A stretch of 64,000 nucleotides of DNA. Origin: Caecitellus pseudoparvulus (taxonomy: Eukaryota > Protista > Bigyra: Bicosoecida). The position numbers were made by a program, and so were the translations under genes. Below, piece after piece: positions 1 to 64,000 of this stretch. Position 1 is the first letter of the stretch. Each line of letters opens with the position of its first letter. The DNA lies in NCBI GenBank assembly GCA_965644315.1, contig CBFFRQ010000032.1, positions 768,682 to 832,681 on the forward strand, given 5' to 3'. The notes beneath the pieces are model-generated. The model searched no databases, was not told where the DNA came from, and saw only the letters and a list, made by a program, of their open reading frames with translations.

Positions 1-754
1 CCCCCACGCCACCCGCGCCCTCCACACCCGCCGCCCCCACTGCAGCCACGCCCACACCAGCCACGTGTCCCAGCGCCTTCAGATTGCGGTTGGCTTGGTC
101 AGCCAGCGCCAGCAGCTGCTGGGGCGTGACGCTGGCCAGGTGGCCCTGTCCCACTGTCGGCACGGTGGTGATGCCGGCTGAGTTGGGGTAGTTCACGCGC
201 AGGGGGCGCCCGTCGATGTCGTAGCCGTTCATGGTCAGCATGGCGCCTTCCGCTGCTGTGGGGTTGGCGAACTCGATGAAGGCGTACCCCTTGCCCTTGC
301 CAGTGGCGGGGTCCCGCCCCACGTCCACGTCCAGGATGGTGCCGAAGGGCGCAAAGGCAGCGCGCAGGGTGGGGTCCAGCAGGTCCGGGCCCAAGTTGCC
401 GATGTAAATGCGCCGCTCGGCTGTGCTGCCTGACGTGGCCATGACGCCAGTGGAGGAGCCCAGCGCGGGCGCGGGCTGACCCCCCCTCCCGGACAGGTGG
501 TCTGCCAGGGCAGTCTTGGCCATGAGGCGGCGGTTGATGGCCTGAGCCCGGGCTTGCTTCTGTGCTGGCGTCAGGCCTGCTGCAGAGGAAACGCCCATGA
601 GGGCGCGCTGCAGCTCTTTCACCTGCCCACGCAGCTCAGGCACGGAGGGCACCACGACCACTTCGCCCCCTTGCTTGTACGGGTCAACGTCACTGTCCCA
701 TCCGCGCCTGACCCGCTTGCTTGCAGGCTCAGAACTGGATTCCGTGGATGCCAT
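1..754 (-). CDS. RRM-containing RNA-binding protein, PUF60-like splicing factor (3' end outside the window)
   Basis: Manual translation from ATG 754 (MASTESSSEPASKRVRRGWDSD...) is open through an RRM with RNP2 RIYIGNL and RNP1 KGYAFIEF: ...AFAPFGTILDVDVGRDPATGKGKGYAFIEFANPTAAEGAMLTMNGYDIDGRPLRV. Confidence 0.8.
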   Translation of the reverse strand, partial: MASTESSSEPASKRVRRGWDSDVDPYKQGGEVVVVPSVPELRGQVKELQRALMGVSSAAGLTPAQKQARAQAINRRLMAKTALADHLSGRGGQPAPALGSSTGVMATSGSTAERRIYIGNLGPDLLDPTLRAAFAPFGTILDVDVGRDPATGKGKGYAFIEFANPTAAEGAMLTMNGYDIDGRPLRVNYPNSAGITTVPTVGQGHLASVTPQQLLALADQANRNLKALGHVAGVGVAAVGAAGVEGAGGVG

Positions 755-1143
755 GGCGTGCCTTCCGCGTGCGCCTGTGCAAGGGGTGTGAAGTTGGTTC
801 CGTGGGTGAACGAAATTCCGCACCTGCGCCGCGAGAGCCAGAGTCCAGCGCACCGCCGCCTCCACTATTTTGGGACACATGCACTGAGCAGAAGAGACAG
901 TCACTGCATTGCCATCCCCGCCCCACCTACCTGGTGGTGTGCAGGTGATGCCCAGCGGCCTGGTGCCCGGCAACTGCACCTGCGGCTTCAATCACTGGTT
1001 TGACAGCCACCTGCGGCGAGTTTCCCCACTGCACATAAGCCCACAGCCAAGCCCAGAGCTGCAGGGCGGTCAATGACTTACTAGATAAACCACGAAAGTG
1101 CCCGTGTCATGCATTTGCCCCGCCACGGCAGACGCACCAAGTC

Positions 1144-2805
1144 TCAATCCTCCAGCGCACCGGTGTCCAGCACAAAGGCGCCATCACCTGCGCCCGCCTC
1201 GTCATCCTCCTCCTCTTCTTCCCCGTCCACCGATCCTTCGTCATCGCTGCTTCCGCCAGCTAGCGAGGCGGCATCCGTCGCCGCCCCATACCCGCTGGCG
1301 AAGCCGCCCCCTCTCGCCAGCACTTGCAGGGCCCGCACCGCCGAATCCGGCACGCGCTTGCGGTGCAGCAGGCCGCCGCTGTTCTCAGGGCCCTGGGCAA
1401 GCACTGCCAAGGCAGCGGCCGCCTCCTCCTCCTCGCCACCCTGCAGCATCACTCCCTGTGCCCAGTGCACGAGGCCGGGGGGAGGCGGGCACTCCTCCAG
1501 CGCCGCCTGCACGGCACTCTGCAGAGTGGGCACAGCCATGCCCACACCAGGGCCACGCCCGTACACGGGGAGTGTGTCGGCGACCCCCCCTCCCGCCTTG
1601 CGAGCTGCCTTGAGGATGTGGTAGGTTACCCGGGTCACACTGCGCACAGCTGAGAGCAAGGCCAGGTACTCAGTGACCCCCCAGGGCCCCGCCCAGTCGC
1701 CACCGCTCTCCTGGCGTGCCACGGCTGGCGCAAGGAACGCCATCCACGCCGCCTGCGCGACTGCCCCACGGCACAGCGCCAGCGCCTTCCAACGCTTGTC
1801 ACTGGTGACAGCGTCACAGGCGGCGCTCGTGGCAGCACACAGCACCTGCAGCGTCGCAGAGCGCCCTCTGCCCACGAGCAGGGGAGTGTGGAGCAGCGGC
1901 GGCAGGCCTGGGCTTGCCGTGGTGGTGGAGGGGGGTGGCGTGGCGTGCTCCCCTGTGCGGGCCACCTTCGCGGCAGAGGACGGAACGGCGGCAGAACACG
2001 CCGCCAAGTGCTGCAGCAGCGGCACCATGGCAAACAGCGCAGCCACCCGTGAATCGTGCGCCTGTGCTGCGGACACGGGGCACTGCGCAGTCTGCCCGGC
2101 CTGGCCCAGGGCAGCGGCCGAAGCTGCCGTGGCCAGGCCGCTCACGAGGCGCCGGAGCACGCGAGGCACGCATGCGTGCACTGCGGCGATGGCGTCGTGA
2201 GAAGGCTCCTGCGTCTCGCGCAGGCGCTTCTTGCTGCGGCGTGGCGTGGCGGCGGGCTTCTCCCCGCCGGCGCCTTGCCCTGTGAGAGCGGCGAGGCTGG
2301 CTTGCACGACGGCAGCCACACGCTGCACGACAGCACACAGGAGGCCCCTCCTGCTCGGCACGGAGTCCTTCCAAACAGACCGCAAGGTGAGGTAGCCGAT
2401 GGCATCACAGGCCGAGTCAGCCAGCTCAGGCAGGCCGGCTCCCTGCGAACCATCCACAGCGCCTGCGAGGATCATCGCAGCCAGGCCTCTGGAGCTGTGA
2501 CCTGCCGCTTGGGCCGCCGCAGCATGAAGAATGACAGGCCCTGGGGATGCCGCTGTCACGTGGTGTGAGGGAATGGTGCCGAGGGCCTTGCTGGCGGCGC
2601 CGTGTTCAGCATGCGGACTTTGGAGCCTGCTCAGAGCTTGCAGCAATTCCGGCTTCAAGTCCTGCACGGCCCACCGCTCACCCGCCGGCAGCGATGCGAT
2701 GCTCTCATCCACAAGTGCTGCTAGCTCCTCCTCTGACCCGGCGCTGCCGCTCGCCAGCTGTTGGACGAGGCTGTCCACCACCAGGCTCAAGGCTGTCTGC
2801 GCCAT
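1144..2805 (-). CDS. Hypothetical Ala-rich helical protein with acidic C-terminus
   Basis: 576-aa ORF 1144-2874; likely ATG at 2805 (MAQTALSLVVDSL). Ends with an acidic tract (DDEGSVDGEEEEEDDE). No recognisable domain. Confidence 0.6.
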   Translation of the reverse strand: MAQTALSLVVDSLVQQLASGSAGSEEELAALVDESIASLPAGERWAVQDLKPELLQALSRLQSPHAEHGAASKALGTIPSHHVTAASPGPVILHAAAAQAAGHSSRGLAAMILAGAVDGSQGAGLPELADSACDAIGYLTLRSVWKDSVPSRRGLLCAVVQRVAAVVQASLAALTGQGAGGEKPAATPRRSKKRLRETQEPSHDAIAAVHACVPRVLRRLVSGLATAASAAALGQAGQTAQCPVSAAQAHDSRVAALFAMVPLLQHLAACSAAVPSSAAKVARTGEHATPPPSTTTASPGLPPLLHTPLLVGRGRSATLQVLCAATSAACDAVTSDKRWKALALCRGAVAQAAWMAFLAPAVARQESGGDWAGPWGVTEYLALLSAVRSVTRVTYHILKAARKAGGGVADTLPVYGRGPGVGMAVPTLQSAVQAALEECPPPPGLVHWAQGVMLQGGEEEEAAAALAVLAQGPENSGGLLHRKRVPDSAVRALQVLARGGGFASGYGAATDAASLAGGSSDDEGSVDGEEEEEDDEAGAGDGAFVLDTGALED

Positions 2806-3111
2806 GGCCGAACCAGTTTCCGCACCTAGATGCGGACGCAAGGCAGGCGGCCGATGCAGCAAGCACTGAAACACGAGTGGGCATGAAACTTAGAGTATGG
2901 CGGGGTAGAACAGGTGTTGTTCATACTGCTCCATTGCTTGTCGCGTCTCTCTGGGGCCACAGGTGGCAGGCCGTCTGGCTTTGGCTGCAGGCCAACACCA
3001 TGCACTGCGCAGCTGACAAAACATGAGCACCCCGCGGAAACCTGGCACACTCGCAGTGATGGAGCCGGAACACAACCGCCCCTCTCACTAACTTAGGTGT
3101 GGCGCGGCAGC

Positions 3112-3921
3112 ATGGCGGCTTCCCCTGACGAGGGCGCAGCGAGCGCTTTGCCAGCCGAGGTTGCTTCCGTGGCAACTGGCGCGCTGAAGGTCGCTGTTGA
3201 CAGCCAAGATCTCGCCCCCAATGCACGTTGGTCACTCTCAGGTGCAAAGCCAGGAAATGGCGCCCCTCAGCTGATGGATGGAGATGTGCGGCACGCGGAC
3301 GCTGGAAGTTGCTGTGCTGGCTCACAACGGCAGCTTGCGTGCTTCGCTGCGCAGCTGGAGACGTTTTGGCAATCAGATGGAACAGCACCCCACACTGTGA
3401 CGTTGCGATTTGATGTTCGCACGTCCATGTCTGAGCTGGCGTTCTATGTTGACCACGGCTTGGACGAGAGCTACACGCCCCAGGAGGTGTGTTGCGCTGA
3501 AACTCTCGTGAAACGGACACCTCTTCACGCTGCCACGCGTTCCGCAGGTGATTGTCAAGCACGGACTTCAACGCACAGCCTTATCTACACTCCACACTGT
3601 GACTCTCAACAAGCCTTCTGGGTGTGTGCCACACGTGGACTGCATGCACGAACCTTACACACTGGGTGCTCTCAACGCCCCCTTCGCAGCTGGGTTCGGG
3701 TGAAATTGGGGAATCCTGAGGCAGAGGGGCAAAACGCGTTCCTTAGGACGTTTGTCTTGCAGCTGGCAGTGACGAAGCTGCATCAGAATGGCAGAGACAC
3801 GCGCCTGAGGCAGGTGAAGGTGCTTGGGCCACGAATGAGTGCGGAGGGCACACTCGCCCACAGCGGCGGCGGCGCAGCCACAGCAGACAAATTGTCTGGC
3901 GCAATGTTCACGATTCGATGA
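3112..3921 (+). CDS. APC10: Anaphase-promoting complex subunit 10 (DOC1), 3 introns
   Basis: Spliced model with introns 3286-3354, 3487-3547 and 3622-3689 gives the APC10 signatures WSLSGAKPGNG, LETFWQSDG, DESYTP and HQNGRDTRLRQVKV. Confidence 0.93.
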   Translation: MAASPDEGAASALPAEVASVATGALKVAVDSQDLAPNARWSLSGAKPGNGAPQLMDGDVRHADAGSCCAGSQRQLACFAAQLETFWQSDGTAPHTVTLRFDVRTSMSELAFYVDHGLDESYTPQEVCCAETLVKRTPLHAATRSAGDCQARTSTHSLIYTPHCDSQQAFWVCATRGLHARTLHTGCSQRPLRSWVRVKLGNPEAEGQNAFLRTFVLQLAVTKLHQNGRDTRLRQVKVLGPRMSAEGTLAHSGGGAATADKLSGAMFTIR

Positions 3922-4081
3922 TAGACGGGTGCTTCAAGTAGGCTGTGGTGCATATGAAGCATGGGCCGTGGATCTCCAGGGTGCTCGAAGGCTGAGCGAA
4001 ACCAGACCGCCCCCGCCCACTAGATCGTGTCAGTTCCAACTCTCAAGACCACCTACGTTCCGAAGGATTTGTCATGCGGCG

Positions 4082-4273
4082 GTACCTTCTCTGCCTTCTT
4101 GGCTATGATTTTCTGTGTAGAAACTGTTTTTCTCTATCCTGATCGATAGGTTGTACGAGTACACCTCGTACCCATGATCAAGAAAATGTTTCGACGGGGC
4201 TGACTCCCTCTTGCTTGCAATGGAGTCGGCGAGTGTGGCCTTGGAATTGCACTACCTCCTTGGCCGCGCACCC
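4082..4273 (+). ncRNA. U2: U2 spliceosomal snRNA (divergent variant)
   Basis: The 5' end TACCTTCTCTGCCTTCTTGGCTATGAT...GTGTAGAAACTGTT matches U2. Stem IIa is CTATC/GATAG (4134-4149) and stem IIb is GTACGAG/CTCGTAC (4153-4171). The IIa loop TGATC is complementary to GATCA at 4176-4180 (IIc). Stem III is GCTGACTCC/GGAGTCGGC around GCTTGC. Stem IV carries the U2B''/U1A-type loop ATTGCACTAC (4246-4255), and the 3' end is GCACCC. Confidence 0.9.
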
Positions 4274-4413
4274 TGCCCACTGGGCACCAAAACCAACATA
4301 AGCAGTACACGCTGTGGAAATTCTTGACGCTGAACACATTCTTCTCCACGAACTTACCTACTCCGTACGCGTTGTATCAGGCCGTCACCGCTGCGTCCCC
4401 CTGATTCCCTGTC

Positions 4414-6097
4414 ATGGCTGCCGTCGCCTCTGCCGCCTTGCGGCAGCTGCGGAGCACGTTCTTGCTGCCGACGGCACGCAGCTTCGCCACCACGCCAAGC
4501 TGGGTGGGAACGCTGAATGCTGGGCTGTCGGAGACAGACCCAGAGCTGTTCGACGCATTGGAGCACGAGAAGCAGCGTCAGAGGGAGAGCATCTGCTTGA
4601 TTCCCAGCGAGGTGAGCCAGGCGCAGCGAATCGTGTGTGGGGAGCCCTGATGCACTGGCTGGCGTCGGCTGAAGCACAGAACTTTGCCTCCAAGTCTGTC
4701 CTGGAGGCCTTGGGCTCTGTCATGTCCAACAAGTACTCCGAGGGCTACCCTGGTGCAAGGTGCGTGAGGGGCCGGCATGCAGTCGCGGCGGCTGGCGCTG
4801 GGGCCAGGGCTTGGATTCTGTGCAGGGCCGCGCATCAAGTTTTGCATTTTCCGCACCGCATGAAACATGCCTCGCGTGCAGGTACTATGGCGGCAACCAG
4901 TACATTGACGAGGTGGAGTCCATGTGCCAGCGGCGAGCTCTGGAGGCCTTCGGGCTTGACCCCGAGAAGTGGGGTGTGAACGTGCAGAGCCTTTCGGGCT
5001 CCCCTGCGAACTTCGCGGTGTACACTGGCCTGCTGCAGCCCTTTGACCGCATCCTGGCGCTGGACCTGCCCCACGGCGGGCACCTGTCCCACGGCTACCA
5101 AACAGACAAGAAGAAGATCTCAGCCGTGTCCAAGTTCTTCAACAGCATGCCGTACCGCCTGGACGAGGCGACTGGCATCATCGACTACGACCGCCTGGCC
5201 GAGAATGCCAAGCTGTACCGGCCGCAGATCCTCATCGCCGGCGCATCAGCCTACTCTCGCCTCATCGACTACGCCCGCATGCGGGAGGTGGCAGACTCCG
5301 TGGGGGCGTACCTGCTGGCTGACATGGCCCACATTTCAGGGCTGGTGGCGGCAGGCGTCATCCCCTCCCCCTTCGAGCACTGCGACGTCGTGACGACGAC
5401 GACGCACAAGTCCCTGCGTGGGCCGCGGGGCGCCCTCATCTTCTTCCGCAAGGGCGTGCGCAGCGTGACCAAGAAGGGTGTGGAAGTGCCGTACGATCTG
5501 GAGTCCAAGATCAACTTCGCCGTCTTCCCCGGCTTGCAGGGCGGCCCCCACAACCACACCATCGCTGCCTTGGCCACGGCCCTGCGCCAGGCAGCCAGCC
5601 CAGACTTTGCAGCGTACCAGCAGGCAGTGATGGCCAACAACGCCGCCTTTGCTAGCGCCCTGACTGAGGCGGGGCTGGACCTCGTGTCTGGGGGCACGGA
5701 CAACCACCTGGTCCTGGTGGACCTGCGCTCAGCCGGCATCGACGGTGCCCGCGTGGAGCATGTGTGTGAGCTGGTGGGCTTGGCGGTGAACAAGAACACC
5801 GTCCCAGGGGATGTGTCTGCCATGGTGCCCAGCGGCATTCGTATGGGCTCGCCGGCCATGACCACCCGTGGCGCGGACGAGGCCGCCTTCACCACCATCG
5901 CCGGCTTCTTCGCGCGGACTGTGGAGCTTGCCAAGTCTGCCAAGGCGGGCGTACAGGGCAAGCGGGTGAAGGACTTCAAGGCCCAGGTGGGACTGGACAC
6001 ACACCCGGACATCGCCCAGCTGGCAGAGGAGGTCAAGGCCTTCGCTTGCACCCTGCCCGCCGTCGGCTTTGACGAGGCAGCCATGCGCTACAGGTGA
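4414..6097 (+). CDS. SHMT: Serine hydroxymethyltransferase, probably mitochondrial, 2 introns
   Basis: Motifs [57 protein letters not shown] (PLP lysine) and FPGLQGGPH. The N-terminus resembles an Arg/Ser/Ala-rich presequence. Confidence 0.97.
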
Positions 6098-6239
6098 TGG
6101 GCGCGCGCCCCTCCATAATGCACGCCCTGGCCACGAATCATCGCGTCAGCGCCGGCAAATCCCGGTCCACACACATCTCTGTTCCTTGCTCGCGCTGACG
6201 TGTGCACCGTTCGCCGGCCTCAAACGCGACGTTTTCAGC

Positions 6240-8508
6240 ATGGACGAGAAGCTTGCCACACGGGTGCGCACAGTCGCCAACCTGTGCATCCATGCGTGTG
6301 AGTGCAGCGCACTGTGCAGGCTCCGGCGAAGCGATTTCCGCAGCTTTCCACCACCGTAATTGCTCCCTTGCCTGGCCAACAGTGACCACCCGGGACACAG
6401 CAGCTCTCGCTGCTGTCGTCAACAAACACAAGGACATCGTCGCCAACATCGTCGACTCCAACGGCTGGACAGTGCTCATGCTGGCCTGCGACAAGGGCGG
6501 CGAGGAGAGTGTTACCGTGCTGGCCGATGCGGGACTCGGCAGCACAGCCAGCAAGGTCACCGCCAGCGGCCTTTCGGCGCTGCACATCGCCGCCCGACGA
6601 GGCCTTGTGCAGGCACTCCCTCGCCTGCTGGCGGCCCTGCCGGCAGGCGCCGCCAAGCGCCTGCTGCAGCAACCCGACGCCACTGGCCTGCTGCCACAGC
6701 AGTACGCGGCGCTGCAAGGGCACACGAGGCTGTGGCTGCTGCTGCACCAGGCGCGCGCGGGCCCGTCAGCGCCACTCCACCCTTCCTGCATCACAGACCT
6801 GCTGCCGTGCTTGGGCAGCATGCCCGGCATCCGCGATACGCCCCTGGCCGTGTCTCTGGCCACTATGGCGGCTCTGCAGACTGGGCCCATGGTGCCGCCT
6901 GCACAGCCGGCAGTGCTCCCGCTTGCCCTGCGCAGCCTCGTGTCCGGCAGCATGTTCAATTCGCTTGTCGTGCTGCTGGCGGTGCAGCCAGGAGCAGTCG
7001 CCGCGACGGCGGCCGGCGCTGGTGAGCTGAAGGCCCTTGCGCGCTGCCAGCTCGCCGCCGCGGCGACGGCTGCAGAGACGGCGCTGGGCCTAGGTGACGA
7101 TGGGGGGGGGGCTGGCGAGGACGGCCAGGGTGCCGCCTCCACAGCCCGGCAGCACCCGGATGTGGGCGTGCAGTGGAACCCCGCTGCCAGGGCGCTGCAG
7201 GTGAGCGTGGCGGGCCCCTCCCGCAAGCGCTTTGCACGCAAGGACGTCAGCGGTATCCTGGACGCCCTGTGGGCCGAGGCGGCACGGGTGCAGGCGCACC
7301 GCCCCAGCCCGGCCACTGCCCCACCCCCCGCCCCGGCGGGCATCGAAGTGCCGCTGCCGCCAGCCAAACCCGCTGTGTCGCTGCCACCGCCCACACGTCA
7401 GCCCTGGACGCATCGCCTGGCTGATGGTGTTCCAGGTGCTGCCGATGTGGAGAGGGCACTGGCGCCGGTGGATGGCCCTCTGCAGGCTGCCGCCCCTGTG
7501 CAGCCCACACAGGGGCGCAGTGCCTGGGAGAGCGCTGTGGAGGGAGCCCTGGCGTGGATGCAGCAGGGACACAGTGCCATGTCTGTAGGCGGGGGCAGTG
7601 CACCGACCCTGCCGCCCCTGCTGCAGCACCAGGACGGCGATGGACTGCGAGCCCTGGCCCAGTGCAGTGAGGCGTCTGCTGCTGCAGCTGGTGGGGACAC
7701 AGATGCCGCCGATGCGTCCGCTACGCAAGGCCTGCAAGACCCCAGCTGGTACCTGGCTGGGCACGCCTGGGCGGCAGCGGCAGTGGTGTTGCTGCTGGAG
7801 CGGGCAGAGGCGCTGGGTCACCGGGAAGCGTCCGAGTCAGCCGACGCTGCCGCTGCTGCCCTGCTGCAAGGCGAGGCAGGCCCTGCCGCGGCCAGTGGGC
7901 CCAGTGTGACCCAGCGTGCGGGGGCTGTGTCGGAGTCTGTTCCGGCGCCAGCGTCTGTTCCGGCGCCAGAGCCTGTGCGCGATGAAGCAACGGAGAGCAC
8001 CAGGACGGTAGAACCCAAAACTCCAGAGCAGGCAGTGTCTGCGCCAGGCAAGGGTGCCGCTGGAGCGAGTGGAGCACAACCAGTGCCGGCCAGCGCAGAC
8101 AAGGCAGCCGCCACACGCAGCACCAAGGCTGGCTTGAAGGGTGCGTGGGCGGCAGGGGCCCCGCCCAAGGCAGTGTCGAGGAAAGTGCCTGCACAGCGGG
8201 CGCCTGTCACCGCACCTCCCAGCAGTGGCTCTCTGCAGGCCTTGCAAGATGCCCTTGCAGAGCAGCACCCGCGTGGTGCGGCACTTGACCTGCGCGTGCG
8301 GCACGTGCTGGGCATGGGCTTGGAAAGCCTGTCTTCGGCACAGCTGGATGCGGCAGAGGAAGTTCTGTGGAGCTTGCTGCGCCGTGTGCAGCACCACAAG
8401 GTGCAGGCAGCCGCGGCACGGGAAGTGACCAAGGTGGTGGCGGAGGAAACGCACAAGAAACAGCTGCAGGAACTGCTGGCAAGCCGTGGTGGCCAGGCGC
8501 AGCAGTGA
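6240..8508 (+). CDS. Ankyrin-repeat protein with C-terminal coiled-coil/K-box-like helix
   Basis: Exon 1 MDEKLATRVRTVANLCIHA splices via intron 6298-6382 into the 768-aa ORF. Ankyrin motifs: GWTVLMLACDKG, GLSALHIAARRG, GLLPQQYAALQGH. Confidence 0.75.
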
Positions 8509-8648
8509 GGGTCGGTGCACAAAAACTACACGCAACTGCAACATCCACTTTGGAAGCTCAAATGCAACGTGCTTGCAGTTCCCCGCCTCGCTGCCTTGTC
8601 CTCAGCAGTGCCGCCGGAGCATCGCACACACTTTCACAGCCGAGCAGC

Positions 8649-9593
8649 ATGGCGTATCAGCACGAGAGCAAGCCTGCCGGCACGGTGGGCCGCAAGGGCG
8701 AGACACCCCAAGCAGGGGACTTCTTGGCTCGGGGAGGAGCAAGCCTGTCTGCCATTGAGCCCCCCACCGCCTGGGGGGCGAACCAGACGCAGGGCCGTGT
8801 GGACCTCACTGGTGTCACGCACGAATCGGAGAAGCAGCTGCGAGACGACACCGGGCGGAAGTACCACATCCCAGGTGCGTGTGGCAGCGAAAGCTTCACG
8901 CACTGCATGGCTTTCGCACAGGCCTCCATGCTGCCACAGGCTACACGGGGCACATTCCCAACTCAAAGGTGAGTCGCTTGCGACGGGCGCGCAGAAACGC
9001 CACCTGCACCCATGCCTCGCGCCGCGCTCCACACAGGACATTGGCGGCCGCACATACTCCAAGGTCACCAAACGTGCTCTGAACAAAGACGTGGGGCACA
9101 TCGTCAGGGGCGGTGCGTGAGCTGCGGCGTTGCAGCTCCGTGCGCCGTCGGCGCTCACATGCGGCGAACCTGCCCGTCACAGACATCATCCCCACGGACC
9201 CCCACGCGACACACAAGCAGCTGGTGCACGACCCCGCCCTGGACAAGACTGTCATCGGCCAGAACAACGCCGTGCCCAAGCACATCTCAGGTGCGTGGCA
9301 CTGCCGCACGGCACACACCCCCCCCCTCACTGCACTGACCCCCCCCCCATCCCATCCACTCACGCGCAGGCTACAGTGGCTTCGTCCCGCAGATCCGCGA
9401 CGCGGCGCTGGGGGAAACCTTCGCCTCCCACTGCGCCAAGGTCATGACTCGCCACATGGACGCCAAGGAGGACAGGCTGGCGTTGAACGCGCGCCCTGTG
9501 GGGGGCTTCGCCTTCTCCGGCACGTCCCGCAGGCCCAAGCCCAAGCTGGTGGTGAAGGACGTCGGCTTGCACCTGCACTACACGGCGCAGTGA
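8649..9593 (+). CDS. FAM166/CIMIP2-like ciliary microtubule inner protein, 4 introns
   Basis: Spliced product has two repeats, YHIPGYTGHIPNSKDIGGRTY and HISGYSGFVPQIRDAALGETF, typical of the PGYxGxxP (DUF2475) repeat. Stop TGA at 9591-9593. Confidence 0.72.
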
Positions 9594-9619
9594 GAGGGCA
9601 GGCGACACAATGCATTGGC

Positions 9620-11777
9620 CTACACGCTGGGCAGGGTTTCCACGAGGGTGGCGCCGTCGGAGGTGGTGTACCCCACCTCAGCGGGGGTGGATATGGGGGG
9701 AGGCGGGGCCGCGGCACCCCCCCCCTCCCGCACCTCCTCCTCCACCTCTGCAGCCAGATCCAGCAGGGACGGCGCAGCAGAGGCAGCGTCCCCCCCCTGG
9801 GCCTCGGCTGAGGCCCCCTTGAACACGCTCACGCCTGCAGGGGAGGCTGCCGCACCAGTGCCGGTGGAGGCAGGGGTGGCCTTGGAGGGGGGTCGGAGGG
9901 GGTGCCGGCGAGGGTGGGAGGGGGGGTGCCGGCTGCAGCCCGCGCAGTGTGCGTGGCGGGCTGGCCGCCAGTTCTGCGAGGCGCTGCAAGGCGGGGGTGG
10001 GTGGGGCTTCCACGGGCCTGGCCGGAGAACCCCCCCCCTCCACCCCTGTCCACCCCGTGCCCGTGCTGCCGTCATCTGAGAACGGCCCACTGGGGCGCAC
10101 TGGCTTGGGCGGGGAGGGGGGAGACACCAGGCCCTGGCCTGAGCTGTGTCCCAGTGCAGGTGCAAGGGTGGGGGCGGCTGGAGTGGGCCCAGGTGTGGGC
10201 CCAGGGGGCGGCCCGGGTGTGGCAGGAGGAGGGGTGCCGTGCGGAGGGGCTGGGGTGTGCGCCAGAGTGTGCACGCTCTCCCCGAAGCGAGTGTGGGATG
10301 GAGTGGGCCCATTGGGCGTGGCAGGTGGGGCCACGCTCCGCACAGCGGGAGACAACACCCCCCCGATGGAGCTACTCGGACTGAGGAAGCCAGGGGGGGT
10401 GGCGCCCCCCCTCACTGGCTTTGCCTGGGGTGCCGGGGACGCTGACAGGTGAGGTGCGCGGTGGGGGGGGGACAGGATGGTGGGCATGGCGTGCAGGGGG
10501 GGGGCTGCCCCGCCACCCCCCACACACACCCCTGCCTGCGCCTCGGCCACGGCGAAGCTGCCACTGGGCGACGTGAGGGGCCGTTGTGTGGCAGCGGAGA
10601 ACACAGTTGACAGCGGGGACGCCGCCGCAGTCGCGGGGGTGGTGGACGTCGCCGCGCCGCCGCCCCGAGCTCCCGAGCTGGTGGCGGTCCCAGCGCTTGA
10701 GGCCAGGGCTGTGGCTGCTGCAGTGTAGGAGACCACTGCCTCCAGTGAGCCAGGGGGGGGGGGCGACAGGCCCCCCCCTGCACGCCCTGTGGTCACGGGT
10801 AGGAAGCTGACGGGGGAAGCGAAGGGGGTGGAGTGCCCAGGCGCCGGCTCCGGCCAAGGCGCAGGCCACTGGACGGAGTGCAGGACGGAGCCAAGGGGGG
10901 GCAGGGGCGGCTCACTGGGGGGCGGAGAAGCGGCAGCATGGGGCGAGTCACGCCGTTGCAACGCAGCAGAGGCCACTGCGTTGTACTCCTGGGCGTGCTC
11001 AGCCACTGCCTGTGCCACCGCTGAGAGGGCGTGCTGCGAGAAGGGAACGCCTTCCTTGCCGTCTCCCAGCATGGATTCCAAGGAGTCCAGACTGCGCTGT
11101 GCCAGGCGTGCGTTGCGTGCTGCCTCGGCAACGTGGGACGGAGCCATGTGCACCGTAACGGGCGGGCTGGGTCGGCCCAGCAACGCAACGTGGCCGCGCT
11201 GCAAGGCCCGCCAGTGGTCCATTATGGTGAGCAGGCGCTGACGGTGGATGAGGGCGCGTGTGCGGGCACTGGCAGCCAACACGACACTGGCTGTTGGCGT
11301 GCGCGGTCCAGCTTGGGGTGCTTTTGGAGGAGGGCTGGGAACGGCAGGCGCCGATTGAAGCGGCCGGCGCAGGGTGAGGTGCATGGACGCTGAGCCTTGC
11401 TCCTTCAGGTCGTGCAGCGCCTGTGCTTGCACGGGACGAAGGCAGGGGGCGGACAGGGTGTGGGGGGCATGGGGTAGCCTCGCGTTTCGCTCGTAACGCC
11501 CGCACCTGCAGGAGCCCCTCCATGCCCGAACTTGAGACGTCATGACCTTCAACAGACAGCAGGATGTCGCCCTCTTGAATCAGACCCGAACACTGTGAGG
11601 CTTGCACCACAGTGCTCACCACAAGCCCTGAGCTGGACGCCTGCGACGCTCGACAGTCTCGTGCATGCCAACGATCGCAGAGTGGCGCAGCACGGCCAGG
11701 ACACGCACAGCAAATTGGATGCCGATGGGCAGCACCAGTGACACTTCCACAACGAATTCGCCGCCCTCAGTCCCCAT
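9620..11777 (-). CDS. N-terminal PDZ-domain protein with Pro/Ala-rich tail (3' end uncertain)
   Basis: Spliced N-terminus reads VSLVLPIGIQFAASSSGLVVSTVVQASQCSGLIQEGDILLSVEGHDV...LHDLKEQGSASMHLTLRR, a PDZ pattern. It continues in ORF 9678-11552, with a probable frame change near 9890-9930. Confidence 0.62.
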
Positions 11778-11956
11778 GGCTGCCTGCTCCCTTTCGCGGT
11801 TCAGCGCAGGCACCACAAGCCAGGAGCAGCCTGTGACACACTGTCCAAGCAACAGTCCCGAAGTCACAGCAGCGCCCCGAGGCATCAAGGGCATGCGACC
11901 GTGTGCTGTGAGGGTTTGCATTTTGCAGCATGCAGTGCTGTGCAGGCAGGTCAGGG

Positions 11957-14900
11957 TCACTGACCTGGGGGGCTGGAGTGTGGCGCAGCTGGAGGCTGAG
12001 GCAGCTCGGAGCCCACACCAGCACGCGCTTCTGGGAGCGTGGTGGACTCCATGCTGCGTCGTGGAGGAGGCCTGGACGGCGTGGAACTCACGGAATGCTT
12101 TCGACTGCGGTCTGGCAAGGGAGGAGGGCGCTCGCCGCTGGAATTGACGCGGGCGGGCCGCACGAGGCGCTGCGGCACTGCACTTGGCAACGCAGCAGGC
12201 ACTGCCTGCTGCACAGGAGACTCTGTGGGCGTCCCTGGCACAGGCAACGCAACAACGTCCTCTGTCGGGTAGTCCACAGCAGCACAGTACTTCATGGCCC
12301 ACAGGGGCCACACAACGAGGGCTTCTGGGCGTGTTGCAGGCCACAGCGCAAACTGGCCTGGGGAAGTCGGCACGCTGGCCATGATGCCACAGGTGGCGGC
12401 AGCACAGGCGTTGAAGACGTCCATGGGCAGCGCGCCCAGCGTGCTGGGCTCGGTGGTGTCCACTGCAGGCAGTTGCTCGGCACTTGCTGCACGCACCCGG
12501 GACATTCGTGCCAGGCGGCCGACACTGGCGCGTCCACCGCCGCCACCTGCCCCGGCAGCCTCAGGGCTCTGTGCCGGCGCACCCTTGCCCAGCCCCTGTG
12601 GGTCCACCAGGGCAGCTGTCGCAGGGGAGGCGTCCCAGAGAGCAGCCAGGTACCCCCGTGTGGGCGGCGTGTCGGGCAGCATGTACCAGGGGTTGCGGAA
12701 CTCCAACGCCCGGCGAGCCATGTGACTCCACAGGCTCTCTGCGCCGCCACGAACGGCCTGGCGCCCCCCCTCGTGGTCGTGCAGGAAGGTGCCGAAGCGC
12801 CCGCTGTACGCGTGGGTGGCCATGCAAGCCAGGAACGCGCAGTTGAACTCAAAGGCCGTGGGGAACTGGCGCGCCACCTGCCACACGGCGTCCAAAAACT
12901 GCAGGAAGACGGGGGAGCGTTTCTTGTGCCCGTGTTTCTCACGGGCATTGCCACAGCCACCCCCCGTGCGCATGGCAAACTGGTGCCCGAACGAACACCA
13001 CTCCTTCTCCACCAACACGGCGAAGCCGCCCATGGTGCGGTAATACGGGTCAAGCAGCAACTGCGCCAGGGCCGTCAGCTGCGCCGTGCGGTCCCAGCCG
13101 TCGGAGCAGTGCACAAAGACAGACGCGCCTTCTGCCAGGCACCGTGCGACTCGCACACTGCCCACCAGCACAGTGGACAGCAGCTTGAGCCACGGCAGGC
13201 GTGGGGCGTTTGGCACCCCCGTGATGACATCGGCAACGTGGGGCGGCAGCGGCGGCGCCAGCGGGCTAGGCACAGGCATGAGCCCCGACATGCCGCCAGT
13301 GGGCGGCGTGAAACGCACGAGCGGGAAGTGCGCGTGCCGCCCGAAGCTGAGGGAGAAGGCAGCGGGCGCCTCGGGGACGCCCCCCCCCACCGAGGCGCCC
13401 CTGCCCCCCTCGGCACCCTGCGCCCCTGCCGCCAGCTCCGCCAGGCCCGCATCCGTCCCCGCATCCAGCGCCGCCCCCACCTCCGGTGCCGACTCGAAGA
13501 TGCCAGAGGAGGCCAGTGCACGCGTGGAGCGTCCCAGTGTGGACCGTGGCACCATGCCCGCCTGTACCAGCGCACGCCGCATCTCATCGCCGAGGCTGTC
13601 GGTGGTGACGGAGCGGGGGCGAAGGAAGGAGGGCAGGACGCGGACAGAGGCGGTGCTGGGCGAGGGGGGGGGCAGGGAAGGCGCGTGCCCCCCCCCTCCC
13701 TCCCCGCCCCCTCCACCGGCACTCCACGCCACGCCCGCCTTGGCCACGCGAGCTGCGCCGTGCAGAGCGGCTGAGGCGGCTGCGAGCAACGCACCACGCA
13801 GGCCCGCCAACGCATCACGCACGACGTGGATGTTGTCAATGCCCAGGAAGGTCAGGTCTGCGCCGCCGTACCTGGCTGCGGACTCTGACCCCCCCCCCTT
13901 GCCCATGTTGCCCAGGGCGTTCATGCGGGGCCGTGCGTCCAGGATGGCCAGACTGACGCCTTGCCCTGGCGCCTTGCCCAGCTCGATGGGACCGGACACG
14001 CTGTGCCCACCCCCCAGGCTCGCCCTGGACACAGGGCGGGCCGAGATGCTGGCCCGCCGCGAGGGGCCTGCTTGCAGCTGGGAGGCCGCCTCGGCAGCGG
14101 AGGGGGAGGAGCGCCCCGACGTGCTGCGTTTCAGAGAGTCAAAGATGGACCCTGTGGCCTTGCGCGCAGGGGGGCTGGCGTCAGGGGACGAGGGGGCAGC
14201 CGTGCCAGCGCCAGGGCCACCGCCGCCGCTGCCCTCGTCGGCACCCCCCTCTTCCTCACTCTCCCCACCAGGCAGCACCACGGCGCTGCTGCGGGCAGGC
14301 GCGGAGAAATCGTAGCCAACGTATGCCCACTGCAGCTGCGTGAAGGGCGCCAGCGACACACGCGTGAGGGGGGTGCTGGCCGCCACGTGGACACGAGCTG
14401 ACCCCCGAGGGGTCGTCACACTGGTCCACTCGCCGCCGGGGCCACCTGGGTACGAGAGCGGTGCGACGGGGGGCGTCCACCCCCCGCCCTCCCCGGCTGG
14501 TTGTGCAGCCAGCGCGCTGAGCAGGGTCTCGTCCTGCCTGTTCGTGCTGCCAAACACCCCGGACATGGGCTGGCTGGCCCGGGAGAGACTCACCCGCCCA
14601 AACGCCCACACGACGGCAGGCAGGCGGCTCTTGCTGCGGTACTTCGCAGCGCCAGCCAGCGTCTCATCGTCCACGCTGACAGGCGCGATGACCCGAGCAG
14701 GGTACGTGGGGGCCAGCGCATGCCCCGCGTTGATGTCACTCACACGCCAGTGCGCCTCACCGTCACGCATGCGACTCAACTCGTACCCCAGGTCCAGCAG
14801 CGTCCACCCATCCACGTCCCCCAGCCCGCTGCCGCTGTCCACACTCCACAACCCGCCAAGGTGCCGCAGCACTGCCAGGCGTTTGGCGCTGCCATCGGCG

Positions 14901-17101
14901 CCGTCAGCACCCCCCGGCAACGTGGCCCACAGGGTGGGGATGCAGGGCACCACAGCTCGCAACAGCGGCAGCGGCAGCTGTGCAAGCTGCAGTGGCAGCT
15001 CCACAGCTGCCGGGCGCAGGCGGTGCTGTGTGGCAAACACTGGCGCGTCCTCCCACACGTGGGCCTCCAGCGCCTGCCGCACCTGGGCCGCGACGTTCGT
15101 GCTCGGCAGCCCCAGCAGGGAGAATCGCCCTGACACGGCACGTCCAGCTGAGGTGGTGGAGGTGCCGGTTGGCCCTGCTGCGTCCCCACCGTCAACCAGC
15201 CCATACCGGTGCACGAGGTCACCGGGCAGCACCGTCGCAGCCCACGCTGCCCAGTCCGCCACCGCCACCGCAAACTCCCGATCGGAGTGGCCGCTGGCCT
15301 GGGCGCCGCCACCGCCCAGAGGGGGGCCTTGCACCTCCGCGTGCACAAAGTTAAAGACGGCGGTGGTCAGGTCTGTGCACCACACGGCCAAGACGGAGGC
15401 GTCCTGTGTGGGGGAGGGCAGCACGGAGCCGGGCGGGGCAGACGGGTCGCGGCCCCGGACCACGGCCGTGGCGCTGCTGCTCACCTCCAACTGCGCGATG
15501 CAGCGCAGGGGGATGCTGGTGACACTGGCCAGGGCAGGCGTAGACACGACGAGGGTCATGCCCGGCGGGGAGGGGCCCTCCCCGTGCCCCCCCCCTGGCA
15601 GGCTCGCAACAGGGGGTGCGCCAGTGATGTCCACAGCGAGGTCGGACGTGGAGCTGGTCCTGGCCAGGCGGGGACCGGGGGGGGTTGGCCCCGCCCCCTC
15701 CTCCCCTGCCCCTTCCCACGGCAGGCGCCGCCATGGGAAGAACCGCAAGCGGTAATTGGACACGACCAGGGTGCCAAGTCGACCTGAGGTCGTCTCCACC
15801 ACCCGTGGCACCACGAGACCCACCGTCTCACCGAACAGAGGAGGAAGTGGCGCAGGGGGCAGCAGCGTGCGAGTGACAGCCGCAATGTCAGATGGTACTA
15901 GGCCAGGGGTCGGCACGGAGGGGGGATCAACTGGCTCCACCGCCCCTCCCAGCGCCGCATCCAACTCCTCCCCCATACCTGCCTCCACGCCCACGCTGCT
16001 GCTGCGCGCCATGATCATGGGCGACCCATGGGCGGGCCCGGGCGGAATGGCCACGGAGGCGTGAGAGCCGGCCATGCCGCTGACCCCGGACACCCCGCCT
16101 GCCGCACTGGTCAGCACGCCCGGCGGTGCCAGTTCCGCAACACCCGCCGCAGCGGAGCCTTCTTGCCACCACGCCTTACGGCGGACACGCAGGTGGGCCA
16201 CCTCCCCCTCCAGCTGCTCGAACAGGTGGCGCAAGGAGGCAGCTGATGTAGCAAAGGCCGTCAGCTGGCACATGAGCGTGTGGCTCACCAGCTCGGCAGT
16301 GGACAGGCAGGCGTCCTCCTGCGTCGCGTTCATGGCGGCGATGACGCTGTCTTGTTGTTCGCCGAACGACGCCACGGCTGCCCGGTGCGCCGACTGTGCC
16401 TCCACCAAGCGCGTCTGGTCGCTAAACTTCTTGCTCTTGGTCAGCTCCTTCACGCGGGCGGCCTTTGAATTCCGTTCTTGCAAAGCAGCATACGCGCGCA
16501 TCTTGATGTCCTTGCAATGCTTCATCTCTGCTGCCAGGCGCACCTGCACGGCATCCATGAAACTAGCTGCCAGCCGCCGCACCATTTGCTGGAAAGCTGT
16601 GTCGATGGCTCCGTGGCACGACCGGACGCCAGCGACGAAGGCATCGCTGAAAGGCGGAGATGCCTTCGTCTCCAACATAGTCTGCAGGGCGCTCTGGAAC
16701 TCCATGAGCTCAGAGTGGTATGCTGCGAAGGGCGCGGGCAGCCGGTGCGGTGCAGCACCAGCGCCAGCGGAACTTGACGAGCACCCCGACACGCCAATGG
16801 TCACCGGGTAGCACAGGCCGTTCAGCGGGTGCCCTCACCATGCGTGGCTGCGACAAACTTCTCCACTGTGCTTTCAGCTTCCTCCATAAATTTCCGCGTG
16901 TGCTTCAGCCCTGTGAAGCGCGTCGGCACGCCGTGAGGAGCAGGCTTCTCCCTCGCCACCTCCACCCCACCATGCCCACCACCCACCGTTGTTCAGCTCG
17001 TGGAACTCAGCAGACATGTCGTCGCTAGCCTCTGAACCCATCTTGTGCCGCAATGCACCCCGCCAGCTCATGCTGAAGATGCTCCCTCGCGCCTCTGCCA
17101 T
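11957..17101 (-). CDS. Myotubularin-family phosphoinositide 3-phosphatase with N-terminal BAR-like domain and PH-GRAM region
   Basis: Catalytic HCSDGWDRT at 13085-13111, plus YRSKSRLP, DARPRMNA, LVEKEWCSFGH and SPVFLQFLD; GTLVVSNYRLRF marks the GRAM region. Two upstream exons (introns 16911-16986 and 16723-16838) add an all-helical N-terminus of about 250 aa. Confidence 0.92.
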
Positions 17102-17616
17102 CCTGCAGTTGCCCTGCTCACAGCGTGCTGCCAAAGCCCAACCCTCGCTGAATGCACTGCACCTGCTGCAGCAAGAGCCGGCTTACACCGCGGAATGGGA
17201 GAGAAAGTGGACCAGCAGCAATGCGCTGGCGCTATCCGACATGAATGGTTTGGATTTTATTTGTGGGTGTGCCCAGCGGCGGCACGGTGGGCGGGCTCAT
17301 GCTCCAAATCTGACGCTGCAGCGTTTCAGCGACTGCATTGAGCGATGCAGGCCTGCCACCGCAGCGGATCTAACTGCTTCAAATCCCATAGCGTCGCACT
17401 CAAACCCTCCCAGACTTCTCTTGGGCTTCGTATCTTGCCCTGGGCAACGCCTGGTTGGCTCAGCCGCCTGCCAGCCGGCGCAAGTGGCTGCGCACGGCTT
17501 TGCGTTTCGTTTGAGCACTAAAGGCGCAACGCGCCAATCTGCGGGCCGCATTGCGTCTTTCCTGGGCCCAACGCCGGAATTCACGCAAGAAATAATCAAA
17601 TCACTCCCAAGGAAGC

Positions 17617-20600
17617 ATGGCTGGCCGCTCACAAAGCTTGCACGGCGCTGGGATGGGTGTTGGAAGTGACTCAGAGGAAGCGAGCGCTGCGCACCAGCTT
17701 CCGCCAGCTTTTCAGTGCCTGGCGGAGAACCAACGCCGGCGAATTGCCGACGCAATCCGAGGCTTGGATAGGATACAAGACTCGGATTCGGCTGTCGAGT
17801 CCGCCAAGTGCGCCGCTGAGCTTGTCCAGGTGAGTTCAGCCTTCGCGAGTTGAGCTGCCAGGGTTGGCACGAGCAGCACACAACAACCCCAAAACGCTGA
17901 CCTGTTTGCAGGGCGTGATAAACGTGGAGGCCGTGCTCGTGGTTCTCAAGCCTGAGTTCGTGGAGGAATCGCATGAGGCATTGAGCGGAGCTGACGACGG
18001 GAGCGAAAGCGGCGACGATTTTCTCACGCAAGTGCTTGTACGCTGCATGAGATGTAATCTGGTGGACCTCTTTGAGGAGGGAACGCAAATTGGAAAGCTT
18101 AGGCCAGCGGGGACTAGCGAAAGCGCCTGGCAGGCGTTTCTGGAAGAGTGCCTGACCCCGCAAGTGAGGCGATTGCAGCAGAGAGCGGCGTGGGAGGCGA
18201 GGCTGAAAGCAGCTGGCATCCAGAACCTGGGTCGTCCACTTCGGGAGCTGATTCGTGCAAGCATGCAAGCCGGCAGTGCTGCATGCAGCCCTGTGCGGAA
18301 AAGGCAGTCTGGAAACGCCCAGGCGCGCACTGACGCGGAGCTTAGCGCTGTTCATGAGCGCTTTGGCTGGCTGCATGAAGCTGGAGAATGGCTCCTCACA
18401 GGCAACTTCAGCCAGTGCTGGTTCCTGCAGGTCATGCTGCGCCAAGCTGGGGCGCCGAGCGAGCCACTGCCGGCTGACAGCGTCCCCCCTCGTTGGACGC
18501 GCGGGTGCTGGCCTGTGATGCACGGTTCAAGCATAGTGGCCGTTGTTCTGTCCCTCCCTTGGATAGAAGGAATGTTTCCTGGCATAGATACATCTAATGC
18601 CAGGACGGTTTTTGTTGGACAGGAGAATCTGCGCATCAGGGGAGTGCCGATTGCGCACGGTCGTCTGCGTCACGAAGCCCTGCACAAGGGGAGCGAGCAT
18701 GTGGTCAAGTTCATCGAATTCGTCGTCACCCCAGACCGTGCCCGCTTTCTTGTGGACTCCATGGCCACGGCGAGGCAGCAGGGGCCTGGGACGATGCTGG
18801 GTGCACCAAGTGGGTACGGCAAGTCCATGTGCTGCTTGGCACTTGCGATTATTAACACAATCGGTGCAGGGGGGGACGTGCTCGCATTACCTAAAGCGGA
18901 TCTGCTGGCAGGTGGCGTCACAGCCGCAGAGCTGTGCGACTCTCTGGTCGCACCAATGCTGCGCCTCTCATGCGGTCCAGCGCTTGAAGACGCAAAACTT
19001 CACACTCACCTTCATAACATCTGCCAAGGCCAAGACGCAGAAACAGCGATGTGTAAGTTGTTCGACGCTGAGACTGGCTTCTTGAGGCAGTCCACGCGCT
19101 CCCCTGACCCAGTGACTCGCTTGATCATCCTTGACAATGTTCAAGATTTGCATTACAAGTTGGCGAACAAAAATCAGGCGAGCTTGTCTCCTCGCTGGAG
19201 CATGGCCAAAGCCCTGCTCTCAGAAAAGAACTCAGCTGGTACGGTCCTTGCCTACGGCCCCGACGTTCAAGGTCTTGCTCGTCTTGATGGCAGTGACACA
19301 GCAACGAGCCCCGAGGACGCTGTCAAGGCAGGGGAGAAGAGGATTGTTGTCAGGCTTGAAGGGTTCTCGACCAGCGAAGCCCTTGCCCTCACGCTTCGTG
19401 CGCCAGATGCGCAGCCTGTTGTCGATGCTGCGACTGCTGCTGGGGAGGCGTGCGACCAGGATGCGCAGGGACTTGGCGAGCCAGTCCCCTTTCTACAACT
19501 GCCACAGGCCGTACACACGCTCGCCACAAGAAGTGAAGTGAGCCAGCAATGCCTTTCTGCATTTGTGGAGCGCACGGGTGGATCGGTTGCGGCCCTGCAA
19601 TCTGCATTGGTGGCACTGAACGCTGGCCAAGTGCAGGACCACGGCAGGCTTCACGAGACACTGGTGCATTCGTTACAGGACTGGTTCACTCGGGAAAGGT
19701 GCTGGCTACAGGAGCGCATCAGGCACTCGCTGGGTCCCGACAAGAGAGACTTGCTGGAGGAGCAACTCAAGTGCGCCAAAGAGCTGCTTGCTTCCACTCA
19801 GGGTGGTTCCGAGTCGACTTCCATCTTCCCAAGGTGTGCACTTGAACATGTCCAGAGAGCCGCTCTTGCCTTCCTTGGTGTGATCAACGAGCGCGAGCAC
19901 TTTGCCAACAAAGACACTCCAGGGGCCAGGGTGCTTCAACTGAGCCCTGCAGCGGCCTCAATCCCCGAGGTTGTGGAAAAGCAGGTCGTAGCACTGGTTC
20001 ACATGGGCCTGCTCGGCAGAAACTTCATCCCAATGTCCAGTGCAGCAGGCCCACCTCCGACTCACCTTCTGTCGAATGGCCAGCTGTCGACAGAGTGGGC
20101 AGCTCCACAGAGCGCTGCGTCCTCAGCGGTGCAGGAAAAGTTGCACTTCACTCAGGCCTTGATCGCGAAAGTGCATACCCTGAAGCCAGGCGAAAAGCTG
20201 GTCATTCACACCTCCCACTCGTTCCCAAGGCTTGACTGCCTCACGATTGTGCGAAATGGCATAGCAGATGTGTACCATTTGGAGTGTTCTATTGAGGAGG
20301 TGACAGTGGGGCGTCTGAGTGTCCATCCAAAACGCAAAGAAGTTGATTTCCTTCAAGGCGAAGGACTCCCAGACGGCACGCTCCCAGTCGCACCAACAGG
20401 TGCTGCCAAGGACTTGGCACTGCTCATTGCCGACAAGAAGTGGTACTGGGAGGAAACGGGGGACGGCTCGGTCTTGCTCAAGTGCATCAACAAGAGCAAC
20501 CCTTCAACGGGACCTCGGCCCGAGGAGTGCACCTCTTTCGCCACGGCCGCCTTACAGGGTCTTGGCCTTCCCGTCGTCGTGAACGGCTTCATGCGCCAAG

Positions 20601-20974
20601 GAGACGACGGGCGTCAAGTTCTCAGCATGAAGGTGGAGCCACCACCCGAAGACGTGGCCGCAGAGCTCAGAAGGCGTGTGGGCGAAGCACTTCCCCAGGC
20701 CTCAGACGAGGAGCAAAGTGGAAGATTAGCCTTCTCCGGCGACGGGTTTGGCCTGTACTTTGTCTACTGCTCACTTGCAGGAGACTCTGTGAGAGACGCT
20801 GAGCCGGCGCAACGTCAGACCGATGTTCAGGGTTACTTTGCTCTGGTCGGCCCTGACTGCATGGCAGGCTCCACCAGCAGCCTGCTCCCTGACGGGACTG
20901 CTGCCGCTGCTGCCGCTGCGCAGCCTGGTAGTCACCGGGCAAGTGAAGGCAGGGAGAGCGATGAGGACGAATGA
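17617..20974 (+). CDS. Gene A: Crinkler/RHS-like protein with a helical header domain, P-loop (AAA+/STAND-like) NTPase and PD-(D/E)xK restriction-endonuclease-fold domain; about 1090 aa, 1 intron
   Basis: Exon 17617-17829, intron 17830-17911, exon 17912-20974. Walker A GAPSGYGKS (18800-18826), Walker B LIILDN (19121-19138), VRLEGFSTSEALAL and ERTGGS. C-terminal SFPRLDCL...EEVTVG...H (20219-20326) resembles the Crinkler/RHS REase motif. Confidence 0.7.
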
Positions 20975-21340
20975 AAGGCTCCAGCCAAAGCCACACTTGC
21001 CACCCTTGCTCGCACTCTTCAAGCAAGTGACACGGGGGCCTCTGCCTCTGCCCCATGCCCTTGCAACGCAATCCATGGCAACTCCTCATGAAAGTGAACC
21101 CTGTCCCAGCACTTTCCCATGGCAGCGAGATGCAGCACTGCAGTGAGTAGGTCGCCAGGTCACTCACACCCCCCAACACTTCCATACGTGGCCCGCCTTC
21201 TCCCCACGCGCGGTGGACTCCGTTGCACGGCAAGGCAGGGCTGCCGCGTGTGGCTTTGCAGTGGCGAGGCTGAGTCACACTCAAAGCACCAGCACAGCAC
21301 CAGAGCCGGGCGAACGCTACCCCAAACCCAGTCTGCAGGC

Positions 21341-23712
21341 CTAGTGGCCCCTAGTCCACTTCCCAGGCACAGGCATGCACTGCCGTGTCCCCGATGGCTG
21401 TGTCCGCGTGACCTCGCTCCCTTTCGTCAGCTGTGCCAGCATCTTGGTGAGCTCCTCCCAACACTCAGCCTGCGACTCGTCCTTGGATCCGATACGCGTC
21501 GTGGACAGCTCAACAGGCTCTACAGGGTCATATGGCTCCACAAACGCGCCATGCTGCAGCTTCTCAAGCAGCACAGGCGGGCGATGCACCACGCAGCTGG
21601 CAAAGAAGTTGGCCAGCGCACTCAACGCTGTTCCGTTGCTTTCCGGACTTCCCAGAAGCTTGTGCGACAGCTTCAAGACATCCGGACTCAACATCAGTAC
21701 CACTGTCTGCATCTTGAAATTGCGGTATGAGCAGCGGCAAGGCCCCTTCGTGCGCATTTCTTTCGCAGTCCACCAGCCGCAGCTGCAGAACCTGGTGGCC
21801 CGTCGGTCAGCTTCACACAACACCATAAGTGCAAACCTCGCCGCCAACACGGCACTCGTAGAGCACCCATTTTCCTCCGCAGCTGTCAAGGCATTCTGGA
21901 TCTGCTGCTCCTCCGCCCCGTGCAGGTACTGCATGGCATCATTGAAGCCGGTCCGCACCGCCTCGCTCAACTCCACCAAGCGGGCGGCGGCCAGTGCTCG
22001 CTCTACAGCGGGCCTCAGGCTCTGTGCCAGGAACGTCTGCCAGCCAACCTCATCTGACAGGCTCTTGGGCCGAGCCACCCAGTCGCGAACGAGAAAGTGT
22101 AGGAAGCGTCTGGGTGGAATGACCACAGCATGTCGCAGGAAGTCCCACAGCAGGCCGGAGGTCGTCTCAGGCCCCGCAGAGCCATCCAGCAGCACGAAAG
22201 CCGCCTTCACGACATCGGGGTCTAGCAGTGCCAGCATTGTCTCGATGACCGCGTTTTCCTGCGCACACGAGCACACGTACACGGTGCAGGCGACTCTCGC
22301 TACGCATCTGGTTTGCACTTTCACTCACCCCTGCCTGCATCAGGGCGCACTTGGCTGCCTGCACGGCTGGCTCAGGACACTCGCTGCGCTCCAGGTCCGC
22401 AATGGCTGCCTCGATCCGACCTGCTGCATCATCGAAGCGTTCCAGAAAGGCTGGGAAGTCACGCTCCGCAGCTTGCTCCATGTACTTGCGTCGGATGAAG
22501 GACAGCGCCTTCCAAGACTCAGGTGTCATGCTATTGGTCAAGTAGGACTCCCATGCGCTCTTGGTCAGCTCCTGTAGAGGCACAAGCCACTCTCCTCGCT
22601 GGCTCGCCAATAGCTTTGATGGACCAGCACTTATGCACTTGCCCAGGAGGTATCCGAAGCTCCATACCATCTTCGGATCATTTCCAGCTTCGCTCACCAG
22701 TGCATGCGCGCGCTTGATGACGTCAGGGCGCAGTACCAGCTGCACCATTTCGTGCAAGGACCGCTTCTGCGCCGGCACACAGACGAGCACGTGAGGAGGG
22801 AGGCAGTTCGAGTGCGCAGCGGCACTCCACTCACACAAAGCCACACCACCGCATGCTTCGCTGCCAGCACCGCTTGTTCGTCACACTCGCTCTCTTTCAG
22901 TTTTTGAATGGCACGATTGATGCAGTCTGCTAGCTCAGCATTCAGTTTTGCGATCCTCTCGTCAAACCTCTTTTCGACCCTTCGCTGAATGTGAGCCAGC
23001 TGCCTGGCCTCCTCCTCCTTGACCTGCTGTCGGAGTGCAGCCGCCAACTGGCCAAGAACCTCGGCTGCCTCACCACTTCCTTGCCCTTTCAAGGACCCTG
23101 TGCCGCCTGCCTCTAGCTCCCCCAGCAGCTTCTGCGCACTGCACCCCAAGGTGCTCCACAGGAAGCTGGCCAAATCAAGACCAGGGTGCCCTGATGGTCC
23201 TCGCATCGGACAACACTCGTACAAGCGTGACAGCATGCTTGGCTCAAGCAGAGCGGAGAGGGTAACCAGGTCTGGCACGGTCTGTGGGCGCAGCATGGGA
23301 TACGCAGATCAGGTACGACGCCAGCCCCTGGTGGTGCACGGCTTGACTCACCTGGCAACCTGCATATGCAGACATGGCGATGAAAACAGCTGCCCTGTCG
23401 ACATCACTTGCGGCGAGGCTTGAGAGCAGGTCCACAGTGTGATCGCGCGCCTCACGAGTCAACGTCCCGCGCGAAACCCAGTCTGCTGCCCGTGCCTTGG
23501 CCAATTCCTCCGCAGCCTCCGGCCAACTCCACAGTCTACGCGTCCAAAGGCATTCAACCAGCGCTGCAGGCGCAGCGCGGGTCAGGTGATGAGGCCTGGC
23601 GCACAGCCGGGGTTTGTTGCAGGCGACACTCACAGCTTTCAGATTCCGCAGACACACCACCACCCCACAAGGGAAGGGCTTGCGTGCCACCCTGCCACGC
23701 ACAGGCAAGCAT
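21341..23712 (-). CDS. Gene B: tandem-repeat helical protein made of four copies of the gene A header domain, at least 4 introns
   Basis: GT-AG introns at 23564-23633, 23282-23351, 22767-22834 and 22259-22328 join the ORF fragments in frame. Repeat consensus: I..AI..LE.SEC.E.AV.AAK.A(L/V)...|...L.LL.PDV.K.AH.LL. Start codon uncertain. Confidence 0.72.
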
Positions 23713-23962
23713 GGCGCAAGATCAAGCGACCAAGTAAAGCCAATGCACACAGAGGGAGGCAATGGACTGGGTGAGGTGTTTGGATTGTGGCCTGGCGTTG
23801 GTTATGCCGAGGCGCGAAGGCTCTGGGCTCTTGCTGGTTCCCCAAGCCCATCACGATAACAACAAGCCCACTGGGCGCCAGCGCGAGCTTCCACTGCATC
23901 AAGGCACTCATGAGTGTGCCGTTGCCAGCCGTTGTGGCACCGGGCACACCAGGCCACCTCCA

Positions 23963-24500
23963 TCAAGCCGACGCACCTGCCCGCAGCAGCACCATGGCCT
24001 GCCTGCCCAATCGACTGCTCGTGCCAGCCCATGCGGCATCCTTGGCAGGTTGCTGCACAAAGTGGTCAGCTTTGCGTCTGACCTGCTGTGGGGTGGCACG
24101 ACGGCCCGTGAGGCCAAGCAGCTCCCGCAACACACCCAGCTGTTCCTGGGCGCAAGCCTCCCAGAATGCACCCTCCTCCCGTGAATGGACGTCGACTTCA
24201 CGGTGGCCAGTCAGGCTCAGCAGCTCGCGCACCACTTCAGCGTGGCCGTGCGCACATGCCCATCTGAAGGCGAACTCCTCGTCAACGTGCACGTCCACTT
24301 CACGGTGACCGGCCAAGGCCAGCAGCTGACGCACCACGTGAAGGTGACCACGAGAGCATGCCTCGCGAAAGGCGAACTCTCCGATCGCGTGTACGTCAAC
24401 TTCGCGGTGGCCGGACAGGCTCAGCAGCTCGCGTACCACTTGAACGTGGCCGCGCGCACAGGCATCCCGGAGACCAAACACCTTCACCTCCCGCACCTGC
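23963..24500 (-). CDS. Ankyrin-repeat protein of the EVDVH..EFAFR.AC..GH..VVRELL family (5' end unclear, possibly truncated)
   Basis: About four near-identical 34-aa (102-nt) repeats such as EVDVHAIGEFAFREACSRGHLHVVRQLLALAGHR within ORF 23963-24637. No convincing proximal ATG. Confidence 0.75.
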
Positions 24501-24640
24501 AAGGAAGCCAGGCAGTTGCGGCGGCCACTCTCAAAAGCGCAGCGTTGGCAAACCTGGCACAACTGCGGCCTGGCTGAAGCATAGCGAGTGTATGCACTCC
24601 TTGGGTACAAGTCACACCCTTGCTGCATCCCCTGCATGTG

Positions 24641-25735
24641 ATGAGGGCTGTCGCAGCGCTCTTAGTGGCAGCGCCACTGGTGGTCTCAGCCCGCTTTGCC
24701 ATGCCATGGCTGTGCCTGGAAAGGTGTGGCGCCAACAGCTCCCAGGTTGCACACAATATTAAGCAAGTCCTAGACAATGCTGGCACCACCTTCACCGCCG
24801 TGTCCTTCGAGGTCAGCGTGGGCGAACCTAGCAGGGTCTGGTGCAGTGCACCTGCAACTCACACGCACCTTTTTGCTCACAGCGCTTCAACCTGGGTCCA
24901 GACAGCACTCTGGTGCTGAACAACTTGACAGATCCAACTGAATCCTTCGTTTCAGCTGGCCTTGAGACCTTTCCTATGGTTTCCTCTTACCCTTACCCGC
25001 CTCAGTTCATGTGAGGAGCATCGCTGGTCCAGGCAGAAGTGCCCGAGCCGACTTCCCCTGCCTACCCCCGCACATCACACAGTGATTGGATGCGGCAGGT
25101 ATTCCGCAACCCTATGCCATTTGTTCGTGCCCTGCAATCCCACATTCAAGCCCGGGGCTACTCGGGAGTCAACATGTGAGCAGCAGCTCCCCGGCTTGCT
25201 TCACTCGCCTCCCCACACCACACCGCCTCCTGAGCACGCACAGTGACTGGGAGCCCACGAAAGGAGTCACTGCACGAGACGCCTTGGACTACGCGGCGTT
25301 TCTAGACCTCCTGGCCAGCGAGCTGCACGCGGTGGGGGCACAGGTCACGGTAGACTTTGCGACGTGGAGCCCGATCTGGAACCTCACGGCTCTCGCGGCG
25401 ACGGGCGTGGATCGCTTCATGGACATGGGCACCTACACAGACAGCCCCGACTCGTGGAAACGCCAGCTACAGGTGGCCCTGCAGGCTCTGCCGCATGACA
25501 AGATCGTTGTGGGTGCGTGTGTGCGGCACGCTCGCCGACGCCTCGCCTGCCAGCCAACCCCCCTCCCCACGCCAACTCAGGTCTTGAAACGACCATGGCC
25601 AGCAGTGGAGCGCCCTACCCCGTCTCTGTCCTGCAGCAGCGTTTCCAGCTGCTGCGCGAGGCTGGCCTGGACGCTGTTGGGCTGTGGGTTGCTCCCATCC
25701 CCGCCACGTTCCTGCCCTTCTTGCGGAACTTGTAA
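24641..25735 (+). CDS. Secreted glycoside hydrolase family 18 (chitinase-like) protein, 4 introns
   Basis: Signal peptide MRAVAALLVAAPLVVSA. Spliced catalytic motif RGYSGVNI/DWEP, plus MDMGTY, KIVVG/LE and terminal VGLW. Confidence 0.8.
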
Positions 25736-25773
25736 TGCATTGCGCCCAGTGTGGTGGTGCGGCGGCGGCCGAC

Positions 25774-28641
25774 TTAAGACTGCCCTGTCAGCAGTGGCGA
25801 TACCCGCGCCGCCTGCGTGCCTGGCATGGGCGTCGAGACGGGTGTGGCCACAGGGGCAGGTGTGAAGCCTGCGCTGGGCCGTTTGGGACGCCGCACGCCA
25901 CTGTGCGCGTGGGGCACCTGTGGCATGGCCGATGGGGGTGCAGGGGGGGCAGAGGGGGGCTGGGAGGCATGTGGAGATGCAATGGGCTTCACTGGGCGCA
26001 CGGTGGGGGTGGGGGGCGCACGGGCCGGTGGGGGAGGGCCTGGCAGCGCCGCTAAGGACTGCGCGATGTGGGTGGCAGCGAGTGACTTGGAGCCTTGCCC
26101 CTCTGCTGCGTTGCTACGCGTCTCTGACGTCACACGCACCGCCTGCAGCAGGGAGGCGAAGTCCGCCTTCACCACATTCAACGCACCCAGCAACTGGCGA
26201 TTTGATGCCAGCAAGTCCGTGACGGAGTCCCCTGTCGAAGCCACTGCATGTGCTTCCGCTGACCGCGCCGCCTGCAGCACTGCTTCAGATGCCACTGCCG
26301 CATGCCTGGGCGGCGAGTGCCGTGGCATGCCCCCCCCTGTCGCACTGTCCCAAGTGGAAATGCCGCTGGCATCCAGCCGCGTCTCGTCTTCACTCGGCGT
26401 GGGGGGTGCCGCCTTGGCTCTGGCTGCGGGCACCGGGCTCGCTGCAGCTGCCGCCGCCGCGCTTTCGTCACGCAAACGCCGCATGCCGCTCTGCATGCGC
26501 TTGAGCTTTCCGTTCAAGCTGGAACACTTGGAACGCAGTGCGGCCACCTGAGCGTCAGCTGTGCTGGCCTTTTCCACCGCCTCTGCCGCCTGCCGTGACA
26601 CTTCACTGCTGACTGCACGCGCCGCGGACAGCTCAGCTGACAGGGTCATGATGCGTGCGTTCGCCTGCGTCAAGGCTTCCTCCGCCACAGTGCTGTCCAC
26701 ATCTGAGCGTGTGACAGCAGTCATGAGTTCTTGCGTTTGGTCGCCCTCCCCTGCACGCGTCGTTCGTCGGCCATGAGAGTGCGAGGGGGAGGTGAGTTGC
26801 GACTGTGATGCTGCGCTGCGCGCTGCTTGCAGCTCAGCCTGAGTCACAGCCAAGGAGTCCACCAACTCCGCTTCGCGAGCCGCATGACTGGCTTTGTTCT
26901 CTGCCAAGGACTCAGCCAGGCCCTGCGCTGCGTTGCGCAGGGCGTCCAGCTGTCGCTCTGCTGCTGCTGCTCGGGCGGCAGCATTTTCCGCAGCCAACTT
27001 GGCTCTCCGGGCATCCTGCCGCGCATCCCCCTCTGCCGTCTCAGCTTCGGCCAAGGCACGCTCCATGTCCACCAGCTGGGCTTCCAGCTCGTCTGCGCGC
27101 TCAGCAGTCTCCACCACCAGCCCCTCGAACTGCCCGGGTGACAGCAGCAGGGTGCCTTCCGGAATGGCAGCCTGACCGGCCTCCTCCTCCTCCAGCTCGC
27201 CCGACGACCGATCTGCCCGGTCATACGCCGCCTTTAACAGCGCCACGACCTTGGGTCGCACCGACAGGCGCGCGCCGCCGGCGGGTGACTCCTGCCTTGC
27301 CTGACTCTGCAGCAATGCTTCCCGCAGGCTGCGCACGTGCTCGACGAGGGAGACATTGACACTGCCAGCGCCGGCAGGCCCACGCTGGCTGTGCGCTGAG
27401 GCGGGGGATACGTGGATGTGGGGGGACGCCAGTGTGCTGGCCGAGGGGGTGGGTGCGGCGAAGGCGCTGGTGCCTGAGGCAGCTTGCCCGCCGGCCTCCA
27501 GCCGCCCGTGCAGCACGAGGAAGGCGCCCAGGACGAAATTCAACTGCTCCACTACGCCTGCTGCCAGGTGATGCAGGGGGGCATCGGGGTCCGCGGCGGG
27601 GGGTGGCGGCCCGAAGCCCCCCTCCAACAGCGCGCTCGGCATCACCGGCACATCGACCAGGGCACTGCGCGCGGCCTGCACCTCCGAGCTGCCAGCGACA
27701 GCGGCATCCCCCTCCTTCAGAGCCGCCAGCTCGGCTTGCAGCGCCATGACGCGGCTGTGCAGCGCCAAGCACTCCTCCCTGGCGCCGTGTGCGGCCTTGG
27801 ACAGGCGGCTTGACTCGGCCGCCAGCTCCCCATGCGCTGCACGCTCCATGGCCAGCTGGCGTTCCAGGCGCTCTGCGCTGTCTTGCAGGAACTGCACGCG
27901 GGAGGACGCCGCAGCTGCCTGGGAGGCGCCGAGGAGGCGGGTGTTCAGCGCTTCCTGCGTTGGGAGGGCACGTCGCAGCGACCGTTGGTGCGAGCGGCAA
28001 GTTAGCACCGCATTCGCGCGGCAACACACATTGTCTGCTTGCAAGCGCCGGACAGTCGCCTTGGTTTCGGCCAGTTGCAGTTGTAGGTGCTCTGCTTTGG
28101 CGTCTGCTGCGTCGGCGCGGGCTGCCTCGGCTTGCCTGGCTTCCAACGCTTCTGCCAGCGCTGCACCTGCGTGCAGACGCAGGGGTGGAAGAGTCCACAC
28201 AACAGGGGCCAGGGGGGGCCCTCGTGAGAAGCCCAGAGCGGGACCTCATTTTGCATGCTCTGGCACACACGCACCTGTCGCATGGCCAGTTGTGGCGGGC
28301 TGGGGTGGCCCGCCCGTGCCCTGCCGTTGTGCAGCGGACATTTGCTGCTGCACCCACGACAGCTCCTCCCGCAAGCGCGCGTTGATGCTCATCTGCTCCA
28401 GAAGGTCTTCACGCAAGATCTTCTTCTCTGTGTCACTCTTGCGGCGCGCTTCGCGGAGTTGGCGCTCCACATCATTCCGCTCGGCCAGCATGACGTTGAT
28501 CTCATGGCGCAAAGCAGCTGTGGTGGAGGCGCCGCCGCGCGATGCAGCTAGGACGCCGGTGCTTGATGCCAGTACCCCTTGTTGAGCTGCGCCAGCGTTC
28601 GACGTCGCTGGACCGGCTGCTTGGGGAGTACCCCACTGCAT
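25774..28641 (-). CDS. Long coiled-coil protein, intron-containing
   Basis: ORFs 28246-28641 and 25774-28200 carry heptad-rich E/A/L/R/Q helices separated by short GT-AG introns. No catalytic motif. Confidence 0.65.
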
Positions 28642-28797
28642 GGCCGGCGCGGTGTTTCACAGCCGTTTCGCAGCCCCCACCACACAAGTCACCCCTGGAA
28701 AGGAGGCAGAGGAGGGATCATGGCGCTCAGGTCCATTTTCTCACGTCTTATAAATTATCGCCCACCGCAGAAAATGCTCGCAGCCTCGGTGCATGGC

Positions 28798-31700
28798 TCA
28801 CTCCTCCAAGCCTTCCTCCTCCTCAGCCAGGGAGGTGAGTGGCGCGACACGCAGGGCGCCGTGCTCAGTGCGCAGGCCACGGGCCTCGGCTAGCTCTTGC
28901 AGCCCCGCATAGCTGGCGTCCCCGGGTGGCAGCGCTAGCAGCGCATAGCGCACTGCAGAGGGCACGTCCCGCACGATGCGGTAGGCTACGGAGCTGGAGG
29001 GGGACGGCTCCGCCTCCTCCCCGCCCTCGTCCCCAGCTGCCTGGAACGCCGTGACGGCCTTCAACAGCTCAGCTGGATGCTGTGCCAGCACCTCCGGCGG
29101 CTGTGCTCTGAACCACATCTCAGCCTTGAGTATAGCCAAGCCCGGGCACGCCAGCACAAGCTGCGCCAAGGCTGGCACGGTCAGCTGCCGCAAGCCCAGG
29201 AGCACTACTTGCTTGAGTCCATGGCAGTGCCTGCTGAGACACTGCAGCGTCGCGTCAGTCAGGCGCGAGCAGCCTCGCAGCTGGAGGTGGGTGAGGCGGG
29301 GGCAGGCGGCAGCCAGGCCAGGCGGGCCCCCCTCCACGCCCTCGAACGCTGCATCGGTCAGGCGCTCACACCCGGTGGCCTTGAGCGTGTGCAGGCGCGG
29401 GCAGTGCGCCGCCAGGGAATGCAGCACACTGTCATCCACCCCCACGACGTACTCGACGTCCAGCACCTCCAAGTGGGGCAGGCAGGCCACCGCTGCCGCG
29501 ATGTCGCGTGCCGCCAGCTGGCTGCAGCCTCGCAAACGCAGCTGCCGCAGGACGGGCGTGTACCGCGCCAGCAACGCCAGGTTCTCGCTGCATAGACCCA
29601 AGCAACACCTCAGGTCCAGCACTTGCACGTGGGAGGCGAAGGTAGCCGCTGGCAAGGGCTGCGTCAGGCGAGGCAGCCCGCCAGACCGGGTTTCCACCGG
29701 CGTGGGCTCATGCGCCGGGAGGGGCAGGAAGTGGCTCATGTTCGCAGCTGCCGCCTCCAGGATAGCTTGCGGGTGCACACCATCTGGCAGGTGCAGGGAC
29801 AGCAAGGGCGTGGCGCCCAGGCCGCTGCTCTGGCCGTCCAGGCTCAGCCACGGATTGCGGCACAGGACGCCGGCATCGGCTAAGCTGCTGGGCTGCGCAC
29901 CGCGGGTCACCCGCACTGCCTCTGCGGTGTACCATGGAATCATGAGGTCCACCAGGGCCGAGCAGAACTTGGACTGCGGGAAGGCATCCCTCACGCTGGG
30001 CCGCCAGGGGTTGGCGGGAAGTCCGCCGGCAGCCGTGGCGGCGGACGTTGCTGCCACGGACTCCAGCACCTCACCGGCGCCACCCTGCGCGCCACCTGCA
30101 CCGCACGCCCACAGCTGTCTCTCCAGCTTGAACTCCAACTGGGCACCTTGCCACAGACACGACACTGCCACTCCTAGCAAGCTCCGCACGAGTCGTGGCT
30201 TGGCTGCCTCGTCCGGCATGGCTGCAAAGGGCGTCTCCACGGGCGGACCCGCCGTCGGCGCCGTGCACCCTGACACATGGCAGGCATACCACTGACCGTA
30301 CCGCATGCCGGGGCAGGGGACGTCAGGGCTCCACGCCGGCGCCCGTACACCGCACTCCAGCACCCTGCCCACCGGGCCCTGCTCACCGCTCACGTATGGC
30401 ACGAAGTCTGCACCTTGCAGGGCGCTGCCTTGCCCAGCACTGGCCTGCACAAAGTCCTCCACCGCAGTCTCGTCGTCCACGCCCCGCTGCACCAGTGGCG
30501 CTGCCACCTCCTTCACACCCGGCACGGCTGTGGGCGCCATGAGTGCCGGGCGCAGGCCCAGCAAGGCCAAGACATCCCCCACCGTCGCCCAAGCACAGAA
30601 GGCGAGGCTGAGGTGCCGCACCCGGGGCGTGACGCTGCCGGCCAGGTTGGCCAGGGTGGTGGGGTGGGGCCGGCTCGTGCCGCGGAAGTACTGGCCCAGA
30701 GCCACGCCTGGCAGAGCCCTTGGCTGCTGCGCCGCGGCGAGCCACGCGCGGCACACACGGGAAGCAAGCAAGGACTCGTGCAGCTGCAGGTATGACAGAG
30801 CATGCTCGAGTATCCCTGGAGGCAGGAAGTTGACGTGCAGGATGTGCTGGGTAGGCGGCAGCTGAGGCGGCGCGGTGCGGGCACCCGCCCCCTCAGCAGG
30901 GGGGGATCTCCCAGGCAGCGAGGGCAGGCCCACTAGAGACCCCACAGCTGAGGCCTCCGCTGACGGTGAGCTGTCACTGCACCCACCCTCCAGCTCATCT
31001 GGCATACAGGTGGGCCCCAAGTCCAGGGAGGGCATGCCGTCCAGTCCGGGGCCGCGCTTTGGCGAAGGGCACCCCACGGCAGATGCAGGGTGGCTCCGGG
31101 CGCGCTTCTTGCCACCCAGCATGGGAGATGCCACCACTGCAGAGTTCCCCTCGCCAAAGGCGGCGGTGGCTGCTGTGCCAGCTGCGCCAGCGCGGGCGGC
31201 AGGGGAGGGCGACGCCTGCATGGGCAGCCTGCACCACATGCAGGCGTCGATCTGAGACCGCACCAGCACCCACTTGCACCAGGCTTTGTCGTGGTTTGCT
31301 CGGATGAGGGGGAAAGGCACGCCTTGTTGGGGGCCTGGAAAGCAGGCCACGGAGGGGTTGGCTGACCGCGGCAGGCGACGAGGGGGTGACGAAGGCAGCA
31401 TTGGCACGCCCTGCCGAGACACTGGCATAACCTGTTCCAGGAAGAGGGTGGGAAGGGTGCAAAGGGGCACGCGAGGCGGGGGCAAGGGCACCGCTCTGGG
31501 CGCACCTGAAACGCGTGCCGTCCAGGCTGGTCATACACAAGCTCAATAACATCCCCCATGAGCACCCGGCACATCTTGCCAGTGGGCACCTTGCTCTGCT
31601 TCCTGCGGCCAGGACTCAAGATGCGCACGGAGTTGCGGCCCAGCTGCAGGGAGGGACGGGCGGCAGTGTGTTCAGAGCCCGCCCGCAGCGCGAGGCACGC

Positions 31701-32069
31701 CAGCGCACCGTTGCAAGCACCAGGGCATGGTCCCCAGCCTTGGTGCGCTTCCAGCCTAGGGAAACGTGGGCTCGGCTGACCTGCGGGTCGCTCAAATATG
31801 CACGTTGATGGGACCTTCCCAGAATCACCGGCTCTCCGCCCCTTTCCAACGCAACTGCCAAGCACAAGGCCGGAAAGGGGGTGCCGAGTGGCGAAACGTG
31901 GAAACGCCAGGGCAGCACACTGCAACTCACTTGGCTCTTGAATGAGATGAGCGCAGCATGGAATGAGCTCAACCACAACGTCATCCCATTGAAAACCGCT
32001 TGATCCTGCCTCCTGACTGCCCACCGCCCCCGCCTGGGCTCCAGGAGCTGCCGCCTGAGCTGCTGCCAT
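28798..32069 (-). CDS. FHA-like + F-box + leucine-rich repeat (FBXL-type) protein
   Basis: N-terminal exons give VILGRS...DPQVSRAHVSL...QLGRNSV...LMGDVIELV (FHA), joined by intron 31432-31505 to the F-box FLPPGILEHALSYLQLHESLLASRVCRAW and Cys-containing LRRs (CPRLHTLKATGCERLTD). Confidence 0.78.
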
Positions 32070-32221
32070 GTCTCTGGCGTTGGGAAGCACGGCGTGCCTC
32101 GCAGAGCGCCCCACTTCCCTGGACAACGAGATGGCAGCCAAGCACGTGCAATGCGCCCTTTCCATCACACACTGCACCTGTATGTGCATTGACGCGGTTT
32201 TATGTGCCTCTCAACTCTGCG

Positions 32222-34068
32222 TCACTCCTCCCCTGCCTCGTGCAGGTACATGGTGCTGCCCATGCCCGCAAGACTGCGCATGGAAGATCGCTCGCTGGCG
32301 TGCAGAGCTGCCTCCTGCCGAGTGTCTGGCCTGGGCGGCATGTCGCCCTCGGCGCCCACTGCAGCTGCTGCCTGCTTGCCCTCTGCCTCCTCGTCGAATT
32401 TGCCGCCCTCCTTGGACTCCGCCGCACCGCCCAAGTCGCCTGGACTGCCTGTTCCCTCGAATGATTCCGCAGCAGTGGACGGCCGGGCAACGGTAGCGCG
32501 CCCTCCTCCCAGAGCTTCCAGCTCCGCTGCCTCGATTTGAGCAGCCGTGACGCCCAGTGCAGTCAGCAGCGCTGCGAGCTGCTCTCGCTCCCGGTGCAGG
32601 CGCGCCAACACCGCCCTGTTCTGCACCAGCTTTTTCTGTGCCAGCGCAAGGTGCATCTCCAACTGTTCATCTTGAACAACCTCGTTGGCAATGGGTTTGT
32701 TCTCGATGAGGCGCGTCGCATTGCCGAAGCGCAGCGTGCTCAGGCTCTCGCTGGCATTCCACTCAGAGGGGGACAGCGTGATGACGAGGGCAGTCCTGGA
32801 GTTCCCTCCCAGTGACGTGCACAGCAGACGAGTCAACTTCGAGTCTCGGTATGGCACGTGGGATGCAGTCTTGCTGGAGAGGGCGCGAATGACGCGGCCC
32901 AGAGTAAGCAGGGAAGCGTTGATGTGCCCCGCCTCCACCAGCTGCTCCCCCTCCACCTTGGTCTTGAAGGCGTTCTCACTGCCTGCCAAGTCACAGATGT
33001 ACAACTGGGAAAAACGGATGGTCTGCGTGTCTGGGTTCTGCCGTGCGATGGACACGATGAGCACTGCGTGCGAGCGGGAACTCTCCCGGTTCATTCGCGT
33101 CTCCGCCACCCGCCGGTTGGCAGCGCCCCGGTCCACCACTTCCATGGCCTCTGTCAAGCTGCGCACAGGTACCCTGCCATGGGGAGCACCAAGCCAGGCT
33201 CTGTGTGTGCTGCTGCACGGCCAGTGGGCGGTCGCGAGAAGCGCACGCACTCGGTGGCACCAGTGATAAAAATGCCCCTGTCCTTGTCTTCGTACATGTC
33301 GAGACTACCTGTTGTGGGCATGATGAGGTCGTACACCACCTCCTTGTAGATCTCAACGTAGCTCTGCGAAGGTGGCCAGGGCAGTGTCAGCTCCAGCTCT
33401 CTCGAGTGGACATGGCACCCACCGCACCAGCCGTAGGTCAAAGCGGGCCTTGCTGGACAACAGGGCAGCAAACAGGTCTTCAAACATGCGCGGCACGAGG
33501 CCCTTGTGCTGGGCAGAGTTCGTGCGGCCTGTGATGGTGTGTGTCTTGCCGCTGCCTGCAGTGGAGGATGGAGCAGCGCGTCGAGTGTTGCGACCGAACG
33601 TGGGAGCCTTGTGACAGCAGTGAAGCAGACAGGCAAGTGGCACCACTTGCCTGTCTGCCCATACGCAAGGATGCAAGAGTTGATACCATCCAGCGCCCCT
33701 GCAACGGGAGGGCAGGTAGCCGGCGTGGTGAGCCAGACACGCCAGGAGTGCCTCGCTAGGCCGCACCTGACACCATGGGTGCTGCGACCTGTTCATACAC
33801 TTCTTCTTGAGTACTATGCATGGGGAAGACCTGGTCAAACTGAAACGTGCTCCGCTTGCCTTCCGCCTGTACGTGTGCCGGCAACGAGCGTCTCATCCAA
33901 AGCCTGCGGGATTTGTCGCGTGCAGCATCTCACATCCACCCGCAATTGCTCTGTTCCCAGGACTTCCACAGCCACGGCAGGTCCCCTCTCCATCTCCACT
34001 GCATTCAGAGGGCGAACTCGGGCAACCACCTTGACCGACTCTCCTTCCCCTCCATACAAGTCTGCCAT
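32222..34068 (-). CDS. Kinesin motor protein (kinesin-1-like motor, short tail), multi-intron
   Basis: Motifs VKVVARVRP, FQFDQVF, YGQTG/SGKTHT, SYVEIY, MNRESSRSH, DLAGSE, HVPYRDSKLTRLL and SLSTLRFG. Confidence 0.95.
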
Positions 34069-34558
34069 TGTGCTGAGAGCTGTTGCTGCTGGAGCTTGCT
34101 CGGCAGCTTCCCTGGCCACAATCGACTCGGCGAGGACGGCGACGCAACTTTCAACTCAGCAAAGGCCTACAGTGGGAAAGGGGCGGGCATTTGGTTTGGG
34201 TCATGCCACTGCAGCTGCAGCCACGTTGGGAGTGGTTCGAGGAAAAGTTGCGACTGAGTCGGACTGAAGATGAGGCACAGCCGAGTTCAGGCTTCGAAGG
34301 ACATGCAGGCGCACAGTGGTTCCAAAAAACTCACATCCATGCTGTACATGCGACCAAATGCCACCAAACTCCTTTCCTGTGCAACTTTGCCTTTGCTCGG
34401 CTCACCAGGCGCAACTTGCCGCAGGGCCACTCGACTGCGCGCAGCAGCGTTACACCAGTGCTGCCGTGACGTTGAACGGGCCTCCCCCTTGCCGGACGGC
34501 GAGCTGGCCAGCCCAAGGGCGAGTGCTGGAGTAAGACAAACGACAGCAGGCAGACGTC

Positions 34559-37500
34559 ATGCAGGCAAACCCCATGAACCGTGAGTGGACGGCGCCCAGT
34601 CCCAGCCGAGGTGCAGCGGAGCAAGCTCGTGCCACGCCAACCTCACTGAGCCCTGCGCCTGAACCCACCGCAGCCATGGCGGGGCACAGCCGAGCAGAGA
34701 GTGTGGAGCCCGTGGACTTTGCAGTGCTGCAGCAGGCCTCGGCGGCCGGCTCTCGCGGCAGAGTCTGGCAGCGGCAGGCTGCCATGGACATGCTGCGAGG
34801 AAACGGTGGCAACAACTCGTTCGACGTGTCGGCGAGCTACCTTGGCCGCACAAAGGCCATTAGCAAGCCTGTAGACGTAGCCACCACTGCCATTCTGGCC
34901 AAGCGACTGCTTGCACGTCATCGCAGCAAGAAGGCGATGCGAGAGGGCGGAGACTCGAAGGGGACGCCAGGGGTCGCTGGCGGCGAGGGTGAGGATGAAA
35001 GTGGGTGGGACGAAGAGGAAGGGCAGTACAGCAGCGGGGAGTCCGAGGACTACAGCGAGGAAGAGGAGGAAGAGCTGGAGCTGGAGAGTGGCGACGAGTT
35101 CGAAGATGACGACGGGGGTGTGTGGGTGTACTCTGCCCGGGAGGATGCGTGGACATTGGCGAACGAGGAGGACGAGGAGGAAGAGTACGAGCTGGACAGT
35201 GACTATGAGGGTGCAGAGGAGTATGGCTTGGACTTTGGACAGGCACATGACGTGGAGGCGCCCCCTACCGCCACACACAGCGCCGGACCCGCCGTGAGGG
35301 CGCCCATCCCACCTGACAGCAAGGTGGTTGCCAACCCTGTCGCGCCCCAAGTGCACCCTCGGCAGCCGCCCCCACCTCCCAATGTCAACATGTATGTGCC
35401 GGCAGGCACAGCAGAGGGGCACTACCTCCCTCCTCAGTACTTCATGGCGTACCAGCAGCGGGCGGTCATGGACCTGGTCAGCAGCAGTGCGCGAGCCAGA
35501 GAGCAAACCATGCAGGCAGTGCGGGCCCAAGCCTCCCAATCGCGTCGAGCGCCAGGCATACCAGCATTCACTCGCCAGGGCACGCTGGACACTGGCGCCA
35601 GTGCTGACGTGGATGTGGCCCATGCCGACGCGGCCAAGGTGCACCCGCGTGTGGATGTGCAAGGAGTGCCACGCAAGTTCCCTGTGTGCGGCACTCCCAC
35701 GGGGCGGCATTGCTTCCGGTACGTCGATGAGTGGTTCTGCTGCGCGGTGTGCGGGGACACGACCTCTGTGTCGTACCTTGCCGAGTTTGGGCCCGGCATT
35801 TCCCTGTACTTCAAGTACATCAAGTGGCTGGCGTGGGTGTTCGGGCTGCTGTCCCTCGTGCACCTGCCTGCGATGGTGCTGAATGCCATTGGGCCAGGGG
35901 CCACCCTGGGCACTGCAGTGGGTGACTTGGGGGTGCACTCCCTCACCCTGGGCAACCTGGGAGACGCCCGCAACGTCACTGAAATCTTCCTGCCCCTCAC
36001 CACGTGTGGCGACAGGCAGTGCTCCCTGTCAAAGGAAGACGTCGCAGTGCTGTACTCACTGTGTGGCCTGCTGGGCACAGTGTTGATGCTGGTTGCATAC
36101 ATGTGGCTGCGTTTCTTCGAGGCGCGGGAGCAGCCCCTTGTGGACGAGGACTACATCACAGTGGATGACTACGCGGTGGCGGTGCGCCCCCTGCCAGCCA
36201 CCGCCGACGATGTCTCCTTGCGCAAGCACTTTGAGAAAGTCACAGGGCATCACGTGGTGGAAGTGAACGTTGCCCGAGACGAAAGTAAGTTGGTGCGCCT
36301 GGCTGAGCAGCGAGGCGCCAATATCCGCAAGCTGGTGGAGGTCGAGGAGGAGCTGCTGGAGGCATCTGCCTCTGGCAATCGCAAGGCTTTCCGGGCGCTG
36401 CAGGGCCGCAAGGCAAAGATTCTCAGCCTCATTAGCAAGGTTGACAAGGCCATCGGAAGCGAGCGGGAGCGGCACATTGGCGTGCTGGCCCAAGTTGCAC
36501 GGTCTGGCAGCCCGGCTCTGCTGAAGAGCAAGTCTGGTCTGAAGGGGCGTTGGAGGGGGCGAGGCCGTGCTCTTGGTGCCTTCGTCGTCTTTGACACCGA
36601 AGCAGGGCGCGAGAAGGCACTGCAGCTGTACCGTGGCAGCAACCTCTGGTGCTTGCGCATTTGCCAGTCAGAGAAGCTGCGCTACCGCCCAGCCCTGCGC
36701 ATTGCCCAGGACGGGAAGAAGACGGACCTTGGCGGCTCGAGTGAGGCTTGTGCGTGCTGCTGGAAAACCTCATCAGGTCGCATGCCCATCAGAGTCGTGC
36801 CAGCCCCTGACCCCTCCAGCATCAAGTGGAAAAACCTCGGCGCCAACGCGTGGAACAGGGGCGCGCGCCGCTGCTGCACCACCCTCTTTGCCCTGTTCGC
36901 CATCGCGCTGTCCTTTGGCTTGCTCGTGTGGGCTTCCTACCGCCAGCAGCAAGTGAGGGAGACAGGCGGCGAGGCGGTCTGTCCCGAAGACCGGCGCGTC
37001 ACCCTGCAGGACGTGCAGGGCAACGATGAACTGCTGCATTGCTACTGCTCCGGGCTGGGAGCGCGGGACCTTGTGCAGGATTCAAACTGCCGCGGTTGGG
37101 TGAGGGAGCGGTCGCTGGCCACTGCAGTGCAGGCCATCTCGTCAGCCAGCGTCGTGGCGGTGAACTTGGCCCTCGCCACCATCATGAAGCGCCTGACTCA
37201 ATTCGAGAAGCACCACAGCATGGATTCGCAGTCCATGTCGCTGTCCATTCGCCTGTTCTTCTCGCAGTTCATCAACACTGCGCTGGTCACAGTGTTCGTC
37301 AATGCGGACTGGACCCTCATCGGTGTACCCGTCGCCCCCATCTCCCAGCAGTACGATGACTTCTCCTCTGCTTGGTACGCCACGGTGGGGGCTGGCATTG
37401 TGCTCACCATGCTGCTGAACATCATCTCGCCACATGCGTTCCCGCTCGCGCGCTGGGCGCAGCGCAGGTGCATGACGCGCGTCGCGCTAGGGGAGCCTTT

Positions 37501-38608
37501 CTGCTACTGCCCCTCCGTTATCATGCGGTTGTGCTGCTTGTGCTGCTGCCCTCGGTGGTGCTGTGATGTGGTGAAGGAGATCCCGCACTCCACTGTGCGC
37601 TCGCGCCAGCGCCACTACTGCTGCGCTCGACTGTGTGCGCCCTGCATGCCCAAGCACCAAGACAAGCTGACCAAGCTCTTCACGGGGCCCGAGTTCCGCC
37701 TGTCTGTACGGTATGCCCAGCTTACAAACACCATCTTCGTGTGCCTGACCTTCGCCGCAGGCATGCCCATCCTTCTCCCCATCGGCTGCGCTTCGTTCAT
37801 TGTGTCATTCTACGTCGACAAGTACCTCTTCCTGCGCTTCTACCGCATTCCCCCGCACTACGACTCACGCATGGGCATGACCATGTCTGGCCTCTTTCCT
37901 TACGCCATCCTCCTGCACGTCGGCTGTGCTGCGTGGATGTACTCAAACAAAGCCATCTTCTCAAGTGCAGAGTACGTCCTGCAGCAAGTGCAAGACGGCG
38001 CTTTGTCTGCTGGTGGCGCCCTGGAGACTGCCACCCTGACGTACTCGGAGCGCCTGTCCCAACTGCACGTCATCCCCTTCATCGTCTTGTTCTTCGGCAT
38101 TTCCATTTTCCTTGTGGCTGTCAATGCCCTCGAGCAGGTGTCCTCGGCAGCAGGCAGGTGCCTGTCCATCATGACCTGTGGCTACTGCCAGGCCCACGCC
38201 GACTTTATGAGCCAGCTGGCGAAGAACAAGACCCCCCTGACGTTCACGCAGGCAACTGCCCCTGGCCCGAACAACACCCCCCCTAAGATGATTGGGACTG
38301 CCTCCTACAACATCCTCATGCAACCTCACTGCCAGGAAGCCTTTGCTCTCTCCACCGCCTTCGTGAGGGACAAGAAAGCCTTCAAGAACGTCGCAGACAT
38401 CGTGTTCGACGCCCTGCCCACGGAGGAGCGCCTGCGGGCTGAGCGGCAAGCCATCAAGGCGAAGGTGAAAGAAGGCCGCAAACAAAAGCAGCGCGATGTC
38501 ACGAAACAGCTCCGGGCGCAGAAACGCGCAGACAAGCGGGACCGTGCTGTGGCAGCCAAGATGGCGCACACAGCTGCGCTGAAGAAGTCGAAAGGGCGAA
38601 GGCGCTGA
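34559..38608 (+). CDS. OSCA/TMEM63 (CSC1)-like multi-pass ion channel
   Basis: Single 1349-aa ORF with about 10 hydrophobic segments. Family-type motifs: GISLYFKYIKW, DYAVAVRPLP, AFVVF, APDPSSIKWKNL, FINTAL, VDKYLFLRFY. Confidence 0.8.
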   Translation: MQANPMNREWTAPSPSRGAAEQARATPTSLSPAPEPTAAMAGHSRAESVEPVDFAVLQQASAAGSRGRVWQRQAAMDMLRGNGGNNSFDVSASYLGRTKAISKPVDVATTAILAKRLLARHRSKKAMREGGDSKGTPGVAGGEGEDESGWDEEEGQYSSGESEDYSEEEEEELELESGDEFEDDDGGVWVYSAREDAWTLANEEDEEEEYELDSDYEGAEEYGLDFGQAHDVEAPPTATHSAGPAVRAPIPPDSKVVANPVAPQVHPRQPPPPPNVNMYVPAGTAEGHYLPPQYFMAYQQRAVMDLVSSSARAREQTMQAVRAQASQSRRAPGIPAFTRQGTLDTGASADVDVAHADAAKVHPRVDVQGVPRKFPVCGTPTGRHCFRYVDEWFCCAVCGDTTSVSYLAEFGPGISLYFKYIKWLAWVFGLLSLVHLPAMVLNAIGPGATLGTAVGDLGVHSLTLGNLGDARNVTEIFLPLTTCGDRQCSLSKEDVAVLYSLCGLLGTVLMLVAYMWLRFFEAREQPLVDEDYITVDDYAVAVRPLPATADDVSLRKHFEKVTGHHVVEVNVARDESKLVRLAEQRGANIRKLVEVEEELLEASASGNRKAFRALQGRKAKILSLISKVDKAIGSERERHIGVLAQVARSGSPALLKSKSGLKGRWRGRGRALGAFVVFDTEAGREKALQLYRGSNLWCLRICQSEKLRYRPALRIAQDGKKTDLGGSSEACACCWKTSSGRMPIRVVPAPDPSSIKWKNLGANAWNRGARRCCTTLFALFAIALSFGLLVWASYRQQQVRETGGEAVCPEDRRVTLQDVQGNDELLHCYCSGLGARDLVQDSNCRGWVRERSLATAVQAISSASVVAVNLALATIMKRLTQFEKHHSMDSQSMSLSIRLFFSQFINTALVTVFVNADWTLIGVPVAPISQQYDDFSSAWYATVGAGIVLTMLLNIISPHAFPLARWAQRRCMTRVALGEPFCYCPSVIMRLCCLCCCPRWCCDVVKEIPHSTVRSRQRHYCCARLCAPCMPKHQDKLTKLFTGPEFRLSVRYAQLTNTIFVCLTFAAGMPILLPIGCASFIVSFYVDKYLFLRFYRIPPHYDSRMGMTMSGLFPYAILLHVGCAAWMYSNKAIFSSAEYVLQQVQDGALSAGGALETATLTYSERLSQLHVIPFIVLFFGISIFLVAVNALEQVSSAAGRCLSIMTCGYCQAHADFMSQLAKNKTPLTFTQATAPGPNNTPPKMIGTASYNILMQPHCQEAFALSTAFVRDKKAFKNVADIVFDALPTEERLRAERQAIKAKVKEGRKQKQRDVTKQLRAQKRADKRDRAVAAKMAHTAALKKSKGRRR

Positions 38609-38657
38609 GGGGGCGTGAAGGGAACCACTTGATACTGAAAGTTGCAGTGTTTTCCTT

Positions 38658-39630
38658 CTATGAATGCAGTGTTTCGTGCTCTGACGGCAGCGCGGGCGAG
38701 TCCAGCCGCCCCAAGCACACGATGTCACGACCCACCTTGAACGTCGTCAGGCCTCGGGAAGCAGGTGAAGCTGCGGGGGGACCTACGGGAACAAGGCCCA
38801 AAAAGTGACTGGATGGAAGTGGCTTGCCTTGTGCTGGCCACTTGCTCGCAAGGGGGGACGATGGAGCCCGAATGCCGCCAACAAAGACAGGTGCAACAGT
38901 GACGGCCACCAACTGCACGAGCTGTGGCTGAAGCGCAGCCTGCTGCAGCAAGCTTGTGATAAGACCAGCCCCACCTTCCACCATGATTGACCAAAGCCCC
39001 AATGCACGCAACGAGTCCCAGATGCTCGCAAATTGCGCGTGTCCATCCTCGTCCATGCGCACGCCGACACAGGTTGCCCCTGCAGCCACCAACGCGCGCG
39101 CCCGGGCTTGTGAGGCGCCATCCACGTCCTTACCATGCAGCACAACGACCTGACGTCCTGCTTCCCTGGCGATACGCAGCAGACGTGCCGTTGGGGGCAG
39201 GCGAAGGTCGCGGTCAAGCACCACTGGCACTGGGCTCGGACCTGGCACCAGTCTACAGGTCAAGCTGGGGTCATCTGCAAGTGCCGTGCCAATGCCGATA
39301 AGAATAGCATCATGCATCGCACGCATTCCATGTGTCACCTTTAGTGATTCGTCACAGGACAGTGCGATCATCTTCCCTGCGTGGTTGGGAACCGCGAGGC
39401 TGGCTCGCTCGCGTGGCGTTTCGGTTGCGAAACGCCAGCAGCTCCAAGTGCCGACAGCGCAGCCACACACCAGCCTCGTCGCTGATAGAGCCATCCAGGG
39501 ACTGTGCATAGGTGAGTGTGACAAAGTGATCTGCCTTGGTTTCCTTGCACTTTGCCATGAGGGCAGAGAGTCTTCTCAATACATCTTGCCCGCCCTCGGC
39601 CTCATGAGACTTGGCACCCTCTGCAGCCAT
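38658..39630 (-). CDS. RibD C-terminal domain pyrimidine reductase (RIB7-like, riboflavin biosynthesis), 1 intron
   Basis: Motifs FVTLTYAQSLDGSI, HGMRAMHDAILIGIGTALADDPSLTCR, PVVLD, SIMVEGG and VAPVFVGG. Confidence 0.88.
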
Positions 39631-40001
39631 CGTGCTGCTGCAGGTGCACAACCACGCGGCCACACACAGCATGGGAGGAAAGAGAGCGATGCATTGACCA
39701 ATAGATCAAAGGAGGGAAGGCGCAATTTGGCATAAGCCGATCTGCAGCCGCCCACGGTCATCATTCACATGGACAGAAGCTGCGTGCAGCTGCACACAGC
39801 CAACAGCGAGGGTAGAGCCCCTGCTTGCACAGGAGCCCTTCAAGAGGCGCCTACTTAAAGGCGATTCCAGGCCAAAGGCGGCCTGTCGAGCAGGCCACTT
39901 TTGGCGGCACATCACCTGGCGCCCGAGAGCCCGTCAAGCACGGAAACTCGGGCGCCAGTGTGCAGGTCGAAGAGGGAGTCCGGGGGAGGAGCCGTACACG
40001 C

Positions 40002-43000
40002 TCACTCTTCCTCCTCGTCACCCTCCGCGATGGTGTCTGGGCGAGAAGTCGCCGCGTCGGTTGCGACAGCATCGGCAACCTCAGCGTCCCACATCATGAA
40101 CCCTTCGGCGTCGAAGCCAGAGGGCATGTCGTACGTTGACTCGGCGGTGTCGTTGTTGTAGTACCACACAGAGCCTTCTGCGTTGCGCATGCGGGTCCAG
40201 GAGCCCCAGGTGGCGTCATCCTCCCCGCGCTCACTGGCCAGCAGCGCTACGGAGGCCCGGCGGGCCTTCTTCTTGGGGGTGGCTCCCGGGCTGCCAGCGG
40301 CGGCGGCGCCCGCCTTGGACTCGCTTGCGGCAGGGGAGGCGCCGGGAGACGCAAAGCTGCCGCTGCGAGCCAACATGGGGTTCTTGCGGTTCACGACCGC
40401 CTCCTTGGACAAGTGCTGCGGCTCCACGCTGGCATCCTTGGAAGCCTTGCTGGCAGCCACGGCAGCGGACACCTCCTCCACGCCAGCTGGGCCGTCCTCC
40501 TCGTCCACCTTGTTCAGGCCCAGTGCGCGCTGCAGGATGGAGCGGCGCTTGCCGTTCTTGCCGCGTGTGGAGGCAGAGGCACGGCGTGCCTCCTCCTGGG
40601 AGTCCTTGAGGGCCACTACCTCCATGCTGAGCTCAGCGAGGTTGGAGTCGATGTCCTTGGCTTGCTCCCGCACCATCTCCCACTGGGCCTTGCTTGGCAC
40701 GCCGTCTGACTTGAGGATCTCGTCCAGGCGGGCGCGCTCAGCCCGCATGGTGGCGCGCATGGCCATGGGGTTCATCTGCATGCCGCCGCCCTCCAGCTCC
40801 TCGTCCAGCATGGCGGCCGCCTTCAGCTGCTTGCCGCTGGGCTTGCCCTTCTTCCCGTCAGCCTTGGACTTGGAGGCGCACATGGTCTGGCAGTTGGTGC
40901 CGCCGAAGGTCGTGTACAGCTCGAAGCCGAAGACAGTGAAGAAGTAGATCAGGGATGCGAAGATGACCATCGCCACCAGCACCGTCAGCGCCTGGCGCTG
41001 CACCTGGTAGATGGGGCTGTTGTCGTCGCCGGTCTGGAACATGATACCGGACAGGGTCACGAAGCAGCCGCACGCCAGCAGCACTGCCTCCATGGTGTTG
41101 TAGTCGAAGAGGTAGTCCTGCTGCACAGAGCCCTTGGACTTCATGACGGCCTCCATGTTGCCGTTGCCTCGCATGCGGGCCTTCTGGCGGTCATTGGCGT
41201 TGCGCAGGGCAGTCTCGTAGGCAGCCTTGATGGCCTGGTGCTTCTTGTTGCCCTCCTTCACCTTGGACTGATGGTGCAGGATGATGCCACGGCGTTCGGC
41301 CATGGACATGAACGGGTTGTGGCGCACTTGCAGGGAGAAGCAGAAGAAGAGGACGAGGAAGGCCACTGCCATCTGGAACGACGGTGTGCGGCGGAACAGG
41401 AGGGCTGTCAGGGCAATGCAGAACTTGCGGAAGATGATGGCCAGGAGCCAGTACCACTTGCCGGGCTTGAAGTGGTAGTACAGCTTGTGGTACATGAGGC
41501 GGAAGGAGTGGTGGGGGTTGGTGGACTTGATGTCCCCGATACCCATCGCGCGCAGGAGCTGGTCGGTCTTGACCTTGTCTTTGTTGCGGCTCAAGTGCCA
41601 GTACACGAACACGGGGTACGCGATGGTGTACGCGGGCAGGGCAAAGAAGAGCGCCGGGTAGAAGAAGACGTTGTGCTCTGGAGAGTAGCACTCAATGAAG
41701 TCCACCTCCAGGTACAGCTTGCCGTCACTGGGGTCTGTAGGCTGGCAGTTGAACGCGTCAAAGGTCGTGCGGGTGAGCAGCAGGTACAGGTAGTACATCA
41801 TGAGCTGCCCCATGGCGACGAGGGTAGGAGTGTGCGTGCCACGATGCTTGGCAGCCTTGTGCATGATGCGGTCAAAGGCCGTCTTAACCAGGTAAATGAG
41901 CAGCAGCATGGCGCCCAGGAACAGGGGCAGGGACTCGATGACAAACCACTTCTGGGCGTACTTCACGTCAGGGATGGCACACTCGGGCGCAGTGATGTCC
42001 AGGTTGATCTGGAAAATGGACAGAATGCGGTACAGGTCCCGCAGGAACTGGGGCCACTCCACACGAGCGTTGGCGAACATGCCCAGCACCTGGAAGTAAT
42101 CCACACCGATGGAGATGAAGGCCAGGTGCACCTTGTATCGGTTCAGGACGTACCCGACGCAGCACAGGACAACAAGGCCCACGACGAAGAGCGTGATGAA
42201 CAGCCATGCCATGTCTGGGCAGGCCACACACAGACCAGCGACGCGGTAGAACCGCTCCGCACACTGCGAGCATCGCACGCCGGTGTACTCCGGGGCGCAC
42301 TCGTTTGCACCCAAGCAAGACTCCGCCGGCTCGCACGGGACGAGGTCGAAGCAGGTGGTGTTGTAAGGGTACGGGCGCTCGGAGCGGCCGCACTCGGGGT
42401 TGCCCATCTCGGCATCCAGACTGTACCAGCCTGGGATGGACTCAGGCTCGGAGAAGTCGGTGCAAATGGAGCCGCTGGAGGCTAGGCAGGCAGCCTGGCA
42501 CTCCGCACCCTGAGGGCACGGCAGGCACTCCTCACCCAGCTGGCCGTAGAAGCCGAACTGGCAATGGTACTGCACCTTGAAAACGGTGTCCACGCGGCCA
42601 GCTGCGATGTCGTCGGCGATGTACATGCCAGGCTCCAGACCCAAGCCCTCGCTCTCCTCTTCGTCCTGCAGAACACGCGGGAAGGCAGCTCGGGACAGCT
42701 CACGGCGCCCGTCCAGGTTGCTCACGTCCACATCCACGTCTGCGCCGGAATGCACCTCGGTCAGGGACATGGAGAGCACGCCCTCGCTCAAGACACGGAT
42801 GTTCAAATGCATGAAGCCGCCCTCTGTGGCGCCCAGCAAAGCTGCCACGCCCGCGGGGTGCAGCACTCGGCCGGCGCCATCAAGGGCTGTCACGTTGCTG
42901 TTGGCATCCAGCGTGCTCTGGATGAGCGCGGCGGCAGTTGGAGAACCGACGCCGGTGCCCTGGAAGGTCACAGAGCCCATGGCGGACACGTTCGGGAAAG

Positions 43001-46000
43001 TGATGTTGCTGTACCCAGCAGCGGTGATGCTGACAACCTTGGGCCCAACAGTCGCAGGCGGCGTGTCACACTCCAACAGGTTGGAGGTGTTCAGTGACAG
43101 GCCCGTGCACTCCTGCTCTCCGATGAGCACCCGCAGAGGCAGGTCCAGAGAGGAGTGGCCGAAGTCTGCGCCCTGCAAGTGCCAGTTGCTCATACCAGTG
43201 GCGTCGGGTGTGTTGGGGCGGGAGGAACGCATGTACGGGGTGTTGAAGCTCTGCGTGGTGCTGACCGTGCCGGTGCCGTCCACATCCAGCACCAGCGGGT
43301 TGTCTCGCCCGAAACCAGGGTCCAGCTTGCAGAAGTAGTACTCGTGCGTGTAAGGCTCGGGCGTGTTGGACTTGAGCGGCGGGTCGGTGTCAAAGGGGTT
43401 CTCCCTGTGCAGGTACCACTGGCTCCACTGCGTCTCCATGTCGGATCGCCAAATGGTGCTGACATCCCGGCACGGCGCGAGGATGTCTGCGTTGTTGTCG
43501 TCCTTGGCCCCGTTCACGTTGGCCAGCACTCGCAGGCCGTCCACGTCGCCGTCTTCCTCGTCCAGCACCTTCACCACCAAGCGGGCCAAGTCTGCCACGT
43601 GTGCGTCAGCACCACCCACCCGGACGTTGTAGGAGAAGGACCCTGCAGCGCTGCTGAGCAGGCTCACCTGGTCCTCTGCAATGACGTTCTCGCGGCGGCC
43701 GAAGTTGGAGCCGAGCAGCTTCACAATGTAGCCCTTGGTGGGCCCAGTGGGGGGCTCCTGCCCCGTCACAACCGGCGGCATCACGGACACAGGCATGGGC
43801 AGCGTTACACGCTGGTTGCCGACATGCAGCACAACATTGCGAGGGGGGCCCTGCACATGCGGCGCGAGGAACTGGATGAAAGTGGAGTTGTGCGTCACCC
43901 ACACAGACCCGCGGTGCAGGGGGGCTGCCACTGCATCGCCCAGGTTGAAGGGGTCAGGGATCATGTAAGACAGGTGGCGGTCAGAGGGGGACTCCAGCAC
44001 CAACGCCTGCAGGTCACCCTGGGGCAAGCTCTCGGGCAGGAAGTTCTCGCCCGTGATGGTGACCAAGGTGCCTGCGCGAGTGGGCCACTGGGTGGGCCAC
44101 ATAGAGTGCACCAGCGGGGCGCCATAGTTGATGACGGCGGCAGGGTCGTTGGGAACAGAGTCCACTCCCACAGTCGTCACGTAGGCAACCAGTCCCTGCC
44201 CCACGCCTGGAGGCAAGAGGCAGGAAATGTTCGTGTGGTCTGTGACCAGCGTGACGGGTCCGCAGTTCACAATGCGGCTATCACCAGGAGCGCGGAACCA
44301 CACCGACAGCAGGCTTTCGTCATCGCCAAAGTTCACGCCCGTCACAAACACAACGCCACCATCCGTGCCAATCGTATCGGTGCCAGTGCTGGCTGCCTGC
44401 ACAGCGAGCACTCTGGGTTGCTCATAGCGCACATCGATGTAGTTCAGGTCGCCGGTGTAGCCACCGACACCAAAAGCCATGGTGTACACGCTGGCTGCGT
44501 TGCCAGCGGGCAGACGAAGCTGCTGGCTGGTGTGGCTGTGGGGCAGGGACACTGAGGCGGCCTTCAGGCAGATGTCACCAGGCCCGGGCGGCGTGTCACG
44601 AGGGCGCAGCAGGGCGAAGGACGTCACGCCGGAGCCAGCGCAGAAAGTGCCGCCGCTCGTGAAGCCGTCCTCGCCGAAATTGTCGCCAACAAGGGTCACG
44701 ATGCCACCAGCGGTGGGCAGGCGCACGCTGAGACGGCCAGCGGACGGGATGGTGTCCAGCGTCAAGTTCGCAGTGGACACTCCGGGGTAGTACAGACTCA
44801 CTGCGCCGTGGTCAGCCACAGAGAAAGGCGTGGACACGGTGCGAGGTGAGCCGATGGCGGCTCCCGATGCATCCACCATCATCGTCACTTGCGACACGGA
44901 GGGCTTAGCGTACAGAACTGGGCAGCCGCGCTGGTCGGTCATGCCTCCAGCCTTAATGTGCACCGTCACATCGCCACCTTGGCCCTCAGGAGGGTGGCAG
45001 CGGGTGAAGCAGATGCTCTGGCCGTCTTCCACGCCAATCACAGTCGTGGGACGGGAGTCGCTGGCATCCACCGGTGTGCACTCACGCGTGGTCTGGCTGG
45101 AAGACGCGAACGACGTGCTAGAGAAGCGGAGGGAGACAGACACATCACGGCTGCACAGCCCAGTACCAGTGATGTTGAGCACATCGCGGCCCGAGATGGG
45201 CAGCGTGTTGCCTGCTGTCTGCAGGTCCGCATCAAGCAGGCGAGCGCAGTCACCCTCGCGCAGTGCTGGTGCGATGTCGCGGAACAGGACGCTGCCCACC
45301 TGGTTGCCGATGGTCACTGTGAGGTTTCCCACTGGGGCTGCCGCCACCCAGAACACGACCTCAAAGGGGGTCCACTTGCGCACGCGGTCCCGGGGAATGG
45401 CGAAGCCCCAGTCTGGGTGTGCCTGGTCATAGCCAGTGTACGCAGGAAGAGAGCCCATGTAGTTGTTGTCGCGGTCAGTGCCCGGAGGTGGGTCGTGGTC
45501 GACAAAGATCTGCCCGCACAGCTCCAGGGGGCTGCTGGTTGACCGTGGCACAGAGAGACGGGGTGCGGAGTCACCACTCTCGATCGTGGCGCCGGCCAGG
45601 CCGGGAGGGGGCTGGCAGAAAGCGCCCGTGCCAGATCGCAGAGTGATCTCCAGCTGGCCAGGAGCAGTCTTGTTCGTGGACAGAGAGAAGTCAAAGCGGG
45701 TGAAGTCCGGAGCAGCGTAGGCAAAGGTCAAGTCGTTGGAGTACTTGGGCAGCGACAGCAGGTTCGACACACGCACAATGAGCCGGTGGCCGGAGCCATG
45801 GCCGCCTGGCTTTACAAACTCAATGACCTCCTTGTCCTCGGCGGCGTCATACCACATGTCGCTGGGGGGGATTTCCAGATCCCCGAACAGCACCGTGTGG
45901 TTCGCAAACTCGTCCAGGATGCCGAAGCCGCTTCCGACGATGCGGATGATCTCGCCGTCCGCAGCCGTTGAGCGCAGAGGGGCTGTGCCAGTGATGGTGC

Positions 46001-49000
46001 GGGACAGGGCCACGCTCTGCCCAGCTTCCGTGAGCCGGGAACCAGCATCCAGCCGGTCGATGTGAGGTGACTGGTAGTGGAACGCTGAATGGGACGTGGT
46101 GTGCTCGTTCACTTGGCCACGGATAGAGACAAACCAGTAGTATGGTCCGCCTGTGCTTGCCCGGGATGTGCACTCAATGCTGTCGTGGGACACCACGACA
46201 CAGTCCTTCACCTCATAGTAATCAGAGCCGAGCTGAGAGCTGGGGCCCATGCGCACCCAGTCAAGGAAGGCGTCAGTGATCAAAGGTACGTGGGCCATCT
46301 GGTACGCAAAGTCTGGGCCAAAGTTGGACCCATTCAGGATCAGGGACTGGCCACCTTGGGAGTGAGCAAGCACTCCGCCCGAGCTGAACGCTACACCAGT
46401 GTCCTTGAACATGAAATCCACCAGCGTGGGCGACTCGTAAGAGGTCGTGACGTCAGAGCTGAGCAAACCGTCGATGGTCAGCTCCCAGCGCAGGCCACTC
46501 CCGGCACCAGGACCAGTCATGCAGCTCACCTGGGTGTGAGCCACAGTCACGGAGCAGTTCACGGCCTGGAAAATGGGCGGGCAGCGCACCGTCGGGTCGG
46601 CACGGCAGAGCTTGCGCTGCTCCTCGTCCTGGTACTCCACCTTGTCGATGTTATCAGAGCCCAGGGGGCCAAAATGCTGGCCAGTGAGGATGACCTCCTG
46701 GCCACCCTGCGTGTCAGCATCTGACGCGCCAGCGCCAGTGTAGTTGGCGATGACGGGGACATGGTAGCTGTGGTTGGTCGGGAAGAGTCCGTTCTGGTTG
46801 ATGATGGGCTGGTCCACCACGGTCACAGCAAAGACCCAGTCCTTTCCAGTGCCGACGTTGGTGAGGCAGCGCACTTGGGCAGTGCTGACAGACACCGCAC
46901 AGCCCTGTGCAGTGAAGCGAGCAGGGTTGCTGGATGGCCCATACGTGACCTCAATGCGGGTGTCACGCGCGGCAGGCAACCACTGGCCGTCCAGGTAAAT
47001 GAGATCGCCGCCTTCCGTGCGAGCCTCATGCAAGGCTTCGCCTGAGATGGACGTGATGACCGGTGGTCGGTAATGCAGCGTCACATTGCGCCCCACCAGC
47101 AGCTCGCTCTGCTGCTGGGCGATGGTCACTTGCAAACTCAGGGCCTGGCCACCACCCACAACGGAGGTGCACCGAATCAGCTCATGGGGCACCACAACGC
47201 GGCAGGACGCCGCGGAGTACACGTACTCGCCAGTCTCGGCAACCGCCCCAGCGGGGGCGGAGGCGGACAGTGGAGCCCCCGTGTCTCCCATGGCGGTGGA
47301 CACCACAGCGCCGCCAGTGCCGAACAAACGGAAGTACCTCACAATGGGCACGAAAGCTGCGTCAGCTGACAGGTCTTCTCCAAAGTTGGAGCCTGAAACC
47401 ACGAACACGTCACCACCCTCAGCGTCTAACACTTGGTCGGGCACAGAGGTGGGGAAGTTGGAGAAGGGCACGAAAGAAGCAGCTCGCGACACGACTCGCA
47501 CACCAGTCACCTGAGGGGATCCGTACCGGCTGCCAGTGGCACCCTCCGTATAGACGGGAGACCACTTCGCAGAGGACGCGAGAGTCCAGCTCAGTTCCCC
47601 GCCCACACCGGGCGCCGTCGTGCAGGAAGCGGCGGTGAACGCCGTGGTCACGGTGCACGCCGTGGCGTGGAACTTATGCACCTTGCCAGCAGGTCCATAG
47701 GACACGAACACCTCCTCGCCCAAGTCGGGGAACTGCGTCCCCGTCAACACGACAGTTTCACCGCCTCGAGTGTTCATGCCGATGTGCGTTCCTGAGACGC
47801 CAGTGATGGTGGGGCGTCGGTACTGCCCAACATACCCACCGAGGCTAAGTGTGTCTGGCTCAGTGGCGCCGGGTAGGGTGACTCGCAACTCGAATGCGAG
47901 GTCGCCGGCTGCACCCGGAACGGTTGTGCAGTTGATCTGGGTGTTGGTCACAGTCTGAACGCAAGGGAAGACATATGACTCGGAGTAATCCACAGCAGGA
48001 TCAAATGTGCGCAGAGGGGGGCTGTCAGCAGGGCGCCGAGTCCCGGTGGCATGAAGCTCGATGACAGCGCCCGGGATGGAAACCATGCCCAGGTTGCTGC
48101 CCGTGAGTGTGAGAGTATCTCCGCCGTCGACGCTCAGGCTGTCGTACGGGCCCGTCATGCTGGATACGTGCACGTCATTGGTGTTGATGACGTTGATGTT
48201 CACGACGATGTCAAGGACCTCACCGCCACCGTCCATAAGACGCACACCCAAGTTGTAAGAAGGGTGCAACTCGTAGTCAAGCTCGGGCGCTGCGAGTTTG
48301 ATCAAGCCTTCAACGTCGGCGTTCGCCGTCTCAGCCTCGATGGACCAGACGTTGTCAGAGTTACCTGAAGTGATGGTGTAGTTCAGTGTGCCCCATCCGT
48401 TGAGGGTGTCGAGCACATCAGGGTCTCGGCCGGCCACGGTGGCGACCGTCACACCAAACTGCACGCGAGACACGTTGGCCGTGGCGAGAGGGGTGCCCTC
48501 GAACAAGGTCACGTCCCCATCCACGGTAGTCGTTGTGGACACACTTGCGCTGGGCTGCAGAGTCACTGTGGGGGCTTCGTTCTCGTCCACGATCTGGATG
48601 GCCATGGTCTGTGTATCATTCAGTCCGCCCTTGTCCTCGACGACAATGGTGAAGGTGTACCCCTGCACCTGCTCGTAGTCGATGGCAGCGCCAGCAGACA
48701 CCAAGGAGATCTGGCCACTCGTAGACAAATTAAACACGCCTGTGTTCAGGTTGGGGGAGGACCATGACTGGGTCTCCATGCCCGGGTCATCAGGGTCTGA
48801 GCGCGTGGCCTGTCCCACGATGTGGCTCGCAGCCGAGGTCTCGGGCAGCAGGAACGGGGTGGACGCGTCCACGATGGAGGGGGCCTCGTTGACATCCGTA
48901 ACGGTTACAGTCACAATGCTGAAGTTGGAGGCAGGCGTAGGGTTCGTGTCCGAAGCACGCACCGTCAGCACATACGTTTCGTCAGCCTCGTGATCCAGGG

Positions 49001-52000
49001 GCTGGGCAACTTCAATGGAGCCTTCGCACTCCACCACTCCACCCGGCAGCGAGCCACAAGTGGGCCCAGGGACAACCCGGAACGCGGCATTGCCGGTCTG
49101 CAAAGGGGATGTCTGTGACATGGTGAACACCAGGAACTCCGCTGGGTCGGCGTCTGAGGCACCCAGGGAGAGGGTCACAGGAGTTCCGACGGTGGCAGTC
49201 TCCGGAATGCTGAAGGCTTGCACTGGTGGGATGAGGACTGGCTGGTTGTCATCGAACATGGCAATGCTGAGCAGGGCAGTGTCGGTCAATCCCAGCGCGT
49301 CTGTGACAGTGACGGTGAAGTTGCACCATTCCGGGGAGGAAGTGCCCGTGAGGGGGTGCACCTCGTCAGTGCTCTGCACGAGGCCGGCCGGGCTCAGGGC
49401 ACTTGCACTGAAGACTGTGCTGCAATTCGCGTATGCACCTGGAGAACCCGTGCCTGTCGCGACCATGGTGTAGTTCAGGCTGTCCCCGGAAGCTGCGATG
49501 TCGACATCGGAGCCGAAAACAGAGCCCAGCACTGTGCCGCTGGGGGCACCCTCGATGGTACTGAAAGAGAAATCCTCCAACACTGGTGCCTCGTTCACGT
49601 TGGTGAGGTCCACAGTCACCTGCCCTTGCGAGGACAGGCCCCCGTCGTCCTGGATGATGATTGGGAAGGTCATGGAGCGAGTACCTTCGAAGTTGAAGCT
49701 GGCGTCGTCTCCGTCAGTGTCAACGCCGGCCGAGACGCTGGTCCTCAGGACACCGGCCGCGTCGATGGAGAAGAAAGCTGCACCCACAGTGTTGTTCGGG
49801 AAGGAGAAGGTGTGGTGAGTCGGTACCGTGTCGCCTGCATCCACATCAGTCCCGGACACAGGGCCCACGACATGCCCATCTCCAGTGTTTTCGGGGAAAG
49901 TGAACACCTGCCCAGAAGTGAGCACTGGGGCTTCGTTGACGTCTTGCACGTTGATGGTGATTGTGGTTGTCGAGGAGAGGGAACCATCGGTCACCCTCGC
50001 AGTCAGGGTGTGGCTGGGAATGGCCTCAAAGTTCAGGCGCTGCACAGCGGTGACGACGCCTGACGAAGAATCCACGCCAAAGAAGTCAGTTGCGCCACCA
50101 GTGAAGTCAAAGAACAGCAGGGGTGTCACGACTGTTGGGTCTCCGCCAGGCCCCACGTCCGGGTCAGACGCCTGCAATGCAGCGGCGAGCGCATGGGGAA
50201 TGCTCACCTCTTCATTCACCGTGAGGGTGGTGGGAGGATCGAACGCGGGCGCTTCGTTCACGTTCCGCACGGAAATGGTGATGACTGCGGTGTCACTGGC
50301 AGCGGGGTAGGTCTGAGGGTTCAAGCTGCGAGTGCTCATGTCCAGACCATTGTCAGTCACGCGCACCGTGAGCTCGTAGCGGGCGAGGGTCTCGAAGTCC
50401 ACCGAGTCAATGGTGTACACTTCGCCAACCATGGTGGACTCGAGGCCCGGGGCAGTTGCTGGGCGGATGCCAAACGGCATGCTGAACCCGGGGGGCACCC
50501 CCGTGAAGTTCGCCCCACCAGGCATGTTGCCAAACTTGTACCCCGCGATCTCCCACGACATGACAGTGCGCCCGATTGCACTTGCGTTGAACTCTTGGTC
50601 CTCGGCGAACACGTGGCCAACAATGGTGCCAGCTGGCACATTTTCGTTCACGGTCATGGTGCCGTCAGGGATGACGGGGGCATCGTTCACGTCCAAGATT
50701 TCAACGATGAACGGCTGCACGGAGCCCAGCTCCTGGCCATCAGCGATGCGCAGCTCCAAGGCCACGTCCGGGCTGTCCAGCGCTTCGAAGTTCAAGCTGG
50801 TCCCGCCAGCCAGGGAAATGACACCAGTTGAAGCGTGGATCTGGAAGCGGCTGCCGTCCTGCCCAGTGATGGAGAAGCGCTTCTCAAGCCAGGTGAGGTC
50901 AACTGCGTAGCGATCGGGGTCATCCACGGTGGGAGCGTTCGGGGTGACGGAGGCGCCTGTGGCAGAATTCTCCTCGATCCAGAAGCGGGAGCCAGGCGCC
51001 TGGGTGAAGAATGGCGCCTCGTTAATGTCCATGATGCGCACTGTGACTTCCGGGGATGGGTCCAAGCCACAGGGATTCGTGATGGCGTTGTCATTCACAT
51101 CCACCGTCAGAGTGAACATGGGCTCGGCCGAGCCTGGCGTAGAGTCACGCAACGCCTCGTAGTCGAAGTCTGAAGGAACTGTTGTGGCCACGCTCAGCTG
51201 CCCGGAGCAAGAGCCCATAGCAAAGACATCCGACAAGATGGCAGAGGCGGCGTTGGAGGTGATGCTGGTGATGTTGTACTGCACCTCATCAGCAATGTCT
51301 TCGTCTGTGACCACCACCGTGTGCAAGGCGCCGCCCACTGCTGTGGCCTTGGCTGGGTTCTCCTCCAGCTCGTACGGCACGAGGTTGTCCAGATTGTCTG
51401 TGCAGGGTGCCTCAGTGGTGGAGCTGCACAGCTTTGGGCAGTCGTTCTCATCCACGATGTCCACCTCAATGGTGCACGTGGAAGTGAAGGGTGTCAACCC
51501 CGTGTCTGTGTTACCAGGTGTAGTGGCTGTTACCTCGATGATGAACTTGTCGCACTGCTCAAAGTTGGGCACGGCGATGGGCGCGCTACCCCCGGAGTGA
51601 GTCACCTCCACGCGGCGGGGACCGGTCAATTCGTCAAGCAGAGCGCCGCTCAATGAACCTGGCGGGCAACCGGGTGCTGGATCGATTTTACGGGTGTAGG
51701 AGAACACCTCGGCAGCAGATCCTGAGTCGTACTGCTCCGCGCGAATGATCAGATCGGGGAAGGCCTGGTGCTCAGACCACATGACGTTTCCAGTGGCCTG
51801 TGTGACGCTGCCTGGCACATTTGTGCAGCCCTCCACCCACGTCACTCGCTTGTATCGAATGCCATCCACGCAGGATTCACCCTCTCCGCATTCCGCTTGC
51901 CCAGATCGCTGCTTCGGGTCGTCATTGGGACCGTCAGGGGTGGAATAGAAACCAGTGGACACTGGGGAAGTGCCTGTGCTTCCCGGTGGGCAGTATACAG

Positions 52001-54506
52001 TCGCAGGTTTGGACACTGCGGCGCCACACTGCACAGCAGTGGGCGTTGTGGAGCCAGCGGGGCAGATGAAGCCACCGTCACACTGGCCGGTGCACTGGTT
52101 GCTCGTGAGGGCCCGCTGGTCTCCGTACCGCCCAGCAGGGCACTGGTACCGCCGCCCGCCGGAGCAATAGAAGCCAGCCTCGCACTCTTCTTGGTCTGTG
52201 CGAGTAGTGGGTGTGTTGCCAGTAGAGTAGAAGCCATCGTTCACGGAGATGAAGGTGCCGGAGCCGGCAGGGCAAACCCGAGTCACAGCGCCACACTGCT
52301 GTTCCTCAGCAGAGTCAGACCCCGCAGGGCACATGTACCCTGCAGAGCACAGGCCAGCGCACAGGGAGCTGCTCTCGCCTGGGGTGCCGTACCGGCCAGC
52401 AGGGCAGGGAAGCTGCTGAGGGTTGGTGTTGATGGTGCCAGAGGGGCAGTAGTACCCTGCGTCGCACAGACCGCTGCACGCATCTGTCTGCTGCCCAGCG
52501 CTGTCACCATACCTGCCTGCGGGGCACTGGTTGGCGTTGGACGCAGTGGAGCCGGGAGGGCAGTAGTACCCCGCAATGCACTCGCCAGAGCAGACAGGGG
52601 AGGTCAGCCCCACGACAGCGCCATAACGCCCAGCTGGGCACAGGATGCAGTCAGCTGCGCTCTGAGCATTGCCGGAGGCTTGGTACCGCCCGAGGGGGCA
52701 GGCATTGCAGTTGGGGCCGGACAGGAAAGAGCCGGGGGGGCACGCATCAAAGAACTGGTATGTTCCCACGTTCACCCACAAGTCGCAAGAGGCGTAGTTG
52801 GACACCTCAACAGTGGCCTGGCGGGAAGTGGAAGGGTTGCCCTGGCTCAAGTCAGCCTCGTTGGGCATGGCGCAGATGACCCGGTTGCCGTTGTACTGCG
52901 TTAGCCACACGGCACGCACCAAAATGGTGTGTGTAGAGCCGGCGCCATTCGTGTACGAGAACTTGCACATCAGGTCCGGGCCTCGCAGGAAGTTGGAGCC
53001 GTCCAGCGTGAGAGCGGTGGCAGTAATAGACTCGCCGCTCTGAGGCCCCCAGGAGGAAATGGTGGGGGGGCTGGACAAACTGCTAGCCGCAGGGACGTAC
53101 AGGGAGATGGACTCGGGCGCTCCGACGCCCAGGGCATCGTCACGAGGCACGAGGGTGACACGGTGGCTGCCGGACTGGTCGGCTCGCGGGTTCCAGGTGA
53201 AGTCGTAGTACTTGACGTTGGAAGGCGTGGAGGTCTGAGGAGTGATGGTGGCACCCACCGGCAGATCGCCAGACGTCACTTGAACCTTGTCGCAAGTGTC
53301 GATGTAGTCAGCTGCGCCAAGGGTGAAGGTGGTGGTCTGCCCTGGGGGGAAACAAGAGGGCAGGCCTGTGCCAGCCACCCACGGAGAGGGCGGGATGAAC
53401 ACCGGCGCGGCGTTGTTCTCGCAGTTGCACGAGCCAGCACAGTTGGAGTTGGATGTGCAGACTTGGCAGCGGGGAGTGCACTTGCAGTACTTCTTAGGCT
53501 GCACGGTCTTCATGATGAAGTCCACGGTGATCTCGCTATATGAGTCGGAGATCTTGATCATGCCGCAGAAGAGGTAGTTCTGAGGGCTGGGCGGGTGGAA
53601 CACAACCACCCCGGACGTAGACCCCACCTGCCACACTGATGCACCAGCTTGGTGAGGAAGAGAGTCTGATGATGAGCCAGTCATGTCGGAAGCCGAGCCG
53701 AGGGAGTAGGTGAGGGGATCCACATCGTCGTCAGCTGCGCCCATCACCCACTCGTTGCGCTGCCCCGCGATGACCTCCTGGATGGGGATCTGGGACGTAA
53801 CAGGGGACGAGTTCTTCCACGTGTTGCTGCCGAAGCGGCGCAAGTCCACGGTTGTCGTCAAACGCCAGGACCGGTTGGCCATGTTGCGCAGACCACCAAT
53901 ACGGCAGCAGGAGCTGTACAGGCCGCTGTAGGGGCCCTGACCAGGGAACGTAAACACCGTTTCCCGAGTGGCAGTGAACCAGTCTTCAGCAGCATTGGTT
54001 TGCGTGATTGACTGCGCGGTGAGCGTTGGGTAAGCCAGGAGCCGTGAATGCAACGTGTGAGGTGTACCAGCGGAAATGCGCTGCACACACCATTGGCGAA
54101 AACGACACAGTTCCTGCACCAGAAAAGCTCATGCCGCCACCGATGTTGTTCGTTGTTGTACCTTGCTGGGCACCAAACCAGTTTCGCCTGCGAATGCCCG
54201 AGAGAGCGGCGCGAGGTTGTTGTCGAGCCCGTCAGCTCGAGCAGCAGCTCGCGCGCCACGCACCACGCCAGCATGACGTTGAAGCGGACCTGGATGTTGC
54301 TGGTTTGAGAGAAGGCACTGGGATTCACAGGCTTCCAGTTCACGTTGCCGTAGCTGCGATCGAGGCAAGCAGGGGGCCGAACGTGCAAGTCTCGCTGCCC
54401 GACGAGGTGGGCCACGGTCGGCAGGCTCGACGTACCGATAGTGAGACCCGAGGACGGGGCTCACTGCTGCCACAAGCAGCAGCAATGTTGAGAGGAGCCC
54501 CCTCAT
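40002..54506 (-). CDS. Giant (about 4800 aa) cell-surface protein: signal peptide, Cys-rich repeats, about 9 cadherin repeats, multiple IPT/TIG domains, 9-TM region and C-terminal WW domain (nonagonal cadherin-like)
   Basis: Signal peptide MRGLLSTLLLLVAAVSPVLG. CPAGRYG/C.AGYYCP repeats (about 51850-52740), DxNEAP cadherin linkers (about 48170-51460), GG..V.LTG.NFG TIG motifs, nine hydrophobic segments (about 40920-42210), and a WW-like WTRMRNAEGSVWYYNNDTAESTYDMP. Confidence 0.88.
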
Positions 54507-55502
54507 AGTGTCTGCTGCCAGCTGCGAGCCACAAAGAGCTTGCTTCTGAGGCCAAGCACAGGGGGCGAGCAGCAAGTTGAAACGCTGGTGGAACTTGCGC
54601 GCTGGCACAGAACCACGTGCGCAGGTGATCTACAAGCAGCGAAAACGCCGCTGCGAGTAGTGTATACGTTAGCGTGTTCGAGGTAGACAGAGCTGTCAAG
54701 TTTTGATGAGCTACCCAGGTGTTCTGCAACATGGTCTTCGGCATGTGTGAGGGGGGTGCAGCTCGCAGAATCGAGGGGGGGTGTGCCTGGCCTTGGGCGA
54801 CGAACCACGGAAAGGGACCGAGCCAAGGCAGCCAGACACGTGTAAGGGGTGTACACATTCAGGGTGGTCCGGCTTGAGAGCTTCTGGCTTGCTCAACACG
54901 CTTGCAGGTGGCTGCCTGAGCAGACTTTGCAGTTCAGGCTCACAGGTCAAGGCTCGCAAGGCACAGGCACGAGGAGGGGCTCGATGCCCTGGTTGTTTCG
55001 CGTTGCAATATGGACACCTGAGAATACTGGCTTGCTGTGGCCTGGCGCCCTTGCATTGAGCGCTGCTGCTGGGCAGGCGAGCCGAGGCTCGTCACGGGCT
55101 TCACCATGGCCACCCTTAGCAAGGCGTGTACGCGCAGGCAGCTGCGCTGGGACATAGTTGGCTGTTATGGGGGCAGGCCCGGCACTGCAAGACTTCCCTT
55201 CTGTGGCTTTCTGCGTCGTGGATCTGAGAGGGGGCAAAGGCCCAGTGCCACACGTCGTCCCCTCCAGGAGGGGCCTTCCTACAAAAATACAAACTAAATC
55301 CAAGAAAGGCAGCCCTGAGGTAACCACCATCGAGAAGAGCTGCGAGACGCCCTGCCCACTTGGAATAGGAACCCCCGTTTGTGTGAGGAAGCGACGACTC
55401 ACGTGGCAGGAGGCGGATAGTCACCTGGCCGCCTGTTTCGCTGGCAGCCAAGCCACACACCTTGATACAAGTTGAAAGAGGCTGCCATCCGGGTCTGAAA
55501 TA

Positions 55503-57620
55503 ATGGCGGCTCAATCCGGGGCTGTCGCGTCCAAGGCAGCGGCGAGCCTGCAACCAAGTTTGCGCCGAGACCACAAAGTACGGCTGCAAAGGCCTTTGCC
55601 AGCGCAACCGTGGCACCCATTCAGCACGCTCCTCCATCGCACAGAGGGAAGTTGGGCGACGTTCTCAGCTCTCTAAGCAGCGGCGAGAGAAAGCCATGAA
55701 GCGACGCCGCCAGTGCGTAGAGCTCCAAGTGTGGCCTTGGCAGGTGCACCAAATTCCGCAAGGTTGGCCACCTCTTTCCGCCACAGGGCTGCCATGGGTG
55801 AAGCAAAGGTTGAGGACGTGACTGAGCGAGCAGTGAAGGATGCATTAGAGGTCCTTGATTCCCGCACGGTTGGTCTGGAGCCCCGCATCGCTGCGCTGGC
55901 CGTGATCCGCAAAGCAACGGCAGGTGACACGCCCGCCCTTGCCGAGCTCGCTTGCTCTGCCGGCATTGTCCGCGTCCTGTGCGTAGCGTTGCAGCAGTGG
56001 GATGTTGGTGCCAAGCTAGAGGCAGCCTGGTGCCTGTCCAACATTGCCGCAGGCTCTGACGCACACACGGAGGCAGCGTGCGCAGCTGCACCGTACCTCG
56101 TCGCGCTGTTGACGTCGGGCAACCCGCTGCTGGCAGAGCACGCGGCGTGGGGACTGGGCAACCTCGCCACCACTCCAGATTCCCGCGCTGCGGTCATGGC
56201 TGCTGGCGCCATGCAGCCCCTCGTGGACTGCATCGTCGCCGGCCTGGAGGCGGAGCTTGCCCGCGTCGCACGTGCCGACCCTGCGTCCCCACCCTCCAGC
56301 GAAGCCGAGGAGCCGCGGGTTGTGGTGGCTCGTGTTGCGGCGTGGGCCGCCACCAACCTCCTGCACCGCACTGCCAAGGCCCTACCCTTCCTGGCCGCGG
56401 GCCTGGCGCCTGCTCTGGCCAAAGTGTACTCCGCCCTGTGGCAGGCAGGGCAGGGAGGGGGGGTGCCTGGACCCACCCTGCCAGCCTTCAGTCGGCCAGT
56501 GCTTTTCGAAGTGGCCTGGCTCTCAGCGTACATCGCAGCCCGCGAGGAGGCCGCTGTGCAGGTGCTGGTGGAGAGTGGCGCTATGGGGGCGGCGTTGGGG
56601 CTGCTGGCCGCGCAGCACCCGCCCTTGGTGGTGCCGGCGCTGCGTCTGCTGGGCAACATCGCCGGCTGCGGCGTGCCTGCGTGGAACGAAGCCCTGGTGT
56701 CTGGGCCTGGCTTGTTGCAGGCGCTGGGGCAGTTGCTGGAGGGGGGGGCGGCGCAGGGGGGCACAGATGCTCAGCAAGCCTTCGTGTTCCGACTGGAGGC
56801 CATGTGGGTGCTGGGGCAGCTGGCGGTGACTCATGCTGGGAGCCTCGTGGCGGGGGGGCTCGTACCGGCCATGTCTCGGCACCTGACGCCCCCATGGCAC
56901 CTGCTCACCACCACCATGACAGCCCTGTACAACATCCTCCGCCACGGGGCCACAGCGCCAGTGGGAGGCGGCAGCACAGCTCCCACAGGGCTTGCCATGA
57001 CGCCCACCCACACCAGCTCCGTGGCAGGCAGCACAGCCACCGCCACGCCGGCCCCGCCACCACCCCCTGCTGCAGCCTCTTCAGACAAGGGCATTAGCCT
57101 GTCCCCGCCTTCCCTGACACCGCCGCCCTTCTTGCGAGACGTCCTGGACCAGCCAGGCGTGCTGCAGGCGTTCATTGACGGCTTGAACAAGCCCGACCTG
57201 TCCGTCGTCCACCGCTGCCTGAGCGTGGTGGACATGGCCCTGCGCTTCTTGCCAGACGGGGCCCAGCGGGTGGAAATGATGGGGGGGGTGGACGCCCTGT
57301 CCACCCTGGTCATGCGGGGGCCGGGCGACTCCAGCAGTGTGGAGGTGGCTGGCTTGACGAGCGAGGCAGAGGCCCTCTCCTCCTGGGCCGAGGACTTGTA
57401 CGATCGCTTCTTCACAGACAGCGATGGCGAGGGGGAGCATGCCGCGGAACTGCCGCAGGGCCAGCTGACTCTGGGCGCCTGGGCATCCAAGCCCCTGCCT
57501 TTGGCTGCTGGTTTCCTGCAGGCTGGCGCAGCAGGCAGCCCCGAGCCTGCCACTGGCCCACGCGTGCCGAAGACGGCCAACCTGCCAGCTTGGGCGACGA
57601 AGGGAAGTAACCCTGCCTGA
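55503..57620 (+). CDS. Importin-alpha-like / TMCO6-like armadillo-repeat protein, 2 introns
   Basis: Upstream exons give an IBB-like basic segment (RRDHK/REVGRRSQLSKQRREKAMKRRR). ARM motifs: EAAWCLSNIAAG, AAWGLGNLA, AAWAATNL, PALRLLGNI. Confidence 0.8.
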
Positions 57621-57919
57621 CGTGGAATCCGGAATGCACGCATGGCTTGCTGGCAGCTCAGTGCAGGCAGTTGGTCACAAGTATGTGTGTGTGTAAGCGT
57701 GCGGCGTGGGGGAGGCGGAGCAAGCGGGCCGGCTCGTAGGGCGTTACAGCGGGAGGGTCACAAGCGGGGATGTGAACGGCCGCCACGTGGCGCAAAAGCT
57801 CACGGTGGCACATATATTTCACCCCACAGACTCACCGCCTCCGCAGTGTGCTTTCACCGTGTGCTGTAGCTGGTGCTGTCTCCGGGCTGGGCCACAATAC
57901 AGCGCGAGGCAGTGCAGGC

Positions 57920-60900
57920 ATGGCGTTTCATGGCTACGGCGGGCCTCCAACTGGCCCCGGCCAGGCTCCCACTCCCGCGGGGCAGCCAGGGCCATACCCT
58001 TACACGCAGCCACAAGCTGCAGGACCTCCAGCCTCACAAGGAAGTGCGTGAGCTGGTTATTGCGTGATAGCCCGTTGTCAGCGGGCCTGGCGGTGCCTCC
58101 GGATGGTGTCGCACAGCCAGCTTATACCGCAGCTTGCCTCTGCGCCAGTGGCGGAAGAAGCCGCGTGCGGGACAAAGTGCGGGTACATCCATGTCGCAAA
58201 CGTACACTTTGCGTTCCTATGCTGGGTTGCTGCCCCAAAGGCCACTTGACGCTGCTGGAGCCACTGCCTGCCTTGCGGCATTACACTTCCTGCTGACGGA
58301 GCTTTGCAAGCGCCAGGCCCCCGTTCACGCGCCCCCTGCCTTTTCGCAGTTCCACCGACATCCTATGGTGGTCCTCCCACCATGGGTATGCCTCCGACTT
58401 CAGCTGGACCCCCTACAGCCACGACAGGTGCGTGTAGCTTCGCGGCACTGGCTCTGGACCTACACCTGGCACGCTGTGACCTCCTCTGCGCCTTCAGGTG
58501 TGCCTGCAGGGGGCTTCGCCCCACCTCCCGCACCAACACAGTTCCAGCAGCCTCCTGCACCAAGTGTAGGAGGAGGTCCACCAACCGGCATGGGTGGCCC
58601 ACCAACCGGCATGGGCGGCCCACCTACCAGCATGGGCGGCCCACCGACAGGCATGGGTGGCCCACCAACGAGCATGGGCGGCCCACCGACCGGCATGGGT
58701 GGCCCACCAACCGGCATGGGTGGCCCACCGACAGGTATGGGTGGCCCACCGACAGCCATTGGTGCCCCGCCGACAACTGGTGTCACCGCACCAGCCATGC
58801 CTAGCAGTGTGAAGTTCATGAACCCATTCGGCGGAAGCGGCGAGGGGGGGCAGCCTGCCCCAGTAGGCACAGCTGGCGGTTTGATTGCTGCTCCCTCCGG
58901 TGCCATGCCCGCGACAGGAGCGCCCAACATCCCCACCGCCACAGTGGATGCGTCCAAGAACTGCCGTCCAGAGTACATGTCTGTGACCATGGACCGCATC
59001 CCCGCCACGCAGAGCCTGCTGGCGAAGACGTGCCTGCCGCTGGGCCTGTGTATCCAGCCGATGGCGGAAGCGCCTGGCCTGCCTGACCGGCCGCTGGTGG
59101 ACTTTGGCCAGGTCGGCGTCATTCGCTGTGAAAATTGCCGGGCGTACATCAACCCCTTCGTGGAGTGGCTGGAGAACGGGACTCAGTGGCAGTGCAACTT
59201 CTGCGGCAACTTGAACGTGACGCCCTCTGGGTACTACTGCGGCCTGGACTCAGAGGGCCGCCGGCATGACCTTGCCAAGCGCCCTGAGCTGTGCACGGGG
59301 TCCGTGGAGATGGTGGCGCCGGACGAGTACATGGTGCGGGCCCCCGTCGCACCAGCCTACGTCTTCGTCCTGGACGCCTCCTTCAACGCCGTGCAGAGCG
59401 GCATGCTGGAGGCAGCCTGCGAGGCCATCCTGGAGTCCCTGGACAACCTGCCAGGCGGCGACCGCACCCAGGTGGCCTTCCTCACCTACTCCACAGCGGT
59501 GCACTTCTACTCCCTGCGCCCTTCAGCTTCCGCCCCCGCCATGCACGTCGTTGCCGACATCGACGACTTGTTCATGCCCACTTCCGGGGAAGACCTGCTG
59601 GTGAACTTGACTGAAGCGCGGCCCCTGGTGGAGGCACTGCTGGAGACACTGCCAGCCATGCACGCCAACAGCAAGGCCGCCGACACGTGCCTGGGCTCTG
59701 CCCTCAACGCCGCCTACGCCATCATGCAGCACCTGGGCGGCAAAATGGTGGTGTGCCTGTCCCACCTGCCCTCCCAGGGCGCAGGCAAGCTGCAGCAGCG
59801 GGAGGGGCCCCGCATGCTGGGCTCCGACGACGAGTTCAAGCTGCTGGCGCCCGATGTCGGCGTTGGCGGCTCCTTCTACCGCAACCGGGCCGTGGACTTC
59901 TCCCGCCAGCAGATCTCCGTGGACGTCTTCATGCTGGGCAACCAGTACACTGACGTGGCCACCATTGGCAGCATGGCGCGGTACACCGCCGGGCAGGCCT
60001 TCTTCTACCCACACTACCAGGGACAGGTGGACGCGCCCCGCCTGCAGGCCGACCTGCTGCACACACTCACCCGCACGACAGGGTTTGAGGCAGTCATGCG
60101 CGTGCGCGTGTCTGCTGGGCTCAGCATCTCCAACTTCTACGGCAACTTCTTCATCCGGGGGCAGGACCTGCTCACGCTGCCCAACATCACCCCCGACACG
60201 GCCTTCAACGTGGAGATGGCGCACGGAGCCGCCTCCCTCGCCCCAGGCGCCGTCGTCGCCGTGCAGGGCGCACTGCTGTACACCACCGCCGACGCCCAGA
60301 GGCGCATCCTCGTGCACACCATGGCCATCCCCGTCACCACCCTGCTGTCGGAGGTGTTCAGCGCCGCCAACGTCGACGCAGTGCAGAACATGATCGCCAA
60401 GGTGGCCCTGGACACCGCCCTGCGCAACGGCCTGCCTGCCTGCCGCCGCTACCTGCACCGCGTGGTGGTGGAGGTGTCCAGAGCATACGCCTCCAGCGAG
60501 TCCCCGCTGGGCGTGCCACAGCCCGCGGCGGGCGGCGGTGTGAACCTCCCTGAGTCCCTGCAGCTCCTGCCGCTGTACTCCATGGCCCTGCAGAAGAGCA
60601 TCGTGTACCGGGGTGGCAGCGACATCTCCTCCGACGAGCGGGCGCACCTGGTGTACACCATGCTCACCATGCCCGCCCTCAAGTGCCGTGCGTACTGCTA
60701 CCCCCGCCTCTTCTCCCTGCACGACATGGAGGAGGGCGCGGGGCGCCCCGTGCCTGACGGCGTCGACGTGGACCCCGATGACGTCGCAGGCTACTCCCGC
60801 ATCCGCCTGCCTGCCACCCTGCACAACACCGAGTCTGCGCTGGACGCCGGTGGTGTCTACCTCCTGGACGACACCGTGGAGATGTTCCTGTGGGTGGGCT

Positions 60901-61553
60901 CTGCCGCGCCCTCGGGGCTGCTGCAGGCGCTCTTCGGCGTGCCGTCCCTGGCCGGCGCCAACACGGCAGGCCTGCTCCTGCTGCCCTTGGAAAACGACTA
61001 CTCGACGAGGGTACTGGCCATTGTGAACGCCCTGCAGGAGTCCGCATGCCCCCAGCAGCGCCTGCGGGTGGTCTGCCAGGGTGCAGGGGGCTACCTCGAA
61101 AGCCGCTTCAAATACCGCATGGTGGAAGACGGCCAGAACTTCACAGGCGGAACCCTGGCCTACGCAGAGTACCTCGCAACAGTGGCCCGTGAAACAGCCG
61201 CCGTCGGTGCTGGTGCCCCCGGTGGCGGCAACGTGCCGCCTCCGCAAGCAGGCCCTCCCAGCCAAAGCCAGCCTCAGCATGGAGCACCCGTGGCCGGGAG
61301 CATGGGCGGCCCTCCACCATCTGGCGCACCACCCCGACAGCAGGTGCCGCCGACAGCTGGCTCAACACCCGGCTTTGGGGGGCCACCGCCCATGACGGGT
61401 GGGCCACCCGCTCATGGTGGGCCCCCGACCAGCGGACCGCCTCCCGCACAGGGTGGGCCGCCTCCCATGCAGGGTGGTGGGCCACCCATGGGAGGACCTC
61501 CAATGGGGGGGCCTCCAACAGGCGGCTTCGGACCGCCTCCATCTCGCCGCTAA
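57920..61553 (+). CDS. SEC24: COPII coat subunit Sec24
   Basis: Pro/Gly-rich N-terminus, zinc finger RCENCRAYINPF...WQCNFC, trunk YVFVLDAS, LTRTTGFEAVMRVR, LPESLQLLPLY and YPRLFSLH. 5' exon structure is approximate. Confidence 0.95.
58572..58781 (+). repeat. Coding 21-bp tandem repeat (GGPPTGM, about 9-10 units) in the Sec24 N-terminus
   Basis: Direct reading: units of ggyggcccaccRacMggcatg with synonymous variation. Confidence 0.9.
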
Positions 61554-61759
61554 TGAGTTCAAATTCATGCCAACGGCAGTGCCTTCAGCAGCCCATGCTC
61601 AGCTCACCGTTCCAGAGGCCGGCAAAGGGAGAGTGCGGAATTTGCGTTGGCTTGGAGCATCGCTGAGCACAGCCCCCTGCCGAACGCTCCACAACAGAAA
61701 GGGTTTCAGCGGCGTGCCGAGGGCATATAGGCAGGCTCTGGAACTCAGTGGAACTCACC

Positions 61760-63202
61760 ATGGCAGCCCAGGCCACCCATGCGAGACTGGCTTCCACCCC
61801 GCACAGGGCACACCACAGCTCACCCGAAGCAACGCGACGGGGCCGCAAGCGCAGACGCCAAACCGCGTCGGCACCCGACAGTGAGGGCGCTAGGGGAAGC
61901 CACAACTACCCCTGGGGTGCCCATGGTGCTTCCCGACTGCAGGCTTCGCTGGCCCCTCGATACGCTGACCATGCAAGCGGAGAACCGGGAAGTGAGGCCA
62001 GCGTGGCCCCCGCATACGCCCAAGCAAGCGCAGCGGCGGGAAGTGCAGCGACAGAGCAGACACGCCCACGTGCCGAAGTGGATGATGCTACCGTGCGGTA
62101 TGTGTATAGCTGGATGGCGCTGCGCATGGGCCTGTGGAGCGTGCCTGTGCGGGAGCTGACACCGCTGCTGTTTCTGGGCAACGCAGCAGGGGACGGCAGC
62201 AGCGCAGACCCGAGCGACTTGGCCGCCCTGCCCCAGCAGGCGGCGCGAATCACCACGCAGAGTTTCACCTTGCCGGCGTCGTTCACACCGAGGAGCCACA
62301 GAGTTGAAGTGCCCGCTGTGGGCCTGCGCCACGCAGGGCCGGGAGGGTGGGAGGTCTTGCCAGCGTGGCCTGCGCGAAGTGTGTACCTGTCAGTGAATGG
62401 CAAAGTGGTGCCCAGCCTGGCGCCTCCTGCCAGCTCACCCAGCGCGGGAGTGGACATTGCCTCCGCCTGTGTCCCAGGCAACAACTCCCTAAAGCTGTGC
62501 TGCTACGCGCCTGACGCCGTCGTGGCCCAGGTCCGCCTGGCGCGCATGCTGCCCCCCACCACCACACCCAGCGCCGTGGCTCGTGCAGCCCTGCGCAGCC
62601 TGCCTCACGCTGTCTGCACCATGGCCCTGCGCCTCGCCGCGGGGGGGGGTCTGGCCAGCGGAAGGGGGGGGCAGACGCCGCCGCCTGGTGCCCTTGCGGC
62701 GGCCAAGCGTGGGCAGCTGTCTGCGTGCCAGGCTGTGTTTGAGGCGATGGCGGAGTCACGGCGGGGCAAGAGCAGGGCGCTGGTGTGGGCAGTGGGGGCG
62801 AACGGTGATGCGGAAGTGATGGCCACTGGCGTGACCCTGTCCCTGGCTGACCCCCTGACTGGGGCCCCCTTGCAGTGGCCCGTGCGGGGACAACACTGCA
62901 CCCACGTCGCATGCATGGACCTCCAAGTACTGCTCACGGGGGCTGCGGAGGGCACACTGACCCTGCACACTGCTGGGTGCCTGGCCTGCCCCCTCTGTCG
63001 TGCGCCAGTGCACTGGAGCGAGCTGTGCCTGGACTCAGCCACGCTGGGCCTGCTGCATGCTGTACGGGGGGGGGCAACGCAGGGCACGCTTGGCCTGCTG
63101 CAGGCCCCCCCACCTGCCCAGGAAGTCGGCGGCGGGGAGGAGGGGGCGGCCCCTGTCAATGTTGCCGTTGACCACGATGGCTCCTGGACGCTCGTGCCGT
63201 GA
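61760..63202 (+). CDS. SP-RING/MIZ zinc-finger protein (PIAS/Siz/ZMIZ-like SUMO E3 ligase family)
   Basis: VTLSLADPLTGAPLQWPVRGQHCTHVACMDL...CPLC, the upstream WPARSVYLSVNG...VDI...GNNSLKL segment, and terminal VDHDGSW. Confidence 0.82.
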   Translation: MAAQATHARLASTPHRAHHSSPEATRRGRKRRRQTASAPDSEGARGSHNYPWGAHGASRLQASLAPRYADHASGEPGSEASVAPAYAQASAAAGSAATEQTRPRAEVDDATVRYVYSWMALRMGLWSVPVRELTPLLFLGNAAGDGSSADPSDLAALPQQAARITTQSFTLPASFTPRSHRVEVPAVGLRHAGPGGWEVLPAWPARSVYLSVNGKVVPSLAPPASSPSAGVDIASACVPGNNSLKLCCYAPDAVVAQVRLARMLPPTTTPSAVARAALRSLPHAVCTMALRLAAGGGLASGRGGQTPPPGALAAAKRGQLSACQAVFEAMAESRRGKSRALVWAVGANGDAEVMATGVTLSLADPLTGAPLQWPVRGQHCTHVACMDLQVLLTGAAEGTLTLHTAGCLACPLCRAPVHWSELCLDSATLGLLHAVRGGATQGTLGLLQAPPPAQEVGGGEEGAAPVNVAVDHDGSWTLVP

Positions 63203-63553
63203 CCGCAGGCACGCTGCAAAGTGGCGATCAGCGGAACCCAGCCACACCGTACTGCACGTGCACAGGGACCCAGTGCACCCCAGCAGCTCCCCTCCCCCTG
63301 CCGCGTGCAGGCTGGCGCCGCTTGCCGCAATGCAGACCCCTAGTACTGCTCAGCACGAGTGCCCACGAAGATGGTCACAGACGCGTCGCGCCAGTCTTGA
63401 CTTGCCGCGGGCCACAACAAAAGCACTGTGCACTCCTGCACGCTTTTCTTGGCATCCTTGTCTTTCCAACTCGCCACCTGGCATCGCCTGCACTGGGTCT
63501 GACCGTGGCCTTTGGCCCCCTGCGACGCGAGCGGAATCTGACACCACCACGCC

Positions 63554-64000
63554 ATGGCTGACAACAGCACTGCAGGGTCGTGGCTGGGTGACTGGCGGGC
63601 GGCTTGTGAAGTCCAGGGTGTGGATTGGCTGCTGGCGCTGCTGCATGCTGGCTCTTCTGGTGCCCAGTGCGGCATGGCGTCGCTGGCGCCGTCTGACATT
63701 GCCGAGGCAGCGCGTGTGGCTTGCTCGGAGCAGGCCATGCAACTGTTGCGTGAGCTGCTGGCAATCACTGCAAGCCGGGGCCTTGACATGGAGAGTACCT
63801 TTGGGGGTGCCTTTCGGACTGCGTGTGAGAGAGGCCGTGCAGACATCGTGCGTGAGTTGCTGAAGGTGGGAGGCGACAACAGCATCGATGCAAATGTGGA
63901 CGGGGGGTTTGGTCTCCGGGCTGCCTGCGCCAACGGCCACTTGGAGGTGGTGCACGAACTGCTGGCATTGGCAGGCGAAAGGGAAGTGGATGTCCATGCA
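63554..64000 (+). CDS. Ankyrin-repeat protein, same family as 23963-24500 (runs off the window)
   Basis: Manual translation MADNSTAGSW...GAFRTACERGRADIVRELLKVGGDNSIDANVDGGFGLRAACANGHLEVVHELLALAGEREVDVHA is open to the window end. Confidence 0.8.
   Translation, partial: MADNSTAGSWLGDWRAACEVQGVDWLLALLHAGSSGAQCGMASLAPSDIAEAARVACSEQAMQLLRELLAITASRGLDMESTFGGAFRTACERGRADIVRELLKVGGDNSIDANVDGGFGLRAACANGHLEVVHELLALAGEREVDVHA

Follow-up and report, generated by a model that had tools for sequence, protein, structure and literature searches.

The genome of the stramenopile protist Caecitellus pseudoparvulus contains, within the window analyzed here (a stretch of 64,000 nucleotides), two convergent, tail-to-tail genes that share a helical unit of approximately 145 amino acids. 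Gene A (17617-20974, + strand) encodes one such unit followed by an ATPase and a nuclease-like domain, and gene B (21341 to approximately 23657, - strand) encodes four copies of the gene A header unit and no other domain. Sequence comparisons and structural models indicate that gene A has a Crinkler-type header-NTPase-nuclease layout with a new, predicted all-helical header. Judged from their sequence relatives, both genes are members of lineage-restricted families, and it is plausible that they constitute a two-gene module. Tentatively, the B-type arrays are best read as most likely associating with A-type proteins via the header and regulating a nuclease-like effector in a conflict setting.

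Domain organization of gene A

The features of gene A and of the adjoining spacer are as follows:

17617-17829, + strand: exon 1 (ATG at 17617; reading frame and GTGAGT donor)
17710-17826, + strand: N-terminal part of the header (hdrN, two helices) in exon 1 (hdrN HMM built without A, E-value: 1.7e-13)
17830-17911, + strand: intron (82 nt, GTGAGT...CAG, phase 0)
17912-20974, + strand: exon 2, a single 1020-codon ORF
17912-18220, + strand: start of exon 2, with the C-terminal part of the header (hdrC, 17915-18199; hdrC HMM built without A, E-value: 3.4e-17; HMM of B units only, E-value: 7.6e-5)
18329-18829, + strand: "pre" domain, with the family-conserved sequences FGWL..., WSxGCRPV... and AVVLRLP in alignment (module HMM, E-value: 8.6e-61)
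18710-19399, + strand: P-loop NTPase, with Walker A APSGYGKS (18800-18826) and Walker B RLIILDN (19118-19144)
19406-20119, + strand: "mid" region, from the NTPase to the nuclease-fold domain (module HMM, E-value: 1.3e-78; dN/dS 0.16)
19967-20905, + strand: C-terminal alpha/beta domain with a PD-(D/E)xK-like fold (AlphaFold2 model and motif)
20975-21340, no strand: intergenic spacer of approximately 0.37 kb separating the stop codons of the convergent genes

Gene A is under purifying selection between strains (dN/dS 0.27). In the second strain, the intron has one difference in 82 nt and the spacer carries a 217-bp deletion (21053-21269). The "pre" domain has no match in Pfam or PDB, and the "mid" region occupies the place that an HTH takes in Crinkler-type proteins.

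Both Walker motifs of the NTPase are intact; in the wider family, the Walker A motif is GVHGxGK[ST]. Pfam matches to AAA_22 and AAA_16 are weak and all fall under the cut-off (AAA_16 E-value: 2e-5), as does a match to nSTAND_NTPase5 (E-value: 0.008). The ESM feature neighbours of this domain lie in the AAA_22, ATPase_2, NACHT and nSTAND1 clusters, which serve as leads only. TPR, WD40 and LRR repeats are absent from gene A, the header units being the sole repeats.

The AlphaFold2 model of the C-terminal domain (pLDDT 87.3, pTM 0.88) has the PD-(D/E)xK core fold (alpha-beta-beta-beta-alpha-beta), with low structural Z. In a wide VIA-align search, PD-(D/E)xK nucleases make up most of the top 50 chains at Z-scores of only 3.2-5.3, led by N.BspD6I (Z 5.3) and FokI (Z 5.0). 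Further matches include AF1548, HamA, Can2, MspJI, Cap4, NucS, McrC, BglII and the Avs3 nuclease domain. A Foldseek search with the same model returned nothing significant. The domain carries the motif E..PxxD..ExTxS..H, comprising the helix-1 E, FPRLD (20222-20236) and EEVTVGRLSVH (within 20282-20326). P87 and D90 do not vary, 37 of the 39 sequences carry E111, T113 and H120, and S115 and the helix-1 E are also conserved. Where the canonical active-site pattern, E...(P)D...(D/E)xK, has its lysine, the A family has T113 (ExT, not ExK). The nuclease activity of the A-type domain may be altered or absent. The header-NTPase-restriction endonuclease architecture originally predicted for gene A is thus borne out by the Walker motifs and, in the model, by the nuclease fold, but not by the catalytic lysine.

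Gene B and the shared header unit

The features of gene B, in the direction of transcription, are as follows:

approximately 23657-23352, - strand: first recognized exon, with the N-part of the divergent unit 0 (0 differences in 306 nt from the paralogous copy at C65)
23281-22835, - strand: exon 2, with the C-part of unit 0 and the N-part of unit 1 (frame, splice sites and family HMMs)
22766-22329, - strand: exon 3, with the C-part of unit 1 and the N-part of unit 2 (90% identical to the C65 copy)
21341-22258, - strand: last ORF, containing from 5' to 3' the C-part of unit 2 (21956-22249), the N-part of unit 3 (21815-21934), an insert, the C-part of unit 3 (21398-21721), a tail and the stop codon (HMMs and AlphaFold2)
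21707-21814, - strand: in-frame Cys-rich insert of 36 codons (108 nt) between the N- and C-parts of unit 3

The three introns of gene B (70, 68 and 70 nt) each have the form GTGAGT...CAG and are in phase 0. The first exon contains no in-frame ATG, such that the start codon and 5' limit are not fixed by sequence, and an extension of the pair to 23712 is unsupported. The last ORF can alternatively be read as two exons (22258-21815 and 21706-21341). The intervening segment is probably coding and not an intron, because it is in frame, lacks a usable donor and has a product approximately 34% identical to paralogues. The AlphaFold2 model of this ORF (pLDDT 77.7, pTM 0.72) has helices throughout, and the units are predicted to form a rod in which five-helix and three-helix bundles alternate, linked by long helices. 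Consistent with the absence of an enzymatic motif noted initially, gene B has no match in Pfam, PADLOC or PHROG and no enzymatic or effector domain.

The N-terminus of A, first aligned by eye with the repeats of B, is homologous to them by several independent measures. In Smith-Waterman comparisons with 300 shuffles, the A header scores Z 16.6 against unit 2 and Z 9.6 against unit 1, while units 1, 2 and 3 score Z 11-19 against each other. An HMM made from the four B units alone and run against the six-frame window matches elsewhere only A, in register (E-value: 7.6e-5), and family HMMs made without A match both the C-part (E-value: 3.4e-17) and the N-part (E-value: 1.7e-13) of its header. The two additional copies that had been described as more divergent, units 0 and 3, are genuine: pairwise scores are low for unit 0 and for A against unit 3 (Z 1.3-3.5), but the family hdrC HMM recognizes both (unit 0 E-value: 7e-18, unit 3 E-value: 5e-19). 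A phase-0 intron position, 10 residues past the AAK motif, is common to the A unit and the four B units, with the qualification that the unit 3 "intron" is probably coding.

The units are predicted to be all-helical and, as proposed, represent an unrecognized domain, with no Pfam family and no fold match in PDB or the ESM Atlas (best Atlas TM-score 0.31 or less). The best PDB matches are three-helix bundles (Z 6.5). The analogy to death-fold domains finds no structural support, as the best CARD match, to the CED-3 CARD (66 residues aligned at rmsd 3.7, Z 4.9), is well within the range of helical-bundle noise.

Genome-wide linkage and possible relationships between A and B

Approximately 50 A-like genes are present in the genome, along with 124 exons that encode header parts. 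An exhaustive profile search of 1.84 billion representative proteins identified only 57 relatives, and an indexed search with the header gave 2 matches. None of the 10 relatives that were looked up has a CRN name; one partial protein is labelled "Symbiodinium sp. KB8" and the others are metagenomic or nameless.

Of approximately 23 loci with header-only arrays, 8 have an A-like gene no more than 3 kb away, compared to 0.35 expected by chance (P ~1e-9). Five of these pairs are convergent (this locus, C32; its copy, C65; C26; C43; and C93), and at C54, C74 and C196 the array is upstream of the A-like gene on the same strand. The remaining loci, approximately 15 in number, have no A-like neighbour (C30 twice, C66 twice, C70, C44, C62, C19 and others), and most A-like genes have neither an adjoining array nor a detectable header. 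Recurrent linkage, suggested in the original prediction as a check on the pairing, is therefore found for a minority of arrays. A single local partial duplication does not account for it: linkage recurs at diverged loci, and the header of A (at most 29% identical to every other unit in the tree) is no nearer to the units of B than to those at other loci. In the tree, the B units group as sisters to the arrays at C66, C70 and C26. The closest paralogues A(C32) and A(C26), which share 34% identity, each face a B-type array.

The proposed model for the interaction of these proteins is as follows. A-type proteins consist of a helical header, the "pre" domain, a STAND/AAA-like P-loop NTPase, the middle region and a PD-(D/E)xK-fold C-terminus. 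B-type arrays would associate with them through the header module and would regulate the NTP-gated nuclease-like effector as a scaffold, decoy or antidote, three roles that the sequence data fit alike. The setting would be one of conflict (anti-viral, self/non-self or selfish toxin-antidote). Association via the header is considered most likely because the two proteins have no other part in common and because the pairing has outlived old duplications. In the C65 copy of the pair, a 2.9-kb deletion removed A while B is still intact, an order of decay that would be expected if B were harmless or protective and A costly. Evidence against coupling of A and B includes the approximately 15 solo arrays, the array-less A-like genes, the interleaved tree, the loss of the lysine, the structural Z-scores of 5.3 or less and the dN/dS of B (0.48). 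This last value, from the paralogous C32 and C65 copies, reflects 32 non-synonymous and 22 synonymous differences (neutral expectation 3:1) with both frames intact, so gene B is also under purifying selection, though the constraint is only moderate. A prediction of the A-B complex scored 0.00, which is uninformative, neither for nor against binding.

A somewhat unlikely but substantial alternative is that A and B are uncoupled, the arrays being N-terminal pieces of A-type genes set free by birth-and-death in a recombination-prone family and their adjacency a result of local duplication or rearrangement. Because array units and A-type N-terminal units interleave in the tree, the arrays may indeed be free versions of A-type N-termini, not a dedicated partner class. 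A-type proteins with two or three N-terminal units occur at C93, C95 and C54, and each of the three units in the C95 gene has its own ortholog in the free C43 array, which itself adjoins an N-terminally truncated A-like gene. Decayed copies are common (loss of the Walker A lysine at C43 and C95, frameshifts at C87 and the deletion at C65), arrays are often solo, and many copies are on small contigs or at contig ends. However, B-type frames remain intact at 38-47% identity between loci (C32 compared to C66 and C70) with dN/dS below 1, and units retain position-specific orthology across arrays, which argues for a long-lived array-only gene type as opposed to debris. Furthermore, the convergent layout is present at four independent, deeply diverged loci and is not the product of simple tandem duplication.

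It is less probable still that the helical units are a recognition part comparable to the repeats of NLR and Avs proteins. A would then be a sensor, switch and effector in one, and B a stand-alone sensor, sponge or decoy that makes no contact with A and targets a foreign ligand, such as a viral one. Tandem arrays of up to approximately seven units (C30) resemble sensor repeats, the units diverge quickly (dN/dS 0.72 for B exon 3) and the NTPase resembles STAND/AAA_16-type switches. Against this, the single unit of gene A would make a thin sensor, there is no known ligand, and the preferred adjacency of arrays to A-like genes is left unexplained.

The conflict could also be purely selfish, with A as a nuclease-type toxin and B as an antidote that binds its header, the pair spreading or persisting by post-segregational or meiotic killing; this is improbable. 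Linkage is tight and convergent, many copies exist of which a large number are decaying, and a 7.2-kb segment with exactly A and B was duplicated to C65 as one unit. In that copy, the putative toxin gene A is gone and B has been retained. However, there are no mobility signatures (the borders of the C65 duplication lack terminal repeats), A lacks the catalytic lysine, and neither sex nor drive is on record for this organism.

Very improbably, A-like proteins are Crinkler-like effectors delivered against prey or competitors, with the header as a trafficking module and B as a trafficking or chaperone factor: the layout matches that of Crinkler-type effectors as summarized in PMC5289972 and the host is a stramenopile like the oomycetes, but the header differs from the ubiquitin-like one of Crinklers, Pfam scans contain no Crinkler family, the N-terminus of gene A has nothing signal peptide-like, no named CRN was among the profile-search matches looked up, and the closest relatives with names are bacterivores that live freely.

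Comparison with known systems

Crinkler/CR-type effectors consist of a header, P-loop NTPase, HTH and REase, in some reported cases with helical headers, and their headers are thought to serve in delivery, according to the summary of Zhang et al. 2016 in PMC5289972. Gene A has the same order of non-enzymatic header, P-loop NTPase, middle region and restriction-endonuclease fold, and its family is likewise heavily expanded in its lineage and without signal peptide, in a stramenopile host. Unlike classical oomycete CRN proteins, it has an all-helical, repeatable header unit instead of a ubiquitin-like header with LxLFLAK, and unlike canonical PD-(D/E)xK nucleases (ExK), it has an ExT motif. Pfam scans of A and B identified no Crinkler family, nor was there a match to named CRNs among the relatives looked up. 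To our knowledge, the CR description does not include tandem-array genes that consist of headers alone and are linked to the enzyme genes.

In HET-S/NWD2 and kindred fungal NLR-effector pairs, an NTPase gene and its neighbour, which bears a pore-forming effector, share a 21-residue amyloid motif thought to relay the signal (PMC3321046, PMC4344463). A and B similarly adjoin, share one homologous element and recur as a pair across loci. However, what they have in common is a folded helical unit, approximately 145 amino acids long, and not a short amyloid motif, and the effector-like nuclease domain is on the NTPase protein, with B effector-free.

The CARD-only and PYD-only decoys of animals are small proteins containing only the homotypic domain of a larger signalling protein and are often encoded near it. 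B is also built solely from a domain of a larger protein, but as a four-unit array whose fold is not demonstrably a death fold.

PADLOC models give no sequence match for the A/B pair. Like McrBC, Hachiman (HamA/HamB) and Avs proteins with nuclease effectors, gene A couples an NTP-dependent switch to a PD-(D/E)xK-fold effector; unlike them, it is eukaryotic and intron-bearing, with a different domain order, a helical header and a non-canonical active site.

Gene models and architecture of the A/B locus

The A/B locus lies in a 30.6-Mb genome of 215 contigs (window: contig C32, 768682-832681) and is flanked by ordinary eukaryotic genes, encoding a myotubularin-like phosphatase, Sec24 and an anoctamin-like channel. 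The Sec24 protein shares 52% identity with its counterpart in Cafeteria roenbergensis and approximately 50% with those of oomycetes and ochrophytes; the nearer matches are metagenome proteins (77% and 57% identity). These values place the organism among the stramenopiles, with no close relative among named species, and it is probably a heterotrophic flagellate. The GC content of the window is 59-71%, introns in the genes here are few and short (ends GTGAGT...CAG) and no telomere repeats are present in the window. A single ORF of 4,705 codons occupies positions 40002-54119 on the minus strand. The features discussed below are as follows.

17617-17829, plus strand: gene A, exon 1, followed by an 82-nt phase-0 intron
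17912-20974, plus strand: gene A, exon 2
~23657-23352, 23281-22835, 22766-22329, 22258-21815 and 21706-21341, minus strand: gene B exons, convergent with gene A
23963-24637, minus strand: ankyrin-type repeat ORF immediately upstream of gene B and in the same orientation
6202-8505, plus strand: ankyrin-type repeat ORF
63800-64000, plus strand: ankyrin-type repeat ORF

The ankyrin-type ORFs share a recurring GH..VVRELL...G.REVDVH motif. A weak match between the ankyrin ORF next to gene B and the header C-part HMM (E-value: 0.006) is probably due to chance. Window positions 13695-21475 have a collinear counterpart (98.6% identity) in a metagenome contig, L040, which provides a second strain for comparison. 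The stop codons of A and B are approximately 0.37 kb apart, and the spacer between their 3' ends carries a 217-bp insertion/deletion relative to L040 (21053-21269).

The spliced gene A protein is predicted to have 1091 aa. Because exon 2 aligns over its full length with intron-free paralogues, a further intron is not expected. Behind a single header unit (an N-part and a C-part, separated by the intron) follow a conserved "pre" domain, a P-loop NTPase, a middle region and a C-terminal domain. A local motif scan used the joined protein. The NTPase has the motifs APSGYGKS (Walker A; GVHGxGK[ST] in distant relatives) and LIILD (Walker B). Its Pfam matches (AAA_22, AAA_16 and nSTAND) are all sub-threshold, and beyond such P-loop matches nothing significant was found for gene A in Pfam, PADLOC or PHROGs. 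A sequence-profile search of the PDB returned P-loop noise only. By ESM features, the clusters closest to it are AAA_22, ATPase_2, NACHT and nSTAND1, which are taken as a lead only.

For the C-terminal 313 residues of A, a model built on 39 sequences of the family is confident and of alpha/beta type (pLDDT 87.3, pTM 0.88). Foldseek found no significant match for this model in the PDB and none among viral structures. The exhaustive VIA-align list, in contrast, is full of PD-(D/E)xK nucleases, headed by N.BspD6I (Z 5.3) and FokI (Z 5.0) and including AF1548, HamA, Can1/Can2, MspJI, Cap4, Card1, NucS, LlaBIII, McrC, the Avs3 nuclease domain, CdiA-CT, NgoMIV, Cfr10I, BglII and NucC. As each Z is low, it is the consistency across this list that points to a nuclease fold. 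The residues invariant in the family (a glutamate in helix 1, P87-x-x-D90 at the start of strand 2, E111-x-T113-x-S115 on strand 3, and then H120) fit the PD-(D/E)xK fold as modelled. Threonine stands in place of the canonical lysine in 37 of the 39 sequences, so the domain is predicted to be a nuclease fold with a non-canonical site. In the summary of Zhang et al. 2016 given in PMC5289972, the commonest Crinkler-type C-termini have a header, NTPase, middle region and REase fold in that order, which is the module order of gene A.

Gene B encodes four header units (numbered 0 to 3) and has no match in Pfam, PADLOC or PHROGs. Three canonical introns of 68-70 nt, all phase 0, lie exactly at the position of the intron in A. 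The splice model is supported by P0026, a database protein from a relative, in which the N-part runs directly into the C-part at this junction; its genomic-type sibling P0048 has a GTGAGT-like sequence read there. The first exon of B is without an in-frame ATG. A fourth "intron" (21707-21814, minus strand), which separates the two parts of the last unit, is probably a coding insert of 36 codons. It is in frame, lacks a phase-compatible donor and shows 0 differences in 108 nt from the copy of the locus on contig C65. Its product has a cysteine pattern in common with the insert of the arrays (tandem genes of header units only) on contigs C66 and C70, and roughly a third of its residues agree with theirs, a level of identity that matches the flanking exons. 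This pattern, C-x9-C-x-C...W...C, is kept between B and the C66/C70 arrays (L004, L008, L005 and L007). The C66/C70 inserts also have a KKRKRR stretch resembling a nuclear localisation signal.

Homology and predicted fold of the header unit

The original prediction, that the N-terminus of A resembles the repeats of B, was borne out. By a shuffle statistic, A is similar to B unit 2 (Z 16.6) and unit 1 (Z 9.6), and B units 1-3 are similar to each other (Z 11-19). An HMM of the four B units alone has gene A as its sole other match in the six-frame window, in register (E-value: 7.6e-5). Family HMMs made without A recover both its C-part (E-value: 3.4e-17) and its N-part (E-value: 1.7e-13). Together with the common intron position, these tests make the homology of all five units secure. 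The repeat period was measured at 146-149 aa, within the 140-150 aa expected. The searches, folding and complex prediction used exons or intron-free ORFs; N- and C-parts were joined into unit strings for the pairwise shuffle statistic only.

The intron-free ORF at 21344-22258 (minus strand; unit 2 C-part, unit 3 N-part, insert and unit 3 C-part) was folded with a 60-row family alignment. The model (pLDDT 77.7, pTM 0.72) is wholly helical, with four short helices, a 40-residue helix and two further helices, after which the pattern repeats. Foldseek found no match for it in the PDB (best E-value: 0.5), and a shape search of the ESM Atlas gave TM scores of 0.31 or less. VIA-align returned generic bundles only: three-helix bundles match residues ~88-158 (Vpx at Z 6.5, Vpr at Z 5.8), small five-helix bundles match residues 5-88 and 182-287, and a CARD scores Z 4.9, all of these being inside the stated noise for helical proteins. 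From the aligned model ranges, the long helix is inferred to join a five-helix bundle (the C-part) to a three-helix bundle, made up of its own end and the two N-part helices of the next unit. By the same ranges, the structural module would be the exon and not the domain first proposed, an N-part plus C-part, and the array would be a rod.

Occurrence, linkage and decay of the two gene types

The genome holds approximately 50 genes paralogous to A (A-like genes), the majority being single ORFs 1000-1270 codons long; most of these loci were judged by search tables. The header profile gives 124 exon-level matches. Outside this genome the A family is nearly absent: among 1.84 billion representatives its profile matches 57 proteins at an E-value of 1e-3 or better, and the relatives looked up are metagenomic except for an incomplete protein entered as Symbiodinium sp. 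KB8. An indexed search with the header profile returned two proteins, one of which is the other strain's copy. Among the fetched loci and database matches, header units occur in two settings only, as free arrays (2 to ~7 units) or in front of the pre/NTPase/nuclease module (1-3 copies). Fusion of arrays to other effector domains was considered and rejected, the ORFs beside solo arrays being ordinary genes (Vps54, NHL repeats) or without match. The longest arrays seen (~7 units) are two inverted, near-identical ones on C30 (L036/L037, 197562-201005 and 336233-339692), a contig without an A-like gene.

Many A-like genes are on small contigs or close to contig ends. In the match tables, both A-like genes and arrays appear enriched on small contigs and in the first few tens of kb of contigs (C66:1-3731, C93:1-7666, C104:279-2708, C74, C87, C70 and C97), which suggests a repeat-rich or subtelomere-like location.

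An array lies less than 3 kb from an A-like gene at 8 of approximately 23 array loci. Five pairs are convergent (the A/B pair on C32, its copy on C65, and those on C26, C43 and C93), and at three loci (C54, C74 and C196) the array is upstream on the same strand, with a gap of 1.4-2.1 kb. By chance approximately 0.35 linked loci would be expected (binomial P ~1e-9; 3e-8 without C65). Since this result is also compatible with clustering of the family by local duplication, the relationships of the units were examined. In a tree built from a short alignment, with many forks unresolved, units group by array position across loci, first with first and last with last. B units 1, 2 and 3 are sister to the matching units of the C66/C70 arrays, and a weaker grouping joins unit 3 to the last unit in the array on C26. 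The unit of A falls inside the "last unit" group with that of the A-like gene on C26, its closest paralogue (34% identity), and is at most 29% identical to any other unit in the tree. By this grouping and these identities, the A header is no recent donor of B, nor B of A, and the idea that B is a recent partial copy of A was rejected. The arrangement of A with a B-type array is common to two deeply diverged loci, C32 and C26.

Between strains, gene A has a dN/dS of 0.27 (17 non-synonymous and 20 synonymous differences), with 0.14 in the nuclease-fold domain. A segmental duplication places window positions 17317-24469 on C65 (26951-31210; L023/L016) at 97% identity, and takes in both genes together with the 3' part of the ankyrin-repeat ORF next to B (23963-24469). 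No terminal inverted or direct repeats, as sought for mobile-element borders, are present at the limits of this 7.2-kb segment. C65 has lost most of A by a deletion of 2,885 bp (window 17807-20691), which joins exon 1 of the gene to the final ~95 codons (20692-20974). B has stayed intact on this contig. The two copies of B differ by 32 non-synonymous and 22 synonymous changes (dN/dS 0.48; neutral ~3:1; chi-square ~7, P ~0.01). Both paralogous loci were found in an environmental population. The loss of A and retention of B, a single event, fits B being harmless or protective and A costly.

Other members are also decaying. There are frameshifts on C87. Two A-like genes that closely resemble each other, on C43 (L015, 248283-253430) and C95 (L022, 179245-183480), no longer have the Walker A lysine and read GAGVS and DVGIS. 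On C43 the header and most of the "pre" domain are missing; the gene on C95 stops short after the middle region and has three header units orthologous to the free array on C43.

Possible relationships between A and B

What is solid here is descriptive: a helical repeat unit that is new, an enzyme with Crinkler-type architecture, a gene type consisting of headers only, linkage that is not random and constraint on both genes. As the header is the sole thing common to both proteins and the pair has persisted, header-mediated association of A and B is the simplest mechanism, which we put forward tentatively. Arrays would scaffold, sequester or mimic clustered A-type N-termini, and would thereby control an NTP-gated nuclease-like effector. 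Complex prediction with A exon 1 (the N-part), the beginning of exon 2 and one whole unit of B gave a score of 0.00; the partner fold was uncertain and alignments were not used, and this score weighs neither way.

The main rival explanation takes arrays to be N-termini that became detached in a family evolving by birth and death, which would make adjacency a by-product. The units of A-type genes and arrays interleave in the tree, and the three units of the C95 A-like gene correspond one by one to the free C43 array, both of which count against a dedicated class of partners. This explanation seems somewhat less likely than header-mediated association. Smaller shares of probability go to units acting as sensors or decoys for a foreign ligand, to A and B as a selfish toxin-antidote pair, and to A-like proteins as delivered effectors.

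A more specific proposal, which is decidedly improbable, is that one helical joint has been split between arrays and A-type N-termini, each holding half of it. An array of the B type ends in a long helix with no N-part after it, and gene A starts with an N-part that has hardly any helix before it. From these two ends, the C-terminal helix of B could dock the N-terminal hairpin of A in trans, holding NTPase-nuclease proteins on a rod. If true, the pair would make up a new immune or toxin-antidote module of eukaryotes, with a homotypic domain not seen before at its base.

Header-NTPase-nuclease proteins are known mostly as the Crinkler effectors of plant-pathogenic oomycetes. Here one genome has approximately 50 such A-like genes and a second, non-enzymatic gene type made of the header only, linked to them far beyond chance. 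If A and B do not interact, the locus is a clean example of birth-and-death evolution in a conflict-type gene family. If they associate through their headers, it would offer a tractable eukaryotic case in which a partner consisting only of header units controls a nuclease-like effector gated by NTP, giving a function to a new helical repeat fold and a parallel to NLR/decoy and toxin-antidote logic.
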